From Takakia lepidozioides (lineage: Eukaryota; Plantae; Bryophyta), in contig CM060733.1 in NCBI GenBank assembly GCA_030704615.1, positions 40,920,001 through 40,984,000 on the forward strand: 64,000 nt of DNA, read 5' to 3'. Numbering within the stretch: position 1 is the first letter of the stretch; each line of letters opens with the position of its first letter. The position numbers were made by a program, and so were the translations under genes. The notes below the pieces were generated by a model, which saw only the letters and a list, made by a program, of their open reading frames with translations, was not told the DNA's origin and searched no databases. Positions 1 to 64,000 of the stretch are shown here, in pieces.

Positions 1-19
1 TTGACCATCTACTCATGCA

Positions 20-810
20 GGATTCTCGTAGCTATCAATCCTCATGGGATCACATGTACTCTTGTGCTTGAAATTCTGCCCTCTTGGGCGAATTTGGACA
101 TCCTTCCTCCTTCAGCTATCCCTGCCTCGGCACCAATAATGCATAGATCCTTTCCTTGCTGCTAGCAGCTGACAATGGCAGCCGTATATTCTCGGAAAAA
201 TGCCAATCCTACTTACCACACACTAGTTCCTGTGCTGAATTGCTCCCAAGACTTCGAAAATGTGTTGGGAGACAGGGTGATGTCATGCGATCTTGTTGTC
301 TGCTCTCTGTAACATAACAGGCATTGACCTTTTTACCTCAATTGCCCCACCATTGACTGCGGTTCGAATATTCCTTCCAAAGCTTCTCCTCACCATTTTT
401 GAATATTTGCCTGTTGCCACATTGGCAGTAACATGTGAAAACATTCAGGACCACCATAGATCCAGCCACTGAGCCAACTTACAAAACTCGACAAGGAAAG
501 TCGGGGTTGAATCTGATAGGAGGACAAAACAAGCTTAAAGGTGTTGAAGGAAAAGGCCGTCACCGGATTGTCCTTGACCTTGTGTTATGAGAGCAGCGGG
601 CTTTCCTTTCACGCAAGGAGGTTGAACCCGCCCTCAATCCAAATGACGTGTGTGTGCTGCTTATGTCCGTAGTCTGTGGGTTGGTCGTGAAAACCAACAC
701 AGTGCAGCTGAGCAGCCATAGGAAGCCCGTACCTTGCCATCGTGGTTGTCCCACCATTGTGAAGGATCCTTACAGCACTCCTGCCAGCACTGTTCCATAC
801 TCCGTTCATG
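20..810 (-). pseudogene. Degenerate OSB/PTAC9-type PDF-motif (ssDNA-binding repeat) gene fragments
   Basis: Minus-strand pieces QCWQECCKDPSQWWDNHDGK (~730-790), PTDYGHKQHTHVIWIEG (~620-690), EEKLWKEYSNRSQWWGN*GKK (~335-410) and RPRGQNFKHKSTCDPMRIDSYENPA*V (~20-100) resemble W..L..NP..WWDNR..K / PDFKHK.T.EALW...P.WV; in-frame stops present. Confidence 0.6.
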
Positions 811-2525
811 CCAGAAACTCAAAGAGCAGCACAGTTTGGCAAGTTTCTTTATTGAGGGCAAGTGTAAGCTTTCAACAACATGCATGCAAGCCACTCTGGG
901 CTCTATTGCATTCAATACAATGAGGGACATACAAACATGTCCAAAGTTACAGATGCCAAACAAGCTTTTGCATGACAAGGGCTGCCCCTCTGATCAGCCT
1001 CACCATTAACAGTGACGATTGAATCCAAGTCTCTTAAGCGAGGCATAATTCAGGCCACAGCTTTATACAAAGCGAAATCATCTGATGTAATGCTTCTCTC
1101 TGCCATACTACCTGAGCATGTGCATGAGTTTTTCTGTGACGAAGAGTATTGCACCCTTGCCTTCATTCAGGGAGAGCAGTTTTCTTCTGAAGACCAACAG
1201 GTATTTGATGCCATTGTTTTTGCAAAGAACCATGGATCTGTGTACAAAGAACTCAAGGCAGGAAACAAATCGTGGTATGCCCTGAATTTGGATAGCCTGA
1301 CTACAGCGATAGTTACGAGTGCTTGTGGCATATCCGAAATCTTGAATAAGCTTTGTTGTAATTTTGTGCGTGTCTCAGCTAAGAACCTCCTGGTATTCCT
1401 CTAGTGGAAGCAAATTGGAGAGGGATATCAACCATCTGTTCATCACTCGTAGTTTTCACTAGAATACAAGCATTTATGAGTCATGCATCATCTTTTTCTC
1501 TACAAGAGCAACTACTTTTGCAGCCAACCAAATTTAACAAGCTAACCTGGCTCAATATCACAACTGTGAGTCATGCTCACTTTCATCTTTTATGGGCTGA
1601 GGGCTTGGTATGCATGGCAGGTTTCCTTTTTTTCTCTCTCTCTCTCTCTCTTACTCTCCCTGTTGTTCCGCTCAAACTGGGCGAGGGGTCTATGGCCACA
1701 AGGCCATGGCAAACAACGTCTTATGAGTACATTCTCTCTCTTACTCTCTTCATGGACGTTGTAAAGCTTCTTCCTTTCTCTCCGCTTCGTCACTTATGGT
1801 ATTCAAATAGTAAAATTGGTTAAAGAGGAACGGTGCAAGACCCCAAATCAAACCTCATGAGAAACCTCCTTCATGAGCACCTTAGCAAAGCCAGAACCTT
1901 CAGCTTTGAGGACCAGAAGTGCTTGTCAGCTTAAATGCACGAAGCACTTCATCTTTGGGCGACATTTGGAGTTTGTAGATGTAGTGTTATTGTTATTCTA
2001 CTTTGTCCGATTGGCCTTTGGGCCTCCTTTATAGACTTCATAAAGTTTTTTTCATGCCTTTTCTTCTCTGTTTGTAGATTGACATTATTTTCCTCACTGA
2101 TTAAATGTTTGTTATTGGCAAGCCACTCTGACTAGCATGGATTAATTATATTGCACCAAATTGTGTTGCTGTTACACATGTCATTACCTTGTAGCCATGT
2201 ACCCCTTGGATGTCTCCCGATTGCATGACAGAAGTTGCTATAGCAACGACATCCCAATGGGTGTACTCTGAAGGGTCTTAAAACACGAATGTGACCATGG
2301 ATGTGTAATAGGTTTTGAATCATTACCATTGTGATGCTACACAAAGAGATTGACAGCAGCTGACTGTTATAGACTCCAGCATTAGCGTGGTTTGGACAGC
2401 TCTCTATGGCTGATGACCCTGTAAAGCATGCCAGCAGTATGGTCTAGAAAGATGTAAGAAGCATGAGTACAGAGTGCAATAATCTGTGTAACAAGCAAGC
2501 AGTGACGGGGAGCTTGGAAGGGCAG

Positions 2526-5500
2526 ATGGGTGTTCCATTTTGCACATTTGCGGCAGTTGCCTAGTCTGGCCCCTTACATTCCTACATCAAATCCTCAGCT
2601 GCGTGACACTGTTTATGAGGTAATTGTACCCTTCTCTCATTTTTGTGATGGAAGCTTGGTTAGATTCTCAGTGTATTTATGTCAGTCCATTGAGTGAGCC
2701 TTTTTCCATTCCATGAACACAACTGCCCATGCTGCCCACCAATGTCCGGTCTAAACGTTGGATTGAAAGACCAGCCTTAGTTTGGATTCAGGTGGCTGCC
2801 TCACAAGACCTGGTGGACCATGGTTTCACTTGCTCAGACTGCTTATTTTTGGCTTTAATTAGTACTGTTTCAAGGAGTTTGCCTATATTTTTGCAGGTTT
2901 TCTGGTCTGAATTGGGGAGTGACTTGACCTTGTTCCCCAGAGGGTTTTATGGAGATGAATACAGGTAGTGGAGGTGGATGGATGTAACATGTGGAGGGAA
3001 TATGCAGGTCGTGTTAAATGCACTGGTGACAAATCCAGTGTATCATGAGCAGTTGCTATCTACAATTCAGACATGGCCGTCTAATATCTATTCCGTTCCT
3101 ACTATCATTTCAGCCATTCAACTGCAGCTCAGCACAGGGTCCAAGTCTCTCATCTTGAAAGAGGTTAGTGCAAGAGCGTTGGTGTGTGAGGCCACCTCTG
3201 GCTTGTCTGGGTTTGCTGGGAAAATTTTGGAATTTATCGTCAAAGGTTTACCCGTCTTTGGTATCTTCCAATCAGTTTTCAGTTTGAATCATGTGGTGAC
3301 TATTATGGCCACAACCCTGCACCAAGCTAATTTTTTAGTTTTTGTTGGTCTGAAACTGTAAAGTGGAGTTTTGTGAACTGTTCAGGCACTAGCTAAACTG
3401 TACGTGGTGAACAAGCAGTATGACAAGGCTCTTGCCATTTTTGTAGAGGTATGGATTCCATTATCCACTTCAGTAATTTGTTCCTTGCTGTCTCTCAGAG
3501 GACATAATATGCCATTAGTGCACCCAACATATCTAAGAACCTTTTGTGGCTTTCTTTGTCTCATTATTGCTTGTCTTCTAATTAGACTGGCTTCTTGTTT
3601 CATGCATTGTGCAGTGGAGGGCCATCTAAACCTTGTTTGTGGTTGGATTCCTTGTGTCTGGAGAGGACAGCTACAAAAGCCGGATGTGTTTGACTTCATC
3701 CAAGAGCACAATCTACTGACATCTATACATGACAAGGTGCGTGTCTCCATACCTCTCTTCTTACACCTTGTTTGTCAAAAAATAGTGTTGGCTGTCGTGT
3801 ACCTGCTAAAAGATTGAGCTTGGGATTTCTGAACCTGTTCTGGGGGTGGGCGGGGTTTGACTTGGGTAGGTGGTTCAGCTGATGAGACTGGATGGTAAGC
3901 GGGCAGTAACATTGCTGGTACAACAGAGCAACAAGATTGGGGCAGCAGAAGTGGTGGCACAGTTGCAGACTGCTGCCGGTTCAGATGACAAATACAGGCA
4001 ACTCCTACACTTGTATCTTCATGGCTTGTTTGAAAAGGACCCGAACGCTGGCAAAGACTATCATGGCTTGCAGGTTCTTTCTAACTTGTTCTCCAAAAAG
4101 CTATACATGGTGTGGTAGTTACGTAGGTAGATCGTTGTGATGTATATGCTATGAGAGTAGGCAACAACAATGCCATGAGATACGCAGTTACTCAGAGTGA
4201 TGAGAATTGAAGACCCTTTCTACAGAGCTGCCAATGTACACTTATTATGCAGTGTTCTGTTCTCTTTATGGGGAGAGAGAAATGTACTCTTCAGAGTTTG
4301 TCATAGTTGGTGACGGGATTAATGTTGGCTACATTTTGGAAATTTGTTGCAGGTGGAACTATATGCAGACTATGAACCAAGACTGCTTCTTCCATTTTTA
4401 CGCAGTAGCCATCACTATTCTCTGGACCAGGTTACACCCGACTCGGTTTATTGGAGTTATTACATTCCTGCATGTGACATCTAGAGCTTTATGAATGAGT
4501 GGATTTGAAAAGATGGCTGTTCTCTTGTCCATCTCAGAACAACATAAGTTGGTCTATTCAATTTGAACAGTCATAGACCCTCTGCAGAAATGTGCATGTG
4601 CCTCGCATTTTCTGTGCTATTTGACCTTTTGGCTACAAATGGGCTCTTGACCATGTTTAATCTCTTAGTGTGGTGGTATGCAGGCTTATGAGGTTTGCAC
4701 CAAAAGGGGTTTGACAAGAGAGAGGGTTTTTATTCTGGGACGGATGGGCAACAGTAGAGAGGCACTGGCTGTCATCATTAACGAATTGCAGGACATGGAG
4801 CAGGTATGGATTGCTGTGATTAAAAGCCTTTGACTCCACTCAGTGTTGTTTGACATTTGCTTATCAACCCTCAAAGAAGATTGTATTTTGCAGCTGGCAG
4901 TGGCAATCTGGCTGTGCTTTACTTGGTGGAGTGACCTCAGTGGTGTTCATTACATTACAAACGAAGGGTTCTTGCAGATAAGCAGTGTAACACATGGGTA
5001 AGTTTGGCAGGCAATAAGCTTTGTGAATGCACAAGCTGACGAGGAGCTGTGGGAGGAACTCATCAACCAAAGCTTGCACAAGCCAGAAATGGTATTGTCT
5101 TGAATCATGTTCGTTGAGGGCTTTGCTGTTTCTTGACCTTAGTATCTCCCCATGATATATAGATCCTTTTTGAGTTTCATGCACTTCAAAGGTTTTGAAG
5201 CAACATTCAAGATCCCTCTCTATGTAATTGTGCATTTGTGACAAGCCAGTTATTTGCATTTGGCCTGGTCAGCCACCCAACCCCTATATTGGTAGTGAGA
5301 ACTGCATGTGGAGACTCCATATTGCAGCTCAGAAGTGAAGTCTGTAGAGAGGAATATAGAAAGACACCTTAAGTGTTTTGTTTTGAAATGACCATATCTT
5401 AGATGCCCGGAATCAGTGAGAAAAGCCTACAGATGTCCTATAGTGCTAAATCCATTTTGATTTGTGTCAATCGTGGCATTGATCATTTTGCACCAATTTG

Positions 5501-6571
5501 GCGAGCTTGTCAGCGTGACTGAAGTTTTAAATTGCAGGTGGGCTCATTGCTGGAACACACAGTTGGGCACATCGATCCCCTACATCTTGTCAACAAAGTT
5601 CCTGTTGGGATGCCCATTCCACAGTACGTCTCTCCTTGTACTCTGAAGAGGTTTATGGCATTACACACATGTGCTTTCAAGCTGCAAAAGCAAACGTCTC
5701 ATAATATTTGGTTCAGGGTGCATGACTTTGTGAGGCTAATGAGGAAATGTCTTGTTGTTGTTGCAGTTTGCGTAATCGTTTGGTCAAAATTATAACTGAT
5801 TATAGGACAGAGACTTCACTCCGGCTTGGGTGCAAGGAAATTCTCAAGGTGGTAGGCCTGCCACCACTTTTGTCGATTTGTCCTTGGATACCTTCAACAT
5901 CTGTAGGCTTATCTTGCAGCTCACATCTTACTGCAGGGTTCTTTTTACCATTTTGGCCTTCGTATACCTTTTTGAACTGCGTCTTTGGTCCGAGATTTGT
6001 GATCACATCTTTGACTTGTGGAAAAAATCAACAGGCGGATTGTGTAGACTTGCTGGTCCGCTACTACGACGAGGCCCGCCATGCCATTCGTGTAGGTGGT
6101 GCTGCTGTTGATACCAATGAGCGCGACCAATCTGGTGCCAATGGAGGTGAAATCTTATCAAGTGATATAGCAGGCACAAGCAGAGGGGTGGTGAAGAGTG
6201 GGAGGATGCCCCCCAACATTGGTGGGAGTGGACGATGTTGTATTTGTCTAGATTCTGTGGCATTGCAAAATGTTGCAGTGGTAGCCTTCTTCTGCTCACA
6301 TGCCTACCATGAAACGTGCCTTAATGACACACCAGGGATCTCGAGTTCTAGACAAGAGTCCACTGTGAGAAGAGTGGAGGGGATTATGCTTGACAACACA
6401 TCCAGCTTGACAGAAAATGGTGGGGATAATTCGGGTGCAGCACCCATGCGTTGCATTTTATGTACCACCGCAGCTTCGGCCAAACAAAGGCCTGAAGCCA
6501 ACAGTAATGGTAGAAAGTCTGTGACTAACAGAACAAGCTCTGGTTGGAGCTTGTCTGGAGAAGTTACATAG
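2526..6571 (+). CDS. VPS41: Vacuolar protein sorting 41 (HOPS subunit), 3' part; exons 2526-2619, 3008-3163, 3386-3448, 3671-3736, 3870-4073, 4353-4430, 4684-4803, 5011-5091, 5538-5623, 5767-5848, 6035-6571
   Basis: GT-AG exons splice in frame to WVFHFAHLRQLPSLAPYIP...VELYADYEPRLLLPFLRSS...RVFILGRMGN...LLEHTVGHIDP...RLVKIITDYRTETSLR and a C-terminal RING-H2 (CCICLD..FFCSHAYHETC); the 5' exons lie outside the window. Confidence 0.95.
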
Positions 6572-7049
6572 GTAATAATGGTCACCAGTCATTCCCAAGT
6601 GGTATTTCGACTGGTTTTTCTCTACTTCAACTTTTGGCTTGCAATCTTTGTAACAGCTTGTAACTTATGCCAATGATTTCATAGAGGAAAAACTATGGGT
6701 TTGACTTTGAACTACGTGGTGGATAGGACTGCATCAGCATTCAGGCGTGGGCTGAATGTGAGCAGAACAGATATGACTCGGCATCACCTTACCATAAAAC
6801 CTTCAGCTGTGTGGCACCTGAGGTCAGAGCATGTGCATCCTCTTTCCAAGTAGACCAACAATAACTAAGCGCCATATTGTAGCATCTCTGGAGATCTTGA
6901 TTTATCTGGGCACTATCTGGAATGACCTTGTCGGCATCCCACTTTCTTGCCCTTGTCTTGTGATAGACTCCAACAAGGCATGGATTAAAATGGTTCCAGA
7001 CAACTATGTGACACATCTGAGGCCTATATGGGGGTTTAAGATTCCCTCT

Positions 7050-7950
7050 CCCCCCAACAAAATCCTCGGTGCCATGTGCTTGACAGCTCCGAGGACTGTA
7101 ATGCATTAGTGTGTGGGGTCCTTGGGAATTTGTAGAATACAATGACCGATTTGAGCAAAACAGTGTAATCAGACCTTCTGCTCACAATTTTGATGGTTAG
7201 AAGTGCTGGGGTGGGCTGCCCGAGCTGAGAAGAGTGGAAGGCCCATGGACGACCTTCCCCAACGTGAAAACCTGACCTCAATTCGAACAGCACACCTTGC
7301 ATGTTGAACGCAGAAACCTCAAACCTCATCGGCAGTGGCCCTAATTTCGCCATGTAATCCACCTGCAAAACCTACCGCATAAGCCATAGAAGCTCTGTAA
7401 GGTACCTGGAAATGAAACAGAGGTTCTGGCAAGGATGGCATAAGCCAGAGAAGGATATTGTTGAGACAAGGGGATGAGGATGAATGGCAGGGGACAACGG
7501 TTCACCCCATACTGAGTCCTAGTTGCTCGGGTGCTATTTCTCCAATGATTCTGAGTGAAAGCCAATCTCGCTCCCCTGTCAATTGGGTCTCAGCAACCCA
7601 CACTTCAAACATTGCTGAAGAGAAACTTGGTGGCACAGCTCACCCTCTACGGACTCCCTGCGGAGATGATGAAGTACCTCTCTCTCTCTCTCACACACAC
7701 ACACACATTGGCATATGGAGCATGTTATTTACCCTGAAGCAAAAGCTGCCGCCAAAAGTATGGGTGGCAATTCCCACCATAGCTCAACCCTTCTCTCCAG
7801 CAACCTCTTCAGACACTTGTCAATCTCCACTCTTGTCTCACCCGAAACTGGCCAACACTCCTTGCCCTCCAGATGCTCACCATTACTTTGCCAAATTCCA
7901 TGGGCCATATAAGATTGTCCTTGAGAGAGCTGGATATGCAACAGCCGGCT
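7050..7950 (-). pseudogene. FANCF: FANCF-like 3' remnant (copy 1), tail-to-tail with VPS41, lacking the 5' exons
   Basis: 7650-7950 closely matches 37940-38262 (EIDKCLKRLLERRVELWWELPPILLAAAFASG); further exon-like pieces at ~7610-7500 and ~7360-7200. Confidence 0.55.
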
Positions 7951-9110
7951 GGGCTAAATGAAACATGTACTCATTGACTGATCCCTGCAAATACTTAAAG
8001 ATGTAATCCCCACAGGATACCAAACCCTTCTGGACCTCACTCTGGCCTCTATGCAAGAGAAGAAAATTTATCACGTCCAGAATGACCAAATTGAAGTCCT
8101 ACAGAGATGTCCAAATCAAAACTCAAGGCAGAGAGAAGAAGAAGAAGAAGAATATTATTCTCAAAGGGCCTATTCGAAGCCAGAATTTGGAGAAGGTGCC
8201 TCTGCCAAAAATTGGCTTCCTCGGCATTTAGCGGTTGAAAGAAAATTTCTTTACATAACCCGCAATGTCATGCAGATCTTCAGTCCTACATCATCTTAGG
8301 AGTCAATTGTGAGGGATGCCCAATCACCTCGATGCTGCCGTTTGCAAGTCGATAACAGACCTGCACGTAGCCTCCCTACAAGAACAACAAACAAAGTACG
8401 TCATTTACTGCATTCCTAAACTCCTAGCCCATGCTCTTTGGAATGCAAGTAGCAGTTACAAAGAGAAAGCTAGACCAAAAAGATGCAAGAAGTTAAATTA
8501 CCGGCATAAATAGGAGCCCGTGCATAGCTTTCGCGCTTCTTGGGGTCACAAAACCTCAAAGTATGTTTGCTATATCAATAGAAAATCTGTGCCTCATGGC
8601 AGAGCCCAATCATCAACCCATAGAATGAGTGCTCTTTTTGCATTACCTAGACAGAAACCTTCACTTGGAAAGCATGCAAGGCCGAAAGAACATAACTAAA
8701 AGCCTGATTGAACAAATTACAATCACCCTAAAGGCCGGGCCACATTTGAAAAAACTTAGGTGCATTATAATATGTGACTTCTACAATTCTGATGAAGTTT
8801 GTTTTAAAAGAAAAGATGTGCGGAATGATGACTAGAAATTATCTGCCCGGCCAGAAAATTTGAAAACATTTTAGGCTTTTGTCAAATGAATTCAATTTAG
8901 CATTTTGCCTTTGAAAATTCACCAAAATACAATTTATATCTTTAGTACTTGAATGTTTTTGTGATTGGTTGAAATTATAAGTTGCATCCATGAAAAGAGA
9001 AGTGCATCAAGTATATTACACAGAACAGCATTGGTTTTCCCAAATAGAACGTTTTCTAATACTACAAAAATGTAGGCTATTTTTTTCTATATAATATAAG
9101 ATTGGCCATA

Positions 9111-9151
9111 TTAACCCCTAAAGGACAACGCGACCTGATTCGGGTCGCGTC
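9111..9151 (+). mobile_element. Possible piggyBac-like terminus with hairpin
   Basis: TTAA-CCCCTAAAGGAC followed by the stem-loop ACGCGACCTG-ATT-CGGGTCGCGT; no partner end found. Confidence 0.25.
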
Positions 9152-11484
9152 AGATTACTTGCCACGCTCCAATTCCCATGGATGATATTGGATGGAAGTG
9201 AACCTTGAAGATGAATTGTACATGTCAGAGAGGAGCACACGTGGGAATTTATAACGCCAAAAAATCATAAAAGCTTTGCTCCCTAGAATTTTGCAAAGTG
9301 CCAGGGTTTCATGAAATCCACTGTTAGAGCACCATTGACCTGCCGACGTGGCAGCCAAATGGACAATCTTCAAGATAACATCTAGGGCTGAAAATTTATC
9401 ATAATGCCAAAAAAATTGGACAAGGCACCATGAAATGTTACTGTGCACTTACTTACCAGAGGAATTGGAAAACAAATGTCACCTCATGGGTGTACTTGGG
9501 AAAGAAGCCAAAACAAGATTTCTTACCCCCCAGATTTCACATACAAAGCAGCCCCCATATTTTTGGCATTGATGACCTGTTGGTTGCCCCTTATCAGGAT
9601 TCTGGAGGCCATTTCTTCAAGAAAAAATGTAAAATCACCAAACTTGCATGGTCAAAGCAATTTTTCCTCTCTTTTTTTGTTCATGGTTTCAACTTGTTCA
9701 ATTTTCTTTTTTTATAATCTACTAAATGGAACGGTCAAAAGTGCTACAATTTTCTAAGGACCTTCATGTTGTAGGTAGGGATGAAAGGATTTTCTGTGGA
9801 GTCTTGGCGATGTGGTGTTACATCATGTGGTGGTAAAGGATTCTTCACGGGAGGACGGAGCTCCGCTCTCCCGCTCTACTCTCTGCTAAATCTCTTGCTA
9901 ACCGTTATTCTGTAGGGTTCTACTATCCTCCCCCCATCCATAATGTTTTTTTACTACCCCCGCTGGCGGCTCCTCCTGTTTAGTACTCACTACCTGCTGT
10001 AGCCAAGCCCGCCGCCATGACTCCCACTCGAGCTCTCTCATCTGCTGCTTGTTACTAGAGCTTACTACAGCTTGACTTGGCCCTCTCTCTGCCTGTACGT
10101 GTTCTTATTGCGTTTCTCCTCACTGTTTTATAGCCCCATTTCATTTTGCCTCCCCACTTTAGACACTTTTGTCTTCAGGCTTCACCAGTGTGACTTAGTT
10201 CGCTTATAATGCAGATGTTGCGTTCTTGCTGTGTTTTGCTATGGCCGCCGCCATGGCGAGGGCCTCTGTTCGGAGCGGTGCAGTGCTGCGATCCTATCGT
10301 GTTGATCTCTGGCTCTTCCATGTTTTCTACTGCCTCTTTCTTACGCTACTTTTAGACTCTTTCCAAGATGTGTGTGGCCATCCACATGAGCTGCTGTCGA
10401 TTCCAACTACATGAGGCGACTACGAACGCCGCGACCCTCAACTCCCTGTTGCCCTAGTTCAACATGGTGCATTGGCAATATCCAACACAACAGTCATTGG
10501 AGGCTGTTACACAACAAGGGCTGCAAACTTCGAGTATTGCAAACTGCAAACATACAGTGTTTCTTACAACCCAACTACTTGCATTACGATCTGATTATCT
10601 GCTTCTTACGACATCATACGACTGTTGCTTCTGTGATTGAGGGTTCTGTTTTTTGTTGCGGCTGGTGGTTTTCGCAATGGCCTTCTCTGCCTCATAGTGA
10701 CGCCTGCTCTTCGTTTATATTGGTGCACAAGCTATCTCCTCATTTCCTACTTTTACAATTGGAGGAAGTTGCAGCCCGTCCTGACCTTGGTCTGAAGAAG
10801 CCGACTAGACGATTCTAGAGATTTTGCTGTTCTTTTTGGAAAAAATTCAACAAGGGCAACTGGTCTCGCTCTTCTCAACCTGTTCGAGATGTCCCGCGCT
10901 CTACTACAACGAAGTTAATCATTTCAACAGTTTCAAGTTGACAAATTTTCAAGCTGCAGTGCAATGCACTAAAACAAGAGCACCAAATCTCATTCTAATT
11001 TCTGGTGAACGTGTTGAAGGAGACATTGTTAGAGAGTGACCTGCACTGCGTAGCTGCAGCTAGATTATAAGAATTTGGGAGGATTGGGTGGTGAAGCACA
11101 AATGTGAAGAGTCACACTCCGAAGCCCTGAGCTCAGTGGGTCACGGTGTAATCACGAGACACAACAGGTACAAATAGTGCAGCTCTATAAATTAGCTTCT
11201 GAATTTCATGCACAGTATTGTTTGAAGCTTAGCTCAAGAATGGGACTTCCTTTTCTGCACTTGATGATAACTTAGCTTTGTAGAGGAAGTGGATCTGGAA
11301 TTTGGCCACAAGCCATTTAGTTTCTACTCTACTCAAGCTACAAGTCTTCATTCGATATAGCATATGGCAGGAAGAACTACAAGAATTGGTCCGCCTATTT
11401 GCAACGTTTGAGAAGCAACACCATGGTGAGTGCATACGTGCATACCTGTGTAGATACTTGTGTCATACCTTGGTTAGCACCAGT

Positions 11485-12797
11485 GAGGGTTACATGGGGA
11501 TGAGGGTGACACTCTGCGGTGTCACAGAGGGTTTGTGTGGGTTACGGAGGGTTACATGGTGGCGAGGGTGACACTCTGCGGTGTTACAGAGGGTTACATC
11601 GTGGTAAGGGTTACACCTGGTGAGGGATATAGAGGGTCACAGAGGGTTACCTGGGTTACAGAGGGTTACATGGTGGTGAGGGTTACAGAGGGTCAGAGAG
11701 GGTTACATGGAATGAGGGTTACATAGGGGTGAGGGTGACACTCTGTGGTGTTACAGAGGGTTACATGGTGGTGAGGGTTACAAAGGGTCATAGAGGTTTA
11801 CATGGGTTACTGAGGGTTACATGGAGTGAGGGTTACATAAGGGGTGAGGGCGACACTCTACGGTGTTACAGAGGGTTACATGGGTTACAGAGCCACAAAG
11901 GGTTTGTGAGGGTTACATGGAGTGAGGGTTACATGGGATGAGGGTGACACTCTGCGGTGTCATAGAGGGTTTGTGAGGGTTACGAAGGGTTACATGGTGG
12001 CGAGGGTGACACTCTGCGGTGTTACAGAGGGTTACATGGTGGTAAGGGTTACACCTGGTGAGGGATATAGAGGGTCACAGAGGGTTACATGGGTTACAGA
12101 GGGTTACATGGTGGTGAGGGTTACAGAGGGTCAGAGAGGGTTACATGGAGTGAGGGTTACATACGGGTGAGGGTGACACTCTGCGGTGTTACAGAGGGTT
12201 ACATGGTGGTGAGGGTTACAAAGGGTCACAGAGGGTTACATGGGTTACAGAGGGTCACAAAGGGTTACATGGGTTACAAAGGGTTATAGAGGGTTACATG
12301 GAGTGAGGGTTACACTCTGCGGTGTTACAGAGGGTTACATGGGTTACAGAGGGTTACATAGGGTTACATGGGTTGCAAAGTGTTACAGAGGGTTACATAG
12401 GGGTGGGGGTGACACTCTGCGGTGTTATAGAGGGTTACATGGGTTACAGAGGGTTACATGGTGGTGAGGGTTACAGAGGGTCATGGGGTTATATGGGTTA
12501 CAGAGGGTTACATGGTGGTGTGGGTTACACTCGGCGGAGTTACAGAGGGTTACATGGGGGTGATGGTTGAACCCGGGGCGGGGGTTACAGGGAACTGGCG
12601 GACTGCTGGAAGCGGCGGACTGGTGTCGCAGAACGACGACGCCGATGGGATGAGGGCGGGGGTGGGGAGGGATTGACCGAGCCCAGCCGGCTGCCTTTCG
12701 ATGTCTGCCGGAGGCGAAGAACCGGCGGTACGGGTGCCAGGGCTCGACCATCCTGACGCGCTTGCATTAAGTTCTTACATTATTCCTATTATCTTCC
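11485..12797. repeat. Inverted (flipped) left TIR of the MULE: GGGTTACA array plus ~215 bp unique terminus
   Basis: Ends ...GCATTAAGTTCTTACATTATTCCTATTATCTTCC, identical to the end at 36130; flank 12798-12806 reverse-complements to ATTCGGGCC, versus ATTCAGGCC at 36131-36139. Confidence 0.9.
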
Positions 12798-12870
12798 GGC
12801 CCGAATTGTGGGCTGTCGCTCCCAGGTTTTCGTTTTGTAAAAAAAAAAAAAAAAAAAAAACCTGAGATGG
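12798..12870 (+). mobile_element. 3' tail of the split tRNA-derived SINE (poly-A plus TSD)
   Basis: A-run ending ~12860; AACCTGAGATGG (12859-12870) is the reverse complement of CCATCTCAGGTT (36319-36330), which flanks the SINE head. Confidence 0.8.
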
Positions 12871-13414
12871 GATTTTCAAGAACATGATCAACATTGGGGA
12901 GAAAGAATAATAACTTTGATCTAGGGCATTTTTTTCATGTTTCTTGTTTTCTTAAAAACTAAGGGCATGAAGCCATTTAGTTTATTAAAGGGAAAAAATA
13001 AACCCATTTGCACCATGAGGTGGAATAACACATCCGGAGGATGAGGGACGAGCCCAGACCGATGCATGTTTTGGAAAGTAATAAATTAAAAGTAAAAGAG
13101 AAAAAAATAAAAATAAAAATAAATTGGCGAAATAAAATATTATAGTGGATTTTTATTAAAAACAAAACCTACATATGATGGCACGTCCAAACTCGACGAG
13201 TTGTTCAAATTGTTTTTTTGGCCAACTTTCTTTGGAGCATTCGGCCTGTTGGGCACACAAGCAACGAATAAGAAGGATGAGGAAGAAGAAGAAGAAGAAG
13301 AAGGGTCGACCCCTAAACAATATCAAATGTGTCCTACAGAAAGGCTAGCACTAGTTTCCACTAAAAAATATCAAATGTGTCCTACAGAAACCTAGAACTA
13401 GTTTCTACTAAGCT

Positions 13415-13558
13415 TTAAAAAGTTGGTGCTCGTGCCCTCATGCCGTGGTGGTAGTACGTCTTGTTGTTGCGCTGTGTGCACATGTGGTCCCCTCCATTAA
13501 GCTCCTCTTTCCTCACCTTGTTTGGGGTAAGTTTCAATAGTTCCAGTGGAGTTCTCAT
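13415..13558 (-). pseudogene. LRAT/NC-domain gene, N-terminal remnant
   Basis: MRTPLELLKLTPNKVRKEELNGGDHMCTQRNNKTYYHHGM resembles the plant NC-domain GDHI...YxHHGI motif; paralogous to 48230-48340. Confidence 0.6.
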
Positions 13559-13644
13559 CTCGACGCCTTGTAATGTGGGCGCACCGGCGCACTACAAGGA
13601 TTGGGGTCTGTTGCAAATTACAGAGCATCGTGGTGAGTGCTAAC

Positions 13645-14251
13645 CAGTGTTGGTCGGTTCTCCTTTTTTTCAAAGCTCATGAGGTTCAGGTTATACAAGT
13701 TGACTTATGCAGTAATAACCTCCGGTTCCAGGTGAAATATGCACATTGAATGAAGGTTATTTGCAGGTTACGGTTGTGAAAATTTGAACAATATGTGTGG
13801 TCAGGTTATTTGCCGATTCATGATTAAATCATAACCTGCGGTGATATTTCAATTCGGGTCTTTGTTATAACCAAAATATAACCTACCTACCATCGGATAT
13901 AATCGAAGTACCCTAGGCAGGCTGCAAAACCTAGGCCTGCAGAACCTATCGCTCAGGTTCAATGTGCCATTTCAAGTGAAAATAGGACACCAAAAGAAAA
14001 GTACTATTTGCCACGAAACCATAGCTACTATAATCGTTTCCGTCTACTTAAAAGATATCCGGGTCGGTTCTATGTCTTAAGATGCTATTCACTCACAGGT
14101 TCAGGGTGTTTCACCGGGTATTTGAGTTGTCCAGTACCGGCGGTGTTCAGTGTCCATGGTTCTCTTTTATGCTCATAACCTCCGGCTATAGTTACCCTTA
14201 CCTGGCAAATAACCTGTAATTAACCGGGTGGGTCCTTGATAACCGACCAAC
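13645..14251. mobile_element. hAT-type MITE with its right TIR broken by the inversion
   Basis: Left TIR CAGTGTTGGTCGGTT at 13645; right TIR AACCGACCAAC ends at 14251 without ACTG; the missing CAGT and the TSD (GTTAGCAC = revcomp of GTGCTAAC, 13637-13644) are at 11473-11484; many ATAACC/GGTTAT internal motifs. Confidence 0.85.
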
Positions 14252-15330
14252 CCATGTAACCCTCTGTGACCCTCCGTGGCTCTGTAACCCATGTAATCCT
14301 CTGTAACACCGTAGAGTGTCACCCTCACCCCTTATGTAACCCTCACTCCATGTAACCCTCTGTAACCCATGTAACCCTCTGTGACCCTTTGTAACCCTCA
14401 CCACCATGTAACCCTCTGTAACACCGCAGAATGTCACCCTCACCCCTATGTAATCCTCACTCCATGTAACCCTCTCTGACCCTCTGTAACCCTCTGTAAC
14501 CCATGTAACCCTCTGTGACCCTCTATATCCCTCACTAGGTGTAACCCTTACCACCATGTAACCCTCTGTAACACCGCAGAGTATCACCCCCATCCCTATG
14601 CATCCCTCACTCCTTGTAACCCATGTAATCCTCTGTGACCCTGTGTAACCCTCCTGTGACCCTGTGTAACCCATGTAACCCCATGTAACCCTCACTCCAT
14701 GTAACCCTCTCTAACCCTCTGTAACCCATGTAACCCTATGTGACCCTCTATAACCCTCACCAGGTGTAACCTTCACCACCATGTAACCCTCAGTAACCCT
14801 CTGTAACACCGTAGAGTGTCACCCTCACCCCTGTGTAACCTCACTCCATGTAACCCTCTGTGACCCTCTGTAACCCTCACCACCATGTAACCCTCCGTAA
14901 CCTGTTTATCCCTCTGTAACACCGCTGAGTATCACCCTCACCCCATGTAACCCTCCCATGTAACCCTATGTCACCCTCTGTCACCCATGTAACCCCATGA
15001 CCCTTTGTAACCCTTTGTAACCCATGTAACCCTCTGTTACTCCGCGGGGTGTAACCCTCACTCCATGTTATCTTGCATCGTGTAACCCCAATGTAAGCTT
15101 GTATCATGTTATCCCATATACCCCTCTCCGTGTAACTCCAGTTCCTCGTAACCCCATCATCCCTGTAACCCTCTGCACGTCAGCCTTTTAGCTCCGCCTC
15201 GTGTAACCCTCATTGTGCAACTCTCACATTGTAACCCCACCATGTAACCCCGATATTGTATCAATCCCCTCCGTGTAACCCCCGATTGTGTCACTCCGGA
15301 TCCTTTATCCCCAACGCATGTCACCCCTGT
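14252..15330 (-). repeat. Inner part of the left subterminal TGTAACCC array
   Basis: Dense TGTAACCC/TGTCACCC units; the higher-order unit continues almost exactly into 11482 when re-inverted. Confidence 0.9.
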
Positions 15331-15559
15331 TCGTGTAGCCCCTTGGTGCCCGACAAAAATTGGCGGGCTCCAAGAGGTGTCAAATATTTTAAATTCAAAC
15401 CTGGGTTACACGATTCGATGACATCAAAACCCACATGTAACTCCATCATCGCTCGTCATTTTCACCAGGTGCGTAGACAACGTGCAGTCCCGAAGGCTCC
15501 GCTGCGTTGCCCGCGTGTGTTATGCGATTTGTACTGTACTGGTGGTACTGTTGCTGCTA

Positions 15560-17850
15560 ATGGCATGTGCTGCCGCGAAGGTGCTAGACGAGGAACGCAA
15601 AGCAGCATTGGAATCAAATGGTTTGAAAGATGAGGCGGGAGAACTCTGTCATTTGCAGCATTTGGTATCTCATTTGAAATGCATCCTACAGCTGCCCATA
15701 GACGGGCTTTTCAATCACACAAACCTCCGTTGGATACGCCAGGTTTCCCAGGGAAAAGGGAAACGGATATCCATCGAAGTAGCTGTCGTTCCATGGTCTC
15801 GCATTCCTGATTTTCTGGAGGGAGAAAGGAGTAGAGTGGATGGGAAGACCCAATTTTATGTTCAAGATCGAAGGTACCGTGAGTTGCCAGATTTGACAAC
15901 ACCGCGTGCAAACAGTTATCGTCAGTGGCATAAGTAAGTCCGTTATGAGGGTTGTATAACATTCCCAGCCCCACTTCTTTTTGCTGGCCTAGCAAAGTCG
16001 TATATGGCGATAACCCTCCTCGCTTTATATGCTTTTTTTGCAGGTACCACTGCTGCTACGGCCTGATAGATAGGCGCACGGACCCGCCGATTGTGGAGAA
16101 GAAAGAAAAACCGATAGCAGCCTCTGATAATCAAAAACCAGTCAAGCGAATCAGACGTAAGGCAGCGGATTTCGGAGAGTCATACAAACGTGGGTGTACG
16201 TGTAGGTTCAAAGTTGGCCAGTGTTTTCTAAATTCAGAGTTGGCAATCATCACATACTTCCAGAAACAGCATATGGATGCAAAAGGAAAGCCATGTCATG
16301 GTTCAGCTGACCCCTCTTCCCATTTCTCGCGATTCGTGCATGCCCCTCGTCTCAGCCAAGATATGAAACAGTGGATCGTCGATAGTCTTCGCAGTGGCCT
16401 ATCTCCAGCTATGATTATGACACAACACACTCAACAGCTCCAGGAAGCTTGTGCATCTCAGCCAGGCATGGAGTGGAGTCACGATTGTTTCTTGTTCGAG
16501 TACGACGTGAGAAACATTGCCGACAAGCTTGCGATTGAGAGTTACAAAAAACATCCAGATGATGCACAAAGTGTACGTATGTGGGTCGATAGCAATCCTG
16601 AAAGCGTCTTCTTCTACCATGAAGAGACAGCGCCAGTGGCGGGTGATTTGAAGTTCGTAATTGGAATACAAACGGAGTGGCAAAAACAGAAAATGATCGA
16701 CTGGGAACCAACCGTGTGGTATCCTGCGATGCAACATTTGGGACCAACGAAAATAAGGTATTCGTGTCACGCTTTACCTTTCATTACATTTTGAAATGTG
16801 AGTGCCATGCAACTGTTGCCAATATTATAACACTTACCTTATTCATTTTTGTACCATTGCGACATTGCAGTTCCCAATGTATACCATGATGGTATTCGAC
16901 GAATGGCTTAACGGCATACATGTTGCTTATATTATATCAGCGAGAAACAAAACGACTGACTTGAGCCCCTAGATGAAACGTCTTCGCGACCGACTTCTTC
17001 AGAGCAAAACCAGATTGGAGGCCAAATGCTTTTGTTGTCGACGATGCAGACGCAGAAATCAATGCTATCAGGTACACGGCTAGAAGTTACAATGTTCTGA
17101 GTCACACAGTAATTCACACTACAAGTTGCATGCTCGAGGGGTTTCATGGATCGGGCTACACTGCTGCTAGTTACACTGAGAATCACAGTAAGAGTTAAAC
17201 TGCCAATTACACGAGGGGGTGCATTGCTGCCTATAACACTTGGAGTTACACTGTCAGTTGCTTGAGGGGTTACATGGATTGGGTTGCAGTGCTGTCTGTT
17301 ACACTGAGGGTTACACTATCAGTTAGACAGATGGTTATACTGCCTTGAGTTGGACGGAGGGTTACACTGCTGTGAGTTAGACCGAGGGTTACACTGCTAT
17401 GAGGTAGACAGAGGGTTACACTGCGAGTTACACGGCGTGTCATCCGCAGTCCTGCATGGATTAGGTTGCACTGATATAGCCGTGAGTTACACTAGGAGCA
17501 TCGCAGAGGGTTGTATGGATTGGGTCGCTCTGAGAGTTACACGGTGTAACATGGATTGCGTTACAGCGCTACGAGGGGTTATATGTGTTGGGTTACACTG
17601 CTGTGAGTTTCACTGATAGTTACATGACCAGATGCACGAGGGGTTACATGAGTCACACTACTAAGAGTGACACTTTGAAGAGTTACACTTCTACGAGTTA
17701 CACTGCGAAGAGTTCCTCTGATAAGAGTTACACTGATGGATTGGGTGGCATTTGATGTGTGTGCGTGCAGGGAATCGTTTGGGGACGTAGCGATATTTCT
17801 ATGCCTTTGGCATGTTCGCCGCGCTTGGCTGAAACATTCGTGGCGTAAGA
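15560..17850 (+). pseudogene. MULE-type DDE transposase (At1g60560/At4g13970 SWIM-family-like); exons ~15560-15933, 16044-16757, 16871-17071, 17771-17850
   Basis: VAVVPWSRIPDFLEGE, KRGCTCRF, CHG, APRLS, DDAQSVRMWV, FVIGIQTEWQ, DATFGTN, AFVVDDADAEINAI, FLCLWHVRRAW; frameshift ~16700, TAG ~16970, C-terminal SWIM part absent. Confidence 0.85.
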
Positions 17851-20573
17851 TGCCCGATCCATTGTTATTCACTTTGCCATTCCATCCACATTCAACCTAT
17901 GTAACCCACTCAATGGGACACCCATGGGCCGGGGTGACACACCGCAGGGTTACACCGTCTGGGTTTCATAACGTAACATAGCTCTACTTAGTGTAACTCG
18001 CATCTGTGGTACTCCACACAATGTAACACAGATGAGTGTGAACCTCTTCAGTGTAACTCATTGTGGTGTAACTCCAAGTGTAACTGCAATGTAACTATCA
18101 ACAATGTAACCCAGTATGTAACCCCATAGAATATTGCTGTCAGTGGTGTAACTCTGAGAATTATAAGTCGATGACTACAATGTGACTACAGGGTCTGGGT
18201 TAGTCTGCCGGGGTTACATGACCCTTCAATACAGAGTGGGAAGATGCTGAAGTCGAGCACCTTTAGTCACCAACACTAGCCCCTGTATGTGTAACCCCTC
18301 TATGTGTAACCCAATTTGTGTGTAACCCATGGACGTGTAATCCATGAGATAGATAATCATTCCGTTCAACCTATGTTATGGACCAATGTAGCCCTCCGGA
18401 GTGTAACTTGTTGTTGTGTAACCCCAAGAAGTATGTATCCGACCACATGTAACCCCCATTGATGTCACCCCATCGCATGTAACCCATTGTACAATTTGGG
18501 GTGCACGCTATAAACCCTGATGCTACATCACCCCATCTTATGTATCCCCACAACACGTAGCCCTTGTATAGGCAACCCTGCCCACTTTCATTGTGCACAG
18601 TGTGACTTAGAACTGTGTAACCCTCTTGAGTGAGTGTAACCCAGAGTGTTGTAACTCCAAGAAGTATGTAGCCCGACCAGATGTTACCCCCACACTATTG
18701 TGACCCCATCGTATGTAACCCATTGTACATAGCCCTCATGTACATAACCCCATGTAGTATAAATCTGAGAACTTCAGTGCACAAACACTTCAGTGCGAAA
18801 AAAAATAAAAAATAAAACAAATGCGCATAGTCGAGGTGGGGTTACATGCCACGAAAGTATATTGTTTCAGCAACGTGACCCTGACATAGCCAGGAAGGCC
18901 CAACCATGTAACCCTAGGCCCATTGTATGTAACCCATAAGTGTAACCCCACGTTGTGAGACCCGGCATGGTGTAACCCATCACTTATGTGTGAACCCACA
19001 GAGTGTAAGCCCATTGCCCCAGGGCCCAAAGGTGTACCCAAGTACTTGTCTATGATTCCACTTCATGTAACCTTATAAGGTGTAACCCCATGTAAGCCCA
19101 TTGCATGAAACCCAAACTGTGAAGTGTTATGAACAAACCACATAGAAGCAAAAATGCATCAAGAGACGCTATTTATTTCTTTGGCCATCTGACCAAGACT
19201 TTGTCCATCTCGTCACACAGCCAACTAATCATATGAGTACGGGAAGCTATCATGGTTGACTCGTTGAACCAACTTGCAGTAAACGCCCGCCTATGACGGG
19301 TTCGATCTTCTGTGGTTTTCACATTGAACTTCCACTCCAAGTAAAATTGCACAAAACAAAGTGCATAATAGCCGCACTCCCAACAGCTCCGTTGCTGGGG
19401 GACACTGGCCTCAAACCATTCCATCATCTCCATGACGTAACTGAAGTCATCAGATCCAGGCATGAAATCAAAGAACGCTATGGCAAAATTTCGCAAAATT
19501 CCTTCAATGAGTTTGGGTCGGGCAATGGTTTTATGGGAGTCCAAATGTACTATCCAACCTCAGCGCTCTAAAACAGCAACACTTCAGTGATCACTGCAAC
19601 ACAAACAAAGCCGTTACATCAAAATAGAAAAAAACATCTCCAACGAAACCCATTGTGGTGTAACCCAGTAGTGTAACCCTTTGTACTGTAACTCTAAACG
19701 GTGTTACACAACTAGTTAGCAGTCACTAGTGCAACTCAGTCTAGAATAGAGGAGTGTAACCCAACATGCTCAGTCAACGCTGAAATTACTTACTCGAAGA
19801 CAATAGGGATGACAACCACGTCCACAAGATCTCGAATCTGTGTGAACCCCATCCCTCGGGCATCCTGAGTGTACCATTCTTGCACCAACCCGAATAGCGT
19901 CTGCAGATCGTTACCATTGGTACGCATGACATGCCATTGGAAAGGAGCACAGATGACAAACTCAAGTGCGATAGCCTTAAACAATTTGGCCTCCAGAAGT
20001 TTGTTGTAACCCGAGAGCAATGCATCTGTGACAGTTGCTCTTATTTTATACATCGGCTCAAAATCTGTCTCTTCCAAGTAAAACTGTAACGGACTAGAAG
20101 CCAGGAAGGCATCGCCATAATAAAATTTCACTTTGGGCGCCCCAGGAGGGTCTGACACCATTCTGAACTTTGTCAAGTACCGTTGTTTTAGTCTGCACAA
20201 CAAACTGCACATTACGAACATTACGATGCATCATACAAGAGTTATAATCAATATTCAAAATCAGAGATGATCAAAGTACCTGGGGGGTGCACTCTTTATA
20301 AACTGTGCGTATCACGTGCGTTCGTCGCCTAATAAAAAAACCCCCTGTATACGGGTCCTTGGATAATTTATACCCCCTCTGTACATATTTTTTGAAGATT
20401 ATAAAACCTCCTCCTGTAAATATACAAAAATTTACAATTTTTTAAAAAGTACCCCCTTCTGTATGTATATTCTCATTTTCCATCATTAAAAATAACCCTC
20501 CAATATGTATATGTATGTTTTTATATTATATCCAATTTATTCATTTAAAACATAATAAAATATAACAAATTAA

Positions 20574-23500
20574 TTAAAAAAAATTGCCTTTGATAAAGTT
20601 GTCAAAGACTTTTCGGTCATTTGCATCAAGTACATATGTGTTTGACTTGACATTGTACTTTAAACATGCTAACGCGATAATGGAATCCAAATCAACCATC
20701 ATGTTATCTGTCAAATCGTACGTATAGACCCCTCCTCGAATTTTTTGGTACCATGCTAACTCAATCTCCATATGAGAAGGACGCTCCAATAAATCAACAG
20801 AATCCCTACATTCTACAAACCGCTTATTGATTTTCTTCCGCATTCTTTGAACCCTGCCCAAATACCAAGTGTCTTTGGTTGCTCCTCTGCAGGTTTTCCC
20901 TGGTCTGCCTTTCCTGTTTGTAGTTTGGATCGCAGTCTCCTCATCAACAAAAAATACAGCACAATCCGAACCCAATCCCAAGCTCGTGGCTTTGTTGCTG
21001 GTAGTTGGTTTGTTTTCTCGGCAAAACAACATCGATGCACTTCTTACTCGTGTTAATCTATCCTTGGATAGAGTAGGGTTGCCATTGAGTTGGCTAACCA
21101 AAGTGCTTTTGAATATGGTCTTCCCGTCTACTTTGACAAATGGAACCACCGCCTTCGGTCCATCTTTCTCTTGTTCAAACTCATCAATGACAGCATCCAG
21201 AGTATGTCTCAATTCACTCTGAATAAGTACCTCTTCCGCATGATCATCCAAAGGTTGGCTCAAAACATCCTCCATTGAATTCGAAGGCCCGCACACCAAT
21301 TCATCTTCCACGACCTCATTTTGAATATGTGTGTCTGCATTAAGAGGACAAATAGAATCTATGGCATCGACATCATCACCCTCATCTTCCATGCTTTTGA
21401 ATAGCTCGGCCTCCATTTGTCTCTCAATTGTCCATGGCTCATTCCACCAATCCAAGTTTGTCGCTTTGTTTGGTTTCATCCCAAGTTTATGGCATAAAAG
21501 TTGCGCTTCTAGAAATCCAGTTTTCAAAGCCTCCATAATGCAATCATCCGATTGGACAGTAGAAAAGTCGGACAAATCAGCAAGGGGGATACCTGGCTTC
21601 TTCTCCAAAGAAAACCAAATGTGTTCTTGTTTCTTGTGAGCTCTTGAGAACTTGGGTCCTTTTGGATTCACCTCGAACTCGGATATGCGTGTTAATGCTC
21701 CCGCACTCTTAATCAAATCACACCCGTCATATGTCCTCTCATTCCATAACATACCTCCCACTTTGCTGAAGAATATTTTCACACACATCTGAACCAACAA
21801 GGCTCAAAGGAACTTGCACATGATTAAACTTATCCTTGAACAATTTGATAAGTCGAACCACGTAGTGGCATGAAATTTGTAAATCCAAGTATGTTTCCCT
21901 GCTAATGAAGAAGGATTTCAGATTATACACCTCGTGGTGGAATAATCACAACTTCCACAATCTGAAATACCTTCGCAGTAGATTGTACCCTCTCACACAA
22001 TGACATATAAGGAGACAAAAAAATGTCGATGTAGCATGAAATGATGTATAGGTAAATTTCAGTACCTTTGGTCCTCTCCCTTCGATGATTCACAGTTGAT
22101 TATAACTCCCTCAAACAAGCTTGCACCTTCCGAGATGCCAGTCGTTGAGCTGCTGCCCAATTCTGCCGATCTTCTCTTTTGATATCACATTCCCGAAGTC
22201 CATGCTTGTCCACTGAAAATGAATGGTAGACCAATAACACATGGTTCAATGTAGCAACCTCATCACCCAACACCAAAGTCCGTGATGCACTGTCCAAGGG
22301 ATTTACCAATTTTTTCCCATTGTGGATGAAGTCCTGATCATGGAGTCCGTATATATCTCCCCCGTTGCACACTCGACCTGTAAACTACCATCCTTTCCAA
22401 GGGATGCAAAATCTACTTCCAGCCCCATTGGCATAATCTTCTAACATCATTTTTCTCCTCCTACTATCTCCGTCTGAAGCATGCCCAATTATAGGCCCAA
22501 CCACGTCCCTCACATATTTGTCCCACAACTGTCTCACCACTTCCCATTGTGATCTCACAAAATTGTTGTCAAATCTGTTACAAGTGAGCTGGATTACCAA
22601 TACCAATCGAGGTAATCGTACATGTAGAGGATTTGCTATCAACACTCTGGCGTAATGGGCAACCACATTGTTTTTGAATGCCTCCACAATATGTTCGTAC
22701 CCTGATTCCCCTTCTCCCACTTGCACCACAAAATTTGAAATACATACATGGTTGTCTTGAAGCCCACAGAACCCGAGAAGGGTGTCATCCCTAGCAATCC
22801 AACGTACCAATAGCTTCACAACAGTTTCATCTTCGGCCACCATCACTGGGATGCTTCCCATTGGAATATTTGCATCTTCCATCACATCTTTGTAAATTCC
22901 AGCCACATGCTGAAATATATCATCCCTTTCTCCCGCTCTGTACTTCAAACCTTTCCTCAAAGACCATCTTGTAGTATCAATAGAAGGACCCCCCACATTT
23001 GAAGCCAAAAAATGATGCAATCTCGGACCCCCCCCAAAGCTGCACAGTCTCAAACATTGTTTTTGTGCTAGTACCATACCTCTTCCCTTGTGGAGACCTG
23101 TCAATATTCTTGCCCATATCAACAAGAAAATCCCACAAACTTTCTTTTCCTTCAAAATCCCCCCTCCTATGTGCATCAACAATATCACGACAAAATTTGA
23201 GAACATCTCCTCTTTCAATTGCCTCAATCCCAGACTCCTTCAAACTCCTACATCGCACAGACAAGGATGTCACTTTGGTCCTGGCCTCCCACAATTTGAA
23301 CCTCAACTGTCTCAACTCCTGTCTGTTTTTGTAAATTTGTTTGACAATCTCGGCATTTCCAAGATATGACAACCTTCTTCCCTTGCCAGTATCTCTCTCC
23401 CCTCTACATTCCATGGCACCTCTTTATCTATATACCCTCATTCTGAAGTCATTTTCCAAGGGAATGGAAGAACATGCTGAACATCTCAAGTTTGGAAATG

Positions 23501-24990
23501 GCTCCCCATCTAATGACACTCTAAAACAATCCGCGCGCCGAAACGTACCAACAACCTTATGCTCTTGATTGGTTAGAGTGATGGTTGCATTTGTCAATGG
23601 CTCGGCATACCACTTCTTTCCTCCCTTGCTATCTTGAAGGAATGGTTTCAGACTTATTCTCTGCTGGTTGTACTCCCACCATTCATCCCATAGGCCCCAA
23701 CACAAACTGTCTCTTCTTTTGTTGCATTGGGACCTTTGCTGTAATTGTCAATCCTCGATCAGATCTGCCCGTTGGGCAGCGTCAACAAATGTATGGAGTT
23801 TGTGACGAGGATGCTCCCATTGTTGATGCCATAATTGGATTGTCAAGTGGTGGGGACGGCAACACAGGTTGACTGACCAAGAAAGAGCTTAGATCCCGTT
23901 GCTTTACATCTTTGGCAATCATAGGCTTTGGAGGCCTTCCTCTCTTTTTGCACAGTCCTTCACTACTTCCAACCTTCTGGCAAATCTCTGCATCGACATG
24001 AGTGTTTCCTTTCACATGCTCTGTCAAAGAAGATTGCAAAGAACCTGTCCTTGGAAACAAGAGTAGCCACTTTGAATCAAGTGGGCACCTAATCCTTATG
24101 GAACCCAATTGCGAATAGTCTCCAATTGTGGCTTCCACAATCTCAAATCTGTTTCCAGGATTGTCCTCACAAAACCGAGCGACTTCCTCTAATGCCTCCT
24201 TCACCCTATTCTTCTTTGCATCTAATGCTTCATCTGCATTTACAGGGCTGATGACACATTGTGATGAACCCTTCCCATGACGCCTCTCATAGGCTATGCG
24301 ATACCCCTCACTCCTCAAATGAGATCTCATAAAGTTTGCACATGCATCATATGGTTTGTTTTTCCCAGACCGTGCATAAACATCCTCACACTCAACACAC
24401 CATATGTGGAACATTGCTTGTCCTTGTTGATCCTTTGTCATCAGCTCAAACTTGTCACATCGTCCTTCTGCAGAGATTTCCTTTCAACGGCTCTAATCTC
24501 TTTCTGCCATTTTTGAATATCGTTGGATGTAGCCAACGTGCTGCACAATCTACCAGATCTCTGCTGAAGTGCATGCTCATGTGCATGGTCTTCATTTCCA
24601 CCATCGCTAGCAAAGGGTGTATCAGGGTCCATCCTCATCTTGGTAGACACTGGTGCCGGGTCCTCGCCTGGTCTGTCCTCATGCAAGAACCACTGGAAGA
24701 TAGAGGTTTTTTCAATCCTTGGTCCCCATCATTTTGGTCTGAAATCTTAATGTGTACAGTATCCCCTTTCAGAACCATCCTCTCTTCTTGCTTGGCTGAA
24801 AGGACACTACCCCCCTTGGAAAGGAAATGAAAGTTTGCTGAGACAAGCTCATCACCTATAATTTCTGCTCGGATGCATTTGTATGTGACACCTTGCATAG
24901 TGAACACAGAACCAAGCCTGTTTGGTGATGCATCTCCTCCAACGAGCAAGACTTTTACTTCCAACTCTTCTTCCATGATGAGTTCACCTG
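20574..24990 (-). pseudogene. P-element-superfamily transposase, frameshifted
   Basis: AEDETVV..GFCG, GHASDGDSRRRK, DQDFIHNGKKLVN, DRQNWAAAQRL, GSDVCEN.FSKVGG follow the P transposase DE / D / DxxH..K / D..N...A / D..ENFF pattern; N-terminal Zn-finger-like motifs and an AT-hook (KRGRPPK). Confidence 0.75.
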
Positions 24991-25339
24991 CAAAATGCAA
25001 TGAAAACATTTCAAATCAGACCTTGATAGACCAATAACAAAGCACTCGGGTTGGAAGGTTCCAAGTCCTGTTTTATACAACCCTATAGGCTGTCCCAGCA
25101 GGGACTACGTTGATAAGAGGATGAAATGTATACAGAAGCAAGTACCTGATTGATGAGTTTGACGTTGCTAATTCTTGCTGCTGCTATTGACCAAATGCTG
25201 CTACTTCCACTGCTGGTAGCTCTCTTGGGTGATCCTGAACCCACAGTCCATCCTTGCATCAGCGGCTACCCCGGAATGGGATGCACATAATTGGGATGCA
25301 CATATCCGGAAAGTTGTTCAAACTGGCAAGGGCAAAGCT

Positions 25340-25890
25340 CTGCCAATCACTAAATGTAGCCACTGCAGAGGGGTCAACTCTGAGGTTAAGAAAACCATGC
25401 TTTCTCGCGTTATTAGACCTGCCTTGGAGTACGGATCTGCTATATGGGTTGATAACTCCAACCAGGCTAAGTCTCTAGAATCCATTCAAGTGGGGGTGCT
25501 TAAGGAGTGTATGTCAGCATGCTCCAAAACAACCAATGTGGCTGTTCGGGGTGAGTTTGGCATTCCATCCTTAAGCTCCCGACGAGATGAATTCACACTC
25601 AGATGGTGGGGTCAGCTGCAACATATGCCTTATTTCGGAAATCCTAAGTTAATCGATTCTATATCTTGGAAACATGACCACCCTGTCAAACAGGCGAAGT
25701 CCTGGCAGAAGAGAGTAGAAAAGATTCTCAAGGACCTGGACCTGGATCCGCAAGTCTTGACCCTGCTGGATAAATCTGACTTAGAGGCTGTAGTGTCTGA
25801 AGCCATGTATGTTGCCATGAGATTGTCTGATGAAAATGAAGTTAGGCAGAGAACTTCCCTAAACTTGTTCCAGTCAGTGACATGGGGGTG
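25340..25890 (+). mobile_element. LINE (non-LTR) post-RT fragment inside the P-like element
   Basis: VIRPALEYGSAIW...LESIQ..LK..SACSKTTNVAVRGEFGIPSLSSRR..LRWWG. Confidence 0.75.
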
Positions 25891-26082
25891 GACATCTTGG
25901 ATGACCTCAAGGGTCATCTCCATGCAAATGTTGTTAGCATTTCTAAATGACAATATGGCTGACTTCTCTTCATTACGATCCTGCAGCACCCTAGCAAAAT
26001 CAATGATTCACATTTATCTGTAGAAAGAAGCAAAATTCGAACCCTAACACAGCATGAGTGAGAACATGGGCCAACTAAAACC

Positions 26083-28916
26083 TTACTTCATTGACATGGA
26101 TGCAGAACCGGTCTGAGCGACTCCACAGCCCCAAATGCCCAGCACGAACCACAGTGTCCCTGTCCATTTACCATGTACATGCCTCAGTATGAAACTCTTC
26201 AAAAGTGATAGGTGTCAGGCCATCCTTCCCTGCTCACCTACCAATCAATATATCTCTCTCTACTTCCAAATGTGACACAAAAAAAAAAAAAACATCAAGC
26301 AGTGCAGGGGAAAGAAGTCTGTGGGCTTGAACCAATACATACCTGGTCTATTTGTTTGATGGAACATTGGATAGATCGAGGATACAGGATCCCAGAAACA
26401 CAATGCCACAAATGGAGGTAGTATTAGATATGTCCACACAGACTACCTCCAGTGGAGATGCTTCTACTTGTAGCTTTCAATCAACTCCCTCACCAATTGC
26501 TGTGAAGCACTACTTAAGAGGCTCTCGGTCACCATTTGACATGTGAGGATTCAGAATAGGTAAAACAATAGCTGGGAAACTAGGCGACACATCCAGAAAG
26601 CAATAGACAGAGATTCTGCTCTGTGAGAGGAAAGAGGGAGAGTACCTAGAATGTCATCAATGCTGGGACAATGAGGCCAGGCTTCCTGTGCATCAAAGGT
26701 CTTGGGCAGCTTCAGAGTCTTATGGTCAAAACCAACCCTCATTATAGACGAGTCCAACTCATTGGCAGGTGTCATTATTGTGCCACACATCTGCTTGAAT
26801 TGCTTTACCTGCACCCAATAACATTCCCCAGAAGGACATCATTAACACACCCTTCCCCACCTTCTCTCACTATCTTTCTCGCATACACAACCTACCATCA
26901 GCAAAATGCTATACACCAGCTCACAAAAGCAACCTCAAACTCTAGATGGACTATACCAAAATGGCTTACACTTACGGTGTGGTCTGCAAACCTGTCATTG
27001 AAGCCAGCCTTCCAGGTTGCTTGAGGGTGGTTGTTTATCCTGTCCACAAGCAATTGCTGCCATCCAACCCAAAACACAAACTTTACACTAGAGCATATGA
27101 AAGCAGAAAGAGGCAGATTGACGAGAAACATGCCCTCCAGTATGCTGATGTACTCAAGGATCTACTGTTTACATAGCCCAAAAGAGGACACAGGACAGAG
27201 AGGGAGAAGGGGAGGCCTCGGCCAATGGTAGGGAGACGGATAGATAGACGGAAGTTTCCATCTAAAGCTTGCAAACATGTGGACCAGCAACAAAGTATCA
27301 TCCAGAAGTAATGTAAAAACTGGTCGATTCAGGATGCAAGTATCTGGCATTCAATATAGCAGATTGCAGACAACCAAGTTGTAGCCCAGTGGTTGTGGGT
27401 TCCATCCACCGATTGGTGTCACAAGGGTGTCCACGTTCCTACTGGAAAGCAGTAGCCTTTTGGGGTCAAGAGACACCATAATTTACGATTCCTTCGGGAG
27501 GCCTCATATATTATCATTATAGCAGATTGCAAAGTAGACAATTCTCCTTGAACGGCTTCCTCGTGACCTAGCACACCAACCCGAAGGCAACATGGCAAGA
27601 CTATCATCCCACAGAGTCCAGGTAAGAATAGTAACCTGGAGTAAGGGCTTCTCATCAACACGAAGGCCAGCTGTTGCCTGCAGTTAGACAAGCACTGTGA
27701 TCACTAGTAATCAACCTTGCCGTCACAATTGGATGAAGTTAACCAATCAGGACAGGCTCGCATTCACCTCTGCTCTTCTATTTTTAGAAAGGTGTGTGCG
27801 AAAGAAGCAGTTCTTTGCATGAAAGACCTAACATATACATTGAGTACCAGGCATGATCGTCCCAATTTCCAGCAAAACTGGAGCAGAATAGAAACTCTCC
27901 TTCTAAGTACGGTATATGAACAGCTCCGTGAAGCTGAAGATTGTACACAGTTGTCACAAAGATGGGAATAGAAACACTACTAGAATAAAAAATAAACAAA
28001 CTGACCCAGTTTCATCATCAGGAAGAGCCCAACACCTTCCACCAAAGGTAGGTATGTGATCTCTACTGTCATAACACCTTCAAGTGAAGTACCAGTATAC
28101 AATTCAGAGGGTAAAAGAACATTTATCCACAATAAAAGCAGTGGATGTTTGGATCACAGAACTAGAAATCCAGACAGAAATCTTCCCAGATTTTAGGATC
28201 TGGATTGCCGTTCTCTTCATGTCCCGCGTCATGAAGGGAATCTCAAATCCACGGTCTCCATTCACCCGTGCGAAAGGCTCAATCCTCAAACCTACTTTGA
28301 CCCCACTGTTGTTCCCCCTACAATAGCATTTGGGGTGTGTTATTAGTTCCCCTGAAATAGTGCGGCATCAAGGTACATCCTCCCTGCGAATTGCTCAGTA
28401 AGGTCAAGTATAAGATACATGGAGAACAAGTCTCAAGTCAGTCGAGGCCAGTACCGTCAGTGATTTCGCAGACATGATTTTGTCCAAATCTACTGCAATT
28501 TCCTTCAGTACAAAGGAAGGGTGGACTTAGAGGCAGCTGCTCGAAGAGCACTAACACCAAGACGGAAACACTTTTATATGCCCGCGAACACAGCTTTGAT
28601 AGCCACTAAGTACTTTGAAGTCACCAGGGAGGAACCCACATAGATCGGGCGTGTAAAGCCCATACTCTGCAGACTTGATGGGGCCGGAAGGAGGGGGGGA
28701 ACAAAGAAGAAGCAGCTGAACATTCATAGAAGTGAACACGAGAGGGGTGCACCGAGCCAGGCAAGCGTGCCCCCACATGGAGAAAGCAACAATGGCGGAA
28801 GTGAAGGGAGAGACTTTGCAATACCCCACAGCAAGACACAACATGTGTGAGAGCACCTGAGCTGACAACGCCAGGCAGAGCCACAGAGCCACAAGTAAAC
28901 AAGATGTGCGCGCCAT
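26083..28916 (-). pseudogene. Captured cathepsin B 5' gene fragment with introns
   Basis: Signal peptide MARTSCLLVALWLCLALSAQ (28857-28916), QLLVDRINNHPQATWKAGFNDRF, LPKTFDAQEAWPHCPSI, and QGHCGSCWAFGAVESL..RFCIH (26083-26162). Confidence 0.85.
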
Positions 28917-29009
28917 AGATCCCCCGTGCCTGCTGCTAACATCTTGGATGACCTCAGAGAGTCAACCCCGACTTCGGTTTACTCCTAGATGCTAGTGTAA
29001 CACAGTACT

Positions 29010-29193
29010 AACCTCTCGTATTTTGAGGATGTCATCAAGTCGAGTATGAAACATCAACAGCTTGTCATCCTTGAAGGGCTTCCCTACCCAAGTATGAAGC
29101 TCAAACATGGGCCAGGTCAACTGTGTCAAGTGCAGCGTAGCATGCTCCCACTTCTCAAGCAGCCTTAAGCCTTGTGTAAGCGCCACCTCTACC
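29010..29193 (-). pseudogene. Captured exon resembling the cytoplasmic dynein-2 (IFT) heavy chain N-terminal tail
   Basis: VALTQGLRLLEKWEHATLHLTQLTWPMFELHTWVGKPFKDDKLLMFHTRLDDILKIRE, with AG/GT ends, resembles DYNC2H1 W....LT.QVW..Y.HPW....RLEEVL.IR (recalled). Confidence 0.55.
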
Positions 29194-32100
29194 TGAAGAC
29201 TCTTCAAAGAACAGAATTCAGTATCCCTATGAACATTATAATCTCTCTCTCTCGGCTTGCTAAGACCATGCTGACACGGAAGGGGTGCGGGGGAGGAGGG
29301 AAAAGAGAGCCAGCGGGAGACAAATCGCGGGGAGAAAAGAAAAGAAAAAAAGAAAAACAACATTGCATCGCGATTTGATCCCGCGGTGCGTCACGACACA
29401 TACTACTTCCTTACCACTAGACTACTCCTAAAATTCTATATCCCCCTCCTGTAAGATTATATTTAAGGTGATATAAACCCCCCTCTATATGTATAATGTT
29501 GTACATGGAGGGGTTTAAAATACCCCCTCCTGTGCACGCACGTGGCTGGTACATATTGGCTGGAGTGCACCCCCCAGGTCAAAGTACAATGAGGTACCTC
29601 GAACGCTCCCGCAAGTGCCTGGCAAGGACCTCTTGCTGCTGGACAACGTCAACCTCCGAGACCCCTGCACTTTTGCCTTCCGGTTTGGTTCGCTGTTTTT
29701 TGGGTGCGACAAGAACAGATACTTTTTTGTCAGCGCTGGGGGGTTCAGCCAACCGCTTTCTTTGAGCAGGCGGCCATTTTGACCTCCTGGGATTCTCTGC
29801 AACCCTGATAATGCCGCCGGTAGGGGGAATTTCTGAGCCAGAGGTGCCTTGTTCTGAGTTTGCTGCAAGTGCTGAAGACTGCACTCCCTCGTCTGAGACG
29901 TGCTGGGGAGGTGATTGACCAAGGGCAGAAGTGTCACAGCTCACCTCCTCGGTGCTACCCCTGTCAGTGTCACCCTTCTGTTCAAACCCCTTGTTAGAGT
30001 CACGCTTCTTAGTGTCACCCTTCTCTTCGGCTACCTCCTCAGTGTCACGATTCTCAGTATCACCCTTCTCTTCGGCTTCCTTCTCAATGTCACCCTTCTC
30101 TTCAGCTACCTCCTCAGTGTCACTCTTCTTAGTGTCACCTTTCTCTTCGGCTACCTCCTCAGAGTCACGCATCTCAGTGTCACCCTTCTCTCCGGCTACC
30201 TTCTCAGTGTCACTGGTCTCAGTGTCACCCTTATCTTTGGCCGCATTATCAGTGTCACTCTTCGCAGTGTCACCCTTCTCATCGGGTTCCTTCTCAGTGT
30301 CACTCTGCTGAGTAACAATCTTATGTGTGTCACCCTTGGCAGTGTCACTCTTCTCAGTGTCTAGATGCTCCGCAACATCCTTCTCTTCGTGACTCTCCAC
30401 AGTGAAACGCTTCTCAGTGTGACCCTGCTTTGTGTCACCCTTCCAACTGACAACCTCCTCGGTGACACCCTTCCCCGTGTCACCCATGTCGATGTCACTC
30501 TTCTTTGCATCCACCTCCTCAATGTCATCCTTGATTGTGTCGCCCTTCTCCGCACCCTCCAAGACCATGTTGACTAGCGGAAGACCGTCATCCGTCACGA
30601 CTAGTGGCCGTGGCAAAGGAGTGTCACCTTCCACGACTAGTGGTAGTGGAATGTCATCCATGGCAGTGTTACACTCACTGACATCTGCCATGTGGGTTGG
30701 CTGTGGGGTGTCACCCCTATCAGTGTAACCCATGTCAATGTCACTCTCAACGGAAGTTGCAGTGTTCACGGGCAATGGTGTGTCACCCACGACAATGTCC
30801 CTCACGGCATTGTCAGCCACACCGGTATCCGCAGTGTCACCCTGAGGTGCAGTGTAACCCTCCTTCCCTGTTGCTCCTCTCTGCACAGTGTCACCCTCAG
30901 GTGCAATGTAACCCTCGGTTTCAGGGCATCCTCCCCTTGCAGTGTCACCCTGCGCATCAATGGGACCCATGAAGGCTGGGTCATTCTGAGAGAGGTTGAC
31001 CACATGATCTTGACAAATACTTACATTGCTGCATCGAGGGTTCAACCCAGCATCTCCAGATTCAAAGTCATACACAGACTCTGGGTCAAGTGGGTCCCCG
31101 ATTCTTCGATTAAGACCTTCAAAAGAAATGACTGGGGCTGCGGACAAAGAGGTTCGCACTTGGGTGTTCCACCTTGATGTATCATCTTCAGTATCAGTAT
31201 CAGAATTCATGGGCAAATCCCGCGTCAAGTCTGCTAGGTTCACCCCTAAATGCAGCTGGGTCGAGTACAATTCACCAACCTGCGACAAAGATACAACGGC
31301 AGATTGACTTGGAATGATGTCCTCGTCATGTACATCGTCGCTCTGCGGGGCGGAAATTGGCCCATCGCTCGTCTGCGCGCCCCCTGCGCCCCCTGCATCG
31401 CATTGTGGAGGGGCCCCATACACAACTTCGTGAAGCTCACGTTGAGCCTAAAAACGGTTTTTGAACGCATTGGCGACTTGATTGGTCATGAGCTCGGACT
31501 CATCTGCATCGGGGAAAAGACAAAGGTTTTTAGTCGTGGAATGAGGTTTTTGAAAGTGCAAGGGTTACACTATGTAAGGGTTACACTGACTATGACAAGA
31601 CAGTGGTACGGATTACACGATGTGGGTTACACCACCCTGTTAGAGACAGTAGTTTGCAATGGGTTACACTACCATGGGTTACACTACTGAGATTACACAA
31701 CGAGAGGGTAACAAATCTAGGGTAACACAGCGAGGGGTACCATTAGGGGTACACTGATTACAGGGTTATATACTCCGAGGGTTACACTGATTACAGGGTT
31801 ACACACAACGAGGGTTACACTGAGTACAAGGTTCCACATAGCGAGGGTTACACTGATTACAGGGTTACACACAACGAGGGTTACACTGAGTTACAAGGTC
31901 CACATAGCGAGGGTTACAATGATTACAAGATTACACACAAAGGGGTTACACAACGAGAGGGGTGACAGTGGATGGAGTAACACTTACAGAGATACCAAGG
32001 CACTACAGACCCAATGTCTCTCATATACTGGATGCCCAAACGCGCATTGAAGTCCATTTCTGTTGGTGATTCACTGAAGAGGCCACAACACCAAAGCTGG

Positions 32101-34689
32101 ATAAACGATTCTCTCTGTTGGATCGCAAAGTGATGGGCGGCGTGACGACGGCTTGCCTTGCAAAACTGTATAGCTCCGTTGATCCTAATTGACCGGTCAC
32201 CCCACTCTTCTGTACTCAAACTCGATCTTAAGTCTTCGAGCTCAGAATCCAAGGTCGCAATTCCGTCACCAGGTTGTGCAAAGTACATCAGACTAAAGCC
32301 GTAATACTCATCGACCAGGTCCTTCACCTTTGAGGCCGTAAGAGCACTTTCCAGAAGTTCAGTCGTGAACCCCAATCTGGGATGCGTTTGGGAAACTGAC
32401 CTGCCATGATTTCTTACATCGTTGTAGGCCAGAATTCTCAAAAGGAGTGGTGGCGGTCCAATGTGCGGTTTGGTGAGATTCTCCATTTGACTGATCAATC
32501 CTTCAGCAAAACCACGAGTGGATTCCAACGGATCTGGAACAACCAAACCTTTGATTCCATCTACAGTAATAGTGATGACAAGAGGATTTGAAGTTCTGGC
32601 ATCGTCAAGGTCGGTATTGCCAACAGCTAGTTCGTCCATCGTGTCATTATCATGTGAGGCTTGGCTCTCTCGATGGACTCGTGTAAGTCTCCCACCTTTT
32701 TTTTTTTTTTCTGCTTTGGCATGTCAGGATGCCCAATGCTCTCTAAATACTCCTTCACCCGATTCAATTCCTCCATCATTAACGGACCATGATCCGGCTG
32801 GGCAGTAAACGCCTTGTGGGCAGCAACAACACTGTCCATATCATCGTTTCTAAGATGATATCGAGCTCCCTACACAATACAGCGTGAGGGGTTACACCAG
32901 AGAAAAGGGTTACAGCACGAGGGGTTACACATGAAAATGGGTTACAAACAAGATGGGCTATACGGGGTTACACAGAGGTGGGTTACACACCATAGGGGTT
33001 TTTAAAAGGGGTCCTCTGTAGGTGGGTTACACTCTGGGTTACATGCCACAGGAGAGACAGGGGGGGTAACACAAGGGGTTACATGGATAGACAACAGCCC
33101 AAAATTTGAAAAACAGAGAAATGGCAAGGAATCCAACTTGATTGTCTGTCGATAGAACCCAACTTGATTTTGCAGCTGTCGCATGGACTGCGCCCTCGCC
33201 TTGCGCAACAAATTCTTGGAATGCCGGCCAAAACCCCTTCTCATTGACATTCGGAAATGGGAACTGAGGAATAAGGCCATGCGGTAGCAGAAGGATTGAG
33301 CCTGGAGTTCGCTTTCGCAAGATGAACCTTGAGCTCCGGTTTCCCCGGTTTCCAATGTTGATTTTCTTTGCAATAGGGACAGGTAGAGGCGGGCTCAATC
33401 GCCGCTTGTCTCTCTCGTTAGAAACCAGGACCAGAGACAGAAACAGCAGGAGCACTAGAAGATGGAACCTCTGTAGCATAAATAGCCGAAGAAGGTACAA
33501 CAGCAGGCACTTCAATAGGATCTGCAATCTCACCCAAAGCCACCCTATTTTGCAGAATCCATGCATGATATGCATCAATAGAAGAAGCTGGAACAGAATT
33601 CATCACATTTTCAACAGCCATGGCATGCTTGAGCTCCGCATCAGGAAACGGTTTTGTTCCTTTCGGTCTGGCCATACATGCGGCCGTTCCATCGACAATA
33701 TGCCGATTCAATCTGCTCTTATCTACCTTTACTGCCCCACAATAAGGACCTTAGGCCGGCCCTTTGCTCCCTCCACCTTGGCCTCTCTACACCTGGTGTG
33801 GCAGTACGCGATCATTGTAGCATGCTCATGCTCAGTGTACCAGAAGCGAACTCGTTTGCCATCCCTTTTCAAGTGATCAAATGGAATAGTAGCCTCTCCA
33901 GGGAACAAATAACAATCAGCCATGACAAAAGAAAAAGCTGACATAAGAGAAGAGAAGAGCAAGAGCAAGAAAAGACAAGACAAGAAAAGAGCAAGACCAA
34001 GAGAATTCCGAAGAACGCACAACAGGGAGCACGCACAGCAAGGAGTGCAGGAAGAATAGGAGAGGCTGCGAAAAGGGGAAAACTAAACAATGATCAAAGA
34101 ACGAAGAACGAAGCTAGCTAGATGTCACCCGTAAGGCACGTCGGTTAAGCGAAAGACGGCGGTTCATTAAAATCTGGCGGCTTGCAATCAATTATATCCG
34201 CACTGACTCACACGTGTATGAGTTGCAATCCCGGTGTCACCCGGAATAGCGGAGTGTAACCCGTAACCCTACACTTGTGAGCGCGACAAACCGGCCGTTA
34301 CCCGCATGCCAGGCACGTCGAGTGTAACCCTCTGTCAGGTACCCACATATGATGTAACCCTTCGTCACAACCTCATGTACCCCTAGTCTATGTGACTCCC
34401 GAACACAACATCGATGTAACCCTGTCATATCAAACCATTAGTATGCAACCTCCAGGTAAACATGGTCAATGTAACGCCCCACCCATGTAGCCCTAGCCTA
34501 TGTGGCTCCGCGAGCACAACATCCACGTAACCCATCAAAACCGTCTACCAAGCCAGCATGTATTGAGAAAGAAAACACCGTGTAACCCCCTGTGTGTAAC
34601 CATAGCACACGTGAGGTAGTCATATAAACCATCAGACATGTAACCGGTTGACAGTGCTTGCAAAACACGCATGATTCGATACGTATTGC

Positions 34690-35038
34690 ATCCATAATAG
34701 CGATGAGTAGGCTGCCCCGACTGGTGTGTGAACAAAAGATACACAAGAGGAGAGTGAATGGGCACCCCGTCAAATGAGCGGCTGCTTGCATGGCTAGACC
34801 GAAAGAAACAAAACCCTTTCCTAATGCGGATCTTAGGAATACCATAGCTAGCGGGGACGGTGACAAAACAACAAGAATGACATTGAGAAAGAAAAAGAAT
34901 AGAGACAACCGTATCAATCGTAGAGAAAACCGTAGTAATAGATTTGACGGATCGCTGCGCGGAAAGCGTTGTCTTGTATGTTGCTGGGATGACGATACTG
35001 AACTGAATGAACTACAAATATTTCGCATTGATGTGTGA
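34690..35038 (+). pseudogene. Divergent paralogue of the accessory-gene N-terminus
   Basis: AACMARPKETKPFPNADLR versus AACMARPKGTKPFPDAELK at 33620-33690 (minus strand). Confidence 0.55.
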
Positions 35039-35129
35039 AGCCGATTGGGCGCCATGGGAATTGCAGAAAGCTGATGCCCCAAAGCAAAAAAACGAGCGAG
35101 CTAGGAATCTGAAAAACGGATGGAGAGAG

Positions 35130-35160
35130 CAAATTAGGGTTTCGGCCTCTATTTAAACCT
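35130..35160 (-). promoter_or_regulatory. Putative inward promoter: TATA-like element plus telo-box
   Basis: Minus strand GGTTTAAATAGAGGCCGAAACCCTAATT followed by a pyrimidine-rich leader, adjacent to the right array. Confidence 0.35.
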
Positions 35161-35204
35161 CCATTCGGCCGTCGGATAGTTTACACGTGTATGATGTACA
35201 CGAG

Positions 35205-36130
35205 GCGGTGTTACAGAGGGTTACATGGTGGTGAGGGTTACAAAGGGTCAAAGAGGGTTACATGGGTTATAGAGGGTTACATGGAGTGAGGGTTACATAA
35301 GGGGTGAGGGCGACACTCTGCGGTGTTACAGAGGGTTACATAGGTTACAGAGCCACAGAGGGTTTGTGAGGGTTACATGGAGTGAGGGTTACATGGTGGC
35401 GAGGGTGACACTCTGCGGCGTTACAGAGGGTTACATGGTGGTAAGGGTTACACCTGGTGAGGGATATAGAGGGTCACAGAGGGTTACATGGGTTACAGGG
35501 TTATATGGGTTACAGGGTTACATGGGTTGCAAAGTGTTACAGAGGGTTACATGTAGTGAGGGTTACATAGGGGTGGGGGTGACACTCTGCGGTGTTATAG
35601 AGGGTTACATGGGTTACAGAGGGTTACATGGTGGTGAGGGTTACAGAGGGTCATGGGGTTATATGGATTACAGAGGGTTACATGTAGTGAGGGTTACATA
35701 GGGGTGGGGGTGACACTCTGCGGTGTTATAGAGGGTTACATGGGTTACAGAGGGTTACATGGTGGTGAGGGTTACAGAGGGTTACATGGTGGTGAGGGTT
35801 ACAGAGGGTCATGGGGTTATATGGATTACAGAGGGTTACATGGTGGTGTGGGTTACACTCGGCGGAGTTACAGAGGGTTACATGGGGGTGATGGTTGAAC
35901 CCGGGGCGGGGGTTACATGGAACTGGTGGACTGCTGGAAGCGGCGGACTGAACGATGACGCAGGGGCGACGACGCCGATGGGATGAGGGCGGGGGTGGGG
36001 AGGGATTGACCGAGCCCAGCCGGCTGCCTTTCGATGTCTGCCGGAGGCGAAGAACCGGCGGTACGGGTGTCAGGGCTGGACCGTCTTGACGCGCTTGCAT
36101 TAAGTTCTTACATTATTCCTATTATCTTCC
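35205..36130 (+). repeat. Right TIR of the MULE (GGGTTACA array plus terminus)
   Basis: Near-identical to ~11745-12797; followed by the TSD ATTCAGGCC. Confidence 0.9.
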
Positions 36131-36318
36131 ATTCAGGCCCTTGAGGAGGGGGAAAAATTAACCCCCTTTCATTTATGGGCCATGAGGCCTACAGGACGAC
36201 CAACGCCCAGACATACCGTCACGAACAATCCCACACACGGGGCAGGGCAGCGGGTTTGAGCCCTGAACCACCAGGCCGACACACTGTGCACTTACCAGCT
36301 GAGCTACCAGCCGATGTG
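36131..36318 (-). mobile_element. tRNA-derived SINE, 5' part
   Basis: A box TAGCTCAGCTGG (36295-36306), B box GGCTCAAACC (36253-36262), 12-bp TSD shared with the tail at 12859-12870. Confidence 0.8.
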
Positions 36319-36509
36319 CCATCTCAGGTTGAATGTTGTCAACAGTGATTTTTATGCTATTTTTAGCCAATTTGCTACACTTGAAATACAGTGGCCAATT
36401 TAATGAAGGATTTTTGAAAATATGGAAGGAAAAATATCCAAATACTTAGGAAATATTTAGGTGAGGTGGGACGTCCATGAATCACCAAAGAGGACTGTCT
36501 CAAACACTT

Positions 36510-37215
36510 CCGTTACTGAAGCCAATGAAATATCACAATTGGGTTCGCAGAACTTGGTGACTTAGGATCCTCAGTAATTACAGTAATTTGGGGACATGAC
36601 AGTACAATTTTCCCAGGTACATAGCCAGCTTTTGTCCCGATACTTGGATGATGCTTGGTAGGAGTCAGTTTGTATAGAATCACAGGAAAAGAGAAAAGAA
36701 CCATAACCTTCCACAGTGCCTAACTGTAGGCCTAAGATTCAAGCACTGCTGGGCAGTTCACTGAAGAAAGAGATCTAATCCAGCTCTTCCTGCCTCTAAT
36801 TCCCTGTCTTTTTTGTAAGCACGTTCAAACTCATTTCTTGGAGGTGATGATGGTCGCAAATCTGGTCTTATGTGTGTGCATCGACATAAAGTGCAAAACC
36901 GAAGCATCTCTCAACTTCTTAGGTGGCTCCACATGTCATCAACTTGCTCCTTAACAAGATCCCCCAAGCCTTCACTTACAACCTGCAGACACCACAGTCT
37001 TTCCAGGACTGAGTGCAAGCATCGTTGGCACCCTTCACAAATGGTTCCATCTGAATGGCAGGAACATTCACAGAAGGAGGCCTTGGTGGCTAAATGCTTT
37101 GCAATTGTACGTATGTAAGCCTCATGAGCAATGGACCTGCAAAAAGCGCACCACACATGTTGAACACACCGATTAAGCTCCATCCAAATGGGTCTACGGC
37201 TGCAAGATAACATCC
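36510..37215 (-). pseudogene. Unidentified spliced gene fragments with stops
   Basis: AG-bounded exon-like blocks SIAHEAYIRTIAKHLATK / VVSEGLGDLVKEQVDDMWSHLRS*EMLR / PDLRPSSPPRNEFERAYKKDRELEAG; family not recognised. Confidence 0.35.
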
Positions 37216-37968
37216 CTAGCCAATCAGATAGTTTATCTTTCTATCCTCCCTCTACGTTGTACTCATTGCATGTGGCAGGCAACTATGCATCAGGCACACC
37301 AACTTAAGGAAGTGGATTATATGGCTCTAAAAGTGCCTTACAGAACACCGATCGTGGATCACCAGTTAAAGTAGCAGGGAAAGAGTTGCTGCAGGTCTAT
37401 TTCCTGAGGAGGATTCGATGAAGAACAGCTAGCCATTTGAAAAGAGGTGGACACTTTTCTCCTACAATGTGAGGGTATCTTCAGGATCACTTCACCAGGT
37501 CCAGTTGCAACCAGCATACAGAGCTATTGGTATGACTAATAGCTGGCAATACACGATTACAGAGCATGTTGGTCCTGAAGAATGACAGACAACACGGCCT
37601 ATCTAGAAACTCTACCCGAAGCAGCTTAGTTGCACAAGGCGCTGCGTTTCCAAACAATGGTCAAGTGTTTGACACATTTTTACGGCTTCAGAGGTTGTTG
37701 TATATCCTCTGGCTTCGAATAGGCCCTTTGAGATATAATATTATTATTCTTCGTCTCTCTGCCTTGAGTTTTGATTTGGACATCTCCGTAGGACTTCAAT
37801 TTGGTCATTCTGGATGTGATAAATTTTCTTCTCTTGCATAGAGCCCAGCGTGGGTCCAGAAGGGTTTGGTATCCTGTGGGGATTACATCTTTAAGTATTT
37901 GCAGTGATCAGTCAATGAGTACATCTCTTATTTAGCCCTCTGGACTCCCTGCGGACATGATGAAGTAC

Positions 37969-38017
<49 letters not shown>

Positions 38018-38038
38018 TGGCATATGGAGCATGTTATT

Positions 38039-40869
38039 TACCCTGAAGCAAAAGCTGCCGCCAAAAGTATGGGTGGCAATTCCCACCATAGCTCATCCCA
38101 TCTCTCCAGCAACCTCATCAGATACTTGTCAATCTCCACTCTTGTCTCACCCGAAACTGGCCAACACTCCTTGCCCTCCAGACGCTCACCATTACCTTGC
38201 CAAAAGTCGTGGGGCATATAAGATTGTCCTTGAGAGACAGCTGGATATGCAACCGCCGGCTGGCGTGAAGAGGCCATAATCTTCATTGGCAATCCCTTCC
38301 AATAAGGTGAACCCAAACCTAGGCAGCAAAGCTCCTGAATCAAACCAGTGAGATATTTTCTTCTTCAGACTCAATCTCATTTAGAGAGACAAAGACAATG
38401 AGATTGTCACTAGTCATGTCAAGGCAGAACCTCCCATTTGGATATCACAAGATCAGATGGGACAAACTTCAATCCCAGTAGTAAAGATCAAGGCAGAATT
38501 AGACTGCAGATGAAGAAGACGACTTCATCCTACTTTCCAGGGTTCAGCCAAAGCCTGTTGTCAGCTAACCCAGCTTTGAAAAGATACTCACACCAATTTC
38601 AGCTGCAGTGCTTGATTCTGACTTCACGGCAACTCTTACAGGAAGAGCTTGTAAGGAGTTCAAAACTTCCGACCAACTTTGCTTGCTTCCTCTGAATATC
38701 AAACTAGTGCCTGCCACTTTGTATGCAGTAGTTGCAGATGTCATGTATGACAAAGCATTTCTTGCCCATGCACGAAACATCCAACGTTTTATTTTTGAGC
38801 TCAACGTGCTGTTATCAGAGATAGGGCCATCTGTGTCTCTGCAACCAACAATGCAACTTACATTGCAGAATGCTATCTCACTCCCTCTCTCTCTCTTTCC
38901 CTCTCTCCTCCTAGGATGGTCAATCCTATGTCACAAGAGGACAACAATGACAGTGGCGGTGACAAATGCTTTGCCAACATGGAGCTGAGTCTCAGACACT
39001 GGCAGGTGCTTTATCATTGACTCCAAAAGGGTTGAAACCTGCAGGCAACTAAGAGTATCTCAGGACTTCAGTAGGGCCCTGCCCTGTACAACTCCAGACT
39101 CGGCATGCTTGGTTCGCTCTCAAAGCATATAATTAGTTTACCTTGAATTTAAAACAGCATCAGTTTCCCAAAAGGGGGTCGTATGATCCACCTCTTCTTG
39201 CTGGGATAGGAGTATCTGACAAGCGACTTCAACAGATTTGTGCAGTGGGCGTACATGAGTGAGGGCCATTTGTCGTTCAGACACTTCTTCCATCACCATA
39301 GCCCAAAGATCTCCTAGTATACAGAACAAACAGATCTGAGGTAGGATAATGCACTCATAACTGTAATCCATCGTCAATAAAAAGATGTGTACTTGCTACT
39401 GGAGACCCTGGTTCAGTCATGATCTCAACATGGCTCAATAGCCATCTCCCAGCCACTGAGTCCAATTTGCAAGTGAGATCTTTACACTAGCTACATGAAT
39501 GCGACATTATGGGGTGAGTGAAACAACCACCATGCACAAGGTGGTATAGACATCATGCTGGAAAACACATTCTTTGAGCATTGCTACTGTACATGGCAAT
39601 CCACTGGATATTGACACTGCAAGTTGCACATTGCTAGAGAAGGACAAAAAATGAGTGAGAGGGGTGTATTCTTTGACTATGTAAAACTTGAAAACATTGG
39701 CTATGCCGTACTACCATGGGACAGTTTCCGTAAGATAGTACCCCTTCCAAAGGGAAGAGGTTTCAGCCCACCAGTGTATTCAAGACAGAGACAAGGACAG
39801 ACACAGAGACAGAGACATCAGAGGGAAGGATTTCCCTGACCTCCACCACCAGCAACGGCTTTAACAACAGATGTAAGCATGGAGGCAAAGTGAGCTGAAT
39901 CTACTCCCACAGCATGAATCAACGTTTGCAAGAGTAACCTCCTTGCATTGCCTATATTAGCCGATGACAGCAGTGTTAAGCCCTGAAGGATTGAAAAAGG
40001 AAGTAGTCAAGTTTCATGTCAAGAAAATCTCCTAACCAATGCTATTCTTGGCGACTTGGAGCAAAGGAAACATGGATTAGAGAGAGATGCACCCTAAGTT
40101 TTGATGCTATCAGATAACACAGACTGTGGACTGGACTGGCTGTATCAACCTTGATTCCAGCACTGCTAATGCAACGGACATGTCTAGGAGTAAGAGAGAC
40201 AATGAAACCAAGAGAGAACAAACCGGAGGCACACGTCCGACGGAGGCTATGAGATCATTGAGGGCGGCATCAAGTGCTGCCTTTGATGCAGCACCCACCT
40301 CGGATGAAGGAAGCTGCGCCCATGCCTACAACCATCGCTTTGAATAACAACTTCAGCTTACCGCACATGCTCTTGACGATCATCAACTTCGTTACAAATA
40401 CAGGCAACTCTACAAACTGAACCAGTTGGCTGATATCTACTTGAAAGATACCGGTTATGATGTTGAATCGGTTGAATTTGATCCTCTGAACACAATACAT
40501 TGTAAATCCAGGCAGACAAACGTAAGAAAATGGACTCCGACTACCGTTAAGGCTTTCATGTACATGGTACAACAGACATCCGAATAGCTAAACCCCCAAC
40601 TGAAGCAAAGCCAAAGCTGATGCTCCACCAGTTCAAAAGGGCGGTCCAGTTCAGCATGTCGCTCAAATCGTTCAAATCACTAGACTCAATCTCACCTCTT
40701 CCAGAAGACGACCCCAACCAAGAGCTTTGCGCACATTATCGGCCGACCAGTAAATCGGCCGTCCTGTGCTCTGCAAACCTGAAGCCAAATAAAGCGTCTC
40801 CATGAAAGCACTTGAGTGTTTTACCATATCCTCCAAGGCGAGACATGGATGCACCCAGCCGCCAACCAT
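38039..40869 (-). pseudogene. FANCF: FANCF-like gene (copy 2); 5' exons read in frame, last exons disconnected
   Basis: Exons 40869-40696 (GWVHPCLALEDM..LASGLQSTG..WSADNVRKALGWG), 40325-40224, 39982-39841 (GLTLLSSANIGNAR), ~38840-38592 (W..NALSY..VAGTSLIF..W) and ~38334-38039 (ELCCLG..LWWELPPILLAAA) match recalled plant FANCF motifs. Confidence 0.75.
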
Positions 40870-41211
40870 CTCTCTCTCTCTCTCTCTCTCTCTCACAGAA
40901 ATTCAGCGTCTCAGAGTGAATTGTCTTCTTTGATTTCTGAAGTCCCAGCGGCCCCGTAGACCTCTTTTCTTGTCCCTTTGAGAATTATCCTCCTTCACAA
41001 CTTCTTTCTGGAAATAGAACAATTGCCTGAGGCAGCTCTGCCAAATCCACCCCGAGCACTCCAACCATTGCTGCCCTTCGTCGACACTACACTCACTTTT
41101 GCGCGGGAAGAAGATGAGAGACCTCTTGAAAACTAATACTAAACATGTCTTGGACGTAAACACTAAAAACCTGACCCAATTTTTCCTTTGCTTTTGGAGA
41201 TATGTCCCCGA

Positions 41212-42121
41212 CCAGAACTTCCCAACTGTTTGTTTCTGGAGGTACCTTACAGAGCTTCCATGGCTTATCGGGTAGGTTTTGCAGGTGGATTACATGGCGC
41301 CATTAGGCTGCCTAGGGTCACTGCCGATGAGGTTTGAGGTTTGTGCGTTCAACATGCAAGGTGCTGCGTCAGGTTTCACTTTTCGGGGAAGGTCGTCCAT
41401 GGGGCATTGCACTCCTCTCAGGTATGGGCACTCGGGCACACACACTAATGCATTACAGTCCTCGGAGCTGTCAAGTGAGTGGCACCAGAAGGATTCTGTT
41501 GGGGGGAGAGGGGATTTTCAACCCCCATATAGGCCTCAGATGTGTCACATAGTCGTCTGGAACCAGTTTAATCCATGCCTTGTTGGAGTCTATCACAAGA
41601 CAAGGGCGAGAAAGTGGGGATGCCGACAAGGTCATTCCAGATAGTGCCCAGATAAATCAAGATCTCCAGAGATGCTACAATATGGCGCTTAATTATTGTT
41701 GGTCTACTTGGAAAGAGGATGCACATACACTGACCTCAGGTGTCACACAGCTGAAGGTTTTACGGTAAGGTGATGCCGAGTCATATCTGTTCTGCTCACA
41801 TTCAGCCCACGCCTGAATGCTGATGCAGTCCTATCCACCACGTAGTTCAAAGTCAAACCCATAGTTTTTCCTCTATGAAACCATTGGCATAAGTTACAAG
41901 CTGTCACAAAGACTGCAAGCCAAAAGTTGAAGTAGAGAAAAACCAGTGAAATACCACTTGGGAATATCTGGTGACCATTATTACCTATGTAACTTCTCCA
42001 GACAAGCTCCAACCATAGCTTGTTATGTTAGTCACAGACTTTCTACCATGACTGTTGGCTTCAGGCCTTTGTTTGGCCGAAGCTGCGGTGGTACATAAAA
42101 TGCAACGCATGGGTGCTGCAC
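41212..42121 (-). repeat. Inverted duplicate of 6435-7430 (VPS41 3' end/UTR and FANCF last exon)
   Basis: Colinear reverse-complement match with scattered substitutions and a ~90 bp deletion; 37708-37938 likewise mirrors 7951-8183. Confidence 0.9.
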
Positions 42122-42360
42122 AGCTCCTAGTGACTATCACTATCTCAAATCATATCATTGTGTTGCAGATTATGCGTACTCTACAAGAGCTATGAGAGCA
42201 AAAACTTGCATCGAAACTTGCCCCAGAGTTCTTCAAGAACAAATATCTATCAATGGCCTAAGTTTTGCAAAGCTACATTGCAACTTATTGTTGGACAATG
42301 GCTATAGTTTGAGGATGCCAAGCCCATTATGCTCTAGAATCTACTCCCAGAATCAATTTT

Positions 42361-42765
42361 TCGTGACGTCCCTAGGACCCCGGGGAATCGCAACGCCGCA
42401 ACCCCAGCGATGCATTTGTGACGGCCGGGCGCTCCTGCGACGGCGGGGAATCGCAATAATAAATAAATAAAAATAAATAAATAAAACTTTTTTTAAAAAA
42501 AATTATTTTTATTGCGATTCCCCGCCGTCGCAGGAGCGCCCGGCCGTCACTGCGACGTCTCGTTGCGATTCCCCGGTGTCGCAGCATCCCGGGGGCGTCG
42601 CAGCAAATTGTTGCGACGCCAAGCCCCCGGTGCGTTGGCGGGGGAATGGGGTCAGGCCCCTTTCCGGCGACGGCATGACATCGCAAGATGCCACAACGTC
42701 GTCCGAGCGTCGGCGTTACGACGCCCCGACGTCGCATATGAGATGATTGGGGGATTTCTTGTGTG
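42361..42765. mobile_element. Truncated CACTA-like end with a GC-rich palindrome
   Basis: GCGACG/CGTCGC subterminal motifs like those at 51145-52291; perfect ~42-bp inverted repeat 42418-42459/42509-42550; ends GATTTCTTGTGTG. Confidence 0.55.
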
Positions 42766-45585
42766 ACACAATGCGGGTTCGAAGTGGCATGAAGGCAGCT
42801 GAATAGTAAGTGACCTGTCTGTGGATTGACCAGTTTATAGAGGTAGTCATGAGTTTTTCTGCCAAGAGTATTGGAAGCCAAAGGAAATCAGAATTGTGGC
42901 CAATTAAGGCAAGGACATTCGGTAGTCTGTTCTGTAAAGACACATTCGAGGTATGAGCATGCAAGGAGTGGGAGCAGAGATTAAGGAGGATTTTGAGTCT
43001 GGCAGAGAACAAGTAGTAGCAGTGGGATAGAGTTTTATGGGACTTCACAATTGGGCAAAAAAAAAAAGTGGAGCGTGTGCACCTGGGGGGCATGGCAGTA
43101 GCTCCAATGTGGGTGTAATGGTGATGTTGGCTGCCGGTATGACTCCCCGTTGTTGGAGAACAAGTTCTGCGGAGATCTAACAGTAGGGTTGATTGAGACT
43201 GAAATTGCCATTGGGTGATCTTTAATGTATCTGTGGTTCGTCCAGCAGATAGAGACAGTCGCGGATTGAGAGATGAAGACATGGCTCTAGCGGGAGGCCG
43301 AGCCATGGCGTGGTAGACAGACCTTCACATATGTAGCTTCCGCTTGAATTGTGTTGTAAGGAGCACACATAATCCGCACATGCAAGATGACAGGAGCAAT
43401 CGCCCTGCTGCTGTACATGAATAAACTCAGAACCTCCAAGGTATTGCAGACCGCGAATAAGACTTTCTCTGCTAGAGATTGATAGGAGGAGAAAGGTCAT
43501 GCTGCGGGCCAATTGTACGCGTGACTCAAAGTAGCGTGCAGGTTTGTGTGAATTGCTTCGGATACTGTTCAAGCGTATAATTTGTTGGCCTTGCCCCCAG
43601 CCTGGCGAGCGGGCTTGGAGCAGAGGTGGGGACCCTAGGTTTGCAAACATTTTTGGGTATCCTAGATTGAACCAAAACAACCAGCAATGAAGCAGCGATG
43701 GACACCTGTAAGGCTGGAAGTGTAGTTTGAGGTACGTTTCTGCGGTAATGCAGTCTCAAAGTTGTGGTGTCTACCAAAGATAAATACTAAGCGAGAAACG
43801 GGAGAAACTTAATCTGAGGCTGGCCCCCTTCACTTCAATGGCACCTCCAGACTCCCGGAGCGGGCTGACGTAACTTCAAACCATCCAACAATTTACGTCT
43901 GATTGAGGAGCTGGATGCCTGAATCCTGACCTGAATCCACTATAGGCAGATTCCTTCCACGGAATACTCACAACACTGATAAGCACATGCTAAACACAAC
44001 TTTGCAAAGGTATCTGGGTCCAATTATGTATACCATAGTTCAATGCCTGTATTCGATGCATTGCACTGAGATGCCTTATGTTGCAGCTGTTTAAGAACTA
44101 CCGTATATTTTCCTTTCAAATGAACAAAGTTCCGAGGGCGGGGGGGGGGTGCTTAACCAACCGGAAAGAAAACAAAGAGTTGCTTTTCTTAGTTTCAATC
44201 AGCTGGGGGCACGGGTATCTGATAGTGAAAATATGCACACAGCAACATCTTTGAATCGAAAAGAATCTCCAAGAAAAAAAGGTAAAGATTCTTGTACCAA
44301 TATGGGAAATCTGTCTGATTCAGGATGGCGGAAGAATGGGAAATGAGGGAGTTGTGGAGTCTTCTAGCTATGTCCACGCGGTCGGCTAGTTTAGGGTTCT
44401 CAGATGGCCGTATATGAGGAGTTCTAGGTCAACTCAGGGCATACTTAAGGGTCCTACTTGGAGTTGTATATGGTCAGATTTTGCACAGATCGTCATCCCT
44501 CCAAAGGAAAGTTATGGGTCCTTCCATAAGTAGATGTGCCCAATCCCGCGTTGGGAGACCGTTACTTTTGGGCCCGCACATGGCCTAGTTTTGTTAATTT
44601 ATGGGACAGTTGTAGGTGCACATCTTGTGCACTCAGGGCAACTTAAAGCACATATCAAGGAGGATTATATGGCATTATAGGATGGACCTACTGAGCAGTA
44701 GTGGTTAACTATAAGCTGTACTGTACACCTTCAATAAATCAGAATCCCGATCAATTGAGAACCAATCCCAATCAATCAAATGAATCGCGAACCTGATTGC
44801 TGATTCACCAAAAACCTCTTTTGAGATCCATCTCGCTCTCAACTTTCAGGCCAATAATAAGGGCATTTCGAGCATCCAGATCCCATTTAGATGGCAGATT
44901 GCAGTTACATATAGGTAAGGTTTAAGGTTTAAGTTCTCTTGCAAGACTGTAGGGTATGTGTCCTGAAACCAAAACTATGGTTGCGATGGAAATGATGCAT
45001 GCTTCAAGAAGCTGAGCAGTGATCAATCTTACAATAGTGCTAGATTTCAGTGCGTATCGGCACCGGCCTTAGAACGAATCATCCTTTCCGGTGATCTACA
45101 TCTCTAGGGATCTGGCCCGCTGCAACGAATTCAAGTTTTCTGGTTTATTGGTTGAACCACAAATCACAATGTGCTCCGATGGGCCAAGCCTCGGTTGCAA
45201 AGCAAGTCTCGCATCTCCTCTACAGGAATGAACTAACACTCCGATATGTCTAACCAGCCATCATCCCCCTTCCAAGAACTAGAAATCCTGTAAGTTGTGC
45301 TTGTTTGCTGTGGTAGAATTCGCTCTGCTCAAAATGCTAAACTTCCTCACATCTAATCTGGATTGCCACCAGCATACTTGAACATAGGGTCTTGCTTAAT
45401 CTCACATTGTCTAGACACAATGCCAAAAACATTGATGCTGCAACTGCACAAAACCTATCATGCAAATGCAGATGGCTGAAAGCAGTTTTATCTTTTTAGA
45501 AATCATCTGTAGAATAGAAACGCATGATGCAAAACACAAAAGAAGCCACGCAACATACTTTTCGTCACTTGTGGTGATGGCATCC

Positions 45586-46935
45586 TCATTGCAATAACCT
45601 CCACCCCCACGAGTCCACAGTATTTGGGCGCTGTGCCAGCAAGTTCCTCAAACTCAGCTTCATGGTCTTTGCATCATACACTTGGAAATCATCAGCATCC
45701 TCTGAGGTTTGCACCCAAGGATATGGAGGTAAGACATCCACTACCCCGGTCGATATGTAATACCTCCTTATCTGGCCTGTATACATGCTCACTAGTACGA
45801 TGGAGTTGCACACCCCATTGAAGTCAACACAAGGAAATCCACGTGCAGCATAGATGTAGATGTCAGGATCAGGGCTCCCAAAAATTTGTTGAAGCTGAGC
45901 TTGAGTAAGTTGGAGCACTGGCTTTCTACCATTCTCAGCAATCAGAACCTCATACACTTCAAACAATGTCTCTGGGTAGTTCTGGTTGGTCTGGAACAAT
46001 GACTCCGAGTTGGGACAATGGAGCTCGGAAGGAAGAGGAATTATTCTGCAACTGGGATGCTCTAACCACAGAATCATATACAAGCGATTGTTGCTCACAA
46101 CAAGTTCTTGATTTTCAACATCCCTGGTAAATCTCATTCGCCAAACTTCCGCCCATGTACCTTCCTGAGGTTTGTAGCTAAGAATCCCAACCTGATCAAA
46201 TTCGAAGTCATGATTGGAGTGGTTGCTTACAAACACCGTCTGATGCAAGACAACGGCTGACGATGCCCACAGCCCCTCAACCCCGTTCGGCAGATTTCTC
46301 TGTCCCCGCCATTCATTAGTGAAAGATTCATGTATGTACACCCTAGGTAGAGAAACTACTCTTGGAGTTTCACAAAGGTTGTTTAAGAGGACAACCTTGT
46401 AGCTACGAGTGGCATTATCCACAACGGTAACTAAATGAGGCTTAGCACCACGAGTAGCGTAGAATTCAGGTGGGCCTGGCAGCATCCTCCTCGTCTTCGC
46501 AACTGGGTCGGAGAGAGTAAAAGCAAAATTGTTGTCCGTGCCTCGTAATGAAGTCAGTTCGCAAACAAGGCCGTCGTCCATAGCCATGAACCGAGTCTCA
46601 ACCGCATTGCCACAAGCACAAACCCTAGGAAGCTTAATAGTCTCGATAGAATACCATCGACGTGTATCCAGGTCAAGAAAGCTCATCGTCGATACGAAAC
46701 TATGCTCAATACCGCGAATCGTCCTGATCCACATGAACAAGTACACATTGTTTTTCCCGTTTAGGTCACAGAGGTCGTGAAAACTTGGCCTGCCAATGAG
46801 CTCCTTCCATGTCTTGCAGACTGACCGCATTCTGCACAAAACGGGCACAGGCAAGAAGGACAGCACGCGCTCGATGATCTCAACCGGGAGCTTGCCACAG
46901 ATGCCTCTCTCTGAATCCATGGTGTCCTGTGGCAT
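45586..46935 (-). CDS. F-box protein with a putative beta-propeller/FBA-like C-terminus
   Basis: Uninterrupted ~449 aa ORF with LPVEIIERVLSFLPVPVLCRMRSVCKTWKELI, MAMDDGLVC and SYKVV. Confidence 0.9.
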   Translation of the reverse strand: MPQDTMDSERGICGKLPVEIIERVLSFLPVPVLCRMRSVCKTWKELIGRPSFHDLCDLNGKNNVYLFMWIRTIRGIEHSFVSTMSFLDLDTRRWYSIETIKLPRVCACGNAVETRFMAMDDGLVCELTSLRGTDNNFAFTLSDPVAKTRRMLPGPPEFYATRGAKPHLVTVVDNATRSYKVVLLNNLCETPRVVSLPRVYIHESFTNEWRGQRNLPNGVEGLWASSAVVLHQTVFVSNHSNHDFEFDQVGILSYKPQEGTWAEVWRMRFTRDVENQELVVSNNRLYMILWLEHPSCRIIPLPSELHCPNSESLFQTNQNYPETLFEVYEVLIAENGRKPVLQLTQAQLQQIFGSPDPDIYIYAARGFPCVDFNGVCNSIVLVSMYTGQIRRYYISTGVVDVLPPYPWVQTSEDADDFQVYDAKTMKLSLRNLLAQRPNTVDSWGWRLLQ

Positions 46936-47794
46936 TTCAGAACACAAGCAAAATAGCGTGAAATCAAAACAACACTTCTACAGGTGCCCAACAATTCAAT
47001 ATGTAGTACAGTAGTTGATGCAAGTAAAATCGATGCACAGGAAAGTATCAACAAGAGGCGATGCGCTATCTTATTAGAAGCATGCAGCTGGAACTCTAGA
47101 CGTAATAAGAAAGTGATTGCAAACCTACACACTTGTACTACCGAAGCAAAAGCCATGTATGTACACTTGTGCATGTAACCTTCGCATTGAACCCCTCAGG
47201 TTTCGGTCTTCGACTTTCACAATCATGTGGCATACTATCCATTTCAGTACCGTGACCTGACTTGGCTCTTCTCTATGGAAGAATAGTTTATTGACGAGGC
47301 TAAGACAGAACATGTTCTGAGGACGTGTGTGATTGTGGATCCAATCACAACTGCACGAGGACTGTGGGCCATAACCCCAGCTCAACTTATGTTATCATGG
47401 TATTGCCAATTTTGTGACACTGCAGTCATCGTGTGGGCAGAGCTACACGCTCTGCTCATTTCAAGCGAAGCATTTCATAGGCGAGGCATTTGATGTCTGG
47501 CAGTTTGCAGATGGTAGCAAGGCACATTGAATAATTTGAATGTGCATTGTGGACTTGTGCAGCGTCACGACTTCTTGACTGCTGCAACTATCAACGATCC
47601 CTATATTATTCAAGAACTAAAAATTATAAGACAGGCCAATACGCCAGTACCTCATTCTAACCTTTCCTAGAAGTTCCAACCGTGTACAGGAACTTATCAC
47701 TTCCATTAAACTGGAATAACTAATCACATGGAACCTGACTTCTGCATCCAGAATCTCTGCCACATGAGGATTCCAGCTCCAACTCTTTAAATGC

Positions 47795-48345
47795 CTAACC
47801 CATCAGCACTCCAATCGCTGCAACTGTATTTATTCCTGCTGCCAGCACCTGCTTGCTCCCATAGTGGTGCTTAATGTTGGTTTTGCACAAGTATGCAAAT
47901 GTTTCGCAGTTGTTCTTACCAAGTGAATATTCCCCCAAGCTGTCTTCTCTGAGTAACTCCCTGGCGCACTTCACGACCGTCTCCCCATCTTCGCATTTTT
48001 CGGTGGTGCCTCCGAGGTTGATGGCCGACGCAGGGGACAAGTGTTTGCCGTATTGGATCGAAGCGGTAGAGGGACAAAGGACTCGATCGAGGCAGCACAT
48101 GCCAACTCCTGGTCTAGCATGCGTGGTGGTGTCCCCGTGATGATCGCACACATCCTTGTTGCCTGGGCCCTGTGTGAGATGAAACGTGGGAGAAGTGGAT
48201 CAACAGGGTGGTTGGCGTGGTAGATGGTGGTGGTAGCACGGCGTGGTGCTGCGGTCACTGCCCATGTGTTGCCCTCCATGCAGCTCCTCTGTCGTCACCT
48301 TGTTCGGGCTACGTTTGAATAGTTGCAGTGGAGGGCGGGAAAGCG
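47795..48345 (-). pseudogene. LRAT/NC-domain (NlpC/P60 fold) gene, degraded
   Basis: GVGMCCLD..VVKCARELL..GEYSLGKNNCETFAYLCKT; the N-terminal PNKVTTEELHGG.H..YHH is out of frame. Confidence 0.75.
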
Positions 48346-49039
48346 CGAATGTGCTTGAATCGCGTAAAGCCCTCGTTGCAGGACTTTACCTTATACGTAA
48401 AGAACTTCCACATTTTTCCTCCAAGGAAACCGGTGACCTTAAACCTGTGAATCTACACGCCAAGCTGGCCAGTGCGTTACATAATCGTAAAGCCCTATGA
48501 GATTTTTTCCTATAGGTTTATGGGGCGGGTTGTACAGAATCGGGGCTATTAGGGCGTCACACTTGAGCTCCCCGGTGAGCGGGATCTTACACGTAAGATC
48601 CCTGCAACGCAGGAAAAAACGTGTAAGGCTCATCCAGCCTTGGATCTACGGCATACGCAGGGTTCCGTCGGGCTTTACGCAGGGTGATGCATTATCCCGC
48701 GGGGCTTCTAATAAGTACCTCGGCCCTGGAATGGGCTCCGCCCTCGTATTACAGGCCTCAGTACTGGAAGTCCCTCGGGATAATGCCTCACCCTATACCT
48801 GTAATCTACCCGCCAGGCTGGCCAGTGCATTACAGCGTCCCCTCTGCATTCCCTACACTTGTATTGCACACTTGTATTGCAGGGATATTTACTCTTTGTC
48901 AAAAGGACATCTAGTCGATGACAGGTAGGTAAACCCGGTGAATTTTATGCTTCATCGTTGTTGCTGCATGACAGCGCATGCAATTTTGGCTTACCTTCCA
49001 TTGAACACCTCAGTGTGAGTTGTAAAATTAGAATTAGCA

Positions 49040-50835
49040 CTATGGACAATCAATCTATGAATCGAGACGTTTGTTTTGTTTTGTTTTATTTTATTTTGTC
49101 ACGTTGAGATGTCCCGTGGGTGCTTGGTACCGTTGGAAAGCCCTTGACGAGGAGGGGTGCACGGGCTTGGTCTCACGATTTTTGGACCTGCGGTGTGGGA
49201 GATGTGGAATTCCAAGTACTTTTGGTTGCTGGAAATTCACAAAAAATAGCAAAAATGGCAAAGTGGGCATTCATGGGACAATGGTTGGAGCCTCGACGGG
49301 AGAGATATCAAGGGAAAGGTCTCCGGTTCAAATCTGGTTGTAGGCTCTCTGAAAAAAAAAAAAAAAAAAAAAAAAAATCAGTTATGGGATTGCACTTGGA
49401 CTTAGATGACGCTGGACATTTGGGCCCTACATGGGAGATGCACTTGGATACATGAATAGAAGATTGCACTAGATTTCAATTCTTCACACATGGGCCAACG
49501 GCATAGGCTACACTAGAGGTTGCACATGGGCCTCGACATAGGAGACCCACTTGGATACATAAGAATTGCACTTGGGCTTCGATTTCAATTCTTGCCAATG
49601 GCGCAGGCTACCCTAGGGCTAGATCTCCCAAACATAAGGGTCTCTAAATACATAAGGGGATTGCACTTGGACTTAGATGACACTGGACACTTGGGCCAAC
49701 GGCACAGGCTACCCTAGTCAATCTATGAATTTAAACGTTTGTTTTGTTTTGTTTTGTTTTGTCACATTGAGATGTCCCAAACCACAAGCCCAGCATGGGT
49801 GCTTGGTACCGTTGGAAAGCCCTCGACGAGGAGGGGTGCAGAGGCTTGGTCTCATGATTTTTGGACCTGTGATGTGGGAGATATGGCATTCCAAGTACTT
49901 TTGGTGGCTGGAAATTCACAAAAAATAGCAAAAATGGCAAAGTGGGCATTCTTGGGACAATGGTTAGAGCCTCGAGGGGAGAGATATCAAGGGAAAGGTC
50001 TCCGTTTCAAATCTGGTCGTAGGCTTTGTGGAAAAAAACTTACTTAGATGACATTGGACACTTGGGCCAACGGCAAAGGCTACCCTAGAGGTTGCATTTG
50101 GGCCCCAACATAGGAGACACACTTTGACACATAGGGGATTGCACTCGGACTTAGATGACACTTGGGCCAACACACAGGCTACCCTAGAGACGGGAGATAT
50201 ATCAATATTGATAGGGAATATTACTACTCAATAAATTCATAGAAACAAATTAATCGGGCCTTGATATGGGAGACGTACTTGGATACATAGGAGATTGCAC
50301 ACTAGGCTTAGATGGGCTCGACATGGGAGACGCACATGGGAGATGCCTTTGGATACATAGGAGACATACTTGGGCTTAGATGACACCAGACACTTGGGCC
50401 AATGGCAGAGGCGACCCTAGAGGTCGCACTTGGGCCTCGACATAGGAGACTCACTTGCATACATAGGAGATTGCACTTGGGTGGGAGATTGCACTTGGGT
50501 TCAGATGACAGTTGACACTTGGGCCAATGGCACAGGCTACCCTAGAGACGGGGGATATATCAATAATGATTGAATATATTACTACTCAATAAATTCGTGG
50601 AAAAAAATTAATCGGGCCTTGACATGGGAGACGTACTTGGATACATAAGCGATTGCACACTAGGCTTAGATGGGCCTCGACGTGGGAGACGCACATGGGA
50701 GATGCCCTTGGATACATAGGAGATTGCATTTGGGCTTAGATGACAGCGGGCACTTGCGGCCTCTACATGAAACATGCACTTAGATACAACGAAGATTGCA
50801 CTTGGGCTTAGATGGGCCTCAACACATGAGATGCC
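49040..50835. repeat. Complex satellite-like TE remnant
   Basis: Recurrent ATTGCACTTGGGCTTAGATG / CATGGGAGATGCACTTGGATACATAG units; two ~300 bp copies ~670 bp apart containing GGTACCGTTGGAAAGCCC. Confidence 0.7.
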
Positions 50836-51325
50836 CTTCAAACTTCTTAAATCCTTCAAACTGAAGGCAAAGCAATTTCTATAAGCCCTTAGAAATCGCT
50901 GGATCCTTCGTCTCTCTTCTCCGGTGACTGTAGGTCCAACATTTGGTTCCCAATTGTACTCAGTGACTGCAACCTTGGGTACACCAGGCTTGGAGGTAGG
51001 AGACGCATCATTTGATTGCTAGATAGCAACCTCTTGGGCCTTGTCCGCCCACCCAGACTGTGGCATAGCCTCCACTTGCTCCGCCATAGCCACCTTGACA
51101 ACATCATCAACAAAAGAAACATCCTCAACCTCTTCAAGAGCCTTCACTACAGGAAAAGTGGGGGGTTTTCGACGCCGCGGCGTCGTAAAACAGCCCTTTT
51201 TGGACGGGGAAAAAACCAAATTTGTGACGTCCAGGCGTCTCAAGCCCGTCGCCAAAAAAACGTCGCAAATTTGCGACCAATAGGGGTCGCAAATATGCGA
51301 AACCGCGATTTGCGACGCCCGGGCG

Positions 51326-51359
<34 letters not shown>

Positions 51360-52774
51360 TGCAATAAGGAATTAGCACCGTCCAGGGGTCGCATAGTGCG
51401 ACGCCCGGACGTCACAATTTAAAGGGGTACATTTGAATTTAGGCGGGAAAATTTGAATTTGAATTTTGAATTTCAAAAACTTGTTGACCATTGACTTCAG
51501 CGTTGACCATTGACTCTGGTTTGTCTAATGGCGATATGTTCATTGTTTTACATATATCATGTAACACATACTTGAACCTAAGACCTCCACGTTATAACAA
51601 TTCTAAGACACTACAAACTAACAACACAAAACATACGCTACATCTATGTATCACAAAAGCAATTTATATATATATACATATAAAGAGTTCTTCTAAGGGG
51701 GTCTCTCTTGTGTACGCCGAGGAGTTGCAACCTCCACAGCCTTCGTGCCCAGCCCCAGCCCCAGCTCCAGCATCGTCGCCGTTGTTGTACACCCCCACTG
51801 TCAGGCGCCCCAAGCGACGTCCTTGTGTGGATCTAAACTGACCACAACACCATTGCGACCCCCTGACGTCGCCAACGTTGGGCGTCCCCAGCGCGGGCGC
51901 CCCCAACGACTTTTGTGAAGTTGAGGGCCGCAAAGCCCAAAAAAAAAAAAAAAAAAAAAACTCTCACTGTGTGATGCTGTTGCGACGCCCTGATGTCGCA
52001 GAGGCGCTGGGCGCCCTTAGTGACGCTTTGCGACGCCGAGGCGTCGCAACGTTTTTTTTTTTTTTTTTTTCCGACGCCGAGACGTCGCAAGAACAAAAAT
52101 CCGTCGCAGCGCGAGGGCCCTCTTTCCCCTTCATGCCACCTTACGACAGCTGGGCGTCGTAATGGTGTTGCAGGGGGGATTGCGACGCGGAAATCGCAAA
52201 AAAACGCCGCGGGCTCGGCGTCGCGGGCTCCGCGCCGCGCGGGGGTGGGGGCGCGCCTGGCGTCGCAAACCCCCCCCCATTTGTTGTAGTGCTTGGCCAC
52301 CTTGGCCTCCAACTGATCCTCCGTGTATGGCTTTCCCCACTCCTCATATTGCTCCTTGAGAGATCCAATGACTCTCTCTTTCCGCATCTCATCCCACATC
52401 TACCATGGATGTTTGTACTCCATGATCATGTACTCGCCCCCACTCACTGCCTCCACCGTCCCGGTTGGCAGAGAGGGTGCAATATCCAATGGAAGTGCAT
52501 AAGTAACCACCAATGCTTGCAATCTCCGTTGCTCAGCCATGCACAAGCCAATGACCCATGTCAAGCAATTGAGATCCATTGTCTGACCCAACACCTGGCG
52601 TCGTGATGCCTCTGACAGAGCTAGCACAGCTATAGTGCTCGTGGCAAACCCCATTGTCCGCTCTCATTCATCCGCACTAGGCTCCACCAATTGTTGTAGC
52701 GCATTTTCCCAAATCAACCCTGGACCATTGTCTCGAAAAGCATGAGACGAGGGAAAACTCATTAGTGTAGGCAG
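50836..52774 (-). pseudogene. DNMT retrotransposon: methyltransferase C-terminus (motifs IX-X) plus pre-RT linker, inverted relative to the N-part
   Basis: LPTLMSFPSSHAFRDNGPGLIW..EPSADE*ERTMGF..SEASRRQVLGQTMDLNCL..; reads across the CACTA insert to RRIQRFLRAYRNCFAFSLKDL, a Gypsy pre-RT-like segment. Confidence 0.75.
51145..52291. mobile_element. Non-autonomous CACTA element
   Basis: CACTACA...TGTAGTG termini, 3-bp TSD CTT, GCGACG subterminal repeats. Confidence 0.92.
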
Positions 52775-52975
52775 TTACTTCTATGGTGAGGCTGGGTTGA
52801 TGACCAGCAGACCATAGGAGTGTTTGCGGTGGATGCAGGTGCAGGTATAGGTCTACGTTAGAAACCTATTATTCCTGCTTGAACCACTAGCCGCAACAGG
52901 TTCTCTACCCGGTTACCTTGTGGAAAGTGGGGATTAGAGACAGGTTGACAACTAGTTGGGTTGTGAGTTTTCATC

Positions 52976-54890
52976 GTGGAGGTGCCACCAGTTACTGAGG
53001 GGAGTGCCGGTACGAGCACCGGCGATACTAGTGGGTACACAAGACAAGGTGTGTGGTTTAGGCCACCTTCACCTTCAGTATTTTCTGATGAAGGTTCAGA
53101 CTCGGAGTCGGGAGGATTCTCGCCGACTCGGGTGCAAGTCATTTCCGTGCCATTGTTGTGGGACATGATGGAGGAGATGTATGGAGCTACCAAGGGGCCA
53201 CGTAGGTACTCTGGAGCTGTGGGCACCATCGAGCTTGATGATTTCATATAAGAGTTTGACAGTTGGTGTGATTTGCAGCAAATGCGCAATCCACAAATGT
53301 TTACGCTCTTTATGGTGTGGAAGGGGCTATTCAGCACCTTGAGGGGCCGCCCATGGAGATTACCATGATTTAGGCGGGGACATGCGGTGGAGATTGAGGA
53401 GTGACGAGAGTATTGGTCACCTAATTATGTCTCTATCACTAGAGCCATAAGGGCAGCGGCGACACCAACAGCTACACAAACATCTCCAACTGCAAGCACT
53501 AGTAGTGGGACAAGTGGTACAAGAGCTCGGAAATCCACTCAAGCTCCTGCTGCAGCACCAACACTTGTGCCTGCCTTTAACCCAGTTGTGGAGTTCTTCG
53601 AGGAGTTGAGGAGAAACTACCAAGGGATAAAGACAGAGAAGTTGCGGAGTTTGCAAGAGTTCCAACGAAGGCCTACTGAGAGTTTGAGGGAGGCTTACAA
53701 TCGCATCAGGTGCTTGATTAATGTAAACCAAGGGGTTACAGAAGCTCAGGTAGTCCAGTTCTGGTATGGGATCCTGGACAAGGAGTTGAGGAAAAGGGTG
53801 CGGGATGCAACTCTTCTACAAGTAGCCCAACCCACCTTAACAAATGTGGTTTTGCTGGCAGAGCGGATAGAACTCAATATGGTGGAGGAGCAGGTGGTTA
53901 TGGTGGGATTTGGCAAGGAGACCAATGCCAGTGGGTGGTGCTGCAAAGCAAGGTGCAGCCAGTACATTGTTGGGGGCGGCTACGGCTGTTTGTCAAGCTC
54001 CATTATTTTCTGCAATGACATTTGCAATGCCGGGGATTCGGCCAGCTGCTGTGTTCAGACTAACAGCTAGACTCTGTGAAAGTGGTGATGCATCGGCACT
54101 ATCTGCGGAGATAGCAGATAAGGTGCAGTCTATGGATGCTTTGGATTCGAGGATGAAGTCAGCCACAGCTACGCCATGACAAGCGGCAGCTGCAAGGTTG
54201 CAGAAGTTGCCAGCTAGGCCAGCCATTGAGCACAACATGGTGACTCCTGGAATAGTCCTAGTGGACAATCAGGATGAAGTGTTTCCGGGAGGAGGTATAT
54301 GCCACTGCGGGTCTTGTTGAACTCGGGAGCACAGCCTTTGATGTTGGGGAGAGCAGCAATTGCAGGCTTGGGCCTTACAAATGCGGACTTGGAGCCTTGC
54401 CCTTTTCAAATTCAAACATCTTTGGGTGGTTCAGAGAAGGCGCGAGGGATTACACGCCATGAGCTCTTCATTCGATTGCAGCCGGATCATCCTACGGACG
54501 ACTCAGTCATGAGAGCTAAAGCCATTGTAACGGATGCGATGTCCTATGATGTGCTTGTTGGTGGGGCTGTGTTGTACCCCATGGGATTTACTCTGGACTT
54601 TTGGGAGGAAACGACATCCTACAGGCCGGAGTGACAGTCAGGGGATGGGCGACGTGCACTGCTCCCAGTGCGGTTTATTAGGAATGTAGCGGTGGATCAT
54701 TGATGCCCACATTGGTTGCATTCTCAGGGGTTGTGGCTTGGGGTGGTGAGCTCTTGGAGGGAAATAGTTATGCAGATGATAGGCCACCATTTGATGAAGA
54801 CAAACAACTGGCATACAAGGTTGAGTTGCTTCCTCATGTGCCTGTTCATATTCTACTGTGGGTTACGGTTGGGAATTTGCATTGAGTAGC
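52976..54890 (+). pseudogene. DNMT retrotransposon gag and aspartic protease (degraded)
   Basis: Retrotrans-gag-like EFFEELRRNY..LQEFQRRPTESLREAYNRI; protease VLLNSGAQP..YDVLVG; the frame continues across the TSD at 61838. Confidence 0.75.
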
Positions 54891-54895
54891 AGACG

Positions 54896-57800
54896 TGGGC
54901 AGGGGGTCGGGACACATGAGGGGCTGCCCCTGTGGTGGGGGCAGCGGCAGCGATAGGTATGGGGGGCTGAGGCACCCTTGAGTGCCCAAGGCACTCAGGG
55001 AAGCGGAGGCGCTCACTAGGTGGAGCCCCGCACACCAGGTTGCGGTGGGGTGGCTCCACAAGGGGTGGTGGTAGCTTAGTGGGACTTAGTGGGGGTGGCA
55101 TAGGACTCACCATGGGGGCGGAGACCTCGTGGTGGGAGTCGTGGGGAGTCTTGGGACTCATCACGGTCCATAGGGGCCGTGGTGAGCGGGCCAAGACTCA
55201 CCGCGACTCACCACCGGGAATCGAGGGTCTTCGTGGTGGTTCGCCATAAAATGGCATGGCTGGTTGTGAAACCCCCGCGGACAGCTACAGAAGTATATAT
55301 AGGGAGTAGTAGTAACCCCAAGAACGGTGCAAGCCCGTTGGTGACCAAAAACTAGTGAGTAAGCGAGCGAGCCGGAAAGCGACCAAAGAGTGGGGAGCTG
55401 TTCCGAACTGCCATCTACCAAAGAGAATTCTCCTAGTCCCAATTAGGTGGAGGGTTTTAGAGGGAAGCGAAAGGGGACCGTTATGTCCCGTGAGCAGCCG
55501 AAGCTCCAAGTTGGCCCGGCGGCCAGGTTGGGAGTCAGGCGCGCGCAAAGCGAGTAACTATGACTTGAAGGGGGGTTTACCGAAGTGAGGTGCGCGACAC
55601 TTGGTATCAGAGCTTAGAGTTCAGTACGCGATCGTCCTTGGGATTGGCCTCATCATGGGGTCGGGCAAGCCGAAGCGAAAGCGGAACGGCCCAAAAGATG
55701 ATGATCCCGGTGAGCCCGATGGGGGCGGCGTGTCACCGAGGCGGCCGTTTGAGGAAGCGATGCATGTTTCCGAAAACGAGGCCGCCCAAGAGCGGGAGGA
55801 ATCCGAGGAGTTGGAGCCCGAGGAATCCTGAGTGCTCCGACAAACCAAGAGATGCCTCCCATGCCGGCAGCCTTTTGGGAAGGGTTGTTGGCGCAGTTTG
55901 GCGGGACGTTGAAAGACATGTTGAAGGCGGCTAATGCCACTTCCACTAAGGCAAAGTTTCAGGTGAAGCCTAAGGAACCCGGCACCTTCGAGGGCGTCCG
56001 AAATCAGAAGGCACTCAACACCTGGCTCTTGGAGCTGGAGCAGTACTTCCGGGCGGCCAAATTGAGTGACGAGGATCGCGTGGAAGTGGCTCCCACCTAT
56101 TTGAGGGGCTATGCTCAACAATGGTGGCAGAACGCCTTCACGACCGAGGTCCAAGTCCGGAAACCTTGAACTGGAGTGGGTTCAAGGAATTGTTGAAGAG
56201 ACAGTTTGTGCCCCTCAACGCGTCCTGGCTTGCCCGGACAAGATGAGGAATTTGAAGCAAACAGATGACATTCGGGGGTACGTCCAGGCTTTCAATGTGC
56301 TGTTGCTCGAAGTCGCGGACATGGCAGAACCAGAAATGGTCTTCAACTTTGTGGCGGGACTGGCCCCATGGGCCAGGCGGAAGTTGGAGGAGAAGCCACC
56401 CAAGACTTTGAACGAGGCAATTGAGAGGGCTGAATGTTTCTCGGATGTCCCTAGGGGTGAAAGACAAGGTCGTACGGAGCTGAACCACAAGAAGATCGGC
56501 GGAAGGTGACTCCTTCCGACCGGAAAAGAAGTGGGATAGGCCACGCGGCGATAATGGCACGTGGAAATCGAAGGGAGGGCCTTCACACGTCAAGGCGGCA
56601 CTCGGTGCTCCGAAAGGAAAAGCGGGTGGAGCGGCTTATGGCGGATAGAAGGCGACCTTTGATGGAGTGTGTTTCAATTGCAGGGAGCCCGGGCACATGG
56701 CCAAGAAGTGCACGAAGCCCCGGCAATTGAACATGACTCGGGCGACCACGGAGCTGTCGGAAGATACCATCAGTCGCTTGGTGGAAGCGGTGGTCGCCAG
56801 GACTTGCAAGGTAGGCAAATTTTCTTGTGAGTTGTATCAGGAAACTGGCGCCTTACGAAAAGGGAGTCAGTTATTGTTCGTGGATGGGATAATATCTGGA
56901 ACTAATGTGTCGTTGTTGGTGGACACAGGAGCGTCACACTCCTTCATGACACCGGCAACGGCACAAAAGCTGGGACTCCCGACAAGTGACGTGGGGGCCT
57001 CTATTGAGGTGCGTTCTGCCAAAGGAGAACCACAGTTGGTGACAAGGTTGACGATAGATGTTCCTCTTCAACTGGGGAGTTGGGAGGGACGTGAAACTTC
57101 ACCATCTGCGAGATCGATGGAGTAGATCTCATTTTAGGGATGACCTTTTTGAGCAAATCCAGAGCGGTCATAGATGGCCGCAAGAGAGTAGTCACGCTGC
57201 CATGTGGGAATGGTGGCAAGGTCTTACGAGTGTCGGAAACGCCCAAATCCGTGGGAGGGCGAATAAACCTTCTGTCAGCAAGGGGGTGGGCCGTGGAGGA
57301 GGCACACGAACCCCAGTTCTTGCTTTACATTAGAGAAGTGAAGGGAGAAGGCGATGGGGAGCCGAGCCCAGATTGGATCAAGGGGATTTTGGAGAAATAC
57401 CAGGATGTGATGCCGGAGGAATTACCAAGCGCTTGCCACCGCGAAGAGGAGTTGACCACAAGATTGAGGTGATACCGGGATCGGAACCGCCTGCCAAGGC
57501 GCCCTACCGGTTGAGCCACAGAGAGTTGGTTGAGCTGAAGACTCAGCTCAAGGATCTAATGTCAAAGGGGTACATCCGGCCGAGTAAGTCACCTTACGGA
57601 GCCCCGGTGCTATTTGCAGACAAGAAGGATGGGACGCTGCGGATGTGTGTCGATTACAGGGCTCTGAATAAGGTGACTATAAAAAACCGGTACCCTTTGC
57701 CAAGGATCGACGACCTCTTCGATCGGTGGCAGGAGCGAAGTATTTCAGCCGGATCGACTTGCGCTCCGGCTATCACCAAATTCGGGTGGCGGAAGGAGAT

Positions 57801-60800
57801 GAGGAGAAGACCGCATGCAGGACAAGGTATGGTTCATATGAGTTCTTGGTGATGCCTTTTGGGCTCACCAATGCACCAGCGACATTTAGCACGCTGATGA
57901 ACAGCCTTTTCCAGGAGTGGTTGGATGACTTTGTGATCGTGTACATCGACGAAATCTTGGTGTACTCGAAAACAAAGGAGGAGCACCTGGAGCACCTCAA
58001 AAGGGTGTTCCAAAAATTGCGAGAAGGGAAGCTGTATGCCAAAGCTTCAAAGTGCGAATTCGGGGTCACAAAAGTGGAGTTCTGGGGCATGTGATTACAC
58101 AGGATGGGATCAAAATGGATGACAGAAAGGTGAGGGCGATCTTGGACTGGGAGCCTCCGACTTCGGTCCCGGGAGTGCGATCCTTCCTAGGACTCGCCTC
58201 CTATTACCGGAAGTATGTGAGAAATTTCGCCAAGATCGCAGGGCCGCTGTCGGACCTTCTGTGTAAATCCAAAGTCTGGGTATGGAACACATTTTGTGGC
58301 CAAGCTTTTGCTGAATTGAAGCAGCGGATGACGGAAGCTCCAGTCTTGAAAATCCCGGAGTTCGATCGTCCGTTTGAGATTCATACAGATGCATCGGACT
58401 TCGCGATTGGGGGTGTACTTATGCAAGATGGACGTCCAGTGGCTTACGAAAGTAAGAAACTGAATGAAATGGAGCGACGGTGGCCGACGCACGAAAAAGA
58501 GATGAAGGCGGTGGTGCATTGCCTTGAGCTCTGGCGCCACTATGTTGGTTCCAACCCAGTGAAGGTATTCACGGACAATGTCACGGTGAAGTATTTTGCC
58601 ACGCAGCCCAAGTTGTCCCCAAAACAACTTAGGTGGCAAGATACTTTGGCAGTGTTCGACGTGGATATCCAGTACAAACCGGGACGGGACAATGTGGTGG
58701 CCGATGCTTTAAGTAGAAAGCAGCAGCTCTTGTTGGTGTACAAGGGCGAGACGGCACTCCAAAGGAAGATCCGGAAGGCTTGCCGGAAGGATGAGCTGAC
58801 GAAGTCCGTGATGCAGGACTTGAGGATGGGGATTAAATCGCAGTTCCACTTGCAAAATGGACTGCTCCGGTATAAGCAAAAGCGTCTCTACGTGCCGAAG
58901 GGAGGGATCAGGGATAGTCTCTTGAGAGAATGCCATGATAGCCCGCTTGCGGGCCACGGTGGAGCCAAGCGCACTGCGGCACTCTTGAAGAAAGAGTATT
59001 TCTGGCCCAAACTGAGGGAAGAGGCAGAGGAGTATGTCAAGACATGCACCACATGCCAACAAAACCAGAGCGAGTACAAAAAGCAAGCGGGGCTGTTACA
59101 ACCCTTGCCGATCCCAGAGGGGACTTGGGAAAGCGTCTCGATGGATTTCATGTGCTATGCCGCTGTCAAAAGGATTCGATGCAATCATGGTGGTGGTAGA
59201 TAGGTTCAGTAAAATGGGCCATTTCATCCCCACCAAGGAGACGGCAACGGCGCAGGAGACAGGGCGACTTTACTTCGCCCACGTCTTAAAGCATCATGGA
59301 GTCCCGAAGGATATTGTCTCGGACCGCGATCCAAAGTTTACGAGTAAATTCTGGAGAGCACTTTGGAAGAAGATGGGGACGAGGCTGAAGATGAGCACCG
59401 CCTTCCGACCTACGACGGATGGCCAAACGGAAAGAGTGAATTCCGTAGTGAAGCAATTCTTGCGGAATTACGTGTCGGCAGACCAATCAGACTGGATGGA
59501 ACACTTAGACGCGGCAGAGTTCTGTATAATAACACAGAACACTCCGCAACGGGAGTTTCCCCTTTTGTGTTGGTCTATGGAAAAGCACCTCTGGTGCCGA
59601 CAAGTTGGGCCGCCCAGGACGTTGAGGAACCGGCAGTAGCGGCGGTACTGGAAGAACGCGAGCGTTTGTTGAAGCTCGCAAAGTACAATAGTGCCAAAGC
59701 TAAGAAACGGTATGAAAGGCAGGCAAATCGGAAGTGGAGGGAAGTGAAGTTTGAGGCAGGCACAGAGGTCTGGTTGAACATCAAGAATTTCCGACTACCT
59801 CCGGAAGTGAGTCCGAAGTTCGTGCCTCCGTATGCGGGGCCCTTTCGCATTCGGAAGGTTATGAATGAGGATGTGTATGAATTGGAGCTGCCGGCAAACA
59901 GCAAGGTGCACCCAGTATTCCATGTCTCCCTTTTGAAACCTTACTTCAAAGATGAAGCGCGTCCGAATCGGCATCAAGTGTTGCGTCCGCGCACCTATGC
60001 TGTTGGATCATGAAAATGAACCTGAGTACGAGGTGGAGGCAATACTTAAGTCGAGGAGGTTCAGGAACCGAGAAACGGAGTATCTCGTCAAATGGAAGGG
60101 CTATCATCATGTGGAGGCATCTTGGGTGCGTGCCTCAAAAATGGGAAACGCATCCGAGGCGGTTGCAGCTTTCGAAGGGCGACCTCAAAAGCGGAAGAAG
60201 CGTTGATGGGGACATCACCTTGGAGCGTGGGGGAGGAAATGCATGCTTAGCCCGGTTTAGCTAGCTCAGGAATCCGATTGCAAAAACTTGTATTGTACAA
60301 AAATTTGTTATAAAGGAAATGGGTTCCAAATATTGTACGTCCTATTGTGTTTGGAATGGTGATGCATGGTGTGGTTGGCTAGTGTGTAGAATGCATGCTA
60401 GCTTACAAAAGTGGGAGAGGTAAATTGGGTAATCGTGTATTTGCGCAGTGCCGAAATCGGGTGACTCCCATCCAAGGGGCAAGGAAACTTGCGCCTTCTT
60501 TGGGAGTTCACGTGCTAGTGCGCACCTGGCGCGTGCGCGTACTATAACTGCGCTACCGAGGGGGTTGCCTTGTAGTGCGGGCTAACGCGGAAGCTACGTG
60601 CTTTCGTTCACGTACTATAATCGTGTAGCCTCGGGACGAAGTCGTAGTGCGGCTTCGGCGTGTTCCCGCACCTCAGGCCAGCATTCCAAGACGGACCCAA
60701 TTGTAGTGATTGGGGCGCACGGTTGGTTCAAGGTTATCTTCCTAGTCAAAGAGGATTCCAGGTGAACCCTTGCTCAAGGTGATGCCAAAAGCGGCATCAT

Positions 60801-61837
60801 GAGCGATCGCAAGCAATGTTGTTGCAGTAAGGCGATTCGATCCTCGGGGAGGATCGTTCCTTGGCCTTGAAGTAGGCCAAGAAGAGTGCACTGGGAGGAG
60901 CTGGAGAGGCTCCACCCTTGGCCGGGACTTGGAGGAAGTCGGCCGAACTAGCTAGTGGAGAGTAGAGTCAAGTGTGGGGTTTGGTTCTTTGCCATGGGAC
61001 CGCCATGGTACAGAAACAAACTCCTTGATGTGGGACGCCACAACTTGGATGTTCGTTTCTACAAAATGGACAAGTCGATGAGGACATCGACTCCCTGTTG
61101 GTAGGGGTGTGTGTCGCGGCCCTTTGCCTTGAGGGCAGGGGGTCGGGACACATGAGGGGCTGCCCCTGTGGTGGGGGCAGCGGCAGCGATAGGTATGGGG
61201 GGCTGAGGCACCCTTGAGTGCCCAAGGCACTCAGGGAAGCGGAGGCGCTCACTAGGTGGAGCCCCGCACACCGGGTTGCGGTGGGGGTGGCTCCACAAGG
61301 GGTGGTGGTAGCTTAGTGGGACTTAGTGGGGGTGGCATAGGACTCACCATGGGGGCGGAGACCTCGTGGTGGGAGTCGTGGGGAGTCTTGGGACTCATCA
61401 CGGTCCATAGGGGCCGTGGTGAGCGGGCCAAGACTCACCGCGACTCACCACCGGGAATCGAGGGTCTTCGTGGTGGTTCGCCATAAAATGGCATGGCTGG
61501 TTGTGAAACCCCCGCGGACAGCTACAGAAGTATATATAGGGAGTAGTAACCCCGAGAACGGTGCAAGCCCGTTGGTGACCAAAAACTAGTGAGTAAGCGA
61601 GCGAGCCGGAAAGCGACCAAAGAGTGGGGAGCTGTTCCGAACTGCCATCTACCAAAGGGAATTCTCCTAGTCCCAATTAGGTGGAGGGTTTTAGAGGGAA
61701 GCGAAAGGGGACCGTTATGTCCCGGTGAGCAGCCGAAGCTCCAAGTTGGCCCGGCGGCCAGGTTGGGAGTCAGGCGCGCGCATCAAAGCGAGTAACTATG
61801 ACTTGAAGGGGAGTTTACCGAAGTGAGGTGCGCGACA
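54896..61837 (+). mobile_element. Ty3/Gypsy chromovirus, near full-length
   Basis: TSD AGACG; 5' LTR 54896-55599; PBS TGGTATCAGAGC 55602-55613 (tRNA-iMet); PPT 60229-60239; 3' LTR 60240-61837. Confidence 0.95.
55852..60206 (+). pseudogene. Chromovirus gag-pol (gag, CCHC knuckle, PR, RT, RNase H, integrase, chromodomain), frameshifted
   Basis: [87 protein letters not shown]. Confidence 0.92.
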
Positions 61838-61842
61838 AGACG

Positions 61843-62633
61843 AGTGTGTGCACCAAACATGGCATGAGGCCTTTCCATTGATGAATGAGGGAGTTCAGTG
61901 ACATCACCTGGATCTCCTCAGTTAGCTCATTTGGACACAGTGCCCATTACCTGGCAACCACCTGACTCAGGGATTTGTTTGCTAGACTTGTTTAGAGGCA
62001 TGAACATTGGGCTTGCATGAGTGTTGCAAGCTGGGATTAAAGTACAAATATACTTGTATGTGGAGAAGGATGAGATAGCTTGGCATATTTCCATGTGCCA
62101 TGTGCGTTGCCTTGCTCACACACCAGTATCCTGAGTTGCTGCCTCTCTCAGCAATTCAAGGGTACCAAAAGGCCTTGCCAACAAACATTACCTTGCTGGG
62201 GGCGGATGATTTGGGCCGGCATGGTCCAATTGACTCGGTGATAGCTGGATGGCCTTGCCAAGGACACTCTCCCGCAGGTCATGGGAATGGCTTGCATGAT
62301 GCAAGGTCGCATTTGTTTTGGGAGATGTTACGAGTGTTGCGTGACTTGCAGGTGAGGCAAGTGCAACCTCCAGCTTACATCCTGGAAAATGTTCATCTCA
62401 TGGGGGATTCTCGGGCCAGGGTTATGGCTAGGGTGCATCAGGTGCGGTCTTGGATTGGACCAGCTGTATTATTGGATGCAGTTGCAGTGGGTTCAAGGGC
62501 ACATAGGCCTAGGTTGTGGTGGACCAATTTTGCACCACCAGAGTTGCTAAAGAGAGCCTATGATTCCATTCAACGGCCACCCAACCTCACAGTTGAGGGC
62601 ATTTTGGACCAAGGGAGGCAACCACAGAGAGTG
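61843..62633 (+). pseudogene. C5 cytosine DNA methyltransferase domain (motifs I-VIII) of the retrotransposon
   Basis: ICLLDLFRGMNIG (I), YVEKD (II), IAGWPCQGHS (IV), YILENV (VI), GSRAHRPRLWW (VIII). Confidence 0.88.
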
Positions 62634-63100
62634 TGTTAGAGGACTATAGGGGACTTAGACACTTATACGGGATCTGTAGGGTACCCTTAATTTTTGCACA
62701 GACTGAGACCAACAGGAGCCTTAGGGGTGACAGCAGCGCACTGTAGAGGGGGGTTACACAGTCGTCACAGCCCACACAGCCAACACAGCCCGTCACAGTC
62801 GTCACAGCAGACACAGCCGATACAGCCACACAGCCAGTCACAGCCCGACACAGCCAAACACAGTCGCACAGCCAGTCACAGCCCGTCACAGTTTCGCACA
62901 GCCAGTCACAGCCCGTCACAGTTTCACACAGCCAGTCACAGCTTGACACAGTGGTCACATCATAGGGAACGAAGAGTAGGACAGGGAACGACTGTGGGGA
63001 ACAACACCTGCGAAGGGAACATGTTAGTTCACAGACAACGGTTAGCGAGGGAAACGGTTAGAACCGCGGAGAGGAAGATAAAGGGAGAAACGGGGAGATG
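62634..63100 (-). mobile_element. LTR-like fragment with GTCACAGCC minisatellite
   Basis: Starts TGTTAGA exactly where the DNMT breaks; tandem CAGCC(A/C)GTCACA units at 62755-62960. Confidence 0.45.
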
Positions 63101-63104
63101 AGGA

Positions 63105-64000
63105 TTATTTATTCGGAGGAGGACTTCTTAGTCAGGCTGGAGCGGAGATCGGAAGCAAAAGATGGAGAGTACGGTGAAGGATTGTTATATGCAAAGCTGT
63201 AGTGATATTGTAGAGCAGATTAGAGACATAATGGCTTCGGCCTGATACCTGATAAATCATAATCTGATACTTATACGATACAATCACACTGTGTAGAGAG
63301 ATCTGAGTGAAGCTGTGGATTGAATGGATGAGTGAAGGAAACCGATAGATTGATGAAGCAAACTGATACTTAATTATCAATGGTAAGGTAGCTAAGATGA
63401 ATGCGGAAAGGAAACAAATAGGAAACACCCCCATGATACACTAGCTGTAGGTCATGACTGATTGTTCTGCGCGGGCTGAGTACTTAGAGATTTCCAACTC
63501 TTCTATCTTGGAGTTTCCGCCTCGGATAGCGAAGGGATGGGTGAGTAAAAGCCGCGCGACATTTGGCGACCATACTGGGGACCTGGGACATGAACAACCA
63601 GATGTGACAGGCATCTGGTGGGATCATGGTGGTTGGACCATTAAAGAATTTGAAGTGAATCAAATTCCCTGTGGAACGAAGGAAGAAAGATTGTCCAAAC
63701 AATTCTTTCAAAGGTTCTTGGAATTGCCAGACGGTTGTAAAGAAAATATTCTTAAACGAGTGCATGATGCTGATCCAGAATGGGGTCTGGAGAAAGGAGT
63801 GATAAAGATTTATCAGGTAGCCTGTAGAGGAAGAGCACGTTGGTTACCAACATTGGTATATGTGATAGCATTGCTATCCATTAAACGAGTAGAGTTTGAA
63901 GGCTGGGAAGAAAGAAAGGTGAATGTTTATACTCATATGCATGAAGAGCTTGTACTGGTAAAGAATTGGATTCCAAAGGATATTTTGTGGATCAAACTCA
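63105..64000 (-). mobile_element. Probable degraded LINE 3' region
   Basis: Minus-strand AATAAAATAA tail near 63105 and weak LINE C-terminal resemblance. Confidence 0.3.

Follow-up and report, generated by a model that had tools for sequence, protein, structure and literature searches.

The moss Takakia lepidozioides carries gag, protease, and a DNMT3-type DNA methyltransferase (DNMT) of an abundant Ty3/Gypsy-like element in the window that we analyzed (64,000 nucleotides, CM060733.1 40,920,001–40,984,000; the element's pieces lie within 50836–62633). This copy is dead. We think it probable, if far from certain, that it is rearranged, that the Gag-protease frame of its family ends in the DNMT, and that a live element likely packs many copies of the enzyme into its particles and likely methylates its own new DNA before insertion. 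DNMT-bearing Gypsy elements have been described before in an alga; our literature searches found no report of a DNMT-bearing retrotransposon from a land plant.

Since 2018, it has been an open question why a transposon would encode the very class of enzyme by which hosts silence it. The only Gypsy example so far is from an alga, and the yeast assay of its enzyme failed. The element has relatives in Marchantia, for which there are methylomes and methyltransferase mutants, so the question can now be tested.

An interrupted and rearranged copy

Proteins of the family match the window far above chance (BLAST E values of 1e-76 to 1e-79), and the matching pieces are colinear with P0010 from Marchantia (Table 1). 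A sequence-only reading of this DNA had proposed a land-plant host, with which the Vps41 exons agree, and had seen gag and protease continue across an AGACG target-site duplication into DNMT motifs. This continuity is borne out by tblastn, by the HMM check that had been proposed (Pfam PF00145 matches 62079–62636, E = 3e-12), and by contigs of other Takakia copies that contain the empty site (54890 joined to 61838). These copies of the exact window family were seen as short contigs only. The sequence between the two duplications is a chromovirus with frameshifted Ty3_capsid, Asp_protease_2, RVT_1, RT_RNaseH, rve, and Chromo domains (Pfam). The reverse transcriptase (RT) at 57.4–58.7 kb belongs to it, and no RT of the DNMT element was found in the window.

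Motifs IX–X and a linker preceding the RT had been assigned to 52774–50836. Both are present, on the minus strand, but 1.15 kb of the span is a CACTA element, whose empty site (51141 joined to 52292) is also present in contigs of other Takakia copies. The RT-side piece ends at 50836, where it is interrupted by another repeat. A second LTR-type element, with contig depth far above that of the DNMT, lies inside the DNMT gene and continues past the end of the window; its TGG motif at 63564 is presumably primer-site-like. We considered and rejected the idea that the sequence from 62634 onward is the DNMT element's own inverted 5' end, as its start resembles a separate LTR.

Table 1. Features of the window. 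Percentages for parts of the DNMT element are from tblastn matches to the relatives named.
Feature	Position	Strand	Remarks
Host Vps41 exons	2512–6547	+	Place the host among mosses (support 100/98)
Linker and start of RT-side frame	50836–51144	-	53–57% to Marchantia P0005 aa 691–735 and Sphagnum P0035 aa 959–1002
Family-wide stop closing the Gag-PR-DNMT frame	51021–51019	-	TAG, then CAATCA; likely read through
Non-autonomous CACTA DNA transposon	51145–52291		CACTA termini, CTT duplication
DNMT C-terminal part (motifs IX–X) and tail	52292–52773	-	Inverted relative to gag-PR; 57% to P0010 aa 1109–1245
5' leader remnant of DNMT element	52774–53167	+	Left edge is inversion/rearrangement joint 52773|52774
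gag, capsid part	53168–53989	+	tblastn, 54% to Marchantia P0010 aa 1–273
gag-protease linker	53934–54284	+	tblastn, P0006 and P0010, 46%
Aspartic protease	54296–54679	+	tblastn, 61% to P0010 aa 630–758
Protease-DNMT spacer, left part	54680–54890	+	tblastn, P0006 and P0011
Target-site duplication AGACG, left	54891–54895	+
Nested chromovirus-type Ty3 element, no DNMT	54896–61837	+	LTRs 54896–55599 and 61130–61837, 98.3% alike
Target-site duplication AGACG, right	61838–61842	+
Spacer, then DNMT3-type motifs I to VIII	61843–62633	+	Motif I region from near 61970; PCQ at 62253; ENV near 62385
Second LTR-type element inside DNMT gene	62634–64000	+	Starts TGTTAG; continues past window end

The DNMT itself is divided between the strands. 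Contigs of other copies bridge 52782–53052 into gag and diverge from the window before 52774, and in other copies the C-terminal half runs on into intact DNMT. The contigs place the joint at 52773|52774 and so exclude a near-continuous junction of the halves (within three codons) around 52830. Instead of one rearranged copy, the plus-strand front (gag, protease, DNMT) and the minus-strand DNMT end could be two copies in head-to-head orientation, or the assembly could be wrong here, and the 3' part of the first copy would then lie past the second LTR element, outside the window. In favor of this, what terminates the front half is an LTR insertion instead of a junction to the 5' end of the same element, some 21 codons are missing from both pieces, and among the contigs listed, none spans the window's joint with near identity. 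But the halves are complementary without overlap (P0010 up to aa 1099 and from about aa 1121), and each is about equally diverged from other copies. We regard two copies as a serious possibility, short of our preferred account of a single rearranged copy.

That the copy is dead had been claimed from its stops and its protease, and this holds: besides the missing RT, there is a frameshift near 62104–62106, and stops lie in gag (three within 53168–53932), in the front half of the DNMT (one), and in its inverted end (two within 52292–52774). The front half retains PCQ, ENV, and RAHRPR, with substitutions in motif I. The protease active site reads LNSG, as had been noticed, where relatives have LDSG; on the window's own frame, Pfam finds no protease, whereas algal relatives match Asp_protease_2. 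By tblastn, Gag has lost its zinc-knuckle region (P0010 aa 274–520), and the next P0010 match begins at aa 521. The stop at 51021–51019, however, is conserved in the family and is not a sign of decay.

Relatives from green algae to mosses

The order gag-PR-DNMT-RT had been reconstructed with the RT in parentheses, and the absence of a link between DNMT and polymerase in other copies had been named as evidence against it. Protease, DNMT, and RT lie on one strand in 17 of 35 related loci (gag to integrase is complete in seven of the 35), and Marchantia P0005 and P0007 and Closterium P0214 agree. The order in relatives is gag, zinc knuckle, protease, DNMT, stop, RT, RNase H, integrase, and PHD; the last is a PHD-like cysteine pattern that we recognized by eye 3' of integrase in two loci (L002 and L011). 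In another locus, L001, gag to integrase form a single frame with two stops. Pfam identifies the Gypsy domain set, including protease, RT, RNase H, and DDE integrase, in P0136 and P0288. In chlorophyte relatives, the DNMT domain sits after RNase H.

The named land-plant relatives are from Marchantia, Calypogeia, and Sphagnum, and the algal relatives are from Cymbomonas, Scenedesmus, Chromochloris, Haematococcus, Closterium, and Klebsormidium. No protein from Physcomitrium, hornworts, ferns, or seed plants was among the named matches, which is weak evidence as these searches were word-limited. The viral contigs that we scanned yielded no relatives, and a Symbiodinium protein matched only distantly (E = 4.5e-9). 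Some bryophyte gene models that are named DNA methyltransferase are pieces of transposons.

In a tree of element DNMT domains (host DNMT3, DRM, MET1, and CMT are not among its sequences), the K. nitens DNMT and the bryophyte clade both emerge from an unresolved fork. This tree, which leaves out L035 for low coverage, and the RT tree, whose sole outside RT is the nested chromovirus, are quick searches with SH-aLRT support only.

A conserved DNMT3-type domain

By sequence and predicted fold, the DNMT domain is of the unpermuted DNMT3 class. A sequence search of the PDB gave DNMT3A/3B as best (E = 2e-7), followed by HaeIII (0.036), 4onj (0.043), which we take to be plant DRM-type, and DNMT2 (0.055). 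The predicted structure of a natural relative (pLDDT of 92) also best matches DNMT3A/3B (E = 4.5e-19). The motif order (I, IV, VI, VIII, IX, X) is unpermuted, unlike that of DRM. We rejected the possibility that the window's DNMT is a host DNMT3 or DRM gene: it is fused to Gag-protease, and a Pfam scan of 25 relative proteins found no host companion domain.

Among 44 domains that were chosen by profile similarity, which favors intact motifs, the catalytic Cys and the motif VI Glu are invariant (44/44 each), the motif VIII arginines are present in 42 and 44, and 21 have another residue in place of the motif IV proline. Strict patterns found motif VI in 24 of 31 loci and motif VIII in 12; the 31/31 for motif IV is uninformative because the scan patterns already contained it. 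The rates of substitution indicate that the domain is under purifying selection. dN/dS for the DNMT is 0.15–0.20 in five between-family pairs and 0.16 for the window versus L001 (the remaining pairs are saturated), and between-family values for RT are 0.05–0.10. Within the Sphagnum-like family, values of about 0.54 for DNMT and 0.52 for RT imply equal constraint.

A stop codon after the DNMT that is likely read through

A stop 3' of the DNMT is found at the same place in 21 of 22 loci (these represent few independent families and include near-duplicates), and it is always followed by CAA. By comparison, no decay stop is shared by more than 3 of 10 loci. The Marchantia and Calypogeia proteins terminate 98–100 amino acids past motif X. 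Three observations speak against read-through: the conserved stop is TAA in 8 of the 21; the context of leaky stops follows the pattern CARYYA, from which the Sphagnum-like context, CAACCC, departs at one position; and in P0136, P0214, and P0288, DNMT and RT are in one frame. Stops flanked by CAA are leaky in plants, according to PMC2754532. From the conservation of this stop and its sequence context, we think it likely that the DNMT is the end of a Gag-protease protein and that RT is made by read-through.

Split ends and target duplications in relatives

The window copy lacks both ends. Among relatives, split repeats with a DIRS-like layout (A1 ... B1-A2-B2) are found in the Sphagnum-like family only and are complete in one locus, L011, which reads A1, internal region, purine tract, B1, GC, A2, AT, B2, with AAGG at both flanks. 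The layout is partial in L002, L014, and L017; L014 has CACA at both flanks. Both of the two loci with both ends thus have 4-bp target duplications. A 16-bp palindrome forms the B|A joint and CA-AT-TG the A|B joint, and L020 and L022 terminate after B. No long extra frame was found in the leader.

DIRS and Ngaro elements are defined by a tyrosine recombinase and the lack of a target duplication. We rejected membership in these groups because the relatives have a DDE integrase (rve) and target duplications. The split ends and 4-bp duplications would fit the integration of a circular copy, which suggests that these elements integrate differently from ordinary LTR elements and may be the reason that LTR finders miss the family.

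CpG depletion and decay

The CpG value is 0.40 in the window copy and 0.27 in the near-intact L001, with no CHG loss, as compared to 0.84 in the younger nested element; the chromovirus control from L013 also contains part of the DNMT element. In the Sphagnum-like family, the CpG value is 0.54–0.56 with equal CHG loss. As a possible footprint of self-methylation, CpG depletion is inconsistent across families, and age confounds it. Among the differences listed between the window and other copies, at least 29 of at least 43 are of the C-to-T type (7 CG, 10 CHG, and 12 CHH), and these show ordinary decay only.

What the methyltransferase may do

In a live element, the DNMT would be about as abundant as the capsid because most ribosomes would stop after it, while a minority would read through to RT and integrase. 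The protease would free the DNMT within the particle, where new cDNA would be the only DNA. If the enzyme acts there on the new cDNA, then new copies would arrive already methylated; this may protect the cDNA against surveillance by the host or determine its chromatin state. Insertion may be guided by the PHD finger through histone marks. The cDNA likely circularizes, and the integrase would cut the palindrome inside the LTR, giving ends of A...B-A-B or A...B and 4-bp duplications.

An active DNMT might instead have nuclear targets (the insertion site, sister copies, or the host genome) and dampen the activity of the element itself or of its competitors, which we consider rather unlikely. A PHD finger 3' of integrase would imply that the element reads chromatin, and self-limitation is raised as an option in PMC5890265, but the fusion to Gag-protease before a conserved stop would put the enzyme in the particle. 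Also, action in trans would presumably aid non-carriers too and be harder to keep under selection.

It is also unlikely, in our judgment, that the domain is retained for a different function, such as binding nucleic acids without methylating them, methylating RNA, or contributing to particle structure. In favor of this reading, the motif IV proline is variable, CpG depletion is not consistent, and the Klebsormidium enzyme had no activity in yeast, a result that PMC5890265 calls inconclusive. However, from chlorophytes to mosses the catalytic Cys, Glu, and Arg residues vary little or not at all, and the predicted fold is that of DNMT3, not DNMT2.

Capture of a host DNMT3 or DRM gene just once, as a passenger, is very improbable: bryophyte hosts do have the DNMT3 class, but the element's domain occupies the same position in moss, liverwort, Closterium, and Klebsormidium families, has relatives in 473 clusters at 50% identity (E below 1e-30), is under purifying selection, lies without introns in the polyprotein frame, and lacks the DRM permutation and, in the 25 proteins scanned, host companion domains.

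More tentatively, and with our doubts outweighing our confidence, we propose a single ancient clade of Gypsy-like elements, from prasinophytes to mosses and liverworts, that kept its DNMT3 throughout the history of green plants and shifted it between two slots in the polyprotein. Through a leaky stop, this clade would make the enzyme at capsid levels and thereby methylate every new cDNA inside the particle, and it would insert by cutting circular cDNA at the LTR palindrome instead of using linear ends. If so, a self-methylating, circle-integrating retroelement would be open to study in Marchantia. The spread over green algae and bryophytes suggests that what was reported as a lineage-specific capture is likely a very old trait, and it is relevant to the relationship between plant DNMT3 and DRM genes and the copies that elements carry.

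Comparison with known systems

The Ty3 lineages Phygy and Selgy of REXdb have Gag, PR, RT, RH, and INT in the Ty3 order and a 4-bp target duplication (PMC6317226), as do the relatives described here. Phygy prefers NCGN sites, whereas the duplications here are AAGG and CACA. The main text of PMC6317226 has no mention of methyltransferase, methylase, PHD, or Marchantia.

Mosses and liverworts have host DNMT3 genes (Yaari et al. 2019, as cited in PMC8566409 and PMC10952607), which also have an unpermuted DNMT3-class catalytic domain. As compared by description, host DNMT3 stands alone, with a plant companion domain (PMC12344493) and CHH methylation, while the element's DNMT is fused to Gag-protease.

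SymbioDIRS-Dnmt3 of Symbiodinium likewise has a DNMT3 domain within a retrotransposon polyprotein, and de novo CG methylation by that domain was shown in yeast (PMC5890265). It is a dinoflagellate DIRS element, whereas the moss-type elements have a DDE integrase (Pfam rve) and target duplications.

The closest counterpart described is KnitGypsy-Dnmt3 of Klebsormidium nitens, which has a DNMT3 in a Gypsy polyprotein (de Mendoza et al. 2018; PMC5890265). It shares with the elements described here an intronless DNMT3-type domain under purifying selection, and it combines a DIRS-like repeat layout with Gypsy domains, a likeness that on our side comes from the relatives' ends. The K. nitens protein GAQ93235.1 has gag, zinc knuckle, protease, and DNMT and ends 27 amino acids past motif X. 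In the available parts of PMC5890265, KnitGypsy-Dnmt3 is described without a conserved stop, a PHD finger, or 4-bp target duplications. The host here is a land plant, and while KnitGypsy-Dnmt3 was described as having been acquired in the K. nitens lineage (PMC5890265), the relatives that we found span chlorophytes to bryophytes.

A KnitGypsy-Dnmt3-type element in a moss

The window element is real: it is an element of the KnitGypsy-Dnmt3 type (the DNMT3-bearing Gypsy element of Klebsormidium nitens) in a land plant. The window copy is a poor specimen, and the finding is the family. The sequence-only reading had claimed a gag, a protease, a DNMT, motifs IX-X, and a pre-RT piece, and all are present in alignments to Marchantia and Sphagnum proteins (see table); the window frame 62079-62636 scores E 3e-12 against Pfam's PF00145. 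Two copies of the AGACG target duplication named in that reading bracket a nested chromovirus-type Ty3 element. As had also been claimed, the copy is dead. Stop codons interrupt gag, protease, and each DNMT half, the frame shifts near 62104, the protease site and motif I are substituted, and RT is absent. Three events were absent from that reading: a CACTA element, a second LTR-type element, and a deletion that took away Gag's zinc-knuckle part, as judged from the alignment to Marchantia P0010.

Parts of the window copy and the elements inserted in it (window coordinates; P0010 and P0005 are Marchantia proteins and P0035 is from Sphagnum)
Feature	Position	Strand	Evidence or content
Gag frame	53168-53989	+	54% to P0010
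Gag-protease linker	between gag and protease	+	in-order alignment to P0010
Protease (site LNSG)	54296-54679	+	61% to P0010
Spacer	between protease and DNMT	+	in-order alignment to P0010
DNMT front part	61910-62633	+	55-66% to P0010
DNMT motifs IX-X	52807-52382	-	57% to P0010
Conserved stop	51021-51019	-	TAG CAATCA
Pre-RT piece	50970-50833	-	matches from P0005 and P0035
Nested chromovirus-type Ty3 element	54896-61837	+	LTRs 98.3% alike; Pfam capsid, protease, RT, RNase H, integrase, chromodomain
CACTA element	51145-52291		CTT duplication
Second LTR-type element	from 62634, beyond window edge		within DNMT gene

Other copies in the same species, taken from contigs of public sequencing runs, place the rearrangement joint at 52773|52774. 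In these copies, the DNMT C-half runs on into intact DNMT sequence, 52774-53052 leads on into gag, and empty sites are seen for the chromovirus (54890>61838) and for the CACTA element (51141>52292). The family order is thus gag-PR-DNMT-(RT), as the sequence-only reading had rebuilt it. The two DNMT halves are complementary (one reaches P0010 amino acid 1099, the other begins at about 1121), and the front half stops at an insertion that extends out of the window; the locus is probably one inverted copy. Similar internal inversions are also present in other family copies: in two metagenome loci (L014 12407-13303 and L017 4923-5819), RNase H breaks off into an inverted 468-base gag piece and parts of the end repeat. 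The family is plainly abundant in the host; contig depths added up across gag and DNMT came to 1e5-5e5, versus 60-90 for single contigs (run X1), which is not a copy number.

The LTRs of the nested chromovirus (54896 and 61130) are unlike at their extreme start (TGGGCAGG versus TGAGGGCAGG), and its best purine tract, near 60228-60240, precedes the 3' LTR by about 900 bases. It shares the LTR end GCGCGACA with the LTR-type element at 62634-64000, which is present in very many copies and has a stretch of tandem repeats inside its LTR, a primer-site-like motif at 63564, and a frame (63451-63999) with no Pfam match. Elsewhere in the window, GGGTTACA-type repeat arrays in both orientations (11400-15100, 17100-19700, 31700-32000, and 35200-35950) surround long frames (15949-16794, 20574-21803, and 22385-24483), and large DNA transposons are the likely source, the arrays being their ends and the frames their genes. 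On the minus strand are a single-exon frame that looks by eye like an F-box protein (45586-46977) and an LRAT-domain frame (47795-48199; Pfam E 2e-5).

The host is a moss. Its Vps41 exons (2512-6547) have 72% identity to Sphagnum, and in a tree of 15 rows, Vps41 lies within mosses (support 100/98) and outside Sphagnum plus Physcomitrium (92/93), so the host is perhaps an early branch.

Spread of the family and its domain orders

With the window's DNMT frame as the query, we found 41 longer proteins, the named ones being from Marchantia polymorpha, Calypogeia fissa, and Sphagnum. Among 35 related metagenome loci (several are near-duplicates, the majority are one Sphagnum-like family, and three are weak bacterial-type matches), 17 carry protease-DNMT-RT on a single strand and seven have gag through integrase. 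In two probes, L002, from the main locus family, showed no difference from Sphagnum fallax P0035. A PHD-like cysteine pattern lies 3' of integrase in L002 and L011.

A profile search gave 473 clusters (50% identity; E below 1e-30). Among 190 proteins, the DNMT is before RT in six and after RT in 62, and it lies between RNase H and integrase in 58. The first order has Closterium, Marchantia, and Sphagnum as its named carriers, and the second has Scenedesmus, Chromochloris, Haematococcus, and Cymbomonas; Klebsormidium GAQ93235.1 is gag-protease-DNMT. The two orders come apart in a 35-row tree built from RT-RNase H (support 98 for 22 rows and 82 for 12 rows). In the 61-row DNMT tree, the window domain falls in a clade of 12 rows (99) together with Marchantia, Calypogeia, and moss-like loci. 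This clade meets the Klebsormidium row, the Closterium group, and the chlorophyte group at a polytomy, so descent from the Klebsormidium lineage is possible. Among bryophyte DNMTs, the window domain branches outside the liverwort plus Sphagnum-like group; therefore, the bryophyte elements represent several old families or horizontal moves.

In the large chlorophyte group (P0030, P0032, P0034, P0088, P0095, P0249, P0283, and others), RNase H and integrase flank the DNMT3-type domain, with a PHD finger following; the literature searched yielded no paper on this group. Five chlorophyte-type polyproteins (P0034, P0036, P0078, P0118, and P0160) have an extra terminal domain with a DPWAG-like motif and, in two of them, an SPP/APP-like motif. 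We take these motifs to resemble those of amino-methyltransferases, and there are possibly two methyltransferases within one element. P0187 has a copia-type gag domain (Retrotran_gag_2, E 1.6e-17) ahead of the same DNMT domain, which hints at transfer into another retrotransposon superfamily.

A conserved stop between DNMT and RT

Of 22 loci, 21 share a stop positioned about 100 codons past motif X; CAA comes next every time, and the RT frame resumes in phase. In the remaining locus, a pair of stops lies three to four codons before this position. Decay stops within the DNMT are shared by at most 3 of 10 loci. The Marchantia and Calypogeia proteins terminate 98-100 amino acids past motif X. CARYYA is a leaky-stop pattern. 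In plants, in the tobacco mosaic virus context, a CAA-flanked stop is read through at 6-32%, with UAA below UAG, according to PMC2754532. The layout is likely one of read-through, to judge from the sequences: Gag-protease-DNMT would be produced in bulk, and the RT-integrase extension would arise by read-through. P0136, P0214, and P0288 do not have such a stop, which counts against read-through as a general rule.

What the enzyme might do

When a natural relative was compared with PDB sequences, the best 29 rows were all DNMT3A/3B/3C (top E 1.7e-7), with HaeIII, entry 4onj, DNMT2, and HhaI at E 0.036 or worse. The predicted structure of the relative P0001 (pLDDT 92) has its best fold matches to DNMT3A and 3B (E 4.5e-19, TM 0.84 by target). 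Across 44 aligned domains, the catalytic Cys, the Glu of motif VI, and the final Arg of motif VIII never vary; the Pro preceding the catalytic Cys is retained in 23. Between families, the DNMT has a dN/dS of 0.15-0.20, with dS close to saturation, and in the Sphagnum-like family the DNMT and RT are under equal constraint.

The most likely reading, towards which we lean, is that the DNMT would be packaged together with Gag, released by the element's protease, and predicted to methylate the cDNA ahead of integration. Action on chromosomal DNA instead seems unlikely, it is at least as doubtful that the domain is non-catalytic or RNA-directed, and that the DNMT is a passenger host gene is very improbable. 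The CpG test gave no consistent picture: 0.40 in the window copy and 0.27 in metagenome locus L001, with CHG undepleted, and 0.84 in the nested element, but 0.54-0.56, with CHG at 0.60-0.62, in the Sphagnum-like family.

Comparison with known elements

In the literature searched, from which subscription journals were largely missing, we found no report of a DNMT-bearing retrotransposon in a land plant. PMC5890265 describes KnitGypsy-Dnmt3 and the Symbiodinium elements, cites Iyer et al. for DNMT-RT links, and takes Physcomitrella into its survey; Marchantia is unmentioned in its main text and three supplementary files. The available text of PMC12344493 places such domains in "streptophytes and dinoflagellates," and its per-species table and figures may include bryophyte elements. 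Land-plant elements of this type are unmentioned in the accessible parts of PMC11244446, PMC11982613, PMC6317226, PMC8566409, PMC10952607, and bioRxiv 2021.02.12.428880.

The ends come from one family, as the window copy has none. In L011 the order is A1, the internal region, a purine tract, B1, GC, A2, AT, and B2, with AAGG on each flank. L014 has CACA at both flanks, L002 reads A1...B1-A2 as far as its contig reaches, and in L020 and L022 the element terminates after B. B plus A resembles an ordinary LTR, because B begins with TG directly past the purine tract and A finishes with CA. The A2|B2 joint (CA-AT-TG) resembles a two-LTR circle joint, and the B1|A2 joint is a 16-bp palindrome. Cutting at the palindrome would turn a two-LTR circle into A...B-A-B and a one-LTR circle into A...B, and a circle-based insertion route is likely on the evidence of these ends. 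The DIRS-like repeats stated for KnitGypsy-Dnmt3 agree with this A/B split layout.
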